Assembly (NCBI RefSeq): GCF_963921235.1
Contig: NC_086097.1
Location: 29,018,001 to 29,082,000 of the forward strand
Direction of reading: 5' to 3'
Length of the DNA stretch: 64,000 nt
DNA from: Mobula hypostoma
Lineage: Eukaryota
Shown: positions 1-64,000 of the stretch, piece by piece
Layout: the number at the start of each line of letters is the position of its first letter
Position numbering within the stretch: position 1 is the first letter of the stretch
Made by a program: the position numbers and the translations under genes
Notes under the pieces: model-generated
Database searches by the model: none
Told to the model about the DNA's origin: nothing
The model's input: only the letters and a program-made list of their open reading frames with translations

Positions 1-94
1 GATCACACGACCACACACACACACACACAAACACAACTCCGGAATCACACCGCCACACACACACACACACACACACAACTCCGGGATCACACCG

Positions 95-128
<34 letters not shown>

Positions 129-152
129 CCACCCCTCCGGGATCACACCGTC
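1..152. repeat. Compound minisatellite, unit ~GGGATCACACCGC(CA)n-ACTCC, about 4 copies
   Basis: GATCACAC units begin near 1, 41, 83 and 139, separated by (CA)n tracts; may extend left of the window. Confidence 0.9.
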
Positions 153-540
153 GTGCCCGTCGCGTCGACCAACAAAGCGGCGGCCGCGGCGCATGCTCGG
201 TGCGGCGGCATGGTGGGCTCCTTGCTGTGTTATGTGTTGGCGCCGCTCGCCACTCTCCTCAGCCGGATCACAGGTGGGTGGCGGCTGGGGCCGGGACCGG
301 GATCGCTCTGCGAGCGGGAGGGTGGCTGACGGACCTGGCAACTCCGGCTGGGTGTGACTCTCTCCGCTTCCAGCTCTGTTTTCGGCCGCCCGGGCCAGTT
401 GCCCCGTGCGCCGTTTGGGTTGAGGCCTGGCCTCGGGGTATCCCGGGATCTTATCCCCTCCCTCCCTCCCTCCCTCCCCACTCCTTTCACCATCACCGAC
501 TACGTCCCCGTCACCGTCCCGCCTTCCATCTCCCGGTTCC
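140..540 (+). promoter_or_regulatory. CpG-island promoter / first-exon region of ANGEL1
   Basis: High GC and dense CpG around the start codon, against a CpG-poor background in most of the window; NRF1-like GCGCATGCTC at 189-198. Confidence 0.7.
210..273 (+). CDS. ANGEL1: ANGEL1 coding exon 1 (MVGSLLCYVLAPLATLLSRIT-G)
   Basis: ATG at 210 in strong Kozak context (GGCATGG); peptide resembles the vertebrate ANGEL1 N-terminus as I recall it (MIASCLCYLL...); donor CAG|GTGGGT, phase 1, matches exon 2. Confidence 0.85.
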
Positions 541-1185
541 CTTGGTCCCCTTCCCCCCCGACCTTTTCAAATCCTCTGCCCTGCCTCCTCACACTCCTCA
601 TCCTTACCCCCGCACCCTCCTCACCCCACACCCCCCTCACTTCCTCACCCAGCTCACTCCTATCGCTCCCGAACCCCCTTATTTTTCACGGAAGTTAACA
701 AAAGGTGCAGAAATGGAGAGAAATTGCCAAGTAATGGGAAAAAATAATGTAAACACGAGGAATTCTGTAGATAATGTTATCGTTTGTATCGGGATATGTC
801 TGCAAAAGTAGATAGGTTAAACTTTAACTTGTGAAAACACATCTGGAGTGTTATGTACAGTATTGACATTCTTATTAAAGATGTTCTTATGAAAAGGTGG
901 ATTAGTGATCTCAGTGTACCTCAGTCTGGGATTGCTCCTTATTGTCTACCTGTACTGCACCTTATTCTGCATTTTGATACTGTTTTCTTGTGTGTTACCT
1001 CAATGCACTTTGGAATGCCATGATCTGTATGTATGGCATGTTTTTCCCTGTATCTCTGTACATGTAACAATAATAAATCTACCAGTTTGCCGATTTTACC
1101 AACTTAATTGCTATTGGTTTATTACAGAGATACAGCGAAACGTTTTTGTTTGTGTGCCATGCATTCGGATTATGCTCTATACTAT

Positions 1186-1480
1186 ACACAAAATGTTGGA
1201 GAAACTCAGCAAGTCAAGCAGCATCTATGGAGAGAAATGTGTTTCAGGCTGAGACCCTTCATCAGGACCCCTGATGAAGGGTCTCAGCCTGAAAGGTCAA
1301 CTATTTAGTCCTGACGAAGGGTCTCGGCCTGAAACGTCGACTGCGCCTCTTCCTATAGATGCTGCTTGGCCTGCTGCGTTCACCAGCAACTTTGATGTAT
1401 GTTATTTCCTCCTTAGATTGATTTGCTGAGTTCCTCCAGCATTTTGTGTGTATTGCTCAGATTTGCAGCTTCTGTGTTTA
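1186..1480. mobile_element. Palindromic Penelope pseudo-LTR-derived element with a younger copy (1307-1402) nested inside
   Basis: Inverted arms around a perfect 25-bp hairpin 1242-1266/1270-1294; the nested insert is flanked by TATTT (1302-1306, 1403-1407). Confidence 0.7.
1307..1342 (+). ncRNA. Minimal type I hammerhead ribozyme (Penelope-associated class)
   Basis: AGTC-CTGACGA-AGG-GTCTCGG-CCT-GAAA-CG-TC/GACT: stem I AGTC:GACT, core CUGANGA and GAAA, stem II AGG:CCT, palindromic ACGT in place of stem III, GUC cleavage triplet ending at 1338. Confidence 0.8.
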
Positions 1481-4329
1481 AGATCATTCCTTATGTAAGT
1501 ACATTGAGGTAGCAAAATGAAAAACAGCGTGCAGGAACAGCTGTAGCTACAGGAAAAAGTGCAGTGCAGGTAAAGAGTGCAAAGGCCGTGACAAGGTAGA
1601 TTGGGGGTTCAAAGTGCTAATGCAGGTACAGTACAGCAAGCAAGTAGGAAAACCTGCAGAATGTTATCCACTGTATTCAGAAGATTTGCAAAGTTAGAGA
1701 GGTTATACTTGCTTCAGGTACTGGTAAGAACATATCTTGAGTACTTTGTTCAGTTTGATCCTATTTAAGGAAGTGTGTATATGTGTTGGAAGCAGTTCCA
1801 AGATGTTTTACTGCACTAAATCCTGGAATGTATAAAGAGTCATAGAGCACTACAGCACAAAAACAGGCCCTTCGACTCATCTAATCCATGCTGAGTTCTA
1901 CCTAGTCCCATTAATCTGTACCTGGGCCATAGCCCTCCCATCCATGTACTTATCTAAACTTCTCTTAAATGTTGCAGTCAAATCTGCATATACCACTTCC
2001 ACCGGCAGCTCGTTCCACATTCACACCACCCTCTGAGTGAAGAAGTTCGCCCTCAGGTTTCCTTTAAACATTTCGCCTATCACCCTTAAGCTATGACCTT
2101 AAAATTAGGTTCTAGTCTCACTTAACCTCAATGGAAAAGCCTGCTTGTGTTTACCTTGTCGATACCCCTCATAATCTTGTGAGGAAATGTTTGATAGGCT
2201 GGAGGCTTAGCTGCTCAAGATCAGGATTGCAAGAAAGGATTTGATTGAAATATATGATCCTGAAAGGGAGGATGTGGAGACGATATTTTCCTTTTTCCCT
2301 TGGAGGAAAATCTCGATCACTGTTCAAACATATGTGGTCATCCGTATATAATGACATATAAGATAATTTGACATCTCACCCTAAGCATGGGCTTTTTACT
2401 CTCCTCCCATCCGGTAGGTGCTACAGGAGCCTCTGCTCCCGCACCAGCAGGCACAGGAAGAGCTTCTTCCCTGAGGCTGTGACCCTGCTGAACCTCTCAT
2501 CACAGCGCTAAGCAATATTGCATCCATATTGTACTGTCTCAGTACTTTGATATCTGCGTGCTGTAGCACTTTTTATTTGCAGTTATTTTGTAAATAACAG
2601 TATTCTTTGCATTTCTGGTCAGATGCTGACTGCATTTCATTGGCTTTGTATCTGTACTTAGCACAATGATAATAAAGTTGAATTTAATCTAATCCAAATC
2701 TAATAATATATACAAGTGATGCTGGAAATCCAAAGCAATACACCCAGTGCTAGAGGAGCTGAGCAAGTCAGGCAGCATCTATGGAGGGGAACTATAAACT
2801 ATTTTTTTCCGCACTTGAGGCTATTTGGAACTCTTCCATTAAGGGTGATGGAAGGAGTGACAGTCAACATTTTTATAGCAGGGGTAGACATAGGTGAGGG
2901 GTGAGAGGATGAATGGAAGAAATATGGAGTGTTATATGCACAAGAATATGTATGCACAGGTAAAATGAAAAAACTTGCAGCAGGCACATAGTATCAGAAA
3001 AGCAGTATCTGCAAAAGAAATATAAAATCATACTTTTTTTAAAACAAGAAAGAACTCATTCAGATCAAAGTTCGAAGTACTTTTAATATCAAAGTACGTG
3101 TACTGTATACAACTTTGAGATTCATCTCCTTACAGGCAGCCACAAAACAAAAAAAAACCAATAGAATGCATTGAAAAAAAGACCACCAAACACCAAATGT
3201 GCAGGGAAAAAAATAGTGCAAACAATAAAAGTGAGCAAATAACATTTGGACCTGAAATTCATAAAAGTAAGTCCACAGCCACAAAGACAGCCATCATTGC
3301 AAACAATCCAGGAGCCCGTTAGTTGCAGGCCACAGCCTCAGTTCAGTGCAGAGGTGAGTAAACCTTGCAGAGCAGTAAGCTGAAAACCGACCCATCCCTT
3401 GCCGCCAGCCTTGACTCCTTGCCCTTTCCAATCTGGCCCGGTGCTTAAGTCAGCCAAGCAGTTCCTTGCTCTCGGACCTGGACCCCGCTGCTTCAATGTG
3501 CTCTCGGCTCTTGGCTCTGAGACCTGCCGCCTCGATTCAGCCCATACCCGAACTTTCCAATTTGGTCTAGCGCTTAAATCGGTGTCACCTCAGCTCGGTC
3601 CTTGCTCTTGGGCCTGGGAGCCATTGCCTCGACTCTACCTTGCCTCAGTTCTGCCATTTCAAATCACCTCCAAGTCCACTCCAGCAATGGCCAAACATTG
3701 GCTCGTTTCCCACTCTCGGGCCCAGGCCCAGGCCTGGCTGCCTCAACTTGGCCCGCACATGCTACGCCGCAACCATTCTACACTTTGGAGACCTAAGTTC
3801 ATACTGCAAATATGCCAGGTCTTACAGGTGGTTCAAAAGTTCAGCTGAAAGGGAGGTTACAGGCTATTGATCGTAGTGTTTGTTTCTGAGAAAAGGTGTG
3901 ATTAATAAAGTAATTAATAGTTGTTTTTGCTGCCAGCAAGTCATTGCTGTGCTTCACCAGCACCGTCTTAAATCAGAAACCGGGAGGTTCATTATTGTAC
4001 AAAAAGTTGTTGTAATGTTTCTACGCTGAGGTAGGGATCAGGGTTGTGCAGGTTGTTTCAAGAACTAAATGGTTGAAGGAAGGTTGTTGTTCTTGAAGCT
4101 GGTTGTGTGGGAGTTCGGGCTTCTATGCCTTCTGCCCGTTTACAGCTGCATGAAGATGGCATGGCCCATGTCCCGGGTGGTAGGGATCATTTATAGATGT
4201 TGGCTTCTTAAGGCAGCAGCTCATGTAGATATTTACAAGAAGTTGCAATTAGTTAATGGATCAGGTTGATTTTACTAAATGACAGAGTAGGCTTGAGGAG
4301 CTACTCCTAAGTTTGTGTGCTCGTGTAAC

Positions 4330-5085
4330 TTTTTAATGCTCAAATGTAAGGGGAGAATATACTGTGAGAGGCAGGACACTTGGGACCACTGATGTGCAGA
4401 GCGCAAGTCTGTAGCTCAGTGAACATGACAACACAAGTTACCTCTTCCTAGAGATGCTGCCTGGCCTGCTGCGTTCACCAGCAACTTTGATGTGTAAAGG
4501 TGGCATATGGTATGCTTGCCTTCATCTGTCAGGACAATGAGTACACAAGTCAGGAAGTCATGTTGTAGCTGGATGAAACTTTGGTTAGGCCACGTTTGGA
4601 GTACAGTGTGCAGTTCTGGCCACCTCATTAGAGGAAGGATATAAAGGCTTTGGAGAGGGTGCAGAAGAGGTTCATCAGCATGCTGTCTGGATTAGAGAGT
4701 GTGAGTTATGTGGAGAGGTTAGACAAATTTGCATTGTTTCCTTTGTAGTGTCAGAGGCTGAGGGAAGATCTGATAGAGCTTTATAAATCTAAGAGATATG
4801 GATGGGGTAGATAGAATCTTTCCCAGGATGGAAATGTCAAATACCAGAGGACATCACAGGGTAGATTTTGTTACACCAAGTGCTGGAAGCCTGGAATATA
4901 TTGCCAGGGATGGTAGTGGAAGACATGATGGTGGCATTTACAAGGCATTTAGATAGATACACAAATATGCAGGGAATGGAGGAATCTGGATTGTGTACAA
5001 GCAGATTGGATTAGTTTAATTTGGCATTATGGTAAACACGCACCGTGGACTGAAAGGCCTGTTTCTGGGCTGTACTGTACTATAA
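4330..5085 (+). mobile_element. CR1 LINE 3' fragment, with a short Penelope-derived insert at 4439-4495
   Basis: Degenerate LVRPHLEYSVQFWPPH...ALERVQKRF coding similarity and CR1-type 3' end. Confidence 0.75.
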
Positions 5086-6106
5086 GGACTTGTGGAAAAC
5101 TAAGAGGATGAAAGTGTTATGTCTGTAGAGCTTTGGCTGGAGGGCGACACTGTAGTGTAGTGGTTAATGCATCACTTTGTAGTGCTTTTCAATTCCTGCC
5201 GCTGCATGTAAGAAGTCTGTACGTTCTCCCCGAGACCGTGTGGGTTTCCAGCTTCCTCCCAGTACATACACGTATGGTTAGTGTTGGTGAGGTGTGGGAA
5301 CGCTATGTTGGTGCAGGAAGCATGGCAACACTTGCAGGTGACACAACAGAATCCTTGCTGATCTGATTTGAAACAAAATAACTCATTTCACTGTATGTTT
5401 TCATATACTTGTGACAAATAAAGCTGATCTTTACGTTTGGAATTAGGATTGTTTGGCAGCCTTGTTTCATGGTGGGATATCACTGCACTATCAGATGTGT
5501 TCTTGGATGTAATGTCAGTCGGAGCCTTTACTTATTAAGTTTGATGTCAGGAAATCTGTAATGAGGAAGGGGTGCTTTGGTTGAGATGAACCTTGACTTT
5601 TTGAAGGATCTTATTTAAGAGGGGGATCTAAGGAGTTTTAATAGCGTGGTCCAGGGAAAACCTCAGTGAGAGACAGTGTAGTGAAACGTGTGCTTGCTAG
5701 GAAATCTTTGAAAAAAAAACAATACTTAACATTGTAAGAGCAAGATGGAGAGTTTTTAAATTAGGAGGTAAATTTTTCTGATGATCGGAATTTACGGAAT
5801 CATTGAAACTTAATGGCATTTGGGTGTTACTGAACTCTGCTTTGTAGTCTTGTATAGCAGTGGAATTTTTAATGCCTCCAGCTTTCATTTGGAGAATGAG
5901 TTCTGAATACACATTGCCCTCTGGGTGAAAATATTTTCTTTCAATTTCCCTCACACCAATTTACTTTTTTAATTCCCTTAAATACTTCCTTACAGTGACT
6001 AATGTGTCTTTTCTGTTTACTTGTGTATTGGCACTCAATTTCCATTAGTAATTTTTAAAAGTGCTTATACAAATGTAAAGGTTCATTTGCATGATTTATT
6101 TCTCAG

Positions 6107-6766
6107 GTCCCCACGTTGATGATGACACTGAGAAAGAACGTCCAGAGGATTCGTGCTTGGAAACTGATGAAGTATCTGGCAGTGGTTCCGCTTCATGGTT
6201 CCCACTTAGCAAAGACCAAAGTCTTCTGCTCCAGGATTGGCTAGGCGTGCCAAGTCCAGTTTCAGTAGAGGAGAAGGGCACAAGTGCCGATGCTGATCAG
6301 GTCCCCCAGCGTTCTCTGACAGAGATCCTGGAGGCAGAAGAAGCCGCCATGACATGGCAGCAAGCGAGAAGCAGGCCAACAGTGGGCCCGCAGGTGGATC
6401 CGTGCCCAGTTGCTGCAGACCAGGGGAACACTGAGGACCAGGGGACATCTCCACCAGACACCTCCGTGAGCTGGCCACCCTCCCTTCCACAGGGTGCAAA
6501 GAGGGAGACCCCAGGTTGGATGCCAGCATCTCCCCAGAGTGCAGTTAGGGTCCTCCGACCCCCTCCGACTAGGTGGCAGTTCCACCCTCAGCAGTATGAC
6601 CACCAGGACGTGGGCACGACTGATTGGCAGTTGATGGCATCGCACAGCATGAGCCAGCCTGGTGGCAGCCCGATGTGGCACATGTCCACTGCATTAGGTG
6701 TGAATGAAGCATCAGCAAATACACTGTGGCAGTTCCAAAATGAAGGGGATCTTCTGATGAACATAG
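6107..6766 (+). CDS. ANGEL1: ANGEL1 exon 2 (660 nt, acidic/Pro/Ser-rich, probably disordered N-terminal region)
   Basis: Acceptor TTTATTTCTCAG; open frame (ORF 6091-6807); donor ATAG|GTGAGA, phase 1, joins exon 3 in frame. Confidence 0.8.
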
Positions 6767-9375
6767 GTGAGAAGATCAATAGTTCGAAGGTAATTCATAG
6801 AACATAGAACAGTATAGCACAGTAAAGACCCTTCAGTCCAAAATGTTCTGCTGACATATTAACTTCATCCCAAGATCAATCTAACCCTTCCCTCTCACGT
6901 AGCCCACCATGAGATGGTGTTGCAATTTGATGGTTTTGTTGATTCTGTTAATTAAATAGCTTGAGTTTAAATCCCAATACTGACACTGACTGTATAAAGA
7001 TGGCTTATGTTGAGATACTTAGTTGCTGAATAAGTAGGCTTCGAGTTTTCAGTGATTTGGTATTTTACTTTATCTTCTCGTTATCGTTGGTAAGTAATTA
7101 AGTCAAATTGAAGTTTTTGTCAGGTAAGCACAGGTCCAGTGAAAAATTTGCAGCATTACAGGCACATAGCATCGGATAGACAACGTTCACAAGAAAAACA
7201 AAAAGACAACTTCAAAAAGAGAGTTTTTACAAGAAAGAGCACAATTAGAACAAACAAAGTCTATTTTAATGCAAAATGATCTTAGTGTTGCTAAACTGTA
7301 GTCATTAAGATTGCGTATTAGTGTTGTTCAACAATGAATGGTTGAAGGGAAGTAGCTGTTCCTGAATCTGGTGGTGTGGGACTTCAGGCTTCTGTACCTC
7401 ATGCCCGATGGTAGCTGTGAGAAGGTGGCATGGCCCAGATGGTGGGGATCTATGATAGCTATTGCCTTCTTAAAAAAAACACCTTCTGTAGATACTACGG
7501 ATGGTGGGGAGAGATGTATTGGGCTGAGTCCACTGCTCTCTGCAGCTTCTCACATTCCTGTGCCTTCAAACTTCCATAGGAGACTATGATACAACCAGTC
7601 AGGAAACTTCAAACAGTCTATCTGTAGAAGTTTGTTAGAGCACTCGGTGACAAGCTGAGCTCCCTTAACCTCCTAAAGAATATGCTCCTAGATCTTTACT
7701 TTCCTGTGATAGATCCAGAGATCAATCAAGGAGTCCCTGGAATGTAAACCATAACCATGCTCCCATGACAGTCTCCTGATTTTCCTTAGCTTCCTGAATA
7801 CTAAGGAAATTCAGTATTCAATTTGGGCCAAAACTTGAGCTGTAACCCAAGAAGAAGTTTAACATGGGATAGATAAATGACATTGCAATGGAAAATAAGG
7901 TAAATACAATTCAAATTATGTCATGATCAGCAATTCACCAGATACTTGAAAGCTGATTGCTCAATTATTACATGGTTCAAAATACCTTGGAATCCAAAGA
8001 GTTGAGAATTTTTCCTGACTGGGAATAGAAGATATGCTTTTAATTACAATTAAAGGTATGTCTTGTGCCCCCCATCAAAATCAGAGTGCCAAAGGTTTTG
8101 GAGAGAAGGCAGGAGAATGGGGTTTAGAGGGAAAATAAATCAGCCATCATTGAGTGGCAGAGCAGACTTGATGGGCCAAATGATTAATTCTGCTCCTATC
8201 ACTTACGGTCTAAACGATAATTGGCTCAGAATGCCTAGGAAGTGGTTAGCTGAGTAGCAATTGCTTTACAGCACCAGTGATCTCAGTTTGGGATTTGATT
8301 CCCGCCACTGTGCGGAGTTTGTATGCTCCCCCTGTGGCCACGTTGGTTCCCTCCAGGTGCTCCAACATCCCACGGGTCAGGGTTAGTGACTTGTGGGCAT
8401 ACTTTGTTGTTACCGGAAGCATGGTGACGCTTGTGGGCTGCCCCCAGCACAATTCTCACTGATTTGATTTGACACAAAATGACACAATTCACTGTATGGT
8501 TTAATGTGCCTGTGACAAATGAAGCTAATCTTTAATCCCAGGGATATATTCTTCACAGAGTACTGCCTTATAAACCAACTCTGCTTGGAGTCACCGTGTG
8601 TCTTGCATCTGTTAAATGTATCAGTATTCTTGACTGGCCTCATTTCTGGCCAGATAGCTGAGACAGGCCTTTGAAGAGTCCCATGCTGGTCAGACCGTCA
8701 CATTCTCATCAGCATTCCTCTGACATTCCAGCACTCACCTACACACGAAGGGCAATCTGCAGCATGTAACAAACATACCAACCTCTACGCCTTTCACCCA
8801 AATGAACCTCACGCAGTCATAGGGGGAACAGATAGCATCCAAGCTCAGGATTGAAGCTGGGTTGTTGGGGCTGTGATGCAGTGACTCCATCAGCTGCACC
8901 TTTGTGCTGCCCACGATGATAATCACCTGGTCTGTAGCTTTTCTATGCCTTTGGCAGGGGGTGGCGGGGTGAGAATCGACCTTACTTAGAAAGGAAAAGA
9001 AGAAAATTTTGCTTTATTTGTCACATGTACTGTACATGGAAACGTTCAGTGAAAAGCATTGTTTTTGCATCAAATTAAATCAATGAGGATTATACTGGGC
9101 AGCCTACAAATGCCACCATGCTTCCAGAACCAACAAAGCATGCCCACATTAAAGGTAAATGTTATGAACCTTTACTGTATGGTTTAGGAATGTGGGAAGG
9201 AAACCAGAGCACCAGGAGGAATCCCACACGATTACAGGGAGAGCCCCAATCTTACGGTTAGCTAACAGCTATGATACGTGTTTATTAAAATGCACTCTCA
9301 GAACCATTGACAGCGTAAATTATTCCTGTTCCTTTGCTGAGTCTGGGGGTCACTGATGGTTTGGTTCTCTCCCAG

Positions 9376-9593
9376 GCCAACTAACCAGAACGTGGGAGCC
9401 TTTAAAGAAACAGCGTGCGGATGAAGCCAGTAAAGGCAGCCTGTTTGAGTTCACCATCATGTCATACAATATCCTATCACAGGATCTTCTGGAGACTAAT
9501 AAAGGTCTCTACTCTCACTGCCAGCCGGAGTTTCTGACCTGGGAATTTCGATTCCAGAATATTATGGAGGAGTTTGAGTCCTGGGATGCTGAT
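9376..9593 (+). CDS. ANGEL1: ANGEL1 exon 3 (start of EEP domain: FEFTIMSYNILSQDLL...LTWEFRFQNIMEEFESWDAD)
   Basis: Acceptor TTCTCTCCCAG; donor GAT|GTGAGT; CCR4/Angel motif SYNILSQ. Confidence 0.95.
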
Positions 9594-9779
9594 GTGAGTA
9601 CACCAGAAATAATCAATGCTCATTAACCATCTTGAATGATCAACAGTTCTTATGCTCTCTAGAATCCTAGAAAATTTGCAATGTTAAAGAAGCCTATTCA
9701 CCACAAAAGACCCACCCAGCCTAATACCACCTTCCAATGCTTAGGCTGCTTAAGGCCCTACATGGTCCTTCTGGGAGAG

Positions 9780-10385
9780 ACTGTCCACATGTGAATCCAT
9801 TGGAGTTAGTTATTATAACCAGTGCTCCTGGTGTGATCTCCTCTACATTGGAGAGCCTTGATATAGGTTGAGGGATTGCTTCATTGAGCACCTTTGCTGT
9901 ATCCACTGTACCAGCCAGGATCTCCTGGTGGAATTTAATTTCATCTCATTCCCACATCAACATGTCTGCCCACAGCCTCCTCTAAGGCAAAGTTGTGGTC
10001 AGACAGGGATTAGAAGTATAGCACCACATAATCTGCCTTGGTAGTCCCCAAACTGATGTTAATTGCTCTAATTTACAGTAAACATTCCCCTCTTTTCCAC
10101 TCTACCTTCCTCCACACCCATCAGCCCATTTCTTTCCCCTCCCACAAGTTTCCCTGCCCACCTGCTTTCCTTTCTTTCATTGTCCACTCTCCTCTCCTAT
10201 CAGATTCCGTCTTCTTCAGTCCCCTGTCACTTCTATCTGTTATCTCTGTTTCTTGTGTCATTTCCACTCTTTTCTCACCCCCCCCCCACCACACTTGCCT
10301 GTCTTCCCTCTCTTACCTGAAACATCGACTGTCCATTTCCTTCCATAGATGCTGCCTGGCCCGCTGAGTTCCTCCACCACTGGAT
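9780..10385 (+). mobile_element. Degenerate Penelope-like element 3' part (GIY-YIG remnant plus terminal repeat)
   Basis: Sequence parallels 26744-27270 (TGCTCCTGGTGTGATCTCCTCTACATTGGAGAG; CCTGAAACATCGACTG...GATGCTGCCTGGCCCGCTGAGTTCC). Confidence 0.6.
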
Positions 10386-13300
10386 TTGTTGTCCTTCAGG
10401 TTTGGCTCAATTACATTTCCAATTAATATTGAAATATGAAACAAAAATGCTGAAAGTAGCAAGTTGGGCAGCATCTATAGAAAGAAAAAAAAAGAGGGAC
10501 TGCATCAAAGACTGTTTGTCAGACCTGGGAAAGAAAGAAAACAAATTAGTTTGGGCGACACAGTGGTGTAGCGGTTAACACAGTGCTGTTATGGCACCAG
10601 CGACCAGAGTTCAATTCTGGTGTCTATAAGAGTTTGTGCGTTTTCCCTGTGACTGTGTAGATTGTCCTGCAGCTACTCTGGCTTCCTCGCACATCCTGAA
10701 GACATACAGGTTAGTTGGTTAATTCATCACCTGGGTGTAATTGGGTGGCACAGGCTGTTGGTTCAGGAGGGCCTGGTACTGTGCTGTATCTCTTAATAAA
10801 AAGTTTTAGGTTGCAGAAAAAGGTGGGGGATAGGTGGAAGGGACAAAGGGAGGAGATAAGTTAATAGAGTCCTATGGTCAATGTGTAAATGGGAACAATT
10901 AGAAAGTAAATGAACAATGAAGAGAGCATATAGTGATTGAGAGGTGTAGAATGCTGGTTCACCTGTGCTTGTGGAGAGAAAATTGCTGAGCCAACGACAC
11001 AGGTGAATGTTGAGGTAGCAGTTAGCATAACACTATTACAGCACCAGTGACTGGGGTTCAATTCCACAGCTGTCCGTAAGGAGCTTGTTCTTCCTCCCCA
11101 CGACCGCGTAGGTTTCCTCTGTACACTCCGGTTTCCTCCCACATTCCAAAGGCGTACAGGTTAGTAGGGAAATTGATCACGTAGGTGCAATAGGGTGGCG
11201 TGGGCTTGTTGGGCCAGGCAGGAAAAAGTAAGATGGCAGAAGCTGTAGAATTAGATTTGCATCTGGAAGGCTGCAGTGTGCCCAGGGACGTGGGAGAGAT
11301 ACCTCGTTCACTGAGGCATGAGTATTGGCACTGGGGGAGAACTTACATTGGGAGAGGCTTCATTTGAAACGTGCTGGTACTAGTAATTGGATGTAATGTG
11401 TAACTAGATAGCATTCAATTAATTGGAGTTAGGGTGAGGGTTCAAGTGATAAAAAGTTTAAAAAGGAGATGAGAAGATTGGCACGGGATAGTGATGTAGA
11501 ATATAGAAGAGTACAGCACAGTCCGGGTCCTTCAGCTAATGTTGTGCCTACCGGTAGATCATTCTAACCAATGTCGCCCTCATAACCATTCTTTTCTCAT
11601 CCGTGTGCCAGACTAAATGTCCCTGATCTGTCTATCTGCCTCTACCATCACTCCTAGTATGGTAATCCAATCACCCACCATGTCTGTGTATTTTTAAGAA
11701 AAAACAGCTACCTCTGAATTCCTCCCTGTACTTTCCTCTGATCCATCTTAAAATTACCCTCTTGTCTTAGCTATTCTTACCCTGGGGAAATGTTTCTGGC
11801 TGCCTACACGATCTATGCCTCTTGTCTGGTACACCGCTATCAAGTGAAAGAAAAGTATGACAGGAAGGGCCAGAAAATAGATGCAATTGTTTGGCAGAAA
11901 TTGAATGAAGTAAAAGCTATAACAGCCCAAAGCTTGAGGCTCTTTACCCGAAAGAAGGGGGACATTTGTAATAAGACATATGAGTTGGCAGCACAAGTAG
12001 AAATAAATGTTTTTGATTTTATCTCTGTGGATAGGTTAAAACAGGCACCCATTATAAGCTCTCTGACTCCCACAGCTGACCAGAAAGTGCTTGGTAAGAG
12101 AGGTAGGGGGTGGGCTGAGAGGTCTGGCTTTAATCACAGTGATCCCCAGAGCTGGATAACCTTTCTGACGCGCCCCTCCGGTTAACTTCTCAATGAACAA
12201 CAGCCATTTTGATCTCAGATAAGGGTTGAGACCTTTGACCAGTTTTCATGTGGTTGGTGATTGACATCCATCTGTCTCGAAGGACAATGGGTGGTGGTGA
12301 TCATCATCAGAAGCCTGGGCGGAAGGTATGGAGATCCTGAGATGCCCAGTTGTCAAGATTCCCCTTTTGGCCTCACCAGTGTAACCCAAAGGAAAGCTTA
12401 TGAAGCAGTACATTTGGCACCAGCTTGGCTGCAGGAGCTGCCAGAAGGATGTTCAATGATGTGCAGCCACCTTAAGGCCTCCACTCTGCATTTGCTGTCT
12501 GGGTTTACTCCCATAGCCTTTGTCTCTCCCGAGGCTGCCCACATAGCTGGGGATCTGGTTCATGAGCACCAGAGTATGTCCACAAGCCAGTGGGCCTGCA
12601 TGCTATGTGTGCAGGGGCCAGACCTCCTCCCTGTCCTGTATAATTCAGCCTGAGTCTGAAAGGAGTTCAGTTTCAGTTTGTGCCAGCAAGGAAGCATGAC
12701 ATGAAGTTTGCTGTTAGAGAGGCGATGTATTGGCAGAGAGAGACTTATACATTCAGCTCTCCTTTTCACAAGACCACTAGTCAACAGTGGAAGCTGACAG
12801 TGAGAGCAGCAAGCACTACCTACTACACTACCACACTAGACGTGTCACAACAGCCATTTTGACATCAGTTTTCATGTGCTGGGGTTGTAATGAAGCATGA
12901 TGTAAGCACAGGGTACTTTTGAGGCAAGAAGCAGGAGGGAAATGAGGGAAAACCTTGCCAAGAATGAAGGTCTGCAGTTGAATGGAGCCTCACGGGCTGC
13001 ATGCCTTCAAGCAGTGTCAGTGTGTGGCTATGCTTGTGATACCCAGCCTCTACTTGGCTCCTTCCACCACTGTACTGTTTGCGGTAGCTGATCGAAACTT
13101 AGCCACATGGAAGTTGCAACTGGGAAATAGGAAAGTCCTGATTTGTACAGCAAACCTTCAGGAGAGCGAGTCCAAGAAGATCCAAGTGACTGTCACCTTC
13201 CTGATGCAGTGTTTTAGACTGCAAACAATTAACTACATCTTCAATGGCTAAGATCACCTACTTTACTATTTTGAATATAGTCAGGTAAGTTTACTGAGTT

Positions 13301-14390
13301 AGATATTTACAGTGATAGCATATCCAATTAGCAGAACCCCTGTGAATATTGATTACTAGTGTCAGTTCCAAAAGCCTCTTGAGTGTACACTGCAGACACC
13401 CAAAATAAACCCCTTTTGTTACAGTGTTAAAAGATGGCTCCATGAATATACAACAGGACAGAATAGTGAATGATGAAACAGATTTGTCCTAAAGTGCATT
13501 AAATGTTGGGGATAGGCAAGTTTAACAGTGTGCTAGTAGCAGGAATGTACAGTAGAACATAGAACATAGCAGCATAGGACAGACCCTTTGGCCCACAATG
13601 TTGTGGCAGCCTTTTAACCTACTCCAAGATTACCTCTTCTCTCCTACAAAGCCTCCATTTTTCTATCATCCTTGTGCCTATCTAAGAGTCTCTTATAAGT
13701 CCCTAATGTGTCTGCTTGTCACGCTTGGCAGGGGCTTCCATGCATCAACAACTCTCTGTTGATATTAACAAAAAACTTACCTCTGACTCCCCAATCCCCC
13801 AAACTTCCATCTGGCTATTCATTTGATCTCTGCCTTTTGTCAGCTTGTACAGCTCTATCAGGTCACTTCTCATCCTCCTTCACTCACTGCAGAAAAGCCC
13901 TCGCTCACTCAACATATCCTCATAAGACATGCAACTCCTGAATAAATTGGAAGGATATTCTTAACACTAATTTTTTTTTTAAGTTGAACTTGTAGTTGGC
14001 TATTCAGCTCTGTGGACAGTACTTGCCATTATCACTGGGTTACAATCCTGTCTGATGTGACATCGTTTTCCAAATATATACTGAGTACATCCAGCTCTAC
14101 CACACCACCACCTCTGTTGACCCCCTTCTCTGTCTGTAAATTATCAAACTGTGTATTTGATGGGTGGAAATTTGCTCTGACTGTAAGGAACACAGAAGTC
14201 GGTGGATTTGGTAATTGTTATAATGTAAGATCCTGGGGGACTTCCGGTAGCACTCATGGAGTGAAGTCGCGTTCTTGACTCGCTCCATTACCTCTGAGTT
14301 TTTTTTCTTATGATCAGCTATATTTTAATTAACCATTAAGGCATCAACTTTTACAATACTTTGAAATAAATTGGGCTCTTCGATAACTGG

Positions 14391-15290
14391 ATGCGTTTAA
14401 GGTCTGCTATGTCTAAGAATGGGAAAAATGGGAAGGATGGCAAACCTCCGGTTAAACCGAAAGGTATTGATTTCCCCCCGACTGAACCACCGGTGACTTT
14501 GAAAGCTATATCGGAGTTAATTCAAAGGGAAATTTCAACCTCTGTTATGGAGCTGATTCGTGCGGAAATTTCAACCTCTGTTACGGAGCTGATTCGTGCG
14601 GAAATTTCAATTAATTTCCAGAAAATTGCCGATTCAATCGATAAGATACAAACATCTATTACGGAACATCAGTCGGCTATATCTGATCTTCAAAAATCCA
14701 CGCAACAAAGTGAGCTTAAGATGGGGAAAATCGAAGAAACAATTAATGTAATGAAGAAGAAACTTGACTTTCTGACCTTTAAAAACTCTGACTTAGAATC
14801 TAGAGTGCGACGGCAGAATCTACGAATGATCGGGGTGCGTGAAGCTGTTGAATCTGATAACCCTATGAAGTATTTTTCTCAACTTTTAAAAGATGCATTT
14901 CCTACTGTATTTCCTGACCAACCACCGCTATTGGATCGCGTTCACAGAGTTCCATCATACTTGCTTAGGTCAGATAAACCTCGACATGTCATTTTACGGT
15001 TTCATTACTTTCAAGACAAGGAGAAACTGTTTCGATTTGTTCGACCTAAAGGTTTCATTGATTTTTTGGATCTTAAATTCCGATTCGTGGAAGATTTCAG
15101 TAAACCAATCCGGGATCAACGGGTTCGTTACAGATCTGTGATGTCGGAACTCTACAAGATGGATTTAAAACCAGCGCTTCTTTACCCTGCACGTCTAAGG
15201 AGTCGTACGTTGGATGGAGCCCTCCGTTTTTTTGACTCTCCATCGGATGCCCAGAGTTATCTGGATCAATTTTCACCTTCAACATCTTAA
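14391..15290 (+). CDS. L1 ORF1p (coiled coil plus RRM/CTD), intact frame
   Basis: 299-aa ORF with LESRVRRQNLRMIGVRE, DRVHR, PRHVILRFH and LLYPARLR motifs; start could be 14409. Confidence 0.85.
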   Translation: MRLRSAMSKNGKNGKDGKPPVKPKGIDFPPTEPPVTLKAISELIQREISTSVMELIRAEISTSVTELIRAEISINFQKIADSIDKIQTSITEHQSAISDLQKSTQQSELKMGKIEETINVMKKKLDFLTFKNSDLESRVRRQNLRMIGVREAVESDNPMKYFSQLLKDAFPTVFPDQPPLLDRVHRVPSYLLRSDKPRHVILRFHYFQDKEKLFRFVRPKGFIDFLDLKFRFVEDFSKPIRDQRVRYRSVMSELYKMDLKPALLYPARLRSRTLDGALRFFDSPSDAQSYLDQFSPSTS

Positions 15291-16000
15291 TTGTAATTTT
15301 TTTAACTATCTCCGTTGATCGGAGGCTGTGAATTTGTCGGTCTTAATTTTTTTTTGCCCTATTTGGGCAGAAAAGTTTATTTTTGATTACTTAATATGGT
15401 TGCTAAACTTTCTTTTTAACTGCGTCATTTCTTTCTTTTTCCCAGGGGATTCTGGGTGGTTACTTCCTTATTGTCATTTTACGTATTTTCTTTGTGGCCT
15501 TAAATTTTGTAGTTTTTTTTTAAATCTATTTTGTTTTGTAGGTTTTTATAACTAGTTAATGTTAATAATCTTTTTTTTGTTGTTCTGTTTATTCATGGGT
15601 CTGGGGTTTATTGCGGTTTTTTTAATATATTTTCTGGCTTTTATTCTGTTATGTGTTTATTTTAATTGAGTTATCTTTTTTTTATTCTTTTACTGTTTTA
15701 TTATCAGCTGATCTTTTTTATATTTACACTTTTTTTTAGGGAGCGTATACCGGAAGTCATGGGGGTAGTTTTAGTGCTTGCTTCTTTCGGGCTGGTCTGC
15801 GTTAGATTTAGCCTTGGGGTCATGGGGTGGGGGGTGGTGGGAGGGGCTTCACGTTTTAGTTTCTTTCTTCTTGGGCTATATACATTATTGAAGTATTGGT
15901 TGCGTTCTTCCCGGTATCTCTTGTATGTTCTGTTCCCTCTCCGGGTTCGTGGGTCGAGCCTATCGTCAATCCTCCTTGTTGTGGGTTGACTTTAGGGTTT

Positions 16001-19000
16001 ATGGAGTCTATTATTAATTTTGTCTCCTGGAATACTAATGGTCTTAATCATCCTATTAAAAGGAAAAAAGTTTTTAAAGTGTTCCGGAGACTTAAAGCAC
16101 AAATTTTATTCTTACAAGAGACCCATGTGCGGAGGGGGGACAGACTACGTTTTTTTAAATTCTGGAAGGGACAACAGTTTCATTCGAACTCCAATGCTAA
16201 GATTCGAGGCGACTCTATTTTTATAGACTCCTCAGTTACTTTTATACAACATGATATTATTTCTGATCCGAATGGTAGATTTCTATTGGTTAGTGGTTTA
16301 CTATTCAATAAAAAAGTAGTTTTGGTTAATGTTTATGCTCCTAATATGGACTGTCCGGAATTTTATAAATCATTATTTAATCAGTTTCCGAATTTGAATG
16401 AGTTTTCATTGATCTGGGGCGGAGATCTTAATACCTGTTTGTCTCCAGCTTTGGACCGTTCGGCTCCTTTACGGACCTTACCTAATAAATCTGCAACTTT
16501 GATTAATTCATTCCTTTCTGATTCTGGGTCGACGGACATTTGGCGCTTTTTGCATCCTCAGGAAAAAGATTTTTCTTTTTTTTCACATGTTCATCATTCC
16601 TATTCAAGAATTAATTATTTCTTTATTGATTCTCGTCTTATTTCCTCAGTGATTAAATGTGATTATGATTCTATAACCATTTCGGATCATGCTCCACTTA
16701 AGCTTTCTATTAAAATTCTGGCCAATATACAAAATAATAGACAATGGCGTTTTAATTCGCTGTTGCTTCAGGACTCGGACTTTGTTAACTTTATGAATGA
16801 ACAGATTGATCTTTTTTTTACAATTAACCATACAGAGGATATTTCTGTTAACACTCTTTGGGACACTTTTAAAGCTTATATTCGTGGTCAGATTATCTCG
16901 TATTCTGCTGCTTTGAGGAAGAAGCAGAAGCAGGAGGAGTTGGTAATTGTGGACAAGATTAAGGAAATTGATAAGAAATATGTTATAGCTCCTTCTGAGG
17001 AGTTATATAAACAAAGAACTGAACTTCAAATGGAACACAGTTTATTACTCTCGTCCTCGATTGTAAACCAATTAAAGAAAACAAGAAGTGAATTTTATTT
17101 ACACAGTGACAAAATTGGCAAACTGTTGGCTAATCAATTGAAGTCTAATTATGGTAAATCTCAAATTAATCAGATTTATAACCAAAATGATCGACTGATA
17201 CTTGATCATGTGGGGATTAATCAAACCTTCTGTGATTTTTACTCTTCCTTATATCAATCAGAGTCTCCTCGAGATTCTAAATATATGAATGATTTTTTTA
17301 GGTAATTTAGACTTCCCTGAGATTTCACAGGATATGGCTTCTATGTTAGATACTCCCATTACCATGGATGAGATTAAGAATGTTATTTTCTCTATGAATT
17401 TGGGGAAAGCTCCTGGCCCTGATGGGTTTACCGTAGAATTTTATAAATGTTTTGCTCCTTCATTAATCCCTTGGCTCTGTAGGGTTTTTGAGGCTTCATT
17501 GAAACTTGGTAAACTTCCTGAATCTTTTAATAGAGCGTCAATTTCTTTAATATTAAAGAAGGATAAAGATCCTGCTCAATGTGCATCTTATAGACCAATA
17601 TCTTTATTAAATGTTGATTCTAAAGTTTTTTCTAAGGTATTAGCAAATAGATTAGAAAAAGTACTTCCCTCTATTATTTCGGAAGACCAAACGGGTTTTA
17701 TTAAAGGTCGTTACTCTTTTTATAATATTCGTACACTGTTAAATATCGTTTATACTCCCTCACAAAATGTTCCTGAATGTGTTATCTCTTTAGATGCCGA
17801 GAAAGCTTTTGATAGAGTAGAATGGCCTTATTTATTTAAGGTGCTTGAAATGTTTAATTTTAGCTCGAAATTTATATCCTGGATTAAACTCTTATATTAT
17901 TCTCCTGTGGCCTCGGTCCGTACTAACTCTTTAAGTTCACCTTTTTTCCCTCTTTTTCGAGGTACTCGACAAGGTTGTCCTCTTAGTCCCTTATTATTTG
18001 ATATTGCATTAGAACCTCTTGCAATTGCCATTCGAGAATCTCCAAATATTACTGGGATAACTCGGGGCTTAAAGTCCCCTAAATTATCACTCTATGCTGA
18101 TGATTTACTTTTATATATTTCTAATCCTCAAAAATCCATCCCGGCTGTTTTAGAGTTATTAGTACAATTTGGTCTTTTTTCAGGTTATAAATTAAATCTT
18201 AGTAAGAGTGAACTCTTTCCGATTAATAAACAACTTCCCTTATATTATAAATTTCCATTTAAATTGATTAATAATTATTTTTCATATCTTGGGATTAAAA
18301 TTACTTGTAAATACAAAGATTTATTTAAGACTAACTTTTTACCATTAATAGACCATATTACTCAACTTTCATCTAAATGGTTTCCTTTATATTTAAGCAA
18401 CATACATCAAAGTTGCTGGTGAACGCAGCAGGCCAAGCAGCATCTATAGGAAGAGATTTAACTTTGATTGGTCGTATTAATGCAGTTAAAATGTTTTTTT
18501 TGCCAAAATTTTTATATATATTTCAGGCATTACCAATCTTTGTTCCAAAATCTTTTTTTGACAAAGTTGACTCTAAAATTTCTTCATTTATTTGGCAGAA
18601 TAAAAACCCGAGACTGGGTAAAATACATTTACAGAAAGCTAAGAGAGATGGAGGCTTAGCATTACCTAACTTTAGATTTTATTATTGGGCAATTAATATT
18701 CGACATATGAAATTCTGGTTACTGGACCAGGATATACTATCCATTCCTAAATGGGTAGTATTGGAATTACAATCTGTTCAGGGTTTTACACTTGGCTCTA
18801 TTTTAGGTTCCTCTCTTCCTTTTGATTGGAAACGCCTTAAACAGGTGTCTAACCCGATAGTTAAATATACCTTGCGTATTTGGTTTCAATTCAGAAAATT
18901 TTTTGATCTTAATCAATTTGGGTTAGCGATTCCTATTTTAGGTAATATTTTTTTCTCCCTCTTTTACGGATCGTGCTTTTCAAATTTGGAAGACTAAGGG

Positions 19001-19840
19001 TATTTCACGGTTTTTGGATTTATTTTTAGATAGTTCCCTTATGTCTTTTGAACAATTATCTAATAAATATAACTTATCAAGAATACATTTTTTTAGATAT
19101 CTACAAGTTAGAAATTTCCTAAGTACTATACTTTCTTCCTTTCCAATGCTTCCTCCTACATACATTTTAGATACTATAATCAATCTTAATCCATGTCAGA
19201 AAGGTGCATCGGCTATGATTTATAATATTATTATGAAACTTAGGAAAGCTCCATTTGATAAGATTAGGGTAGATTGGGAACAGGAATTGGGGTTTACCAT
19301 TTCCGTGGATGACTGGGGGCAGATTTTACAATTAGTCAATACTTCCTCTATCTGTGCTAAACATTCCCTAATTCAATTTAAAGTTGTTCATAGAGCACAT
19401 ATGTCCAAAGATAAGTTAGCGCGCTTTTATTCTCATATTAATCCTTTTTGTGATAGATGTCCGGGGCAGATAGCCTCTTTAACTCATATGTTTTGGTCTT
19501 GCCCTACTTTGGAAACTTTTTGGAGAGACATTTTTAATATTATCTCCAAGGTATTGAATATAGATATCTCTCCTCACCCTATTACTGCTATCTTTGGACT
19601 ACCTAAAATTTCCAGTAATCTCTCCCCTTCAGCCCGTAGAATGATTGCATTTCTTACTTTAATGGCGAAAAGATGTATCTTACAACATTGGAAAGAGCTT
19701 AATGCTCCAACTACCTTTTTTTGGTTTTCTCAGACGATATTATGCTTGAATCTGAGAAAATTAGAAGCAATCTTTATGACTCCTCATTTAAATTTGAACA
19801 GACTTGGAGATCTTTCATTCAATATTTTCATTTAATGTAA
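16001..19840 (+). pseudogene. L1 ORF2 (APE endonuclease, reverse transcriptase, CCHC knuckle), disrupted
   Basis: SWNTNGLN, LQETH, GDLN, SDH; KAPGPDG, RQGCPLSP, YADD; CDRC...HMFWSC; frameshifts near 17300, 18955 and 19755 and a 59-nt insertion at 18397-18455. Confidence 0.93.
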
Positions 19841-22236
19841 TATATACCCTTCTTGTTTTTTTTTACTGTTTTTAATGGAGGTCGGGATTGAGGACGTGAT
19901 TTTAAGTTTAACTCTGTTTGGTTTCAAGTTAGCCCATTGCTTTGCTTTGCTTTTAGTTAGTTGCACGGTGGGTTTTTTTTGGGGGGGGGGTTTCCTTTTC
20001 TCTATTGATATATAAATAAAATTAGTATACTATTATGTTACCTTGGTATGTTATGTTTAAATTACATTGTTTGTAGTATTTTTTTTTGTATTAATATCTT
20101 CTGTAATTTTATTATATTCTAACAGTGTATTAGTGTCTATATGGCTTACCTTTTTGTATACTTATTTAATAAAAAGATTTAAAAAGAAAGAAAGAAAGAA
20201 AGATCCTAAGAAACAGGAGCAGGTGTGAGCCAACTGGTCTGTAGAGGTTGCTCTGCAATTCAATAAAATGATGGCTGATCTTGCTGTGAACTCAGCTTCA
20301 CCTACCTGCTTTTTCCCTATAACTCTTAAACTGGACAAGAATCTATCATCTAAATGTGTCTTAAATATATTTAATGAAACAGCTTGTACTACTTCCCCGG
20401 GCAGAGAATTCCACAGATTAATTTCTCTCTGGGAAAAGTAGCTCCTCCTCTGTCCTCAGTCTACTCCTCTGAATCTTGAGGTTATGTCCCCTAGTTCTAG
20501 TCTCACTTAACATAGAACACTATCGCACTAAACTTTTACTAAAGTCGCTTATTCAACCTCTCTAACACTGCTCGACTCCACTCTTGCCTCTGCCTAACTG
20601 CTGCTAAAGATTTAACTGGCTTTCTCTCAGATTTTATCCTCTGTAGACCTAGGGTCGTCCAAAGCACAGCTGCTCCTGTTGTAACAGAGTCTAGCTGAAC
20701 TACACTGACTGCCACTTAAGTATTATTTCTGTTTAAAAATTATAAACAAGAATGTGAAACCTCTTCAATTATTTTGGCCTTCTCAACATCCATAATCTCT
20801 AGTTGTACTGTGCAGAATAAGGGCCATTGGTTCATCATGTCCTTGCTAACTATTGCATCCATGTAAACTAATCCCATGTACAGGACCTGCATTAGGTCCT
20901 TAGACATCTATACCTTGCTAATTGAAAAGTTTGTTTTTGCTGTTTCTGAAATGTTTGAGACCATCATCTCAGGCAGTGCATTCCAGATTTCAATCCCTCT
21001 CTGTGGGGTTGAACAGTAGAAATACACCCTTGCATTCCTCTAGACTTCCCACGCTCACCTTAAGTCTCTTGTCTCAGACACCCTCACCATGGGGTAGAAA
21101 GATCCTTCCTCTCCGTCTTGACTATGTCTCATAACATTAGACTTCTCCCTTTATAATCTCTGTTCTCCTCTAACTTTGGTCTCTGGAGTATCCCTAAATT
21201 TGACCACATGGGTTTCCTCTGGGTGCTCTGGTTTCCTCCCACATTCCAAAGACGTACAGTTGAGGTCACTAAGTTGTGGGCATGTTTGTTGGCGCCAGAA
21301 GCATAATGATACTTGGAGGCAGCACCCAGCACATCCTTGGACTGCTGGTTTTTGCATTTTGCTTCTAGAGTAAACAGTACACATAGCAGTAATAAATGGG
21401 CAGTTCAGTAGCATAGCAGTTACAGCACCAGCAAAGCAGGTTGAGACTTGCTGCTGAATGTAAGGAGTTTGCCCATGACCTTAAGGGTTTCCACGGGATG
21501 CTCCTGTTTCCTCCCAGGCTCCAAGGATGTACAGGCTAGAAGGTTAATTGGTCACATGAGTGTAATTGGGCAGCACCGGCTGGTTGGGCTGAAAGGCTGA
21601 ATCTCTAAATAAATAATCACCCCACCATTGACAGCTGTGTCCTTCAGCTGTTGGATTGCTTCCCAATGCTTCCTTCAAGATGTTACTTAAAACTTGCTTC
21701 TGGTCAGTTAACTTGGCACTGTGACAAAATTTTGCCGGGAAAATGCTCCCGTAAAGCACCTTGTGTTCAATGTCTTTACTGTCTCTTATGTCAGTACTAG
21801 CTTATATCAGTGTCTGCTCGCTTCAGCACAGTGCCTGGTCGATGCAAACATGTAGGCGTTGGGGCAGCGTGGTAACGTAACAGCGCATCACCTTACTCGT
21901 GACTCAATTCCCACTGCTGCCTGTAAGAAGTTAGTATGTCTCCTCCCCCCCCCCACCCATGATCACATGGGCTTTCTCTGGGTTCTCTGGTTTCCTCCCA
22001 CATTAGTTAGAGTTACTAAGTTGTGGGCATGTTTTGTTGGTGCCAGAAATGTGGCGAAGCTTGCAGGCTGCCCAGCGCTACCTACATTGATTTGATTTGA
22101 CCCAAAATTACACATTTCACTGCAGGTTCCAATGTACATGTGACAAATAAAGTTTATCCTTAAAGACATAAATTTTAAATTGCTACTCAGTCCTCAGCTC
22201 CTGTGACAACCTAAATATCTTCTATTTCCCTATCAG

Positions 22237-22306
22237 ATTATGTGCCTGCAGGAAGTTCAGGAAAACCATTACTATCAGCAGTTTCGGCCAGCTCTCCAGC
22301 TAAGGG
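22237..22306 (+). CDS. ANGEL1: ANGEL1 exon 4 (IMCLQEVQENHYYQQFRPALQLR-G)
   Basis: Acceptor TTTCCCTATCAG; donor G|GTGAGT; metal-binding CLQEV motif; 70 nt, phase 0 to 1. Confidence 0.95.
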
Positions 22307-22319
22307 GTGAGTGACCCAA

Positions 22320-22600
22320 AATGAACTGGAATTTATTTTTGCTACCTCCCACCTTCTTATTCTGGCTTAACCCCTCACCTGCCAGTTTGTACTCCTTTTC
22401 CTCCCACCTTCCCCCTCATATTCATTCCCTCCCACCTTCTTATTTTGGCTTATTCCCCTTTCTCTCCAGCCCTGATGAAGGGTCTCAGCCTGAAACTTCA
22501 CCTGTTTACTCCTCTTCACATATCTGAGCATGTACTCTCCGTAGATTTGCTGAGTTCCTCCAGCACTTTGTGTGTGTCACTTTGGACCTTCAGCATATGT
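22320..22600 (+). mobile_element. Penelope-like terminal repeat fragment with a degenerate hammerhead core, just after exon 4
   Basis: CTGATGA-AGG-GTCTCAG-CCT-GAAAC at 22472-22496 followed by TGCTGAGTTCCTCCAGCAC. Confidence 0.6.
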
Positions 22601-24414
22601 ATTGATTTTTTTCTCTATTCTCTAAGGAATAGATTATATTAGCTTTATTTATCACACGTACATGGAAACATACAGTGCAATGCATTTCTCTGCACCAATC
22701 AAATCACTGATGATTGTGCTGGGGGCAGCCCACAAGTGTCACCCTGCATCCAATACCAACATAGCATGTCCAGCAACTGACTAACCATAAGGCCATAAGA
22801 CATGGGAGCAGAATTGGACCATTCGACCTATCCATACATTCTTGGAATATGGGAGGAAACTGGAGTACTGGGATGAGGGTCATGGGGAGAACATTCAAAC
22901 TCTTCCAGACAGTGGTGGGAATTGAACTCCAGTGGGTGATCGCTGGCACTGTAAACCAATGTGCTAACCACTATGTTACTCTGCCATCCACACAAGGTGT
23001 GTTTTTCCTTCCTGCAGACTTATGGCACTGTATAGGCCCTTCTGCCCATCATGCCCATGCTACCCATTTTGCTCATTAACTTTAATCCCATTTCCTGCAT
23101 TGGCTGTATATCCCTCTAAACCCCTCCTATCCATGTTCTCATCCAATTGTCTTTTATATATTGTACCAGCCTCAAACACTCCTCTGGCAGTTTATTCCAA
23201 ATATCAACCATCTTCTGCTTGAAAAAGTTTCCCCTCAGGTCCCTTTTAAATCTTTTCCCACTCACTTTAAAACTATGCCCTCTAGTTCTTGGTTCCCTTT
23301 CCCTGGGGAAAAGACAGTATGCATTGCCTCAATCTATACCACTCTTTGTTTTATACACCACTATAAGATCACCTCTCAATCTCCTGCATTCCGAGGAATA
23401 GAAGTCCAGCCTCCCAACCTCTCCCTCTGGCTCAGACCCTAGAGTCCTGGAAACATCCTCGTAAATCTCCTCTGCACTCTTCCCAGTTTAATGATGTCTT
23501 TCCTATAAAAGGTGACCTCAATGCTGTGCTCAGTTTTGGTAGATTTACTTTTAAGAATTCTGAACTTCTCTACTCAGTGAGCTAGGCTAAATTTGAACTC
23601 ACCCCGATATGTTCAAGCCAAACAAGAGGATGTACATGATTGAATATTGCCTACAGTAGGTTGTTAGGTGAGGGGGGGGGGAGTGCATTATATATTACTG
23701 AGCCAAGGCAGAGTTAAACTACTGTTGGATTCTGATGCTTTTGCAAGTCAGAAGTGAGGCATAAAACTTGTGGCTTATAGCCATTTCATTAAACATTACA
23801 GGAGCAAAGAAAAAAACAAACTAAAAGCAGTTGTGGTCTTCTCATACTCAGACTAGTGATAACAGCATTTCAATGATAACAAATAACCTATAAAATAGCC
23901 AGATTCAAGTGGTGTGACCCGCTAATGAAAACTAAGACGTTTCTAAAAAAAAATACAGAAGCAACTGTACAGTGATTCCTGGAAAATTCACTGAACAGTT
24001 TCATGTATATATAATAGATAATCATATGAAAATACAAGCAAACACAGGAAAGTTAAACTACAAGAAAAATAACAATTCTACACTTCAATCCAACACAACG
24101 AGAGCGGTCAATTCAGTTGAATAGCAGAACGGCTTGTTAAGGTAACTGGGCAAATCTTTAACATTATCTCATCGCTTTTAACACAATATTTCTGCTGCAC
24201 ATTGACTTTGCATAAACTTCTCCTTTTTATTACAGTTCAGTGCTGGAGGTGCTTGATGTCACAACCTCAGAATAGAGGCACTTCCATTTAGAACAAAGAT
24301 GAGGAATTTCTTTAACAAGAGGGTGGGGAACCTATGGAATTCATTACCATGGACGGCTGTGGTGGTCAAGTCATTGAGTATATTTAAAGCGAAGGTTGAT
24401 ATGTTCTTGGTTTG

Positions 24415-25075
24415 AGACGTGGAGAAGTACAGCACGGAAACAGGCCCTTTGGCCCATCCAGTCTGTGCTGAGCCATTTAAACTGCCTACTCCCATTAACC
24501 TGCACCAGGACTGTAGTCCTTCACAGCCCTATCGTCCATGTACCTATCCAAACCTTTCACCCTTAACCCATGACCTCTGGTTGTAGTCCCTCCCAACCTC
24601 AGTAGAAAAAGCCTGCTGGCATTTACCCTATCTATACCCCTTATCATTTTGTATACATCTATTAAATCTCCTCTCAATCTTGTATGTTCCAAGGAATAAA
24701 AGTCGAATCTATTCCATCTTTCCAGACCTGGCAACATCCTTGAAATTTCCTCTGTACTCTTTCAACCTTATTTACATCTTTCCTGTAGATAGATGAGAAA
24801 AACTGCACATGGTACTCCAAATTAGGCATCACTGATGTCTTGTATAACTTCAACATAACATCCCATCTCCTCTCCTCAATACTTTGGCCAATGAGCCAAA
24901 AACTGTCTTTACAACCCTATCAAACTGTGACGCCACTTTCAATGAATTATGGACCTGTATTCCCAGATCCCTTTGTTCTACCACACCCCTCAGTGCCCGA
25001 CCGTTCACTGCGTAAGACCTACCCTGATTGGTCCTACTGAAGTGCAACACCTTGCACTTGTCTGCTTTAAATTCC
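24415..25075 (-). mobile_element. CR1 LINE 3' fragment
   Basis: Minus-strand ORFs MLKLYKTSVMPNLEYHVQF and RLRGDLIDVYKMIRG. Confidence 0.75.
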
Positions 25076-26214
25076 AGGTTAGTCAGGGTGTCAAAGGTTA
25101 CTGGAAGAAGGCAGGAGAATGGGGTTGCGAGGAATAATAAATCTGCTGTGATGGACTGGCATGGTGGGCCAAGGGGCTTAACTCTGCCCTTATGTCTTAA
25201 GAATCTCATTGAAACCTACCGAATATTGAAAGGCCTAGATAGTGGACGTAGCATGGATGTTGCCTATAGTGGAGGAGTCTAGGACCAGAGAGCACAGTGT
25301 CAGAATGCAAGAATGTCCCTTTAGAACAGAAATGATGAGGAATTTATTTAGCCAGAGGGTGGAAAACCTGTGGAATTTATTGCCACAGATGGTTTTGGAG
25401 GTTAAGTCATTGGGCTTTTTGAAAGCAGTAGTTGATAGGTTCTTGATTAGAAAGGGCGTTGGATGTTATGGAGCGAAGGCAGGATAATGGGGATGAGAGA
25501 GATAATAAATCAGCGATGGTCGAGTGGCAGAGGAGACCCAGTGGTCTAAATGGCCTAATTTTAACCCTATGTTTTATGGTCTATCTGCACATCCATTTAC
25601 AAGAGGATGCTGTGGACTCCTGTAAAAAAGTAAATAGGAAGAGTTAACTCCAGTGAACCTTTTGGATATTGCCAACTAATTACAAAGCAGAAATAGACTG
25701 GGTTAATTTTTCCTGATTTGGAGGTGTCTGGGAATGAACCTGTAGAGGTAGACAAAATTAGCTAGTGTAGTGAGGCCCGAAGGTCGGTCCAAAGGCTTGT
25801 TTCCAAGGTCAGAGGTCTGCAAGTCTGACCAGGGAATGGAGGTTGGAGGCCCAACATCTGCAAACCTGGGGCCAAGGACTGTTGGTCAGGGGCCCAGAGG
25901 TGGCCTGTCTATATGTGAGTGGATGGGTGGGCGAGAGGGTGAGAAAGGGGCTTGTTTTGCTGTTGAGATGGATCGGCCATGATCAAACGGTAGAACAGAT
26001 TCAATGGGCTGAATGGCCTAATTGTGCTCCTGTGTCTTATGGTCTTGTATTAAATGCTGCAATGTAAATTTATTATTGTAACTTACAACCTTGTGCTGAA
26101 ATGCCAAGGAACAGGGAAGGATAATTATAAATATGTCATTAGAAATTCACTTGTCATTGTTTTACTGCCCGATTGTATCCATTTAAGGACTCTACAAAGT
26201 GCCACAGCCAGTGA

Positions 26215-27285
26215 GAGAGACACAAAATGCAGAGGTCAGAAGGGAATAAGTGGTCAACATTTCAGGCCAAGGCAGTCTATCATGACTAGAAAGGAAGGAG
26301 TAAGAAGCCAGAAGAAGAAGATGGGGGAGGAGGGGGACGAGTACAAACTGGCAAGTGATGGGTGAGACCAAGTGGGTGTGGGAGAGGGGGAATGAAGTAA
26401 GAAGCTGGGAGGTGATGGGTCAAAGAAGTTAAAGGCTGAAGAAGAAGGAACCTGATAGGAGAGTGAACCGTGGAATAAAGAGCAGGAGGAGGGGAACCAG
26501 AGGGAGGCGATGGGCTTGTGAGAAGGGTATGAGGAGAGCCAGAATAGAGAATTGAAAAAGAGGGAAGAGGAAGAAATTGTATGCTGAAAGGGATATTTCC
26601 ATTAACGAGAAAATCTGCAGATGCTGGAAATATGAGCAACACACAGAGAGTGCTGGAGGAACTCAGCAGGCATTACAAATGCTACACCTGCCCCTACACC
26701 ACCTCCCTCACTACCATCTAGGGCCCTAAAACAGTCCTTCCAGGTGAGGTCACACTTCACCTGTGAGTCTGTTGGGGTCACGTATTGTGTTTGGTGCTCC
26801 CGATGTGGCTTCCTTTACATCGGTGAGACCCGACATAGATTGGGAGACCACTTCGCTGAGTATCTATTCTTCATCCGTCAGAACAAGTGGGATCTCCCAG
26901 TGGCCACCCATTTTAATTCCACGTTCCATTCCCATTCCAATATGTCCATCCATGGCGTCCTCCACTGCTGTGATGACCACACTCAGGTTGGAGGAACAAC
27001 ACCTTATATTCCGTTTGGGTAGCCTCCAACCTGAAGGCATGACATTGATTTATCAAACTTGTGGTAATGCCTCCCAGCCCCCCAACCTCTTTTCCCTCTC
27101 TCACTTCATCTCACCAGTCAACTTCTCAGCTTTTTACTTCAACCCTCCCCCTCCCGGTTTCAGCTTTCACCTGGTGATTCTCTCTCCCTTCCCGCCACCT
27201 TTTAAATCTTCTCCTCAGCCTTTTTTTCTCCTGGTCTGCTGGGTTCCTCCAGCATTTTGTGTGTGTTGCTTGAATATTTCCATTT
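26215..27285 (+). mobile_element. Penelope-like element: inverted terminal-repeat copy plus GIY-YIG endonuclease remnant and 3' repeat
   Basis: ORF 26744 HFTCESVGVTYCVWCSRCGFLYIGETRHRLGDHFAE and RLEEQHLIFRLGSLQPEGM; purine-rich 26215-26570 is the reverse complement of the pyrimidine-rich terminal repeat. Confidence 0.85.
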
Positions 27286-28305
27286 CACAGCCAATGATAC
27301 ATTTTGAATTGAGGCCTCTCTTAGGAAATGCAATTGGCAACAAATGGCAGAATGATAACGAGAAAATCAGTAATGTTGGTAATGCTGGGTGAATAGATAC
27401 ATATTGGCCAGAGCATCCAAATCTACTCCCCGTTCCTCTTTAAGTGGTGTCGTGGAATCTGTAATTCAGGAGGGAAGATGGAGCCTTGGTTTAATGTCTT
27501 ATCAAAGATTTCTCCTCTGCTGATTCAGCAGAGCCCTGCACGCAGTTGTCAGTGAAGATTCTGGAGAGGCTTCCCATTCACTCCAATCGAGGGGTCATTG
27601 AAGGTTCCGGGTTAGCGTGGCGTGGTAGCATAGCAGCTAGTGTAACGGTTTACAGTGCCAGTAGTCAGAGTTCAATTTCCTCCACTGTTTGTAAGGAGTT
27701 CGTACGTTCTCCCTGTGACTGCATAGGTTTCTTCCACGTGTTCTGGTTTCCCTCCACATTTCAAAGACAAATGGGTTAGTAAGTTGTTGGGACCAGAACA
27801 TGGCAACACCTGTGGGCTGCCCCCAGAGCATCCTCACACTGTGTTGATCATTGACGTTTAGATCACAGAACAGTGCAGCACACAATGTTGTGCCGACCTT
27901 TTCACCTACTATCTAACCATTCTCTTTCACAGTTCTCCATTTTTCTATCATCTCTAACAGTCACTTAAATGTTTCTAATGTATCTGCCTCTACCACAATC
28001 CCAGCTGAGTGTTCAGTGCGTCTACCGCTCTCTGTGTATTTAAAAAAAACCTTACTTCTGACATTGCCCTCCCCTATACTTTCCTCCCATCACCTTAAAA
28101 CTATCTCTACCCTGGGAAAAAGTCTCTGGCTATCCGCTCTCTCTATGCCTCTTATCTCTTATCAAGTCACCTCTCATTCTCCTTTGCCCTGAAGAAAAAA
28201 GCCCCAGGTCACTCAGCCTTTCTTCACTGTCTGCTCGATGTACATGTGACAAATAATGTTTACTTTTATCTTTCCCGTGTGTGAACCTGCTTGTTTTCTC
28301 TCCAG

Positions 28306-28748
28306 GTTATGACTGCTTATACAAACGGCGCACTGGCATCAAGACAGATGGGTGTGCTGTGTGCTTTAAGCGGGACCGGTTTAGTTTAGTCTCTGAGCAC
28401 CCTGTGGAATATTTCCGACCCATTGTGGAAACGTTGAACAGGGACAATGTGGCACTGCTGGCTTTGCTCCGGCCCCTAACTCCAGGCTCCGGCCAAGACG
28501 CCTCAAAGCTGCCCGACATCTGCGTGGCGAACACTCACCTCATCTTCAACCCGAGGCGGGGGGACATCAAACTCACCCAGCTAGCTGTGTTGTTTGCTGA
28601 AATTCAGCAGGTGGTGCAGGCAGCTCAGAGTGATGGCACACCTTGCCCCATCATCCTCTGTGGGGATCTGAACTCTGTCCCAGACTCCCCTCTGTATAAA
28701 CTCATCTGCAATGGAGAGCTGTACTATTATGGAATACCTACCTGGAAG
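28306..28748 (+). CDS. ANGEL1: ANGEL1 exon 5 (YKRRTGIKTDGCA...VANTHLIFNPRRGDIKLTQ...IILCGDLNS...IPTWK)
   Basis: Acceptor TTTTCTCTCCAG; donor AAG|GTAAGG; EEP motifs ANTH and GDLN. Confidence 0.97.
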
Positions 28749-29327
28749 GTAAGGAGGCAGCATGAGATTTCAGTATTTCCAAAGCTATCATTAGAGTCAT
28801 AGAGCCCTGCAGTACAGAAACAGTCTGTGTTAACTAACTCTGCCAAGTCCCATTGACCTGCACCTGGACCATAACCCTCCATACCCCTCCATCCATATAC
28901 TTATCCAAACTTAAGTGTTGAAGTCAAACCTGCATCCACTTGTTCTGCTGGCAGCTTATTCTATGCTCTCACCACCTTCTGAGTGAAGTTCCCCTTAAAC
29001 GTTTCACCTTTCATCCTTAACCCATGACCTCAGGTTCTAATCTCACCCAACCTCAGTGAAAAAGCCTGCTTGCGTTTACCCGAATTATACCCCTCATAAT
29101 TTTGTGATGCTATCAAATTGTACTTCATTCTCCTATGCTCCAGGGAATAAGGTCTGAACTTATTCAGCCTTTCTCTATAATGCAAGTCCTCACGTCCCAG
29201 CAACATCACTGTAAATTATTTCAATCTTACTGTACAACTTCCCAGGTTTTTCTGTAATGAGATGCCTCTGGCCCTTTTGCTGAGAGGATGCCAGTGATCT
29301 GTTTTATTATAATTAATGTTTCGGCAG

Positions 29328-29454
29328 GTATCCTGTCAGGAGGATTACTCTTATCAGTTTTGTCCGAGGAAACTCTACGGTCCTCTGTGGCCGAGCAGAC
29401 TCAGGATAACTGACAACTGTCAGTATGTCGGCGTGTGTGAGAAGAAGACTACAG
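29328..29454 (+). CDS. ANGEL1: ANGEL1 exon 6 (VSCQEDYSYQFCPRKLYGPLWPSRLRITDNCQY...)
   Basis: Acceptor TTTCGGCAG; donor ACAG|GTTAGT; Angel-type VSxQE...PLWP...ITDxCQY. Confidence 0.93.
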
Positions 29455-31190
29455 GTTAGTTACAGATCTCCCCATGCGATGCTGTGCTGCTTTCTGGTAC
29501 TCTTTCCTTTCTGTTGGTGGGTATTTTAGGACTGAGATTTTGTCTCATTATTCCTTTAAAATGCCTTCCCTCTGCAAAGCCTCATTTTTATTTATGGATA
29601 CAGCTTGGTAACAGGCCATTCTGGCCCAAGGAGCCCATGCTGCCTAACTACATCCATGTGACCAATTAACCTGCTGACCTGTATGTCTTTGGAATTTTGG
29701 GAGGAAACCAGAGCACCCTGAGGAAACCCATGCAATCACAGAGAGAATGTACAAAGTTCTTGCAGACAGTGGTAAAATCGAACCTGGCTGCTGGCACTAG
29801 AATAGTGTTGCGCTAACAACTATGCTGCTATGCCACGCTATTTTCCTTGATCCTCTTCCCAAATGTTGCTCCAGTTCACTTTGCATCTAATTGCTTTTGG
29901 AGAAAGGTAGTCATGAATTGTATTTTGGTGAGACACCACGGGAATGCTAATGGTAACATAGAACAGGTCAGGAATAGGACCTTCGGTCTACCATGCTGAC
30001 CGTGATGTCAATTGAAACTACTCCCATCTGCCTGCACATGGTCTGGTTCACTCTATTTTTTTAAAGATCAGCTTTATTTGTCACCCACACATTGAAAAAT
30101 ACTATGAAATGCATTGTTTGTGGCAATGACCAACACAGTTGAAGGATATGCTAAGGGTAGCTCACCGTGCTTCTGGTGACAACATAGTATGCCCACAACT
30201 CATTAAACTTAACCTGCACGTCTGTGGAATGTGAGGGGGAGCCCGAGCACCCGAGGGGAAACCCATGTGCTATGAGTAGAATGTACATACTCCTTACAGA
30301 CAGCGGCAGGAATTAAACCCAGTTGCTGATCACTGGCGCAGTAAAGCATTACGCTAATTGCTACTGTTGAAAATGTCTAAATGCCTCCCAAATGTTGTCA
30401 TTATATCTTATTTCACCCCTCTCTCCCCCCCCCCCCCCGGTGTTGGGTGTTGTATCCCAGGTATTTGTGTGTGTGTGTGTGTGTTTTTAAAAACTTGTCT
30501 TGAAATCTCCATCGTCCCTATTTCCCTTCTTTTCCCTTTTGAAACAGGAACATCACTACCTATTCCTCAGTCTCCCAGTACCTCCCCTATGGCTAAAAAG
30601 AATTGAGATATCTATCATTTATAGTCTCACTTGCTTTGGTAGATCTCATCGGTGTTTTTCAAGACATCCAGCACCACTTACTGCTCTAGAACAGTGTTTC
30701 CCAAACTTTTTTTTTAGCCCAATGCCCCCCAAAACACTTCAAACTTGCCAATGCCCCACTAAAGCACCTTCATACTTGCCAACACCCCTCAGGCATGGTA
30801 TACTTTCCGGTGCCCCTTAAATGTAAAAACATATCTACCATATGCTAACATGAGAAAATGATTCTGCTTTAAATTTTTATTTGTCGTTAAAGTTGGCTTA
30901 CACAGTACCTGTGTACTGTACAGCAGCTTCAATACCAATGTGATCATTGAGCTTGATGATTTTTACAAAGAGTTGAAATATCTGGTTCAAGTTGTCAGCA
31001 AAAGCCTTAAGTCCCCACGTGTAACAATGTCCAGATGGTTTCTGGTTGTTTTTATTGTGAGTGTGTGGTTCACTGCACTGCACTACCTTTCAACAAGGTA
31101 GGAGGATGGAAGTGCAATGAAGGGCAGTTTGGCTCTTCTCCAAAGACCAGGAAACTTCGTATTACAGTGTAGCCACATACCACAAAATCC

Positions 31191-33235
31191 TTCTTTTTCA
31201 ATCTTTTTATTAGTATCATAATGATAAACATAACATAGTATTAATACAAAGTTATTGGGATTACATTGTTATAATTAACATATTTAAATATAAACCCAGT
31301 TGGCACACGGGTATTAAACCTCCCACTCGTACAAGATACAAATATAATAGACAAAAAAAAACATGAAAAAGGAGAAGGAAAAAAATACCTCAAAAGAAAA
31401 ACTAATCTAAACAATGCTAACCAACTAAACTAAGAGAGAAAAAGACATGGGCTGTTGTGTAATGTCAAAAAAAAGAACCATTAGTGTCGTTGACTCTGCT
31501 CCTCTCAACGTATATTAAAAAGAAATAGGTTTGGAAAAGGTCAAATTACATCATATGGAAGTGTTGAATAAATGGCCTCCACGTCTTTTCGAATTTAATA
31601 GAGGGATCATAACTTCTAATTTTTTCGAAGTTTAAACACAACATAGTTTGAGAGAACCAATGAAATGTGGTGGGAGGATTGATCTCTTTCCAATTCAGCA
31701 AAATGGATCTTCTCGCCATTAATGTAAGAAATGCAATCATCCGACGAGCTGAAGAGGTTAAATGATTTAGTTCTATCATTGGTAACCCAAAAATTGCGGT
31801 AATAGGGTGAAGTTGTAAATCAATACTCAGAACAGTTGAAATAATATCAAAAATATCTTTCCGGTATTTTTTTCAAAAAAGGACATGACCAAAACATATG
31901 AGTTAAAGAAGCTATCTCAGAGTGACATCTATTGCATACAGGATTTATATGAGAGTAATAATGAGCTAATTTATCCTTAGACATATGGGCCCTATGCACT
32001 CCTTTAAACTGTATCAACGCATGTTTAGCACATATAAGACCATAAGACATAGGAGCAGGATTAGGCCATTTGGCCCATCAAGTCTGCTCCACCATTCAGT
32101 CATGGTTGATCCTTCTTTCTTCTCCGCAACCCCATTCCCTGGCCTTCTCCCTATAACCTTTGATGCCGTATCTAATCCAAACATAAGACCATAAGACACA
32201 GGAGCAGAGCTGACCCTTCAAAGTAACTGATCAAGATCGTCCAGCAATATCATCTGCAAACTTACTAACTGTGAAAAAGGATCTATTGCTTTCCCAGCAT
32301 ATATGATGAATAAACCTTTCTCGTGCTTCCAGCCGGGTACAGGTATCGATTTTTTTTTTAAGGTTTTCGGATATTTTTATTGTGAAGCAACATCAGCTTA
32401 ACCACAACCGACAATATCCTAAAGTACAACACTTCTTTTTTCTTTTCTTTCTTATAACAACATAATGAAAGTCAAATGAATGTATGTACAGTAAACAAGC
32501 AAAAAGCAAAGGAAACCCTACCACCTCATCTCCTTTCCCCTTCTCAGCCCTACCCTCCCCTCATCCCTCCCGTATGTGCTGTTTAGGTCCTACCGCCCCC
32601 CACACTTAGTTCAGCTGTCGGTCTCTTCTAAATACAACGTAATGGTTGCCAGATTTTTTCAAATTCCTTGAGTCTGTCCTTGATAACGTATTTTATCCTC
32701 TCTAGATGCAGAGTATCCATTAATGCCACCAGCCATTGTCTGAGTGATGGAGTTTCCTCCTTTTTCCAGAACATCAGTATGAGTTTCTTTCCATTAAGTA
32801 TGCCATAGGTCAGGAGTTGTTGCTGGGTAGCCTGGAATTTGTTTGACCTCGCAGAAGTTCCAAAAATTATTAAAATGGGGTCTGGTATTATCTGAACCTT
32901 TAGTACCTTCGATAGGATCTCAAATATTTGCTTCCAATACTCTTGTATCCTGGGACATAAAGCATAACTATGTAACAAATTTGCCTCCGAGGACTGGCAT
33001 TTCTCACACACTGGGGACACCTCTGGGAATATTTTATGAATCCTTACTTTTGAGTAGTCTATGTAGGATGGATAACTAATTGAAGAATTTTTTCCCATTT
33101 TTCAATAGGTAAAGTAATCTGACAGAGTTGAATGGCCGTATTTATTTAGTGTGCTTGAGAAATTTAATTTTAGTCCGATATTTATATCTTGGATTAAATT
33201 GATATATCATACCCCTGTAGCTTCAGATTTTACTA
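31191..33235 (-). mobile_element. 5'-truncated, 5'-inverted L1 (related to the 14.2-20.2 kb element) with further inserts at ~32034-33073
   Basis: TSD ATACCACAAA(A/C)TCC at 31177-31190 and 33236-33249; minus-strand ICAKHALIQFK...HMFWSC...FIQHFHMM; resumes at 33074-33118 (TLPIEKWEKILQLV); + strand RT piece DRVEWPYLF at 33121-33235. Confidence 0.85.
32350..33050 (-). mobile_element. 3' end of a second L1 family nested inside the first
   Basis: ORF 32628-33098 CEKCQSSEANLLHSYALC...LERIKY...FEKIWQP; T-run at ~32350 marks the poly(A) tail. Confidence 0.8.
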
Positions 33236-35504
33236 ATACCACAAACTCCAACATTTCTGAAAAACATTTTTGCTTCTTCATCATTCTGAATTTTGATAAT
33301 TTCTTCTTGCAAGCTCTCTTCCTGCTCTTTCACCTTGCAAAGAAATGGGTTAATTGCCTTTTGACAGCTAACACACTTCAGTGTGAGGCAGCAATTGTAC
33401 AAACTTTTCATCATTATCTTGACATAACTGGCGAAATATTCTGCTATTTCATGGATGACCTTTAATTTTGTTGATAGCAGATATTGCAAGAGTCATGCTT
33501 GAAAAAAGTCGCTGGCTGAGATTTTTGGCCGCAAGATATTGACGAAGAATTATACAGTGGATTGCAAACAGACTTGGAGTTTCTTTTTTCATAAATGCCA
33601 CTAAACCAGCATGGCGACCTGTTGCACAAGAAATCATGCTCCTAATTGGAATTCTTTTATCCTCGATATACATTTTGAGCTCGTCGTAGATCAATTTTCT
33701 GTTGATGTTTGTTTTTAACTTTTTACAAAAGAGAATCTCTTCATAAACTTTTCCATTTTTGATAAACCATACATATGCCATTAGCAATGCCTTGTTGTCT
33801 CTCACAGTTGACTCATACAGTTGTATCCCACGTTCTGTTTGTTGTAGCTCTGCATAGTTGATGCTCGGTATCTTCACTTATTTCATCAATACGACAAACT
33901 ACAGTTATTACTCAGAGGAATTGATTTTAAAATACTGCTATCCATTTTGAGAACAGTGGTGAGCCCTTCTGATACATTATTAATCTTTCACCAATTGTAT
34001 GAGATTATCTAATGCTATCATTTTGGAAATGTTATAAGAAGCAATGAGACCACTTTCAAGGCCATTTTTAGTTTTCTTGACAAATGACTTGAGTGTGCAA
34101 CACTTTTCAAATGCTCCTTTCATCTTCTGGAACTGAGAAATACCATAAGTGGGCTTTCCATGGAAGTGTTCCTGCAATCTTGGTGGTTTCATGGCTTCAT
34201 TAGACAGTACAGTATCACAAATAAAGGCATTGCTGATCTGACGGCAATGGAATAAAACCGTACTCCAGGTATGTAACATTTCTGTAGACCCACCTTTCGT
34301 CGTTTCTGTTTCTTAGCGGGATTAGAATTCAAGACTTCAGCACCTTCAGACTCAGAGATTACATCGTATGTATTTATCGTCATTAACAGGGCTAAATTTA
34401 AATTAAAAATGAACACTAACTGGGAATGTCTATCGGATGTTGACGATGGCAGCGAATTTACACAGAAGGAACGGTGGTAGTGGCACACAAAGGTGAAGAT
34501 GAAAACGATCACAACAGCAAAAAAATTATGTTGGCAAGGATTCAGTTTGGAATCTGAATGTTAGTTGGGATGGAGCGGGTGTTCAGCAAGCTGCATGTAT
34601 ACTATTCCAGTTATCGTGATTGGGGATTACGAAGCTCTCATAATCCCCAAAAAATGGTTCTTGACTGCAAAATAAAGCCAAGGTCACTTTGAACTGCTCA
34701 GTAGGAATCCTCAGGGTAGGCAGGTTCACTGATTAGCTCTATTGCACCATTTGGTTCTGGCAGTGCTGCATCATTGAATAACCTGTTTTCCACTGATCTG
34801 TAGAGAAGGTTGAGAGGGTGTACTTGACTTTACCAACTGTTAAATTGCATGAACTTGTTCCGTGCCATGAGTCAAGAGGAAGTGTTGGGCACCCTGGTTG
34901 CTAATTTATGAATCCCCAGTAATGTCTGTTTGGTTGGTAAGGTTGGGTGAGATTGCTGAGTTCCAGTGGCTTTGTGCTGACGAGTCTCACAACTTGCAGA
35001 GCTATAGTTGTTCCTGTGTTCCAGTGCCTCATCCTTTTTTTTTTGTAAGTGCCTGCTCTACCAACGGTCAGTCAGACCTCGTGCCGCAAGTTGGGGTGCT
35101 GCTTACCCACCCCCCAAGAATCTTGAACACTCCCACTCATATAGACAGGCTTCCAACCCCAGGCCTCTGGGCCTCTGACCAGCAGTCCTTGTCCCCAGAT
35201 TTGCAGATGTCGGGCCTCCAAATTCAATTCTCTGGTCAGACTTGCAGACCTGTGTCCTTGGACACAAGCCTTTGGACCAATCTTTGGGCCTCACAACACT
35301 AGCTAACTTTGTCTAGCTCTACAGGTTCATTCCCAGCTGCCTCCAACTCAGGGAAAACTAACCCAGTCTTTTGCTGCTTTGTAATTCGTTGGTAATATCC
35401 ATTGGGATTAACTTTTTGTATCTGTCTTGTTACAGGATTCCACAGCATCCTCTTGTTATTCCAGCAGTGACCTGGCAGTGACTGATTGTGTTTTATGTCT
35501 TCAG

Positions 35505-35615
35505 GAATACGGAGGTATGGCCGTGAGTTCCTCCTCCAGTTTCGATACTCCACACCAGCACTTGTGCGGCCAGAGCATCTTGATTTTATTGAAGGCGTAA
35601 CGGATGCTAAACCAG
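35505..35615 (+). CDS. ANGEL1: ANGEL1 exon 7 (IRRYGREFLLQFRYSTPALVRPEHLDFIEGVTDAKP), carries the eIF4E-binding YxxxxLL motif
   Basis: Acceptor TTTTATGTCTTCAG; donor CCAG|GTATAG; YGREFLL motif is characteristic of ANGEL1 rather than ANGEL2; 111 nt, phase 1-1. Confidence 0.92.
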
Positions 35616-36138
35616 GTATAGCCAGACTGACATGCAGATAGACCAGAAGACATACGGGCAGAATTAGGCCATTCAGCCCATCAGATTTTCTGCCGTTTGT
35701 TCAACACTGATTTATTATCCTCCTCACCCCCATTCTCCTGCCTTCTCCCTGTGACCTTTTGGCGCCCTTACTATTCAAGAAACTATCAACCTCAGCTTTT
35801 GCTTTTAATATACCCAATTACTTGGCCTTCACCTCCATCTGTGGAAATAAATTCCACAGGTTCACCATCCTCTGGCTAAAGAAATTCCTCCTCATCTCTG
35901 TTCGAAAGGGACATTATTGAATTCTAACACTGCACTCTCTTGTCCTAGTCTCCCCCAGGATGGGAAGCATTCTCTCCATGTCCACTCTATCTAGGCCTTT
36001 CAGTATTTGGTAGGTTTCAATGAGATCCTGAAGACATAGGAGCAGAATTAGGCCACTTGGCCCATCGAGAATGCTCTGCCATTCCATTATGGACCCCGTT
36101 CTCCTGCCTTCTCCCCATACCTTTTGAAACCCTTACTA

Positions 36139-39100
36139 GGAAAGAAACTCGGATGGTTGTTTACCTCCCAGGTGCCAGGGTCCGGGATGTTTCAGATTGC
36201 GTCCAAGATATCCTGCAGTGGGAGGGAGAACAGCCAGAGGTTGTGGTACGTATTGGTACCAATGACATAGGTAGGAAGAGGGAAGAGGTCATGAAAGGAG
36301 ACTACAGGGAGTTGAAGGAAGTTGAGAAACAGTACCGCAAAGGTAGTAATCTCGGGATTACTGCCTGTGCCACGTGTCAGTGAGTATAGGAATAGAGTGA
36401 GGTGGAGGATAAATGTGTAGCTGAGGGATTGGAGCAGGGGGCAAGGATTCAGATTTCTGGATCATTGAGACTTCTTTTGGGGCAGGTGTGACCTGTACAA
36501 AAATGACAAGTTGCACTTGAATCCGAGGGGGACCAGTATCCTGGCGGGGAGGTTTGCTAAGACTACTGGAGAGAGTTTAAACTAGATTTGCTGGGGGGTG
36601 GGAACCGAACTGAAGAGACTGGGGAAGAGGAGGTTGGCTCACAAACAGAGAAAGCTTGTAGGTGGTGTGAGAGGGAGGATAGGCAGGTGATAGAGAAGGG
36701 ACGCGCTCAGACCGATGGTTTGAGATGTGTCTATTTTAATGCAAGGAGTGTTGTGAACAAAGCAGATGAGCTTAGAGCGTGAATCAGTACTTGGAGCTAT
36801 GATGTGGTGGCCATTACAGAGACTTGGATGACTCAGGGGTGGGAATGGTTACTTTGAGTGCCAGGTTTTAGATGTTACAGAAAGGACAGGGAGGCAGGCA
36901 AAAGAGGTTGATCGGAGATAGTGTCACGGCTGCAGAAAAGGTGGACGCCATGGAGGGATTGTCTACGGAGTTTCTGAGTGGAGGTTAGGAACAAGAAGGG
37001 GTCAATAACTTTACTGGGTGTTTTTTATAGGCCGCCCAATAGTAACAGGGATATCAAGGAGCAGATAGGGAAACAGATCCTGGAAAGGTGTAATAATAAC
37101 AGTTGTCGTGATGGGAGATTTTAATTTCCCAAATATTGATTGGCATCTCCCTAGAGCAAGGGGTTTAGATGGGGTGGAGTTTGTTAGATGTGTTCAGGAA
37201 GGTTTCTAGACACAATATGTAGATAAGCCTACAAGAGGAGAGGCTGTACTTGATTTGGTGTTGGGAAATGAACCTGGTCAGGTGTCAGATCTCTCAGTGG
37301 GAGAGCATTTTGGAGATAGTGATCATAATTCTATTTCCTTTACAATAGCATTGGAGAGAGATAGGAACAGACAAGTTAGAAAAGTGTTTAATTGGAGTAG
37401 GGGAATTATGAGGCTATCAGGCAGGAAATTGGAGGCTTAAATTGGAAACAGATGTTCTCAGGGAAAAGTATGGAAGAAATGTGGCAAATATTCAGGGGAT
37501 ATTTGTGTGGTGTTCTGCATAGGTACATTCCAGTGAGACAGGGAAGTTATGGTAGGGTACAGGAACCGTGGTGTACAAAGACTGTAATAAATCTAGTCAA
37601 GAAGAAAAGAACTTACAGAAGGTTCAGAGAGCTAGGTAATGTTAGACATCTAGAAAATTATAAGGCTAATAGGAAGGAGCTTAAGGAAATTAGGAGAGCC
37701 AGAAGGGGCCATGAGAAGGCCTTGGCGGGTGGGATTAAGGAAAACCCCAAGGCATTTTACAAGTATGTGAAGAGCAAGAGGATAAGACATGAAAGAATAC
37801 GACCTATCAAGTGTGACAGTGGGAAAGTATGAATGGAACCATAGAAAATAGCAGAGGCACTTAATGAATGCTTTACTTCAGTATTCACTATGGAAAAGGA
37901 TCGTGGTAATTGTAGTGATGACTTGCAGCAGACTGAAAAGCTTGAGCATGTAGATATTAAGAAAGAGGATGTGCTAGAGCTTTTGAAAAGCATCAAGTTG
38001 GATAAGTCACCGGGACCGGATGAGATGTACCCCAGGCTACTGTGGGAGGCAAGGAAGGAGATTGCTGAGCCTCGGGCAATGATCTTTGTATCATCAATGG
38101 GGACGGGAGAGGTTCCGGAGGATTGGAGGGTTGCGGATGTTGTTCTTTTATTCAAGAAAGGGAGTAGAGATAGCCCAGGAAATTATAGACCAGTGAGTCT
38201 TATCTCAGTGGTTGGTAAGTTGTTGGAGAAGATCCTGAGAGGCAGGATTTATGAACATTTGGAGAGGTATAATATGATTAGGAGTTGTCTGCATGGCTTT
38301 GTCAAGGGTGGATCGTGCCTTACAAGCCTGATTGAATTCTTTGAGGATGTGACTAAAGACATTGATGAAGGAAGAGCAGTAGATGTAGTGTACATGGATT
38401 TCATCAAGGCATTTGATAAGGTACTCCATGCAAGGCTTATTGAGAAAGTAAGGAGGCATGGCATCCAAGGGAACATTGCTTTGTGGATCCAGAACTGGCT
38501 TGCCCACAGAAGGCAAAGAGTGGTTGTAGACGGGTCATATTCTGCATGGAGGTCGGTCACCAGTGGAGTGCCTCAGGGATCTGTTCTGGGACCCTTACTC
38601 TTCGTGATTTTTCTAAATGACCTGGATGAAGAAGTGGAGGGATGCGTTAGTAAGTTTGCTGACGACACAAAGGTTGGAGGTGTTGTGAAGAGTGTGGAGG
38701 GCTGGCAGAAGTTACAGCGGGACATTGATAGGATACAAAAGTGGGCTAAGAAGTGGCAGATGGAGTTCAACCCAGATAAGTGTGAAGTGGTTCATTTTAG
38801 TAGGTCAAATAAGATGGCAGAATATAGTATTAATGGCATTGTGGAGGATCAGAAGGATCTTGGGGTCAGAGTCCATAGGACACTCAAAGCAGCTGTGCAG
38901 ATTGACTCTGTGGTTGAGAAGGATGTGGAAGCCATCAAAAAGGTACAGAGGAGATTTACAAGGATGTTGCCTGCATGGAGAGCATGCCCTATGAAAACAG
39001 GTTGAGTGGATTCGGCCTTTTCTCCTTGGAGCGACAGAGGATGAGAGGTGACCTGATAGAGGTGTATAAGATGATGAGAGGCATTGATCGTGTGGCTAGT

Positions 39101-39416
39101 CAGAGGCTTTTTCCCAGGGCTGAAATGGTTGCCACAAGAGGACACAGGTTCAAGGTGCTGGGGAGTAGGTACAGAGGAGACCTCAGGGGTAAGTTTTTTA
39201 CTCGGAGAGTGGTGAATGCGCGAAATGGGCTGCCAGCAATGGTGGCGAAGGTGGATACAATAGGGTCTTTTAAGAGACTTTTAGATAGGTACATGGAGGT
39301 TAGAAAAATAGAGGGCTATAGGTAAGCCTAGTAATTTCTAAGGTAGGGACATGTTCGGCACAACTCCGTGGGCCAAAGGGCCTGTATTGTGCTATAGGTT
39401 TTCTGTGTTTCTATGT
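36139..39416 (+). mobile_element. Near full-length young CR1 LINE (ORF1 esterase remnant plus ORF2 APE-RT), frameshifted, with an internal deletion near 38915
   Basis: LPGARVRDV...IGTNDIG; YFNARS; KSPGPD, GVPQGSVLGP, FADD; (TTCTATGT)-type tail; TTACTA at both ends. Confidence 0.9.
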
Positions 39417-39479
39417 TTACTAATCAAGAACCTATCAACCTCCGATTTATATATACTCAATGACTTGAACTCCACAGCC

Positions 39480-40200
39480 ATCGTACTAATTGGGGTACAA
39501 GATCATCTACCTTATTCTATATACTGCAGGCATTCAAATATAACATCTTCAGTTCTGTATTCATCACCCTTTTTGATTTTGCCCCCATTTTACACTTTAA
39601 TTCATCCCACTGAATGCAAGTTTGCCTGCCTACCCTCACAGTCTCACTACACACTGCATCGACTTGCATACAAACTGTCGCATCCTCAGCCCTATCTCTC
39701 CAGTTCTATCCCCCCACCAACTTAGTTTAAACCCTCCCCAACAGCTCTTATCCTGCCCACAAGGACATTGATTGCCCTCTGGTGTAACCTGTCCTTTTTG
39801 TACGGGTCATACTTTCCCCAGAAGAGATAGCAATGATCCCGAACTCTGACACCTTGGCCCCTGCACTACTTCCTCAGCCACTCATTCAACTATACTATCA
39901 TCTTATTCCTGCCCTGACTAGCACATGGTCCTGAGAGTAGCACAGTGGATTGCTACCGTGGAGGTCCTGCTCTTCAGCCCCCATCCTAATTCCCCATACT
40001 CACTGCTCAGGACCTCTTCCCCTTTTCTACTTCTGCCATTGCAATGTGCACCATGACCTCTAGCTGCTCACCCTCCCCCTTGAGAATCTTCTGCAGCCGC
40101 TCTGAGACATCCTGGACCCTAGCATCTGGGAGGCAATACACCATCCTAGTTTCCCTTTCAAGGCCACAGAATCTTCTGTTTGTCCCCTATTGAATCTTCC
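39480..40200 (-). mobile_element. CR1 5' portion (ORF1 / start of ORF2), decayed
   Basis: Reverse-complement similarity to 36140-36780 and 44240-44580. Confidence 0.6.
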
Positions 40201-40835
40201 ATCATCACGTCACAGGCAAGTCCCGAGAGGCCCTGCTTGCATTTTCAAACTGTGGTGCATGAAGTCTCCGACTCACTCCACGATTTCCCGTTCCATGATC
40301 CCTTCCCTCACCCCCCTTTTCTAAACTCCAGCAAGTACAGGCTCAGTTCTGGCAGCTGCTCTTCCTCAAGCAGCTCAATCCATATCCCATCACCTTGTGT
40401 ATGGCAAAACTTGCCTCTCATGTCTCCATCAAGTGTTTCCCCTCTCACCTTAAAACTTAAGCCTTCTAATTTTAGTCTCTCCTACCCTGTGGATGATGAG
40501 GTGCAAAAATACTGAATATCTACATCCCTCATGATTTTATAAGCTTCTGTAAGGTCACCCCTCAGTCTCCTATGTTCCAGGTTAAAAAATATCAGAGCCT
40601 ATCCAGCATCCTATAACTCGGGCTCTCCGGTCCGGGCAACATCCTTGTGAATCTTTTCTGCACCCCTTCAAGCCTAATCAGATCCTTCCTTTAGCGTGAT
40701 GACCAGAACAGTGCACGTTACTCTGTGTACAGTATGTGTGGGGGGAGTGAGGGTGAGTTAATGCAGAGGCCACTATTTCTTTTACGGTCTTTCATCTTCT
40801 CTGTTGACACTGCTTTGGTTTCTGTCTCCACTCAG

Positions 40836-40905
40836 AACCTCCTGGAGATGGGTCGGAGCGCTACGTCAGTGTGTCTGATCCAGAGGATGAACTCTTCTGT
40901 AAAAG
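40836..40905 (+). CDS. ANGEL1: ANGEL1 exon 8 (EPPGDGSERYVSVSDPEDELFCK-R)
   Basis: Acceptor TTTCTGTCTCCACTCAG; donor AAAG|GTACC; 70 nt supplies the phase 1 to 2 change needed between exons 7 and 9; peptide itself poorly conserved. Confidence 0.75.
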
Positions 40906-42009
40906 GTACCATTACAGGACTGATGTGGAAGGTGTGCGGAGGAGATTTACCAGGATGCCGCCCAGATTAGAGAGCATGTCTTACGAGCATAGGTTGAGCA
41001 AACAAGGGCTTTTCTCCTTGGAGTGAAAGAAGATGACAGGTGACTTAATGGAGGTGCACAAGATGATAGGAAGCATAGATTCCAGGATGGAAATGGTGGA
41101 TATGAGGGGGCCATAACTTTAAGGTGTTTGTAGGAAAGTATCAGGGAGATGTCAGATAGTTTTTTTTTACACAGAGTGCTGAGTGCATAGAACATGTTTC
41201 CAGCGGTGGTGGTAGAGGCAGATACATTAGGGGCACTTAAGTGGCTCTTAGGTAAGCACAAGGATGAAAGAAAAATGGAGAGATATGTGGGAGGGAAGCA
41301 TTAAATTAATCTTGGAGAAAGTTAAAAAGTGAGCACAACACTGTGGGCTGAAGCACCTGAACTCTTCTACAGTCTGATGTTCTACACCAACTGAGGTGAT
41401 GGGATTTGAGCTCCCGACTGTGACAGGATTTCTTGTCCGTGGTAACGATTTACGGTGGTAGCAATGTATAGCTGGAACCTTAACATCTCTTCTTCTGGTT
41501 ATAGATAAACAGGTGAATCTCGCTCTTTGTCTAATATAATTCAGCAGTGCAGTTGGTGACCTCCACTGACCCAGCTTTGATCCTGTCCTCCGGTGCTGTT
41601 TGTCTGGAGTTGGCATGTTCTTCCTGTGTCCGGAGATGCAAGAGATTCAACAGATGCTGGAAATCTTGAGCAACACACACACACACAATGCTGGAAGGAA
41701 CTCTGCAGGTCAGGCAGCATCTATAGAGGAAAATATACAAATAAGCCTGTCCCGACCCAAAACATTGATTGGGTCTTGGCCCAAAACATTGATTGTTTAT
41801 TTCCCTCTATAGATGCTGCCTGACCTGCTGAGTTCCTCCAGCATTTTGTCTGTGCCCTGTGCCCACGTGAGTTTTCTCCAGGTGCCCTGGTTTCCTCCCA
41901 TATCCCGAAGACAGATAGGTTGGTTGGTTGGTTAATTGGCTGCTTATTGGTAGAATCTGCAGGAAGTCAATGGGAATGGCTTCCCATTCCCATTCTGCAG
42001 TAGTGTAGA

Positions 42010-42345
42010 GGGGTGATACAGTGGTACAGCAGTTAGTGTAGCCTTTTACAGTGCCACTGATCGGGAAGATCAGGGTTCAATTCCTGCTGCTGTGTGTAAG
42101 GAGTTTGTAGGTCCTCCCTGTGACGATGTGTGTTTGCTTGGGGTGCTCCAGTTTCCTCCCACATTCCGAAGACGTGGGTTAGGGTCAGTGTAATGTGAGC
42201 AGGGTCTGTTGGCACCAGAAACTTGGCAATACTTGGGGGCTTACCCCTCCCAGCACATCCTCAGACTTTGTTGTTCATTGACTCAAACAACAAATTTCAC
42301 CATGTGCTTCAAAGTGCATGTCACAAATAAAGCTAATCTTTAATC
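42010..42345 (+). mobile_element. tRNA-derived SINE, representative of a high-copy family (similar copies near 5140, 8270, 10555, 11020, 21860, 27610; minus strand near 22640, 30070, 60310, 61745)
   Basis: Box B GGTTCAATTCC, central GGTTTCCTCCCACATTCC-type core, and 3' ACATGTGACAAATAAAGCTAATCTT-type end recur throughout the window. Confidence 0.75.
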
Positions 42346-42528
42346 TTTGGAATATGGGGTGAATAAATTGGGCTAGGATGTAATTGATGTAAAAATAGGT
42401 GTTTGGCACAGACTCGTGTCAAGCGGCCTGTTTCCATGCTGCGTGACTCTATCAGTAATGGTGATTGTGTATCCTAGATGATGGAAACAACCCGTCTCAC
42501 CAACCCTTTGTCTCTCTGTTCCACTCAG

Positions 42529-42692
42529 GTCTCCCACCACCATCCGACACAACCTCAACCTGACCTCGGTCTACACTCATTTTCAGTCTGACACAGGACG
42601 ACCTGAGGTCACGACCTGCTCGTCGGGCTTTGGCCTCACTGTGGATTACATATTCTACTCTGCGCAGCCCGTTGCTGATACAAGTAGAAAAG
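42529..42692 (+). CDS. ANGEL1: ANGEL1 exon 9 (TIRHNLNLTSVYTH...RPEVTT...LTVDYIFYSA)
   Basis: Acceptor TCTGTTCCACTCAG; donor AAAG|GTTGGT; EEP motif VDYIFY. Confidence 0.95.
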
Positions 42693-44235
42693 GTTGGTGG
42701 GTTTTCTATAGACCATGAAGGCGGAGTCGGGAAGGTATAGTGTCCGATGAGTCTTCCATGTTCCAGATGTATTGCAGTGTTGGATGGCATAAGTACAAAG
42801 TTCGAAGTGAATTTTATAATCAAAGTATGTATATGTCACCCAATACTACCTTGTGATTCATTTTCTTGCAGGCAGTCACAGTACAACAAAAAAATGCAAT
42901 AGAATCGATGAAAAACTACACACAGGCAAAGACTGACGAATAACTAATGTGCAAATTACAAAAGAAACCATTAAGACCATAGGACATAGGAGTAGAATTA
43001 GGCCATTCAGCACATCAATTCTGCTCTGTCATTCCATCAGGGCTGATTTATTATCCCTCTCAACCCCATTCTCCAGCATTCTCTATAACCTTACTAATCA
43101 ATAACCTATCAACCTGTTTTTTAGATATACCCAAAGGCTTGGCCTCCACAGCTGTCTATGGCAATGAATTCCACAGATTCATCGCTATCTGGCTAAATAA
43201 ATTCCTCCGCATCTCTGTCCTAAGGGGATGTCCTTCTATTTTGAGGCAATGTCCCCTGGTTCTAGATGCTCCCACTATAAGAAATATCCTCTCCATGTCC
43301 ACTCTATCTAGGTCTTGCAATATTCAATGGTTTCAATGAGAATCTGCCCATCCCCCCCATTCTTCTAAACTCCAGTGAGTACAGGCATAGAGCCATCAAA
43401 CACTCCTCATATGTGGTAATAATAATAAAAAGGTTGGGATGTCATGTTGCAGTTGGACAAGACTTTGGTGAGGTCTTGGTTGGAATTTTGTGTTCAGTTT
43501 CCATGCTCTATGATTTTAATAAATAGTAAAGTGTTAATATTATTCAGTACGAAGCAGCAGAAGGTGCAGGAGGACAATAACTGGAACAAATGGAGGGTGA
43601 AATAATGCACATTTAAGCACCTTTTTGTCCATGTGATGTGTTTTAGAAGAGTACAGCATAGTACACGCCCTTCAGCCCACGATATTTTACCAACCTTTTA
43701 ACCTACTCTAAGATCAATCTAACCCTTCCCTCCCACATAGTGTCCTTTTCTATTTCATCCATGTGCCTGTCCAATGCGTACATAATGTATCTGCCTCCAC
43801 CACCAACCCCAGCATGCTTCATGCTCAGAACGCTTCGTTAAAAAAAAAACTTGCCTCTGACATCCCCCTCTATACTTTCCTCTAATCATCTTAAAATTAT
43901 AACCGTCATGCTAGTCATTTCTGATCTGGGAAAGAGTTTCTGGCTGTCTTCTTGATTTGTGCCTCTTATTGTCTTGTACACCTCTATCAAGTCACTTTTC
44001 ATACTCCAAAGTGAAAAGCCTTAGCTCGCTCAACCTGTTCCCATAAGACGTGCTCTGCAATGCAGGCAGCGTTCTGATAAATCTTCTCTGTGCCCTCTTT
44101 AAAGCTTCCACATCCTTCCTACAGTGAGGCAACCAGAACTGAGCACTGCAGTATACTCTAAGGGTGGTTTAACCAGAGTTTTATAGAGCTGCAACAGTAC
44201 CTCGTGGCTGTTGAACTCAATCCCCTGACTAATAC

Positions 44236-46740
44236 CTGTACAAAAGGGATAGGCTACACCTGAACCCAAGGGGGACCAATATCCTTACAGGCAGGTTTGC
44301 TGGAGCTGTTGAAGTTGGTAGTGTAAACTAATTTGGCAGGGAAATAGGGACCGGAGTGATAGGGCAGAGGATTGATAGGGCTGTTGGTTTACAAGCAGAG
44401 GCAGTGTGTAGTGAGACTTGTCAGGAATGACAAGCAGATAATAGGGCAAAATGCAGTCAGTGGGATGAGTTGCAATGTAATGAGAGAACAAAATCAAAAA
44501 GGGTGACGAATACAGGACTGAAGATGTTATATTTGAATGCACATAGTATACAGAGTAAGATAAATGATCTTGTAGCGTAGTTAGACATTGACATTGTGGG
44601 CATCACTGAGCCGTGGCTGGAAGGAGATTATAGTTGGGAGCTTAACAACCAGGAATACACATTGTTTCAAAAGGACAGGCAGGTAGGAAGAGGGGGTGGG
44701 ATAGCTTTGTTAGCAACAAATGAAATCAAATCCTTAGAAAGAGCTGACATATGATCAGAAGATGTAGAATCATTATGTGTAGAGTTTAGAAACCACAAGG
44801 GTAAAAAGACCCTGATGGGAATTACATACAGGCTTCTGAACTGTGATCAGGATGTGGGCTACAAATTACAGCAGAATTTAGAAAATGCATGTTAAAAGGG
44901 CAATGTTAGGATAGTCATGAGGAATTTCAATATGCAGGTAGATTGAGAAAATTAGATTGGTGCTGATTTTGATTCCCAAGAGAGAGAATTTGTAAAATGC
45001 CTACAAGATGGCTTTTTAGAGCAGCTTGAGGTTGACCCCACTAAGGGATCAGCTTTTCTGGATTGGGTGTTAGATAATGAACCGAATTTCATTTGGGATC
45101 TTAAGGCAAAGGAACCTTTAGGAGACAGTGATCATAATATGATTGAAGTCACCCTTCATTTTGAGAGGGAGAAGCTAAAGTCAAATGTTACGGTGGAGTA
45201 AAGGGAATTACAGAGGCATGAGATAGCATTTGGCCAAAGTTGACACAAGCCGGGATGACAGCTGAGCAGTAATGGCTGGAATTTCTGGGAGCAATCCGGA
45301 AGCTGCAGGTTAGACACATCCCAAAGAAGTAGTATTCTAAAGGTGGGATGATGCAACAATAGCTGACAAGGGAAGTAAAAGCAGAAGAAAGGGCATATAA
45401 CAGCAAAATAAGTGGAAAGTTGGAGGAAGTTAAAAGTTAGGGAAGCTTTTAAAAACCAACAGAAGGCAACTAAAAAGCAATAAAGAGAGAAAAGATGAAA
45501 TATGAAAGTAAGCTAGCCAATAGTATCAAAGAGGATACCAAACAATTTTTCCCAATATATAAAGAGTAAATGAGAGGCAAGAGTAGATATCAGACCTGTG
45601 GAAAATGATGCTGGAGAGGTAGTGATGGGGGACAAGGAAATGACAGATGAACTGAATAAATATTTTGCATCAGTCTTTGGAAGGCAGTAGCAGTATGCTG
45701 GAAGTTCAAGAGTCGGGAGGCAGAAGAAGTGAGTGCAGTTGCTCTTCTTAGGGAGAAGGTGCTTGGGAAACTGAAAGGTCTGAAGGTAAGTTACTTAGAT
45801 CAAATGGATTACATCTCAGGGTCCTGAAAGAGGTAGCTGAAGAGATTCTGGAGACATTAGTAATGATCTTTCAAGAATCAATTGATTCTGGGATGGTTCC
45901 AGAGGACTGGAAAATTGCAAATATCACTCCATTATTTAAGAAGGGAAGGAGGCAGAAGAAATTATAGGCCAGTTAGCCTCTTGTCAGTGGTTGGGAACAT
46001 CTTGGATTCAATTGTTAAGGATGAGGTTTCGGGTTACTTGGAGGGATATGATAAAATAGGTTAAAGTCAGCCTGGTTTTCTTAAGGGAAAGTCCTGCTTA
46101 ACGCATCCGTTGCAATTCTTTGAGGAAATAACAAACGGGATAGAGAAATGAATAGGTGGATATTGTATACCTTGATTTTCAGAAGGCCTTTGACAAGGTA
46201 CCACACATGCAGCTGCTTAGCAAGATAAGAGCCCGTGATATTACAGGAAAGATACTAGCATGCAAAGAGCTTTGGATGATTAGGAAAGAGTGGGAATAAG
46301 ATAGCCTTTTCTGATTGGGCTGCCAGTGACTACTGGTGTTCCACAGGGATTCGTGTTGGGACCACTTCTTTTTACATTGTATGTCAATGATTTTGATGAT
46401 GGAATTGAAGACATTGTGGCCCAGTTTGCAGATGGTACGAGGATAGATGGAGGGACACGTGTTGTTGAGGAAGCGGACAGGCTGCAGTAGGACTTAGACA
46501 GATTCAAAGAACGGGCAAAGAAGTGACAGATGGTATGCAGTGTCGGGAAGTGTATGGTCATGCACTTTGGTAGAAGGTATAAAAGTGTAGGTTATTTTCT
46601 AAACAGAGAAAATTCAAAACTGAGCTGCAAAGGAACTTGGGAGTCCACCTGCATGATTCCCTAAAGGTTAAATTACAAGTTGAATCAGTGGTGAGGAAGG
46701 CGAATGTGATGTTAGCATTCGTTCTGAGAGGACTAGAATA
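44236..46740 (+). mobile_element. Decayed CR1 LINE (ORF2)
   Basis: NYRPVSLLSVVG, GVPQGFVLGP and QFADG fragments with many stops. Confidence 0.8.
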
Positions 46741-47187
46741 TAAGACCATAAGATATAGGAGCAGAATTTGGTCACTTGGCCCAATGAGTCTGTTCCATGG
46801 TTCATTCCCAGCCGTCGCCAGTTCAGGGAAAACTAACCCAGTCTATTCCTGTTTTGTAATTGGTGATATCCAAACGCCCATGTGGAATTAACTCTTCCTA
46901 TTTATCTTGTTACAGGATTCTGCAGCTTCCGCTTGTAAATGGACATGCAGATTGACTGTAAGCCAGAGGGTTAAAATTAGGCCATTTGGCCAACTGGGTC
47001 TCTTCTGCCATTTGACCATTGCTGATTTAATATCTCTCTCAGCCCCAATCTCCTGCTTTCTCCCCAAATCCCTTCATGACTAACCAAGAAACTATCAACC
47101 TCCGCCTTAAATATACCTAAAGACTTGGCCTCCACAGCCTCCTGTGGCAACAAATTTCACAAATTCATCACTCTCTGGCCAAAATTA

Positions 47188-47382
47188 GGTCGGCTGGTGG
47201 CACAGTGAGATCAGCGCTGGGCTCGAGAACAGAGGTTCCCGAGTTCAATCCAGTGACAGACCGCCCCTGTGCGCGTGCTCTATCCGTGCCGGGTTGATTT
47301 TGAGCCTTTCGAACTGCGCCTTGTAAGGCATGAAAATGCCTGATGCTGGCCTCTCAGGTCTGAGTCGATGTTATCATCATCA
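47188..47382 (+). mobile_element. tRNA-derived SINE with (CAT)n tail
   Basis: Box A-like TGGCACAGTGAG, box B-like GAGTTCAATCC (47241-47251), TSD-like TCTGGCYAAA on both sides, CpGs retained. Confidence 0.7.
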
Positions 47383-47619
47383 TCTGGCTAAAGAAATTCC
47401 TCTTCATCTTCATTCTAAAAGGACACTCCTCTATTCTGAAGCTGTGTCCTCTGATCCTAGACTCTCCACCATAGTAACCATCCTCTCCACAGCCACTCTC
47501 TGCCTGGCCTGCTGCGTTCACCAGCAACTTTGATGTGTGTTGCCTTTCAACATTCGATAGGTTTCAATTTGGTCACCCCACATTCTTCTGAATTCTAATG
47601 AATACAGGCCCTGAGCCTT

Positions 47620-49790
47620 CTCTGGCTAAAAAAATGTCCTCCTTACCTCTGTTTTAAAGAGTTGCCCCTCAGTTTTGATGCTGTGCTCTCAAGTTCTGGA
47701 CACCCCCACCATAGGAAACATCCTCTCCACATCCACCCTATCTAGTCCTTTAAACATTTGGTAGGTTTCAATTAGATCCCCTCGCATTCTTTTAAACTTC
47801 AGTGAGTACAGGCCCAAAGCTGCCAAATGCTCCTCATGTGTTAAACCCTTCATTCCCGGAATCATCTTTGTGAACCTCCTCTGGACTCTCTCCAATGACA
47901 ACACATCCTTTCTGAGGTATGGGGCCCAAAACTGTTGACAATACTCCCAAGTGTGGCCTGACTAGTGTCTTATAAAGCCTCAGCATTATCGCCTTGCTTT
48001 TGTATTCTATTCCCCTTGAAATTAATGCCTTCTTTACCACAGACTCAACCTGCAAATTAACCTTCTGGGAATCTTGCATGAGGACCTCTAAGTCCCTTTG
48101 CACCTCTGATGTTTGAATTTTCTCTCCATTTAGATAAGTCTGCACTTTTATTCCTTTTACCAAAATGCATTATCATACATTTCCTACCACTGTATATCAT
48201 CTGCCACGCTTTTGCCCATTCTTCCAATTTGTCTTAAGTCCTTCTGCAATCGCATTGCTTCCTCAGCACTACCTACCCCTCTACCTATCTTCGTATTATC
48301 TGCAAGCTTCACCACAAAGCATCAATTCCATTATCTAAATTATTGACAAACAATGTGAAATTGAGAAACCCCTGAGGGACACCACTAGTCTCAGGCAACC
48401 AGCAGAAAAGGCCCCCTTTATTCCCACTTGCTGTCTCCTGCCTGTCAGCCATTCCTCTATCTACAGTATCTTTCCTGTAATGCCATGGGATTTTATCTGC
48501 TAAGCAACCTCATGTTTGGCACCTTATCAAATGCCTTTTGAAAATCCAAATAAATGACATCCACTGCCTCTCCTTTGTCCACCCTGCTTGTTACTTCCTC
48601 GAAGAACTCTTAACAGATTTGTCAGGCAGAACTTCCCTTTATAGAAACCATGCTGACTTTGACTTACTTTATCCTTAGTCTCCAATAACCCAAAGCCTCA
48701 TCCTTAATAATGGAGTCCAACACTTTCCCAACCACTGAGGTTAGGCTGACTGGCCTATGATTTCCTTCCTTTTGCCTTCCTTAAAAAAATGGAGTGACAT
48801 TTGTAATTTTCCAGTCCTCTGGGACCATACCAGAATCAAGTGATTATTGAAAGATCATAACTACAGATGTATATCTGCTATCTCTTCAGCAACCTCTTCC
48901 AGAACTCTTGGATATAGTCTATTTGGTCAAGTGATTTATCCACCTTAAGACCTTTGAGTTTGCCTAGCACTTTTTCCTTTGTAATAGCAATGGCACTCAC
49001 TCCTGCTCCCTGACACTGACGTCTGGTACACTGCTGGTGTCTTCCACATGAAGCCTGATGCAAAGTATTTATTGAGTTTATCCACCATTTCTTTGTCCCC
49101 CAATACTACCTTCACCAGCATCATTTTCCAGTGGTCCAATAGCAACTCTCACCTCCCTTTTACTTGTTATATAACTGAAAAAACTTATAGTATCCTGCTA
49201 TATATTATTGGTTAGTTTGCCCTCATATTTCATCTTTTCCCTTATGGCTTTTTTAGTTGCCTTTTGTTGGAGTTTTAAAATTTCCCAATCATCCAACTTC
49301 CCACTCACTTTTGCTACATTATATACCCTTTCCTTGGCTTTTATGCAGTCCTTAACTTCCCTTGTCAGCCACAGTTGCTTACCTTTGCCATTTGAGAACG
49401 AACTTCTCCTGTGGGACATATCTAACCTGTGCCCTGTGAACTATTTCCAGAAACTTCAGTCACCTCTGCTCTGCAGTCATCCCTGCCAGTATCCCCCTCC
49501 AATCCACCTGGGCAAGTTCCTTTTCATTCCCCTGTAATTCCCTTTCCTTCATTGTGATACTGATACGTGCGACTTACGCTTCTCCCTCTCAAATTGCAGT
49601 ATGAATTCAATTATATTATGCTCACTGTCTCCTAAGGGTTCCTTTACCTTAAGCTCCCTAATAAAATCTAGATTATTACACCCAGTCTAAGGTACTCTTT
49701 CCCTAAGTAGGCTCAAGCACAAACTGCTCTAAAATGCCATCTCGTAGGCATTCAACAAATTCCCTCTCTTGCGATCTAACACTAACCTGA
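47620..49790 (-). mobile_element. Decayed CR1 LINE (ORF2)
   Basis: Minus-strand ORFs LERVQRRFTKMIPG, LYKTLVRPHL, WLTREVKDCIKAK. Confidence 0.8.
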
Positions 49791-50152
49791 TTTAGAATAC
49801 AACTACTTCTTTGGGATGTATATATCCTGAACCTTCCGAATTGCTTCCAGAAATTCCAGCCTCACTGCTGTGCCGTCATCTCTGCCAGTGTTCTTTTCCA
49901 ATGAACTTCAGCCAGCTCATCTCTCATTCTTCTGTAATTCCCTTTACTCCACTGTGATACTGATATAAAACCAAGGATGTAATGCTGTGGCTTTATAAGG
50001 CACTGCTGAGGTCTCACTTGGAGTATTATCAGCATTTTTGGATCCCTTGTCTAAGAAAGGGTGTACTGACATTGGAGAGGGTTCAAAGAAGGTTCAGGAA
50101 AATTATTCTGGGAATAAAAAACTTATGACATAAGGAACGTTTGGTGGCTTTT

Positions 50153-50830
50153 CATAGTAGTCATAGTCATACTTTATTGATCCCGGGGGAAATTGGTTTT
50201 CGTTACAGTTGCACCATAAATAATAAATAGTAATAAAACCATAAATACTTAAATAGTAATATGTAATTGTGCCAGGAAATAAGTCCAGGATCAGCCTATT
50301 GGCTCAGGGTGTCTGACCCTCCAAGGGAGGAGTTGTAAAGTTTGATGGCCACAGGCAGGAATGACTTCCTATGACGCCTCTGTGTTGCATCTCGGTGGAA
50401 TGAGCCTCTGGCTGAATGTACTCCTGTGCCCGCCCAGTACATTATGTAGTGGATGGGAGACATTGTCCAAGATGGCATGCAACTTGGACAGCATCCTCTT
50501 TTCAGACACCACCTTCAGAGAGTCCAGTTCCATCCCCACAATATCACTGGCCTTACGAATGAGTTTGTTGATTCTGTTGGTGTCTGCTACCCTCACCCTG
50601 CTGCCCCAGCTCACAACAGCAAACATGATAGCACTGGCCACCACAGACTCGTAGAACATCCTCAGCATTGTCCAGCAGATGTTAAAGGACCTCAGTCTCC
50701 TCAGGAAATAGAGACGGCTCTGACCCTTCTTGTAGACAGCCTCAGTGTTCTTTGACCAGTCCAGTTTATTGTCAATTCATATCCCCAGGTATTTGTAATC
50801 CTCCACCATGTCCACACTGACCCCCTGGAC
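50153..50830 (-). mobile_element. Rex1/Babar-like LINE 3' end
   Basis: ORF MLRMFYESVVASAIMFAVVSWG...HPLH and RKSFLPVAIKLYN; AATAAA and (TATGAC)n tail on the minus strand; related + strand tail at 58180-58400. Confidence 0.75.
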
Positions 50831-51415
50831 CCTCTTGGCCTGTAATCACTGGAAATTCGAAGAATGAGGGGGGATCTCATTGAAACATATTGAATGTTGA
50901 GAGGCCTAGGTAGGATGGATGTGGAGAGGATGTTTCCTATGGTGAGGGAGTCTTGGGCCAGAGGGCACAGCCCCAGAATAGGGGGATGTCTATTAGAACA
51001 AAGATAAGGAGGAATTTCTTTACACAGAAGGTGGTGAAACTGTGGAAGTCGTTGCTACGGGCGGCTATGGAGTGCAGGTCATTGGGTGTATTTAAGGCGG
51101 AGGTTGACAGATTCTTGATTAGTCAGGGCTTGAAAGGTAATGGGTCAGAAGGCAGGAGAATGGGGTTGAGCCATGGTGGAGCAGACTCAGTGGGCCGAAT
51201 GGCCTAATCCCGCTCCTATGTCATGATCTAATGAATGTCAAAATGCCATATACAAGCTCACCTTATCAGCTTGAGGGTTCTAATGTTGTATAGTTTCTAC
51301 AGAATATACGAACAAAAGGAAAAAGGACACGAATGTTGGTGGTGAAGTTGTGATCTTGGAATTGTGACTTCCTAACCTGGTTGCCGTGACCTCCTTTGCG
51401 TTCTCTCCTTGCCAG

Positions 51416-51573
51416 GGCACCGGCGATACCAGGATGGACCACTGAAGCTGCTGGGTCGGCTGCCCCTTCTCTCCGAGCATGACATCTGGCTGGCTAATGG
51501 TTTACCCAATGCCGTCTGCTCATCTGATCACCTGTCCCTCTTGGCCAAGTTTGGGCTGAAGCCCCACAGTTGA
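51416..51573 (+). CDS. ANGEL1: ANGEL1 exon 10, last coding exon (LKLLGRLPLLSE...NGLPNAVCSSDHLSLLAKFGLKPHS*)
   Basis: Acceptor TTCTCTCCTTGCCAG; catalytic SDH motif; TGA at 51571-51573. Confidence 0.95.
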
Positions 51574-54122
51574 TCTTACAAAGAAATGGAGAGTGAACAG
51601 TGAGACTTGCTCCTGGCAGGTGCCTTTGCAAAGCTTTTTGGACAGATGCCCCTCGGGTGGGTAGAATGAAGTTCCTTGTAGGGTATATAATTACCATTTT
51701 ATGGTCTGAATTAGGCTATTTTAATCTTTTTGCTTTTTTTTAGTGGTCTGGAATATCGAGTACACTGCTTTAAGATAATGAAAATACAGTTGGCCTTTTG
51801 GTGGGGGTCTGGAACAAGTAGGCTGATGATTTTGTCACCAAGAGTTTCCAGAATGTGATTTTCTTTCATTTGTTTCCCAGGCAAGAGCTTACTTGAAAGC
51901 CAATTGGACACAGTGATAATTTGCCAAGTGTTATTTCTGGGCACTTTCTGTTCGCCCCCCATACATACCTGTGGCTGGATGTGGAACTGTGCTGGATTCC
52001 CTAGAAGCAAACCATTCTATATTCCTTTCATTTGCACTATACAAGGCAGAGTCCACTGTCTGTTAACCAAATCTGAGCTTTCTTTTCCCCTCTGGCCCTG
52101 GAGTTTTAAAATCTTCCTTCTGCTTCTCAGTAGGTCGCAGTCAATTCAGAAACAGTCCTGGTTTGCACCTTTGGACAGGCATGCATGGATTGGGGAAGGG
52201 ATGGGAACGGGGTGGTTTTTAAATCCCTCTAGGGAACTAGTACATTAATTCAACACAAACAGGTTCTTCTTCCTTCTCAAACATAGTCTGGCATACATAA
52301 ATACCCCTGACTCTGGCCTTTCCCATTCCATATATATCTATGTGTGTTTCTGACACACACATATATTCTGGACCTTGTCAGCAAAATAGTGTCGTGATCC
52401 CTGACTCTGAAATTCTTTCCTTTAATGAAAGCAGTATCAGGGTTCTGTCTTCTTTCCATGGTAGCCTGACTGAGTTAGGAGTTAGTAACAGGTGTGAGGC
52501 TCTCTCTATCCCTGCATCAGATTTCCAGGGGATTCCCTGCTGCTTGTAGATGAAGCAGCTGAAGAGTGGGTTGACTCAGGAAGACCAGAACTATTGGAGA
52601 CAAATTCACCAAAAATAAAGGGTTCTGTACCTGGTACCCTCTCTAATTTCTTTGTTGCTGGATAAACAACCAAAAACAACACACATAAAAAGTGCTTTAG
52701 GAACTCAGCAAGTCAGGCAGCTTCTACAGAGGAGAATAAGAATATTAATGTTTTGGGCCAAGATCCTTCATCAGAACAGATCTTCTCAGCCTGAAACGGC
52801 GACTGTTTATTCCCCTGCATAAATCCTACCTGATCTGCTGAGTTCCTCCAGCAGTTCGTGTGTGTTGCTGAGTATTTCCAGCATCTGCATGATCTCTTGT
52901 GTTTATAAACGAATGTTTTGAGTTTGAAGACTGATAATGAGGCAAGAGATTTCAGGTGCTGGAATCGGGAGCAACAAACAAATGCTGGAGGAACTCCACG
53001 GGTTAAGCAGCATCTACAGGCATGGAGTTTGGGGTGTGGATCTGTTGAGGGGTCTCGATCCGAAATGTCAACTGTCCATTTCCCTCTGCAGATGCTGCCT
53101 GACTGAGCTGCTCCAGTGGTTTATTTTTGCTGACTGTTGTCTGCCTGTGCTTTAACTGTGTGATGCAGTCAATGGACTGAATATTGTCTTTCTGTCACAG
53201 CGGAGTGCTTTTTGCTCTCCGAACTGAAAATCAGAGCCTTTCCACAAGTTCACTGCCAAATCCCAGCCACTCCTGCTTGCTCCGTTTTTCAGACTGTTTC
53301 TTTCTCTCTCCTTGACCCTGAGCCCCTCTCCAGGGAAGGGGCAATGGCTGGGATTCCCAGCACGTCTCGTCCTCAATTCAGGATGAGGTGAGTGTGTGAA
53401 TCGAGGCCCCGCTCGAAGCTCCTCGCTCTCCCACTCGTCATGTTCAGGTAATAAGGAAGAGCAGAGTGAGCTTTATTTGGCTTGTGTTTCAGTGGCACAG
53501 TGCTCAAAATGTTGTCCCAGTAGTCACATGGAGCTGTCTTATCTCGTGCCAGGGAGTGCAAGGCATTGGTTCCTAGGCTCTGCTGAGCGTTTAGCAAGTG
53601 CCACCACACAGCATGGCCTCTTCCCACACAACTTTACATTGTGTTGTGTGCTGCTGGGGCTGAGAATGATGTGCACCTTACTGTGGAAGGGAATCCATGT
53701 TCAGTACCTGTAACACTAAATTTGGACATTCTCGAAATAGGGGGAGGAAATAAAGGAGCTAAGTACAGCCCTTCAGACCTCTTCTACTTGAACTTAGGGC
53801 TGATCTGTCTCTGAACTCAATGTGTCCTTGCAGTGAACCTTTTAATGTAGAGGTGATGAGCCAGGTTTCTTCTGGTGTGCAGATTCCGTGTTGGAATGGG
53901 TATAGGTGCTATAGGAAAAGGACCCATCCTGGCTAATCAGGACACTTAATGTACCAGCCACTTGGGCAGGTTAATGTCACTGCAGACACTGCGATAAAGT
54001 CAATGAAGTGAGGGAGTGTAGGAACCTCTTAAATTGTGTTTTGAGGCTTCGTGTCTCATCCTTAATCATCGCGCATTTTGGAAATGAATCTTGTGTCTCA
54101 AACCAATGAGCTATATTGTTAC

Positions 54123-54332
54123 GCAAACACGAGGAATTCTGCAGATGCTGGAAATTCAAGCAACGCACATCAAAGTGGCTGGTGAACGCAGCAGGCCAGG
54201 CAGCATCTCTAGGAAGAGGTACAGTCAATGTTTCGGGCCGAGACCGAAGAGTCTCGGCCCGAAACGTTGACTGTACCTCTTCCTAGAGATGCTGCCTGGC
54301 CTGCTGCATTCACCAGCCACTTTAATGTGAGT
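54123..54332. mobile_element. Young palindromic Penelope-derived element in the probable ANGEL1 3' UTR
   Basis: 14-bp TSD AGCTATATTGTTAC (54109-54122, 54333-54346); arms 54166-54244 and 54251-54329. Confidence 0.85.
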
Positions 54333-54840
54333 AGCTATATTGTTACATGGCTTCTAGATCTTCTGGGAGTGCTCACGAGACGGAGGGGCATTGTTAGTGT
54401 GATGGGAACTCTGTTCCCCAAGTGAGTGACCAGTTGGGTGCATACTGTATCACGTCTCGGGATCTTTCCCAGGTGAAGTCATGATAATGGCCTTTAGGTC
54501 AAGAGGTAAAAATATTGGACATTCATAATGTATTTTAAACACTACCTCCCAAACAAGCAGACAATTGCCATACGTTTAATTCTTAGTTGCTTTTGTAAAC
54601 GTTTGTACGACTGGTTTCTGCATTTAGAGATTGCTTTGGATTAATTGAAGGCTAAAGTTGTGGACCCTGGATGCAGTCTTAACTAAAGGACCAAATCCCT
54701 CGGTCAGCTGGAATTCTGGGGCTTATGGATTTGTGCCTAAGGTTTGAAACTATTAATGTTTAAAAACGCATAGATAAAGCATATATTCAAATGGTGCAAT
54801 TCAAAGGCTGCGTTTTGCTGATATTTTTGTGACTTAAGGA

Positions 54841-54846
54841 AATAAA
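54841..54846 (+). terminator. Probable ANGEL1 polyadenylation signal
   Basis: AATAAA followed by GT/T-rich sequence (GTTTGTTTATTTGAAGTGTTGTCATTTTTG); weaker candidates at 52614 and 53749. Confidence 0.55.
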
Positions 54847-56135
54847 AGTTTGTTTATTTGAAGTGTTGTCATTTTTGCTATGGGTGAATGTTTGCAATGC
54901 ATTGATAACGTGTTTAATAATGTATGGCTGCAATTGTTGCAAGCTTTGTGGAACTGTCTCTGAAACACAGACAGGAGATCTGCAGATGCTGGAAATTCAG
55001 AAAAACACACACAAAATGTTGGAGGAACTTAGGTCAGGCAGCATTTACAGAGGGAGATGGATAGTCAATGTATTGATGAAGGGTCTTGGCCTGAAACATC
55101 GACTGTTTATTCCCCTCCATAGATGGTGCCTCACCTGTTGGCTTCCTCCAGCATTTGGTGTGCGTGTGTTTCTTTAAACACAGTTTAATACATATATTTT
55201 CTGTACTCTAAGCGAACTTGGAACTAAATCTGGATGTGGATGAATGTTTTGAGAGGCAATGTTGTAAACTAGGTAAACACAGAACAGCACAGCATGTTAT
55301 ACTTCTGCCCGTGATGTTGTGTCGACCGCTTAACGCACTCCAAGATCAGTCTAACCCTTCCCTCTCAAATGGCCCTCCATTTATCCATGTGCAGAAGGTA
55401 CTCTTAAATGTCCCTAATTATCTACCTTTACCACCACCCTGGTAGCACTCCCTTACCACTGTGTGTGTGTGTGTGTGATATATATGTATATATATTTTAA
55501 ATAACTATCTCTGACATCCACCCCTCCAATCATCTTATATATACTTGTATTAATTATTTCCACCCTGGGGAAAAAGTCTCTGGCTGGCCACACTATTTAT
55601 GCTTCTTTCATCTGTACACCTGTACCAAGTCGCATCTCATTCTCTTTCACTCCAAAGAGAGAAGCTCCGGCTTGCTCAGCCTATTCTCCTAAAACATTCT
55701 CTCTAATCCAGGCGGCATCCTGGTTAATCTCCTCGGCCCTCTCCAAAGCTTCCACATCCTTCCTACATTGAGGTGACCAGAACTGATCGAATGATCTAAC
55801 CAGAGTTTTATAGAGCTGCAACATTACCTCATGGCTGTTTAACTCAGTCCCCCAACTAATGAAGGCCAGCACACCATATGCCTTCTTAACAACCCTGTCA
55901 ACTTCGAGGGATCTACAAATGTGAACCCTACATCCGGGTTTGAGAATGGTCTCCAAGCCTGCCTTGTTCCATGCAACAACTAGGAGCCTCTGGTCCACCA
56001 TCATTCACTGTGGAAGAGCATGTGGGATGGCATTGAGAACCTCAAGGACTGCATTGGGAGCATGTGTGTGTGATGATTATTACAATGCTATTACAGCATC
56101 AACATAAGGTGTTACTCCAGTCACTACGCTACTGT

Positions 56136-57037
56136 TATGTTGAGACCAACTCTTCATGACTTCGTGAACTCCTGCACACCAAGCCATCTTGTTGGAAGCT
56201 GCCTCTCTAAGATCCCCCAAGGTCATACATATTGTCTGAGCAATATTATCTATCGTAGTCTCTGTCGTCCTCTCCTTTTACCTTCTGTTTTACCTAACAT
56301 GAGAGTCTTCTACAAGGAATCCTGATTTCTCATGATGTGGCCCAAATATTTGAGCTTTTGTCACATAATCAAGCCTCCTAGTGAGCTTCAAGTATTGACT
56401 TGTTGGATCTCCTTATTGTCCAATGAACTTTTAACACTTTCCTCCAACATCCAAGTTGAAAGGCATCGATTCTTTTGTATTCTAATAACAAACTGGTTCA
56501 AGATTGGGAAAGGAGTACGACAAGGCTGCATACTGTCATCCTACTTATCTAATTCTGAACACATCATGAGGATGCTGGTCTGGAGGACTCAAATATTGGA
56601 ATCAAAATTGCCAGACAAAATATTAACAACAGATATGCAGACGATACCACTCTAATGGCTGAAAGTGAGGAGGATCTGAGGAAGCTTCTAATCAAAGTGA
56701 AAGAAGAAAGTGCAAAAGCTGGCTTGTTGTTCAATATTTAAAAAATAAACAGGATTATGTTAACCAGTCCAATTAACTCCCTGGTAATAAATGGAAGTGG
56801 AATCAGTAATGGATTTTGTCTTCCTTGGTTCAAAGATTTCTATAGATGGTAACTACAGCCATGAAATTAAACAGTGTTTACTTCTGGGAAGGGCAACAAA
56901 GGCAAATTTAGATAAAATACTGAAGAGCAGAGGCATCATCTGTGAAGATCCATGTAGTCAAGTCTATGATATTTCCATTTGTGATGTATGGCTGTGAGAG
57001 CTGGACTATTAGTAAGGCTGAATACAAAAGAATCGAT
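56136..57037 (-). mobile_element. BovB-like RTE LINE, 5'-truncated with 5' inversion
   Basis: + strand part: WFKIGKGVRQGCILS, DFVFLGSKI...SHEIKQCLLLGR, VMYGCESWT; minus strand part: RIDAFQLGCWRKVL...WCAGVHEV; TSD GCTACTGT (56128-56135, 57038-57045). Confidence 0.8.
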
Positions 57038-57504
57038 GCTACTGTACCACCCCTATTGACCCCTTCTTTCCCCACCCTCCCTGAAGCTTTAGTCTCTTTC
57101 ATCGCTCAGTGGATTGTGTACAATAGTTGGACATCATTATTACAAATGTGCAAGTTGTTGATGCGGCCACACTTGTGTGCAGTTCTGGTCATCCAGCTAT
57201 AGGAAGGATGCCATTAAGCTGGAGTGCGAACAGTAAGATGTGTTACTGGGACTGGAGGACTTGAGTTGTAAGCAGTGCTGAGGCTTCTTTCCCTGGAGCA
57301 TACGAGGCTGAGGGTGACCAGTAACCTGTGTATAAAATTTTGGGGGCATAGATAAGATGAGTGTTCATAGCCTTTTTCCTAGGAGAGAGGATCAAAATCT
57401 ACATGGCATAAACTTGAAGAAAGAGAGGAAATATTTACTTGAGAGGCAACTTTTACACACAATGGGAATGAGCTGCCAGAGGAAGCTGTAGAGCTGGGTT
57501 CAAT

Positions 57505-57855
57505 TCATCATCAGCATTATGTGCCATGTAGTGTGACATGGGTGATCATGGTCTTTGTGGCCATGATTATTCTTGGCAAAGTTTTTGACAGAAGTGGTTT
57601 GCCATTGCCTTTTCTGCTGGGCAGTGTCTTTACAAAGTGGGTGACCCCAGCCATTATAAATATTCTGAAGGGGTTGTCTGCCAGGTGTCAGTGGTCACAT
57701 AACCAGGACTTGCGATCTGCACCAGCTGCTCCCATGACTTTTCATGACCCTGATCAGGGGATTAAGCAGGTGCTACACCTTGCCCAAGGTGACCTGTAGG
57801 CTAGCAGAGGGAATGAGCACCTTACACCTCCTTTGGTATCTCCACCCCGCCACCC
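57505..57855 (-). mobile_element. RTE-related SINE / non-autonomous element
   Basis: Reverse complement contains AAAGGCAATGGCAAACCACTTCTG, resembling the RTE/BovB 5' UTR segment, and a (GAT)n tail. Confidence 0.5.
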
Positions 57856-58102
57856 AATTACAGTGTTTAAAGTAAACTTAATATCAAAGTATATGTTAGC
57901 ATATACCACCTTGAGATTCATTTTCTTGCAGGTATTTACAGGAAAGTAAAAAAATACAATATTTATGAAGATTATAGATGTAAAACCACTGACAAACAAC
58001 CAGTGTGCAAAAGAAGGCAAACTGCAAATAAAAATGACCGAGAACATGAGTTGTAAAGGGTGCTTGAAAGTGAGTGCATAGGTTGTAGAATCAGCTTAGA
58101 GT

Positions 58103-59045
58103 TAGAAACATAGAAAACCTACAGCACAATACAGGCCCTGTGGCCCACAAAGTTGTGCCGAAAATGTTCCTACCTTACCTGCCTGTGGCCATCGAATTTG
58201 CAGCTCCTCCCGTGGAGGGTCAGACACCCTGAGCCAATAGACTAGTCCTGGACTTTTTTCCATCTGGCATAGTTTGCATTTTGTTGTTTGATTGTTTGTG
58301 GTTTTCATATTGCTATATTTATGCTCTATTTTTGGTTGTTGTGGCTGTAACGAAACCCAATTTCCCTCGGGATCAATAAAATATATCTATCTATTTATCT
58401 AAATTACTAAACTTACCTATAGCCCTCTATTTTACTAAGCTCCACGTACCTATCCAAAAGTCTCTTGAAAGACCCTATCGTATCCGCCTCCACCACTGTT
58501 GCCGGCGGCCCATTCCACGCACTCACCACTCTCTGTGTAAAAAAACTTCCCCCTGACATCTCCTCTGTACCTACTCCCCAGCACATTAAACCTGTGTCCT
58601 CTTATGACAACCATTTCAGCCCTGGGAAAAAGCCTCTGACTATCCACATGATCAATGCCTCTCATCATCCTATACACCTCTATCAGGTCACCTCTCATCC
58701 TCCGTTGCTCCAAGGAGAAAAGGCCGAGTTCACTCAAACTATTCTCATAAGGCATGCTCTCCAATCCAGGCAACATCCTTGTAAATCTCCTCCGCACTCT
58801 TTCGATGGCTTCCACATCCTTCCTGTAGTGAGGCAACAGTACTGAGCACAGTACTCCAAGTGGGGTCTGACCAGAGTCCTATATAGCTGCAACATTACCT
58901 CTCGGCTCCTGAATTCATTTCCACGATTGATGAAGGCCAATACATCGTACGCCTTCCTAACCACAGAGTCAACCTGCGCAGCTGCTTTGAGCGTCCTATG
59001 GACTCAGACCCCAAGATCCCTCTGATCCTCCACACTGCCAAGAGT
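58103..59045 (-). mobile_element. Young CR1 3' fragment (same family as 36139-39416), interrupted by a Rex1-like tail at ~58180-58400
   Basis: ORFs MPHYRKDVEAIERVRRRFTRMLPG and LYRTLVRPHLEYC. Confidence 0.85.
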
Positions 59046-62000
59046 TGTGAGTGAAGTCATCCATGCTGGCATGGATAGGAAAGGTTCAGAAGGATGCAAG
59101 TCAAACATGGGTAAATGGGACTAAATTAGACAATTTGGTCGTGCTGTATGACTCATTGACATACTCTTGTTACCTTTAGGGATTGGGAGTGGGGTTGTGG
59201 TATAGACTCCAAGTTTTGTTTGTTTGTGAACCTCCTTTATTATGCAGTCAGTCCCATGTGCATCACCTTCTCTGGATTAAATTTGATTTGTTTAATCTTC
59301 CATACCTTTCTGCAGTTTAAAGGAGTACCAGAGGGGATAAATATCTGTACCAAAAGTGAATGTATTTATCTGTTCTAAAACCAAAATTAATCTTTCAGAT
59401 TAAGTTGTGGTTGGGCACTGAACAGTAATTGTGGGGCCTACTGGCACCCTGTGGCTCCACGTAGTATTGCATTGTTACTTTTCCCAAAGAGATTTAGAGA
59501 TTAAAGATAATCTTTAGTAGTCACGTGTACATTGAAACATACAGTAATGTGTCATTTGCGTCAACGACAAACACCTTCGGAGGATGTGCTGGAATCAAAT
59601 TTAGCGCGACTTTGTTACGTGCCTTTAATCTTGACCCACGGGCCTGCATACCTGCAGTATCATTCATTTTGATCGTGTCCATCGGTGATTATTCTGATTT
59701 AACTCCGACCTCTGGATTCCCTAAAAATAATTTAAAATAATGCCGACTGACTCCAGTGTTATTCATATCCACAGTCAGGGGAGCACAGTAGTGTAAGGTT
59801 CCAGTGACCCAGAATCCATTCCCGCTGATGTCTATAAGGTTCTCCCCGTGACCGCGTGGGTTTCCTCCCATATTCCAAAGATGTGCAAATTAGGGTTGGT
59901 GAATATGTTGGCGCCTGAAGTGCGGTGACACATGCAGACTGTGTTGAACAACACGTTTCACCGTGTGTTTCAATGTACACGTGACTAATAAAGCTAATCT
60001 CTAAATTTATATTTAAAAAGAAAAATTTCTGGTTTCTGCTTTGTGGGAAAAGCGATCATTGGTTATTTGAGCTTCAATTCTATTACCTATTATTCAGAGT
60101 TCCCTCACCAGGGGAAACTTCTCTTACCTGTTTAACAGATTTATCACTTCTACTTGTATCCGCCAGCCTTTGTGGGAAAGAGTCCTTCTGGAATGAATAA
60201 AACCAGGGCGCATTTGCTGATAAAGTACACATCTCAGGAGGAGTTTTAGCCAGAGTGGGCAAACCGCTGCCATCTGTGGTAGAGAGCACGGACATAAGGG
60301 CGAGAGTAAAAATGTCTCTTTATTTGTCGCATGTGCATCGAAGTATACAGAGAAATGCGGCGTTTGCGTCAACGACCAAAAACAGGCGGAAGGTGTGCTG
60401 GGAACAACCTGCAAAAGTCACCATGCCAGCATTAGCATACCTACAACTCCTATCCTAACCCATACGTCTTCCGAATGTGGGAGAAAATCGGAGCACCCGG
60501 AGGAAACACATGCAGTCACAAGGAGAACATACAAACTGGTTGCACATAGCGGCAGGAATTGAACCCCGATTGCTGGCACGGTAAAGCGTTACACCAACGA
60601 CTACACTACTGTGACGCACCCTAGCAGTGGGCCACTCAGCCCCTCTAGCCTGTCCGGCTATTCAGTCTAGGTCATGGCAACCTCTATGGCCTTCCATTTG
60701 AGGCAAATAATGTTGATGCATTACGTCGGAACCAGGTATAACGAAATCTAGAGGTCTTATCCAAGGATCAAGCACAGCTGGAGACTTTAAACAGTTTAAG
60801 AGAGACGAAGGAAGCGGCAGCCAGCAGGCAACTATTGTGTTGTTGAAACTCATTCACAGGTATGTCAGGAGAGGAAATGGCTCCCCTGCCTGTTACGCTC
60901 ACTCCAGCCCAGTACCGTGGCTGACCCTCAGCTCCCCTCCGCAGTGGCTGGAGATGGCCTCTGGAGACGTGGGAGATGGTGGATGCTGGAATCAACTCAC
61001 AGGCGGCATCCACGGAGGGACTGAACAGAAGCTTTTGGCCGCCACCCTTCATCTGACTGGGACATCTTGTCCCATTCTCTTAAGGCCATGGGGGTGTGGT
61101 CCAACTCCGACCTTGAGAATGAAAGCAAAAGCGCTAGGGAACCTGGAAGGATTAAATGAAGGGAGGACAGCGGACTGTTCTGGTCACCGCGCAATTAGGA
61201 AGGATGTGATTAAACTAGGGTGGGTGCAAAAAAAGATTCTCAAACATGGTGCCTGGACTCTAGAGCAGGTGGTGAAATTATATGGGCTGGTGGGGTGGGG
61301 GGGTGTTATACAGGGTGCATGGAATGTGCCGATGCTGGTAGAGGTAGATAGAAACATTTAAGAGACGCTTAAATAGGCGCACGAATGCTTGAACAAATGT
61401 AGAAGGGAACGGTTAGATTGGAGTAGGTTAAACCGCTGAAGGGCCTGGACTATGCTGTTAAATTCTCCGTTACGAGGAGAGGCTTTTCCCTGGAGCGAAG
61501 GAGGCCGAGAGGTGACCTTAAAGAAGTTATTAAAATCACTAGGGCAGAGATACGGTGAATGGTCACAGTCTGAAACTGGAAGGTGAAAGGGAAAATATTT
61601 AAAAGGAGCCTAAGGGCAGGCAGGTTTTTTCCACCTGGAGAGTGATGGGTATATGGAACGAGCTGCCGAGTAAGTGGTTAAGGCACGTACGTTAACGGTT
61701 AAAATGTACAGGTACTTGGATAGGTAACGTGGAAGGGAAAGATTTAAAGATTAGCTTGATTTGTCACATGTACACCGAAGCATCCAGTGGAATGCGTCAA
61801 ATCAAATCAGCGAAGATTGTGCTGGGCAGGTCGCTTCCGGAGCCAACATAATGTGCCCACATCTTCGCACCCCTAACCCGTGCATCTTTGGAACGTGGGA
61901 GGAAACCCGCACAGTTTCAGGGAGAACATACAGGCTCCTTACAGCAGCGGCAGGATTCAGACTCCCGATCTTACAGCTGGCTGCGTAAAGCGATGCGCCG

Positions 62001-62279
62001 TCCCAGAGGGATTGGGGCCACAAGCCGGCAAACTCAGGTGCTTTACACACCCTGGTCAGCGTGGACGAGTCGGACTGAATCTAAGTTGGTGGAGGAGCCC
62101 AGTGGGGCTCATAAATACGGAGTAGAGTAGTTGGCCTGACTTGGCCACGCCACCCAAGGTGCCTCCCTAGACTTGTCCCCTTTGCTTGCATTTGGCCCAC
62201 GTCCTTATAAACTTCGCCTGTCCGTTTACCTGCCACATGTCTTGTCAACATTACAACTGTCCTCGCTTCCCTGCGGATC

Positions 62280-62540
62280 GTCACCTTGTCGTGATGGAAA
62301 GGCTTGAGGGTTCCTGAGATCCCGACAGCTACGCCGTCTGGAGTTTAACACCTGATGGGGTCAGCGGTAAGGTTAAAGGGCAGGCCCCAGACAAAGTTCG
62401 GTGGTGGAGCTGGCCGAAGCTAAAGACCCAGCAACAGCGGCAATGACGGCAGAGGAAAGCTGCAGCGGGGGAGGGTCGCCAGTCGTCCTGCGTTCCAGGC
62501 CACTGGACCCTGATCACCGGCTGTCAAGGACCGTGTTATC
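62280..62540 (+). mobile_element. RTE-type 5' UTR-like fragment
   Basis: CACCTTGTCGTGATGGAAAGGCTTG resembles the conserved RTE leader. Confidence 0.45.
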
Positions 62541-62652
62541 ATGTTAAAGTCACGCACAAACGTTTTCCATTAACATCCTGGATTAAGTATAAACGGGTTC
62601 CTAATCGGCCTTTACAGCCACCTGAATATCGTACTCAATTAGAGTCATCGTA

Positions 62653-63035
62653 CATAGAAACATAGAAAACCTACAGCACAATACAGGCCCTTCGGCCCAC
62701 AAAGCTGTGCCGAACATGTCCTTACCTTAGAACTACCTAGGCTTACCCATAGCCCTCTATTTTTCTAAGCTCCATTCACCTATCCAGGAGTCTCTTAAAA
62801 GACCCTATAGTATGCCTCCACCACCGCCGCCGGCAGCCCATTCCACACACTCACCACGCTCTGCGTAAAAAACTTCCCCCTGACATCTCCTCTGTACCTA
62901 CTTCCTTAAAACCATGCCCTCGCGTGTCTGCCATTTCAGCCCTGAGAAAAAGCCTCTGACTATCCACACGATCAATGCCTCTCATCATCTTGTACACCTC
63001 TATCAGGTCACCTCTCATCCTCCGCCGCTCCAAAG
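62653..63035 (-). mobile_element. Young CR1 3' end
   Basis: MERRRMRGDLIEVYKMMRGIDRVDSQRLF; tail ACATAGAAACATAGAAA; highly similar to 39030-39416. Confidence 0.85.
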
Positions 63036-64000
63036 ACTAATTGTTCCCTCCTCTACTAATTCCTCTCGCAGCTCTACCGTCTACTACCACTCTCTGGCTT
63101 TTCCCACTAAGCCAGTTGACCACAGAACAGTCGCAACGGGCTGAATGGCCCGCTGTGCCCTGGTCATGCTGTTGACAGCAAGTAATCCACTAACCACCAG
63201 CAGGGCTCGCCACAAGAAAAAAATGCCCAGCAATTATGTGTAATTTAGCAGGGGTGAAGGTGATTGCGGTGTTTGTTTTGCGTTGATCCCAGCCGGTGAC
63301 GGTACTGTAAATCTTCGTGTCCGACTGTCTGGGCTTCATAACAAACTGACAGCCCTCTGGGCGGCACTGGCCTTGACGTTGACTTCAAGCCCCAGCTTCC
63401 TCGCTTCAGGCCCCTCGGAGAGTCGACGAGACTCCAGGGTTTCGTCATCTTCCTGACTTGCAAAGTGTTCGTGGGGGTGGGGTGGGGTGAAAGACACGGC
63501 CGGGTTGATTAGATTGATGCCGGAAAACTTCTGTCAGAGCGCTGTACAAATACAGAAAGGTTCGCCTTCAATTACTCACTTCTCCATGGCAGATTAAAGT
63601 TGTAAACAGCCGCCGAGGGAGGGGGTTGATGGTGGGTGCCGGGGGGAGGGCCAGAGGGAGACCAGGGAAGGGAGAGAAATCAGAATTAGGTTGATTATCG
63701 CCAAGGTATGTCATGAAATCCGTTGTTTTGCGGCAGCAATGCAGTGCCACACATAACAATCACTATCACACAGTCATAGAGTCAAAGAGCACTATAGCGC
63801 AGAAAGCGGCCCTTCGGTCCGTCTAGTCCACGCGGAACTACAGTATTATTCTACCTAGTGACGTTGACTCTCCGTATCCCTCCCATCCCAACTGGAAGTA
63901 CTTATCCAAACTTGTCTAAAATGTTGCAGTCGAATCCGTATCCACCACTTCCACCGGCAGCTGGTTCCACACTTGTTGCATCCTCTGAGTGAACAAGTTT

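What the first reader, a model, noticed from the sequence alone, without database searches (positions are those of the whole stretch)
1307..1342. Intact minimal hammerhead ribozyme on the sense strand of ANGEL1 intron 1
Seen: AGTC CTGACGA AGG GTCTCGG CCT GAAA CG TC|GACT has every hammerhead core nucleotide, a 4-bp stem I, a 3-bp stem II and a self-complementary ACGT where stem III should be. The 96-nt insertion carrying it (1307-1402, TATTT duplication) begins exactly at the first base of stem I and retains its CpGs, so it looks young. Established: Penelope-like elements carry such minimal type I hammerheads, which cleave as dimers through the palindromic stem III. Inference: the ANGEL1 pre-mRNA could be cut after C1338 about 1 kb into the gene. 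Degenerate cores also lie at 1271, 22472, 53043 and 55073.
Basis: partly seen in the sequence, partly recalled or inferred. Interest (0 to 1): 0.72.

Follow-up and report, generated by a model that had tools for sequence, protein, structure and literature searches.

The report
Retrotransposon tail fragment carrying minimal hammerhead
The hammerhead-like motif is real, but it is one of tens of thousands of identical copies left by a recently active Penelope-like retrotransposon, and it most likely does nothing to the gene whose intron it sits in.

Summary
The sequence is as described. Window 1307-1342 carries every hammerhead core letter, a 4-bp helix I, a short helix II and the ACGU palindrome. 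It is not a locus-specific feature. The identical 36-mer occurs 32,886 times in this 3.48-Gb genome, the whole 96-mer 3,347 times, and the 33-mer core with up to 2 mismatches 100,164 times.

Full-length relatives carry a reverse-transcriptase plus GIY-YIG frame that ends about 300 bp upstream of the motif. They also show two alternative 3' ends about 40 nt apart and frequent head-to-head inverted pairs. All of these are marks of Penelope-like elements (PLEs).

The window copy is a very young, 5'-truncated, tail-less PLE end. It is nested in an older inverted PLE pair, about 1 kb into intron 1 of an angel-homolog gene, on the sense strand.

No Rfam hammerhead model matches it. Folding puts the core in an inactive pairing, and no compatible partner copy lies nearby. 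Published minimal PLE hammerheads are inactive as monomers or need the PLE protein. Cutting of the pre-mRNA is therefore unlikely, though it was not tested directly.

This is a known kind of element and of low interest.

The parts
1307..1342 (+). Minimal type-I hammerhead motif of the PLE tail: helix I AGUC/GACU, core CUGACGA, unpaired A, helix II GGGU/GCCU around CUCG, GAAA, palindrome ACGU, cleavage-site C at 1338
   Evidence: Direct reading; fold; identical 36-mer at 32,886 genome places; no Rfam hammerhead hit
1307..1402 (+). Young, 5'-truncated, tail-less 3' end of a Penelope-like element (profile positions 315-416 of 418)
   Evidence: nhmmer hit E 5.7e-36; identical 96-mer at 3,347 places; classed 'no-tail'
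1302..1306 (.). TATTT, left copy of the candidate 5-bp target-site duplication
   Evidence: Direct reading; family duplications elsewhere are 10-15 bp, so this one is short and only probable
1403..1407 (.). TATTT, right copy of the candidate target-site duplication
   Evidence: Direct reading
1194..1275 (-). Older PLE tail, minus arm of a head-to-head inverted pair; its CpGs have decayed
   Evidence: nhmmer hit E 2.3e-11; forms the 1237-1300 hairpin that Rfam scores weakly as miRNA-like
1269..1306 (+). Older PLE tail, plus arm, 5' part (degenerate hammerhead: helix I lost, AGGU in place of ACGU); interrupted by the young insertion
   Evidence: nhmmer hit 1269-1302
1408..1478 (+). Older PLE tail, plus arm, 3' part that continues after the young insertion. 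TGCTGAGTTCCTCCAGCATTTTGTGTGT at about 1424-1451 matches other old copies.
   Evidence: Direct reading against the old copies printed. End coordinate approximate.
210..273 (+). Coding part of exon 1 of the angel-homolog gene (ATG at 210, donor CAG|GTGGGT)
   Evidence: sequence; contigs X1 record 1 and X2 record 9 cover 150-275 without differences and then leave the stretch
28257..28799 (+). Open frame holding an exon of the angel-homolog endonuclease/exonuclease/phosphatase domain (exon borders not set)
   Evidence: Pfam Exo_endo_phos E 4.1e-07; human ANGEL2 6rvz E 1.6e-53
22468..22580 (+). Older copy of the same PLE tail; core letters intact, helix III palindrome lost (ACUU)
53042..53103 (+). 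Older, decayed copy of the same PLE tail
55071..55164 (+). Older copy of the same PLE tail

Best explanation
Window 1307-1402 is the 3' terminal piece of a recently active Penelope-like retrotransposon (PLE). It was made by target-primed reverse transcription that started at the proximal of the family's two internal start sites, so it has no 'tail', and it ended at the 5' edge of the element's minimal hammerhead. It landed in a T-rich spot inside an older head-to-head pair of PLE ends, in intron 1 of an angel-homolog gene, on the sense strand.

The 36-nt hammerhead motif is part of the transposon's own RNA. Whatever role it has (processing of PLE transcripts, probably helped by the PLE protein) belongs to the element's life cycle. 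At this locus it is an inert passenger and does not cut the host pre-mRNA to any meaningful extent.

Shown: the identity of the element and its copy numbers. Inferred: how the fragment was made, and that it is inert.
For: Abundance:
- 33-mer with up to 2 mismatches: 100,164 places, reversed control 0.
- Exact 36-mer: 32,886 places.
- Exact 96-mer: 3,347 places.
- A family profile finds 49 copies in 214 kb, that is the window plus 15 arbitrarily placed 10-kb stretches.

PLE identity:
- Open frames ending about 300 bp upstream of the motif match RVT_1 (L023, E 1.3e-20) and GIY-YIG (L006 E 5.9e-4, L007 E 1.9e-4). A fourth frame, L018, matched nothing.
- 13 of 29 loci carry the extra ~40-nt tail and the rest end near GATGTRTGTT. 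This fits the two start sites and the optional 30-40 bp tail of Frangieh et al. 2024 (PMC11167929, main text read).
- At least 7 head-to-head inverted pairs lie among the 49 hits. This fits that paper's finding that both DNA strands are extended.
- 5' truncation points vary.

Inertness:
- The minimum-energy fold of the 36-mer (-10.0 kcal/mol) pairs core GACG with CGUC (probability about 0.97). The hammerhead-compatible structure scores -6.0.
- In the 1180-1480 context the hammerhead helices are not predicted.
- The nearest sense copies have lost the ACGU palindrome: 1269-1302 has AGGU and 22468 has ACUU.
- Purine-flanked copies that could start at the cut site (1,181) are no more frequent than the neighbouring control position (1,014).
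- In the literature, monomeric minimal hammerheads are inactive and dimers weak (PMC4209133, parts 1-2 read). The Anolis PLE hammerhead needs the PLE protein, and no RNA-seq ends lie at its cut site (PMC11167929). Only 1 of 9 Xenopus retrozyme dimers cleaved in vitro (bioRxiv 10.64898/2026.07.22.740005, passages read).
Against: - Cleavage was never tested. The only runs found are assembled contigs, which cannot show RNA ends.
- All core letters are intact, and the family is evidently active or was so very recently. PLE protein that assists cleavage could therefore be present in some cells.
- Thermodynamic folds ignore co-transcriptional folding and proteins.
- Across 39 older copies the non-CpG core positions differ from the majority less often (21 of 350) than non-core motif positions (59 of 553) or the downstream tail (309 of 2,077). 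The motif therefore appears to be maintained in the source elements and presumably does something for them.
- The GIY-YIG matches lie just under Pfam's cut-off (20.5 and 22.1 bits against 22.6).
Confidence: 0.9

Rival explanations
1. The copy is catalytically competent in vivo. It would act either as a trans dimer with transcripts of other identical copies through the ACGU helix III, or with help from the PLE-encoded protein, and it would cut the angel-homolog pre-mRNA after C1338.
For: All core letters, helix I, helix II and the palindrome are intact. There are 32,886 identical copies that could supply partners. The family is very young, so PLE protein may be made. Protein-assisted cleavage is documented for an Anolis PLE (PMC11167929).
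Against: - A 4-bp ACGU duplex is weak: about -3.5 kcal/mol for the 10-mers cofolded.
- The predicted folds sequester the core.
- The 10.1-11.1 pair is G.U instead of the conserved G-C (feature list in PMC4209133).
- No Rfam hammerhead model matches.
- There is no excess of genomic 5' ends at the cut site.
- Published monomers are inactive, and no in vivo ends were found in Anolis.
- In the window, sense copies (11) outnumber antisense copies (6), so there is no sign of purging, though the sample is small.
Confidence: 0.05
2. The ~96-nt unit (hammerhead to the proximal reverse-transcription start site) is a discrete short product with a defined 5' end, not a random truncation. It could be a copy of a PLE transcript that begins at helix I, or of a short non-autonomous, retrozyme-like RNA mobilised by the PLE.
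For: 5' ends cluster at the first base of helix I.
- Of 32,886 exact 36-mers, 26,691 continue with the family's next 5 nt (a loss of 18.8%). The following 7 nt lose only a further 11.8% (23,534).
- A purine directly before AGTCC occurs 1,670 times, against 407 one base further upstream.
- In the sample, L008, L016, L029 and the window copy start there.
Against: - The cluster accounts for only about a tenth of copies, and truncation points otherwise form a continuum.
- The count on the other side (Y before GTCC, 1,886) is confounded by family variants seen in L003, L011 and L026, so the peak is not bracketed.
- There are no tandem arrays at this locus.
- An end-joining preference or a reverse-transcriptase stop at a structured region would give the same pattern.
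Confidence: 0.2
3. The motif is a chance resemblance without any relation to hammerhead ribozymes.
For: No Rfam hammerhead model matches. The fold energy is no better than shuffles: z -0.37, with 64 of 200 shuffles folding as well. There is no covariation in 23 copies: 83.7% of cells paired against 83.7% shuffled, and 296 of 500 shuffles reach the observed value.
Against: The motif sits exactly where PLEs are published to carry minimal hammerheads. It shows the unpaired base after A9, the palindromic 15.2/16.2 and a 4-bp helix I (PMC4209133). Its core positions are the least divergent part of the tail across old copies.
Confidence: 0.03

Closest known systems
Minimal hammerheads of metazoan Penelope-like elements (Cervera and de la Pena 2014, PMC4209133)
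   Same: - Type-I motif without its own helix III.
- Palindromic 15.2/16.2, an unpaired base between A9 and 10.1, and a helix I of 4-5 bp.
- Located in the terminal repeat/tail of an RT plus GIY-YIG element.
- Thousands of dispersed, mostly solitary copies, with some pairs on opposite strands 100-700 bp apart.
   Different: - Helix II here is 4 bp with two wobbles; the paper describes 6-8 bp.
- 10.1-11.1 is G.U in this copy and in 84 of the first 100 listed exact siblings, and G-C in 16.
- Copy number is about ten times the paper's 'remarkable' cases (4,000 in coelacanth, 9,000 in Xenopus), although the search methods differ.
- The paper reports high sequence variability within a genome; here the copies are very uniform.
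- The paper's supplementary figures and tables were not read.
Poseidon PLE of Anolis carolinensis, PAc (Frangieh et al. 2024, PMC11167929)
   Same: - Two adjacent internal reverse-transcription start sites, giving an optional 30-40 bp tail.
- Both DNA strands are extended, which can explain head-to-head pairs.
- T/A-rich target.
- The hammerhead lies about 60-100 nt upstream of the start sites.
   Different: In PAc the ORF starts inside the hammerhead. Here the ORF ends about 300 bp upstream of it, and no ORF start was seen in the tail. No biochemistry exists for this family.
Animal non-LTR retrozymes (Cervera and de la Pena 2020, PMC7229834, abstract only; Li, Clavereau and Pollet 2026 preprint, Results read)
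   Same: Type-I hammerheads with weak helix III, related to PLE terminal repeats. Monomer derivatives are dispersed through genomes, including introns.
   Different: Retrozymes are tandem arrays that give circular RNAs. This locus has no direct tandem repeat of the unit, and the family has autonomous copies with an ORF.
Conserved intronic hammerheads of amniotes (RECK and CTCL introns; named in the figure legend of PMC6155905)
   Same: A sense-strand hammerhead inside an intron of a protein-coding gene.
   Different: Those are single-copy, conserved, canonical hammerheads with tertiary loop contacts that work as monomers (recalled, apart from the legend). This one is a multi-copy transposon remnant without helix III or loops, and it is not recognised by Rfam models.

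Membership tests
Hammerhead ribozyme (type I) | Catalytic core C3 U4 G5 A6 N7 G8 A9 / G12 A13 A14 / A15.1-U16.1 / H17 | tested here: met
   Direct reading of 1311-1338: CUGACGA, GAAA, U, C
Hammerhead ribozyme (type I) | Three helices around the core | tested here: not met
   Helices I (4 bp) and II (3-4 bp) exist. Helix III cannot form within one molecule, because ACGU has no loop; it could form only between two copies.
Hammerhead ribozyme (type I) | Match to a curated hammerhead covariance model (Rfam) | tested here: not met
   No hammerhead family at gathering score or at E up to 10 on 701, 57 and 61 nt
Hammerhead ribozyme (type I) | Site-specific self-cleavage | not testable with these tools
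   Only assembled contigs were available, and they cannot show RNA ends
PLE minimal hammerhead (Cervera and de la Pena 2014) | Lies in the terminal region of an element encoding RT plus GIY-YIG | tested here: met
   RVT_1 E 1.3e-20 in L023. GIY-YIG E 1.9e-4 and 5.9e-4 in L007 and L006, just under Pfam's cut-off. One of four frames had no hit.
PLE minimal hammerhead (Cervera and de la Pena 2014) | Unpaired nucleotide between A9 and 10.1 | tested here: met
   A at 1318 before GGGU
PLE minimal hammerhead (Cervera and de la Pena 2014) | Conserved G10.1-C11.1 pair | tested here: not met
   G.U in this copy (CCU before GAAA). Among the first 100 exact matches, 84 have U and 16 have C at 11.1.
PLE minimal hammerhead (Cervera and de la Pena 2014) | Palindromic 15.2/16.2 | tested here: met
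   C-G within ACGU. In 23 copies the pair is standard in 16 and broken in 7.
PLE minimal hammerhead (Cervera and de la Pena 2014) | [quoted passage not shown] | tested here: not met
   In 23 copies, 83.7% of cells are paired, equal to the shuffles (296 of 500 reach it). There are no compensatory changes in helices I or II.
Penelope-like element | Optional 30-40 bp 3' 'tail' from two internal reverse-transcription start sites | tested here: met
   13 of 29 loci have the ~40-nt extension and the others end near GATGTRTGTT. L005 has a tail with an indel, seen by eye.
Penelope-like element | Inverted 5'-truncated partners and partial tandems | tested here: met
   At least 7 head-to-head pairs among 49 hits. 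Minus/plus pairs and plus/plus pairs 2-3.5 kb apart appear in the place lists.
Non-LTR retrozyme | Direct tandem repeats that each carry a hammerhead, giving circular RNA | tested here: not met
   There is no direct tandem of the unit at 1180-1480. The neighbouring copy is older, degenerate and part of an inverted pair. Circular RNA was not testable.

The most novel reading that the evidence does not exclude
This PLE family is so young (3,347 identical 96-mers) that its protein may still be made in some cells. In those cells the protein could assist the hammerhead at the many sense-strand intronic copies, this one included. PLE activity would then bring a genome-wide wave of pre-mRNA cutting, a cost or a regulatory layer of transposon activity that has not been described.
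Probability: 0.04. Interest if true: 0.65.

Novelty: new member of a known kind. Interest (0 to 1): 0.15.

Why it matters
The finding matters little for the gene. The motif is a routine by-product of a transposon family that has scattered tens of thousands of identical copies through this genome, so one copy in one intron is not a sign of ribozyme-based regulation.

For transposon biology the family is a useful natural data set. It is a very young, very uniform PLE with more than 100,000 hammerhead-bearing ends. It shows clean tail and no-tail 3' ends, many head-to-head pairs, and a modest pile-up of 5' ends exactly at the start of the hammerhead.

The most successful lineage carries G.U at 10.1-11.1. 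Genomic copies also show no excess of starts at the cleavage site. Both points fit the published in vitro finding that hammerhead cleavage is not needed for PLE insertion.

Tried and rejected
- Rfam at gathering score on the whole window and at E up to 10 on three shorter stretches: no hammerhead family. The only hits are weak miRNA-like matches to the 1237-1300 inverted repeat, far below gathering scores.
- DNA search of the own genome with the 96-mer: empty, because very common words are skipped. This is uninformative.
- RNA evidence: no RNA holder was listed. The four runs laid are assembled contigs guessed to be RNA. They cannot show starts or ends, and the very high summed depth over 1302-1493 comes from repeats all over the genome.
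Loci for could not be cut for the same reason. Family statistics therefore rest on 214 kb plus whole-genome pattern counts.
- Covariation test on 23 copies: no signal.
- Homodimer cofold: this gives an extended duplex, not a hammerhead dimer. The true dimer is a crossing structure that the program cannot score.
- The young/old split was made against a mixed-family majority and is crude. Only the 39-copy 'old' group is used. Five 'young' copies and five copies with fewer than 30 downstream sites were left out.
- Earlier findings of the scan: nothing on record.
- ANGEL1 versus ANGEL2 was not resolved. I ran no further search on it.
- Chance motif: considered and rejected (see rivals).

Full report
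Observation. Window 1307-1342 reads AGTCCTGACGAAGGGTCTCGGCCTGAAACGTCGACT. This gives helix I AGUC/GACU, the core boxes CUGACGA and GAAA, U16.1 and C17 (C1338), and the self-complementary ACGU where helix III would be. It can also be read, in the register published for Penelope-like elements, as an unpaired A followed by GGGU/GCCU around CUCG. In that register the 10.1-11.1 pair is G.U. A loose hammerhead descriptor is not significant in the window: 15 matches against 7.6 +/- 4.4 expected, with 8 of 100 shuffles reaching 15. The 20-mer around helix II recurs 6 times against 0 expected. No Rfam hammerhead model matches, either at gathering score over the whole window or at E up to 10 over 701, 57 or 61 nt. 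The 36-mer folds no better than shuffles (z -0.37).

A very abundant repeat. In the window's own genome (3.48 Gb, 200 contigs) the 33-mer core with up to 2 mismatches occurs 100,164 times, with a reversed control of 0. The exact 36-mer occurs 32,886 times and the exact 96-mer 1307-1402 occurs 3,347 times. A profile built from 14 long copies finds 49 copies in 214 kb, that is the window plus 15 arbitrarily placed 10-kb stretches. Seventeen of them lie in the window, 11 on the plus strand and 6 on the minus strand.

What the element is. In copies that extend upstream, an open frame ends about 300 bp before the motif. Of four such frames, L023 matches RVT_1 (E 1.3e-20). L006 and L007 match GIY-YIG (E 5.9e-4 and 1.9e-4, just under Pfam's cut-off), and L018 matches nothing. 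RT followed by GIY-YIG is the Penelope-like element architecture (PMC4209133; PMC11167929). Three further marks fit. First, 3' ends fall into two classes: 13 of 29 loci carry an extra ~40 nt and the rest end near GATGTRTGTT. This matches the two internal reverse-transcription start sites and the optional 30-40 bp tail shown for the Anolis element PAc (PMC11167929, main text read). Second, at least 7 head-to-head inverted pairs occur among the 49 hits, as expected if both DNA strands are extended, which that paper reports. Third, 5' truncation points vary, and target duplications of 10-15 bp can be read at L003, L009, L016, L017, L024 and L029.

Anatomy of the locus. An older head-to-head pair occupies about 1194-1478. 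Its minus arm is 1194-1275. Its plus arm is 1269-1306 and continues at 1408. The two arms make the 1237-1300 hairpin that Rfam scores weakly as miRNA-like. The young 96-bp copy (profile positions 315-416 of 418) sits inside the plus arm between two TATTT. A 5-bp duplication is short for this family. However, the minus arm of the old pair lacks the same 5 nt relative to other old copies (my reading by eye of the rows), which favours a real duplication. The copy is of the no-tail class.

Gene context. An ATG at 210 opens MVGSLLCYVLAPLATLLSRIT, followed by CAG|GTGGGT at 273/274. Two long contigs from public runs cover 150-275 without a difference and then leave the stretch, as spliced transcripts would. 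A plus-strand frame at 28257-28799 matches the endonuclease/exonuclease/phosphatase family and human ANGEL2 (E 1.6e-53; about 58% identity by my count of the printed alignment). The motif therefore lies on the sense strand about 1 kb into intron 1 of an angel-homolog gene. I did not resolve ANGEL1 against ANGEL2. That the N-terminus resembles human ANGEL1 is my recollection only.

Is the hammerhead maintained? In 39 older copies the non-CpG core positions differ from the majority at 21 of 350 sites. Non-core motif positions differ at 59 of 553, the downstream tail at 309 of 2,077, and CpG positions at 56 of 171 (ten copies were left out as described under Tried and rejected). The core is therefore the most conserved part among source elements, while inserted copies decay, mostly at CpGs. 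Thirteen of 27 copies that span the motif keep every core letter. There is no covariation. In 23 aligned copies 83.7% of cells are paired, equal to the shuffled mean, 296 of 500 shuffles reach the observed value, and helices I and II show no compensatory change. Among the first 100 exact matches to the four-variant 31-mer, 80 have C7 with U11.1 (the window's form), 15 have C7 with C11.1, 4 have U7 with U11.1 and 1 has U7 with C11.1. The most successful lineage therefore carries the non-canonical G.U.

Will it cut the pre-mRNA? This was not tested directly. No RNA run was listed, and the contigs that were laid cannot show ends. The indirect evidence is against it.
- The minimum-energy fold of the 36-mer (-10.0 kcal/mol) pairs core G5-A6-C7-G8 with C15.2-G16.2-U16.1-C17 (probability about 0.97). 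The hammerhead-compatible structure scores -6.0.
- In the 1180-1480 context (-149 kcal/mol) the region is absorbed into the long inverted-repeat fold, and the hammerhead helices have probabilities of 0.1 or less.
- A partner for a dimer is lacking in cis. The copy 40 nt upstream has AGGU and no helix I, and the next sense copy with intact core letters (22468) has ACUU.
- Genomic copies carry no footprint of cleaved templates. A purine before GACTG, which marks copies that could begin at the cut site, occurs 1,181 times. A pyrimidine before ACTG, one base on, occurs 1,014 times.
- In the literature, a monomeric minimal hammerhead showed no detectable cleavage, and dimers cleaved weakly, mostly at non-physiological Mg2+ (PMC4209133). 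The Anolis hammerhead cut only with PLE protein added, its mutants did not affect insertion, and no RNA-seq reads ended at its cut site (PMC11167929). Only 1 of 9 Xenopus retrozyme dimers cleaved at 6 mM Mg2+ (preprint 10.64898/2026.07.22.740005, passages read).

The 5' boundary. Of 32,886 exact 36-mers, 26,691 continue with the family's next five bases, a loss of 18.8%. The next seven bases lose a further 11.8%, to 23,534. A purine directly before AGTCC is found 1,670 times, against 407 one base upstream. The count on the inner side (1,886) is confounded by family variants seen in L003, L011 and L026. About a tenth of copies thus start at or next to helix I. I cannot say why. Possible causes are an RNA 5' end, a reverse-transcriptase stop or a joining preference.

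Comparison and verdict. This is a member of the published class of minimal PLE hammerheads. It departs from that class in three ways: a shorter helix II, G.U at 10.1-11.1, and very high, very uniform copy number. It is not comparable to the conserved single-copy intronic hammerheads of amniotes. I found no mention of cartilaginous fishes in the main text of PMC4209133, and I did not read its supplements. The 2026 preprint sampled one chondrichthyan. My impression that the tail sequence resembles repeats of cartilaginous fishes is recollection and was not tested. The finding is real but ordinary, and the inference about the host gene is unlikely.

Noticed in passing
Family-wide; window 1307; L008, L016, L029 at locus position ~1498: 5' ends of copies pile up at the first base of hammerhead helix I. 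A purine before AGTCC occurs 1,670 times against 407 one base upstream. 18.8% of exact 36-mers fail to continue over the next 5 nt, against 11.8% over the following 7 nt. The cause is unknown.
   Followed up: partly
Upstream of helix I in long copies (e.g. L004 ~1480-1500; L043:9070, L033:962, L033:2345; window 22443-22469): A pyrimidine tract ending in CAG or TAG abuts helix I in young and old copies alike, and it looks like a 3' splice site. In Drosophila virilis the PLE intron ends at the 5' edge of helix I (PMC4209133). Sense-strand copies in host introns might offer cryptic acceptors.
   Followed up: no
window 1237-1300: A near-perfect 25-bp inverted repeat with a 3-nt loop, made by the head-to-head junction of two old PLE ends. 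Rfam scores it weakly as several miRNA precursors (best 29.4 bits against a gathering score of 150). Such junctions are common in the family and could feed small-RNA pathways.
   Followed up: no
Whole genome: The PLE tail family reaches 49 detectable copies in 214 kb sampled, with 100,164 near-identical hammerhead cores. This is roughly ten times the minimal-hammerhead counts called remarkable in coelacanth and Xenopus in 2014, although the methods differ.
   Followed up: partly
window 14370-19832 (+): An L1-type LINE with long open frames lies inside the same intron, in sense orientation: Transposase_22 (E 2.8e-07), Exo_endo_phos (E 4e-09), RVT_1 (E 1.2e-39) and zf-RVT (E 1.7e-06). A young PLE tail fragment sits inside it at 18395-18456 (-).
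   Followed up: no
window 37845-39002 (+) and 50372-50776 (-): A further reverse-transcriptase frame (RVT_1, E 1e-33) and a frame matching ALKBH8_N (E 9.7e-12). They are probably other retroelement remnants.
   Followed up: no
window 1-140: A (CA)n-rich, imperfectly repeated block (ACACAC... AACTCCGGGATCACACCGCC) lies just upstream of the gene's first exon.
   Followed up: no
Place lists (e.g. C1:65847889/65851405; C1:67276675/67278990): Identical tails on the same strand 2.3-3.5 kb apart are likely full-length or partial-tandem PLEs with both terminal repeats.
   Followed up: no
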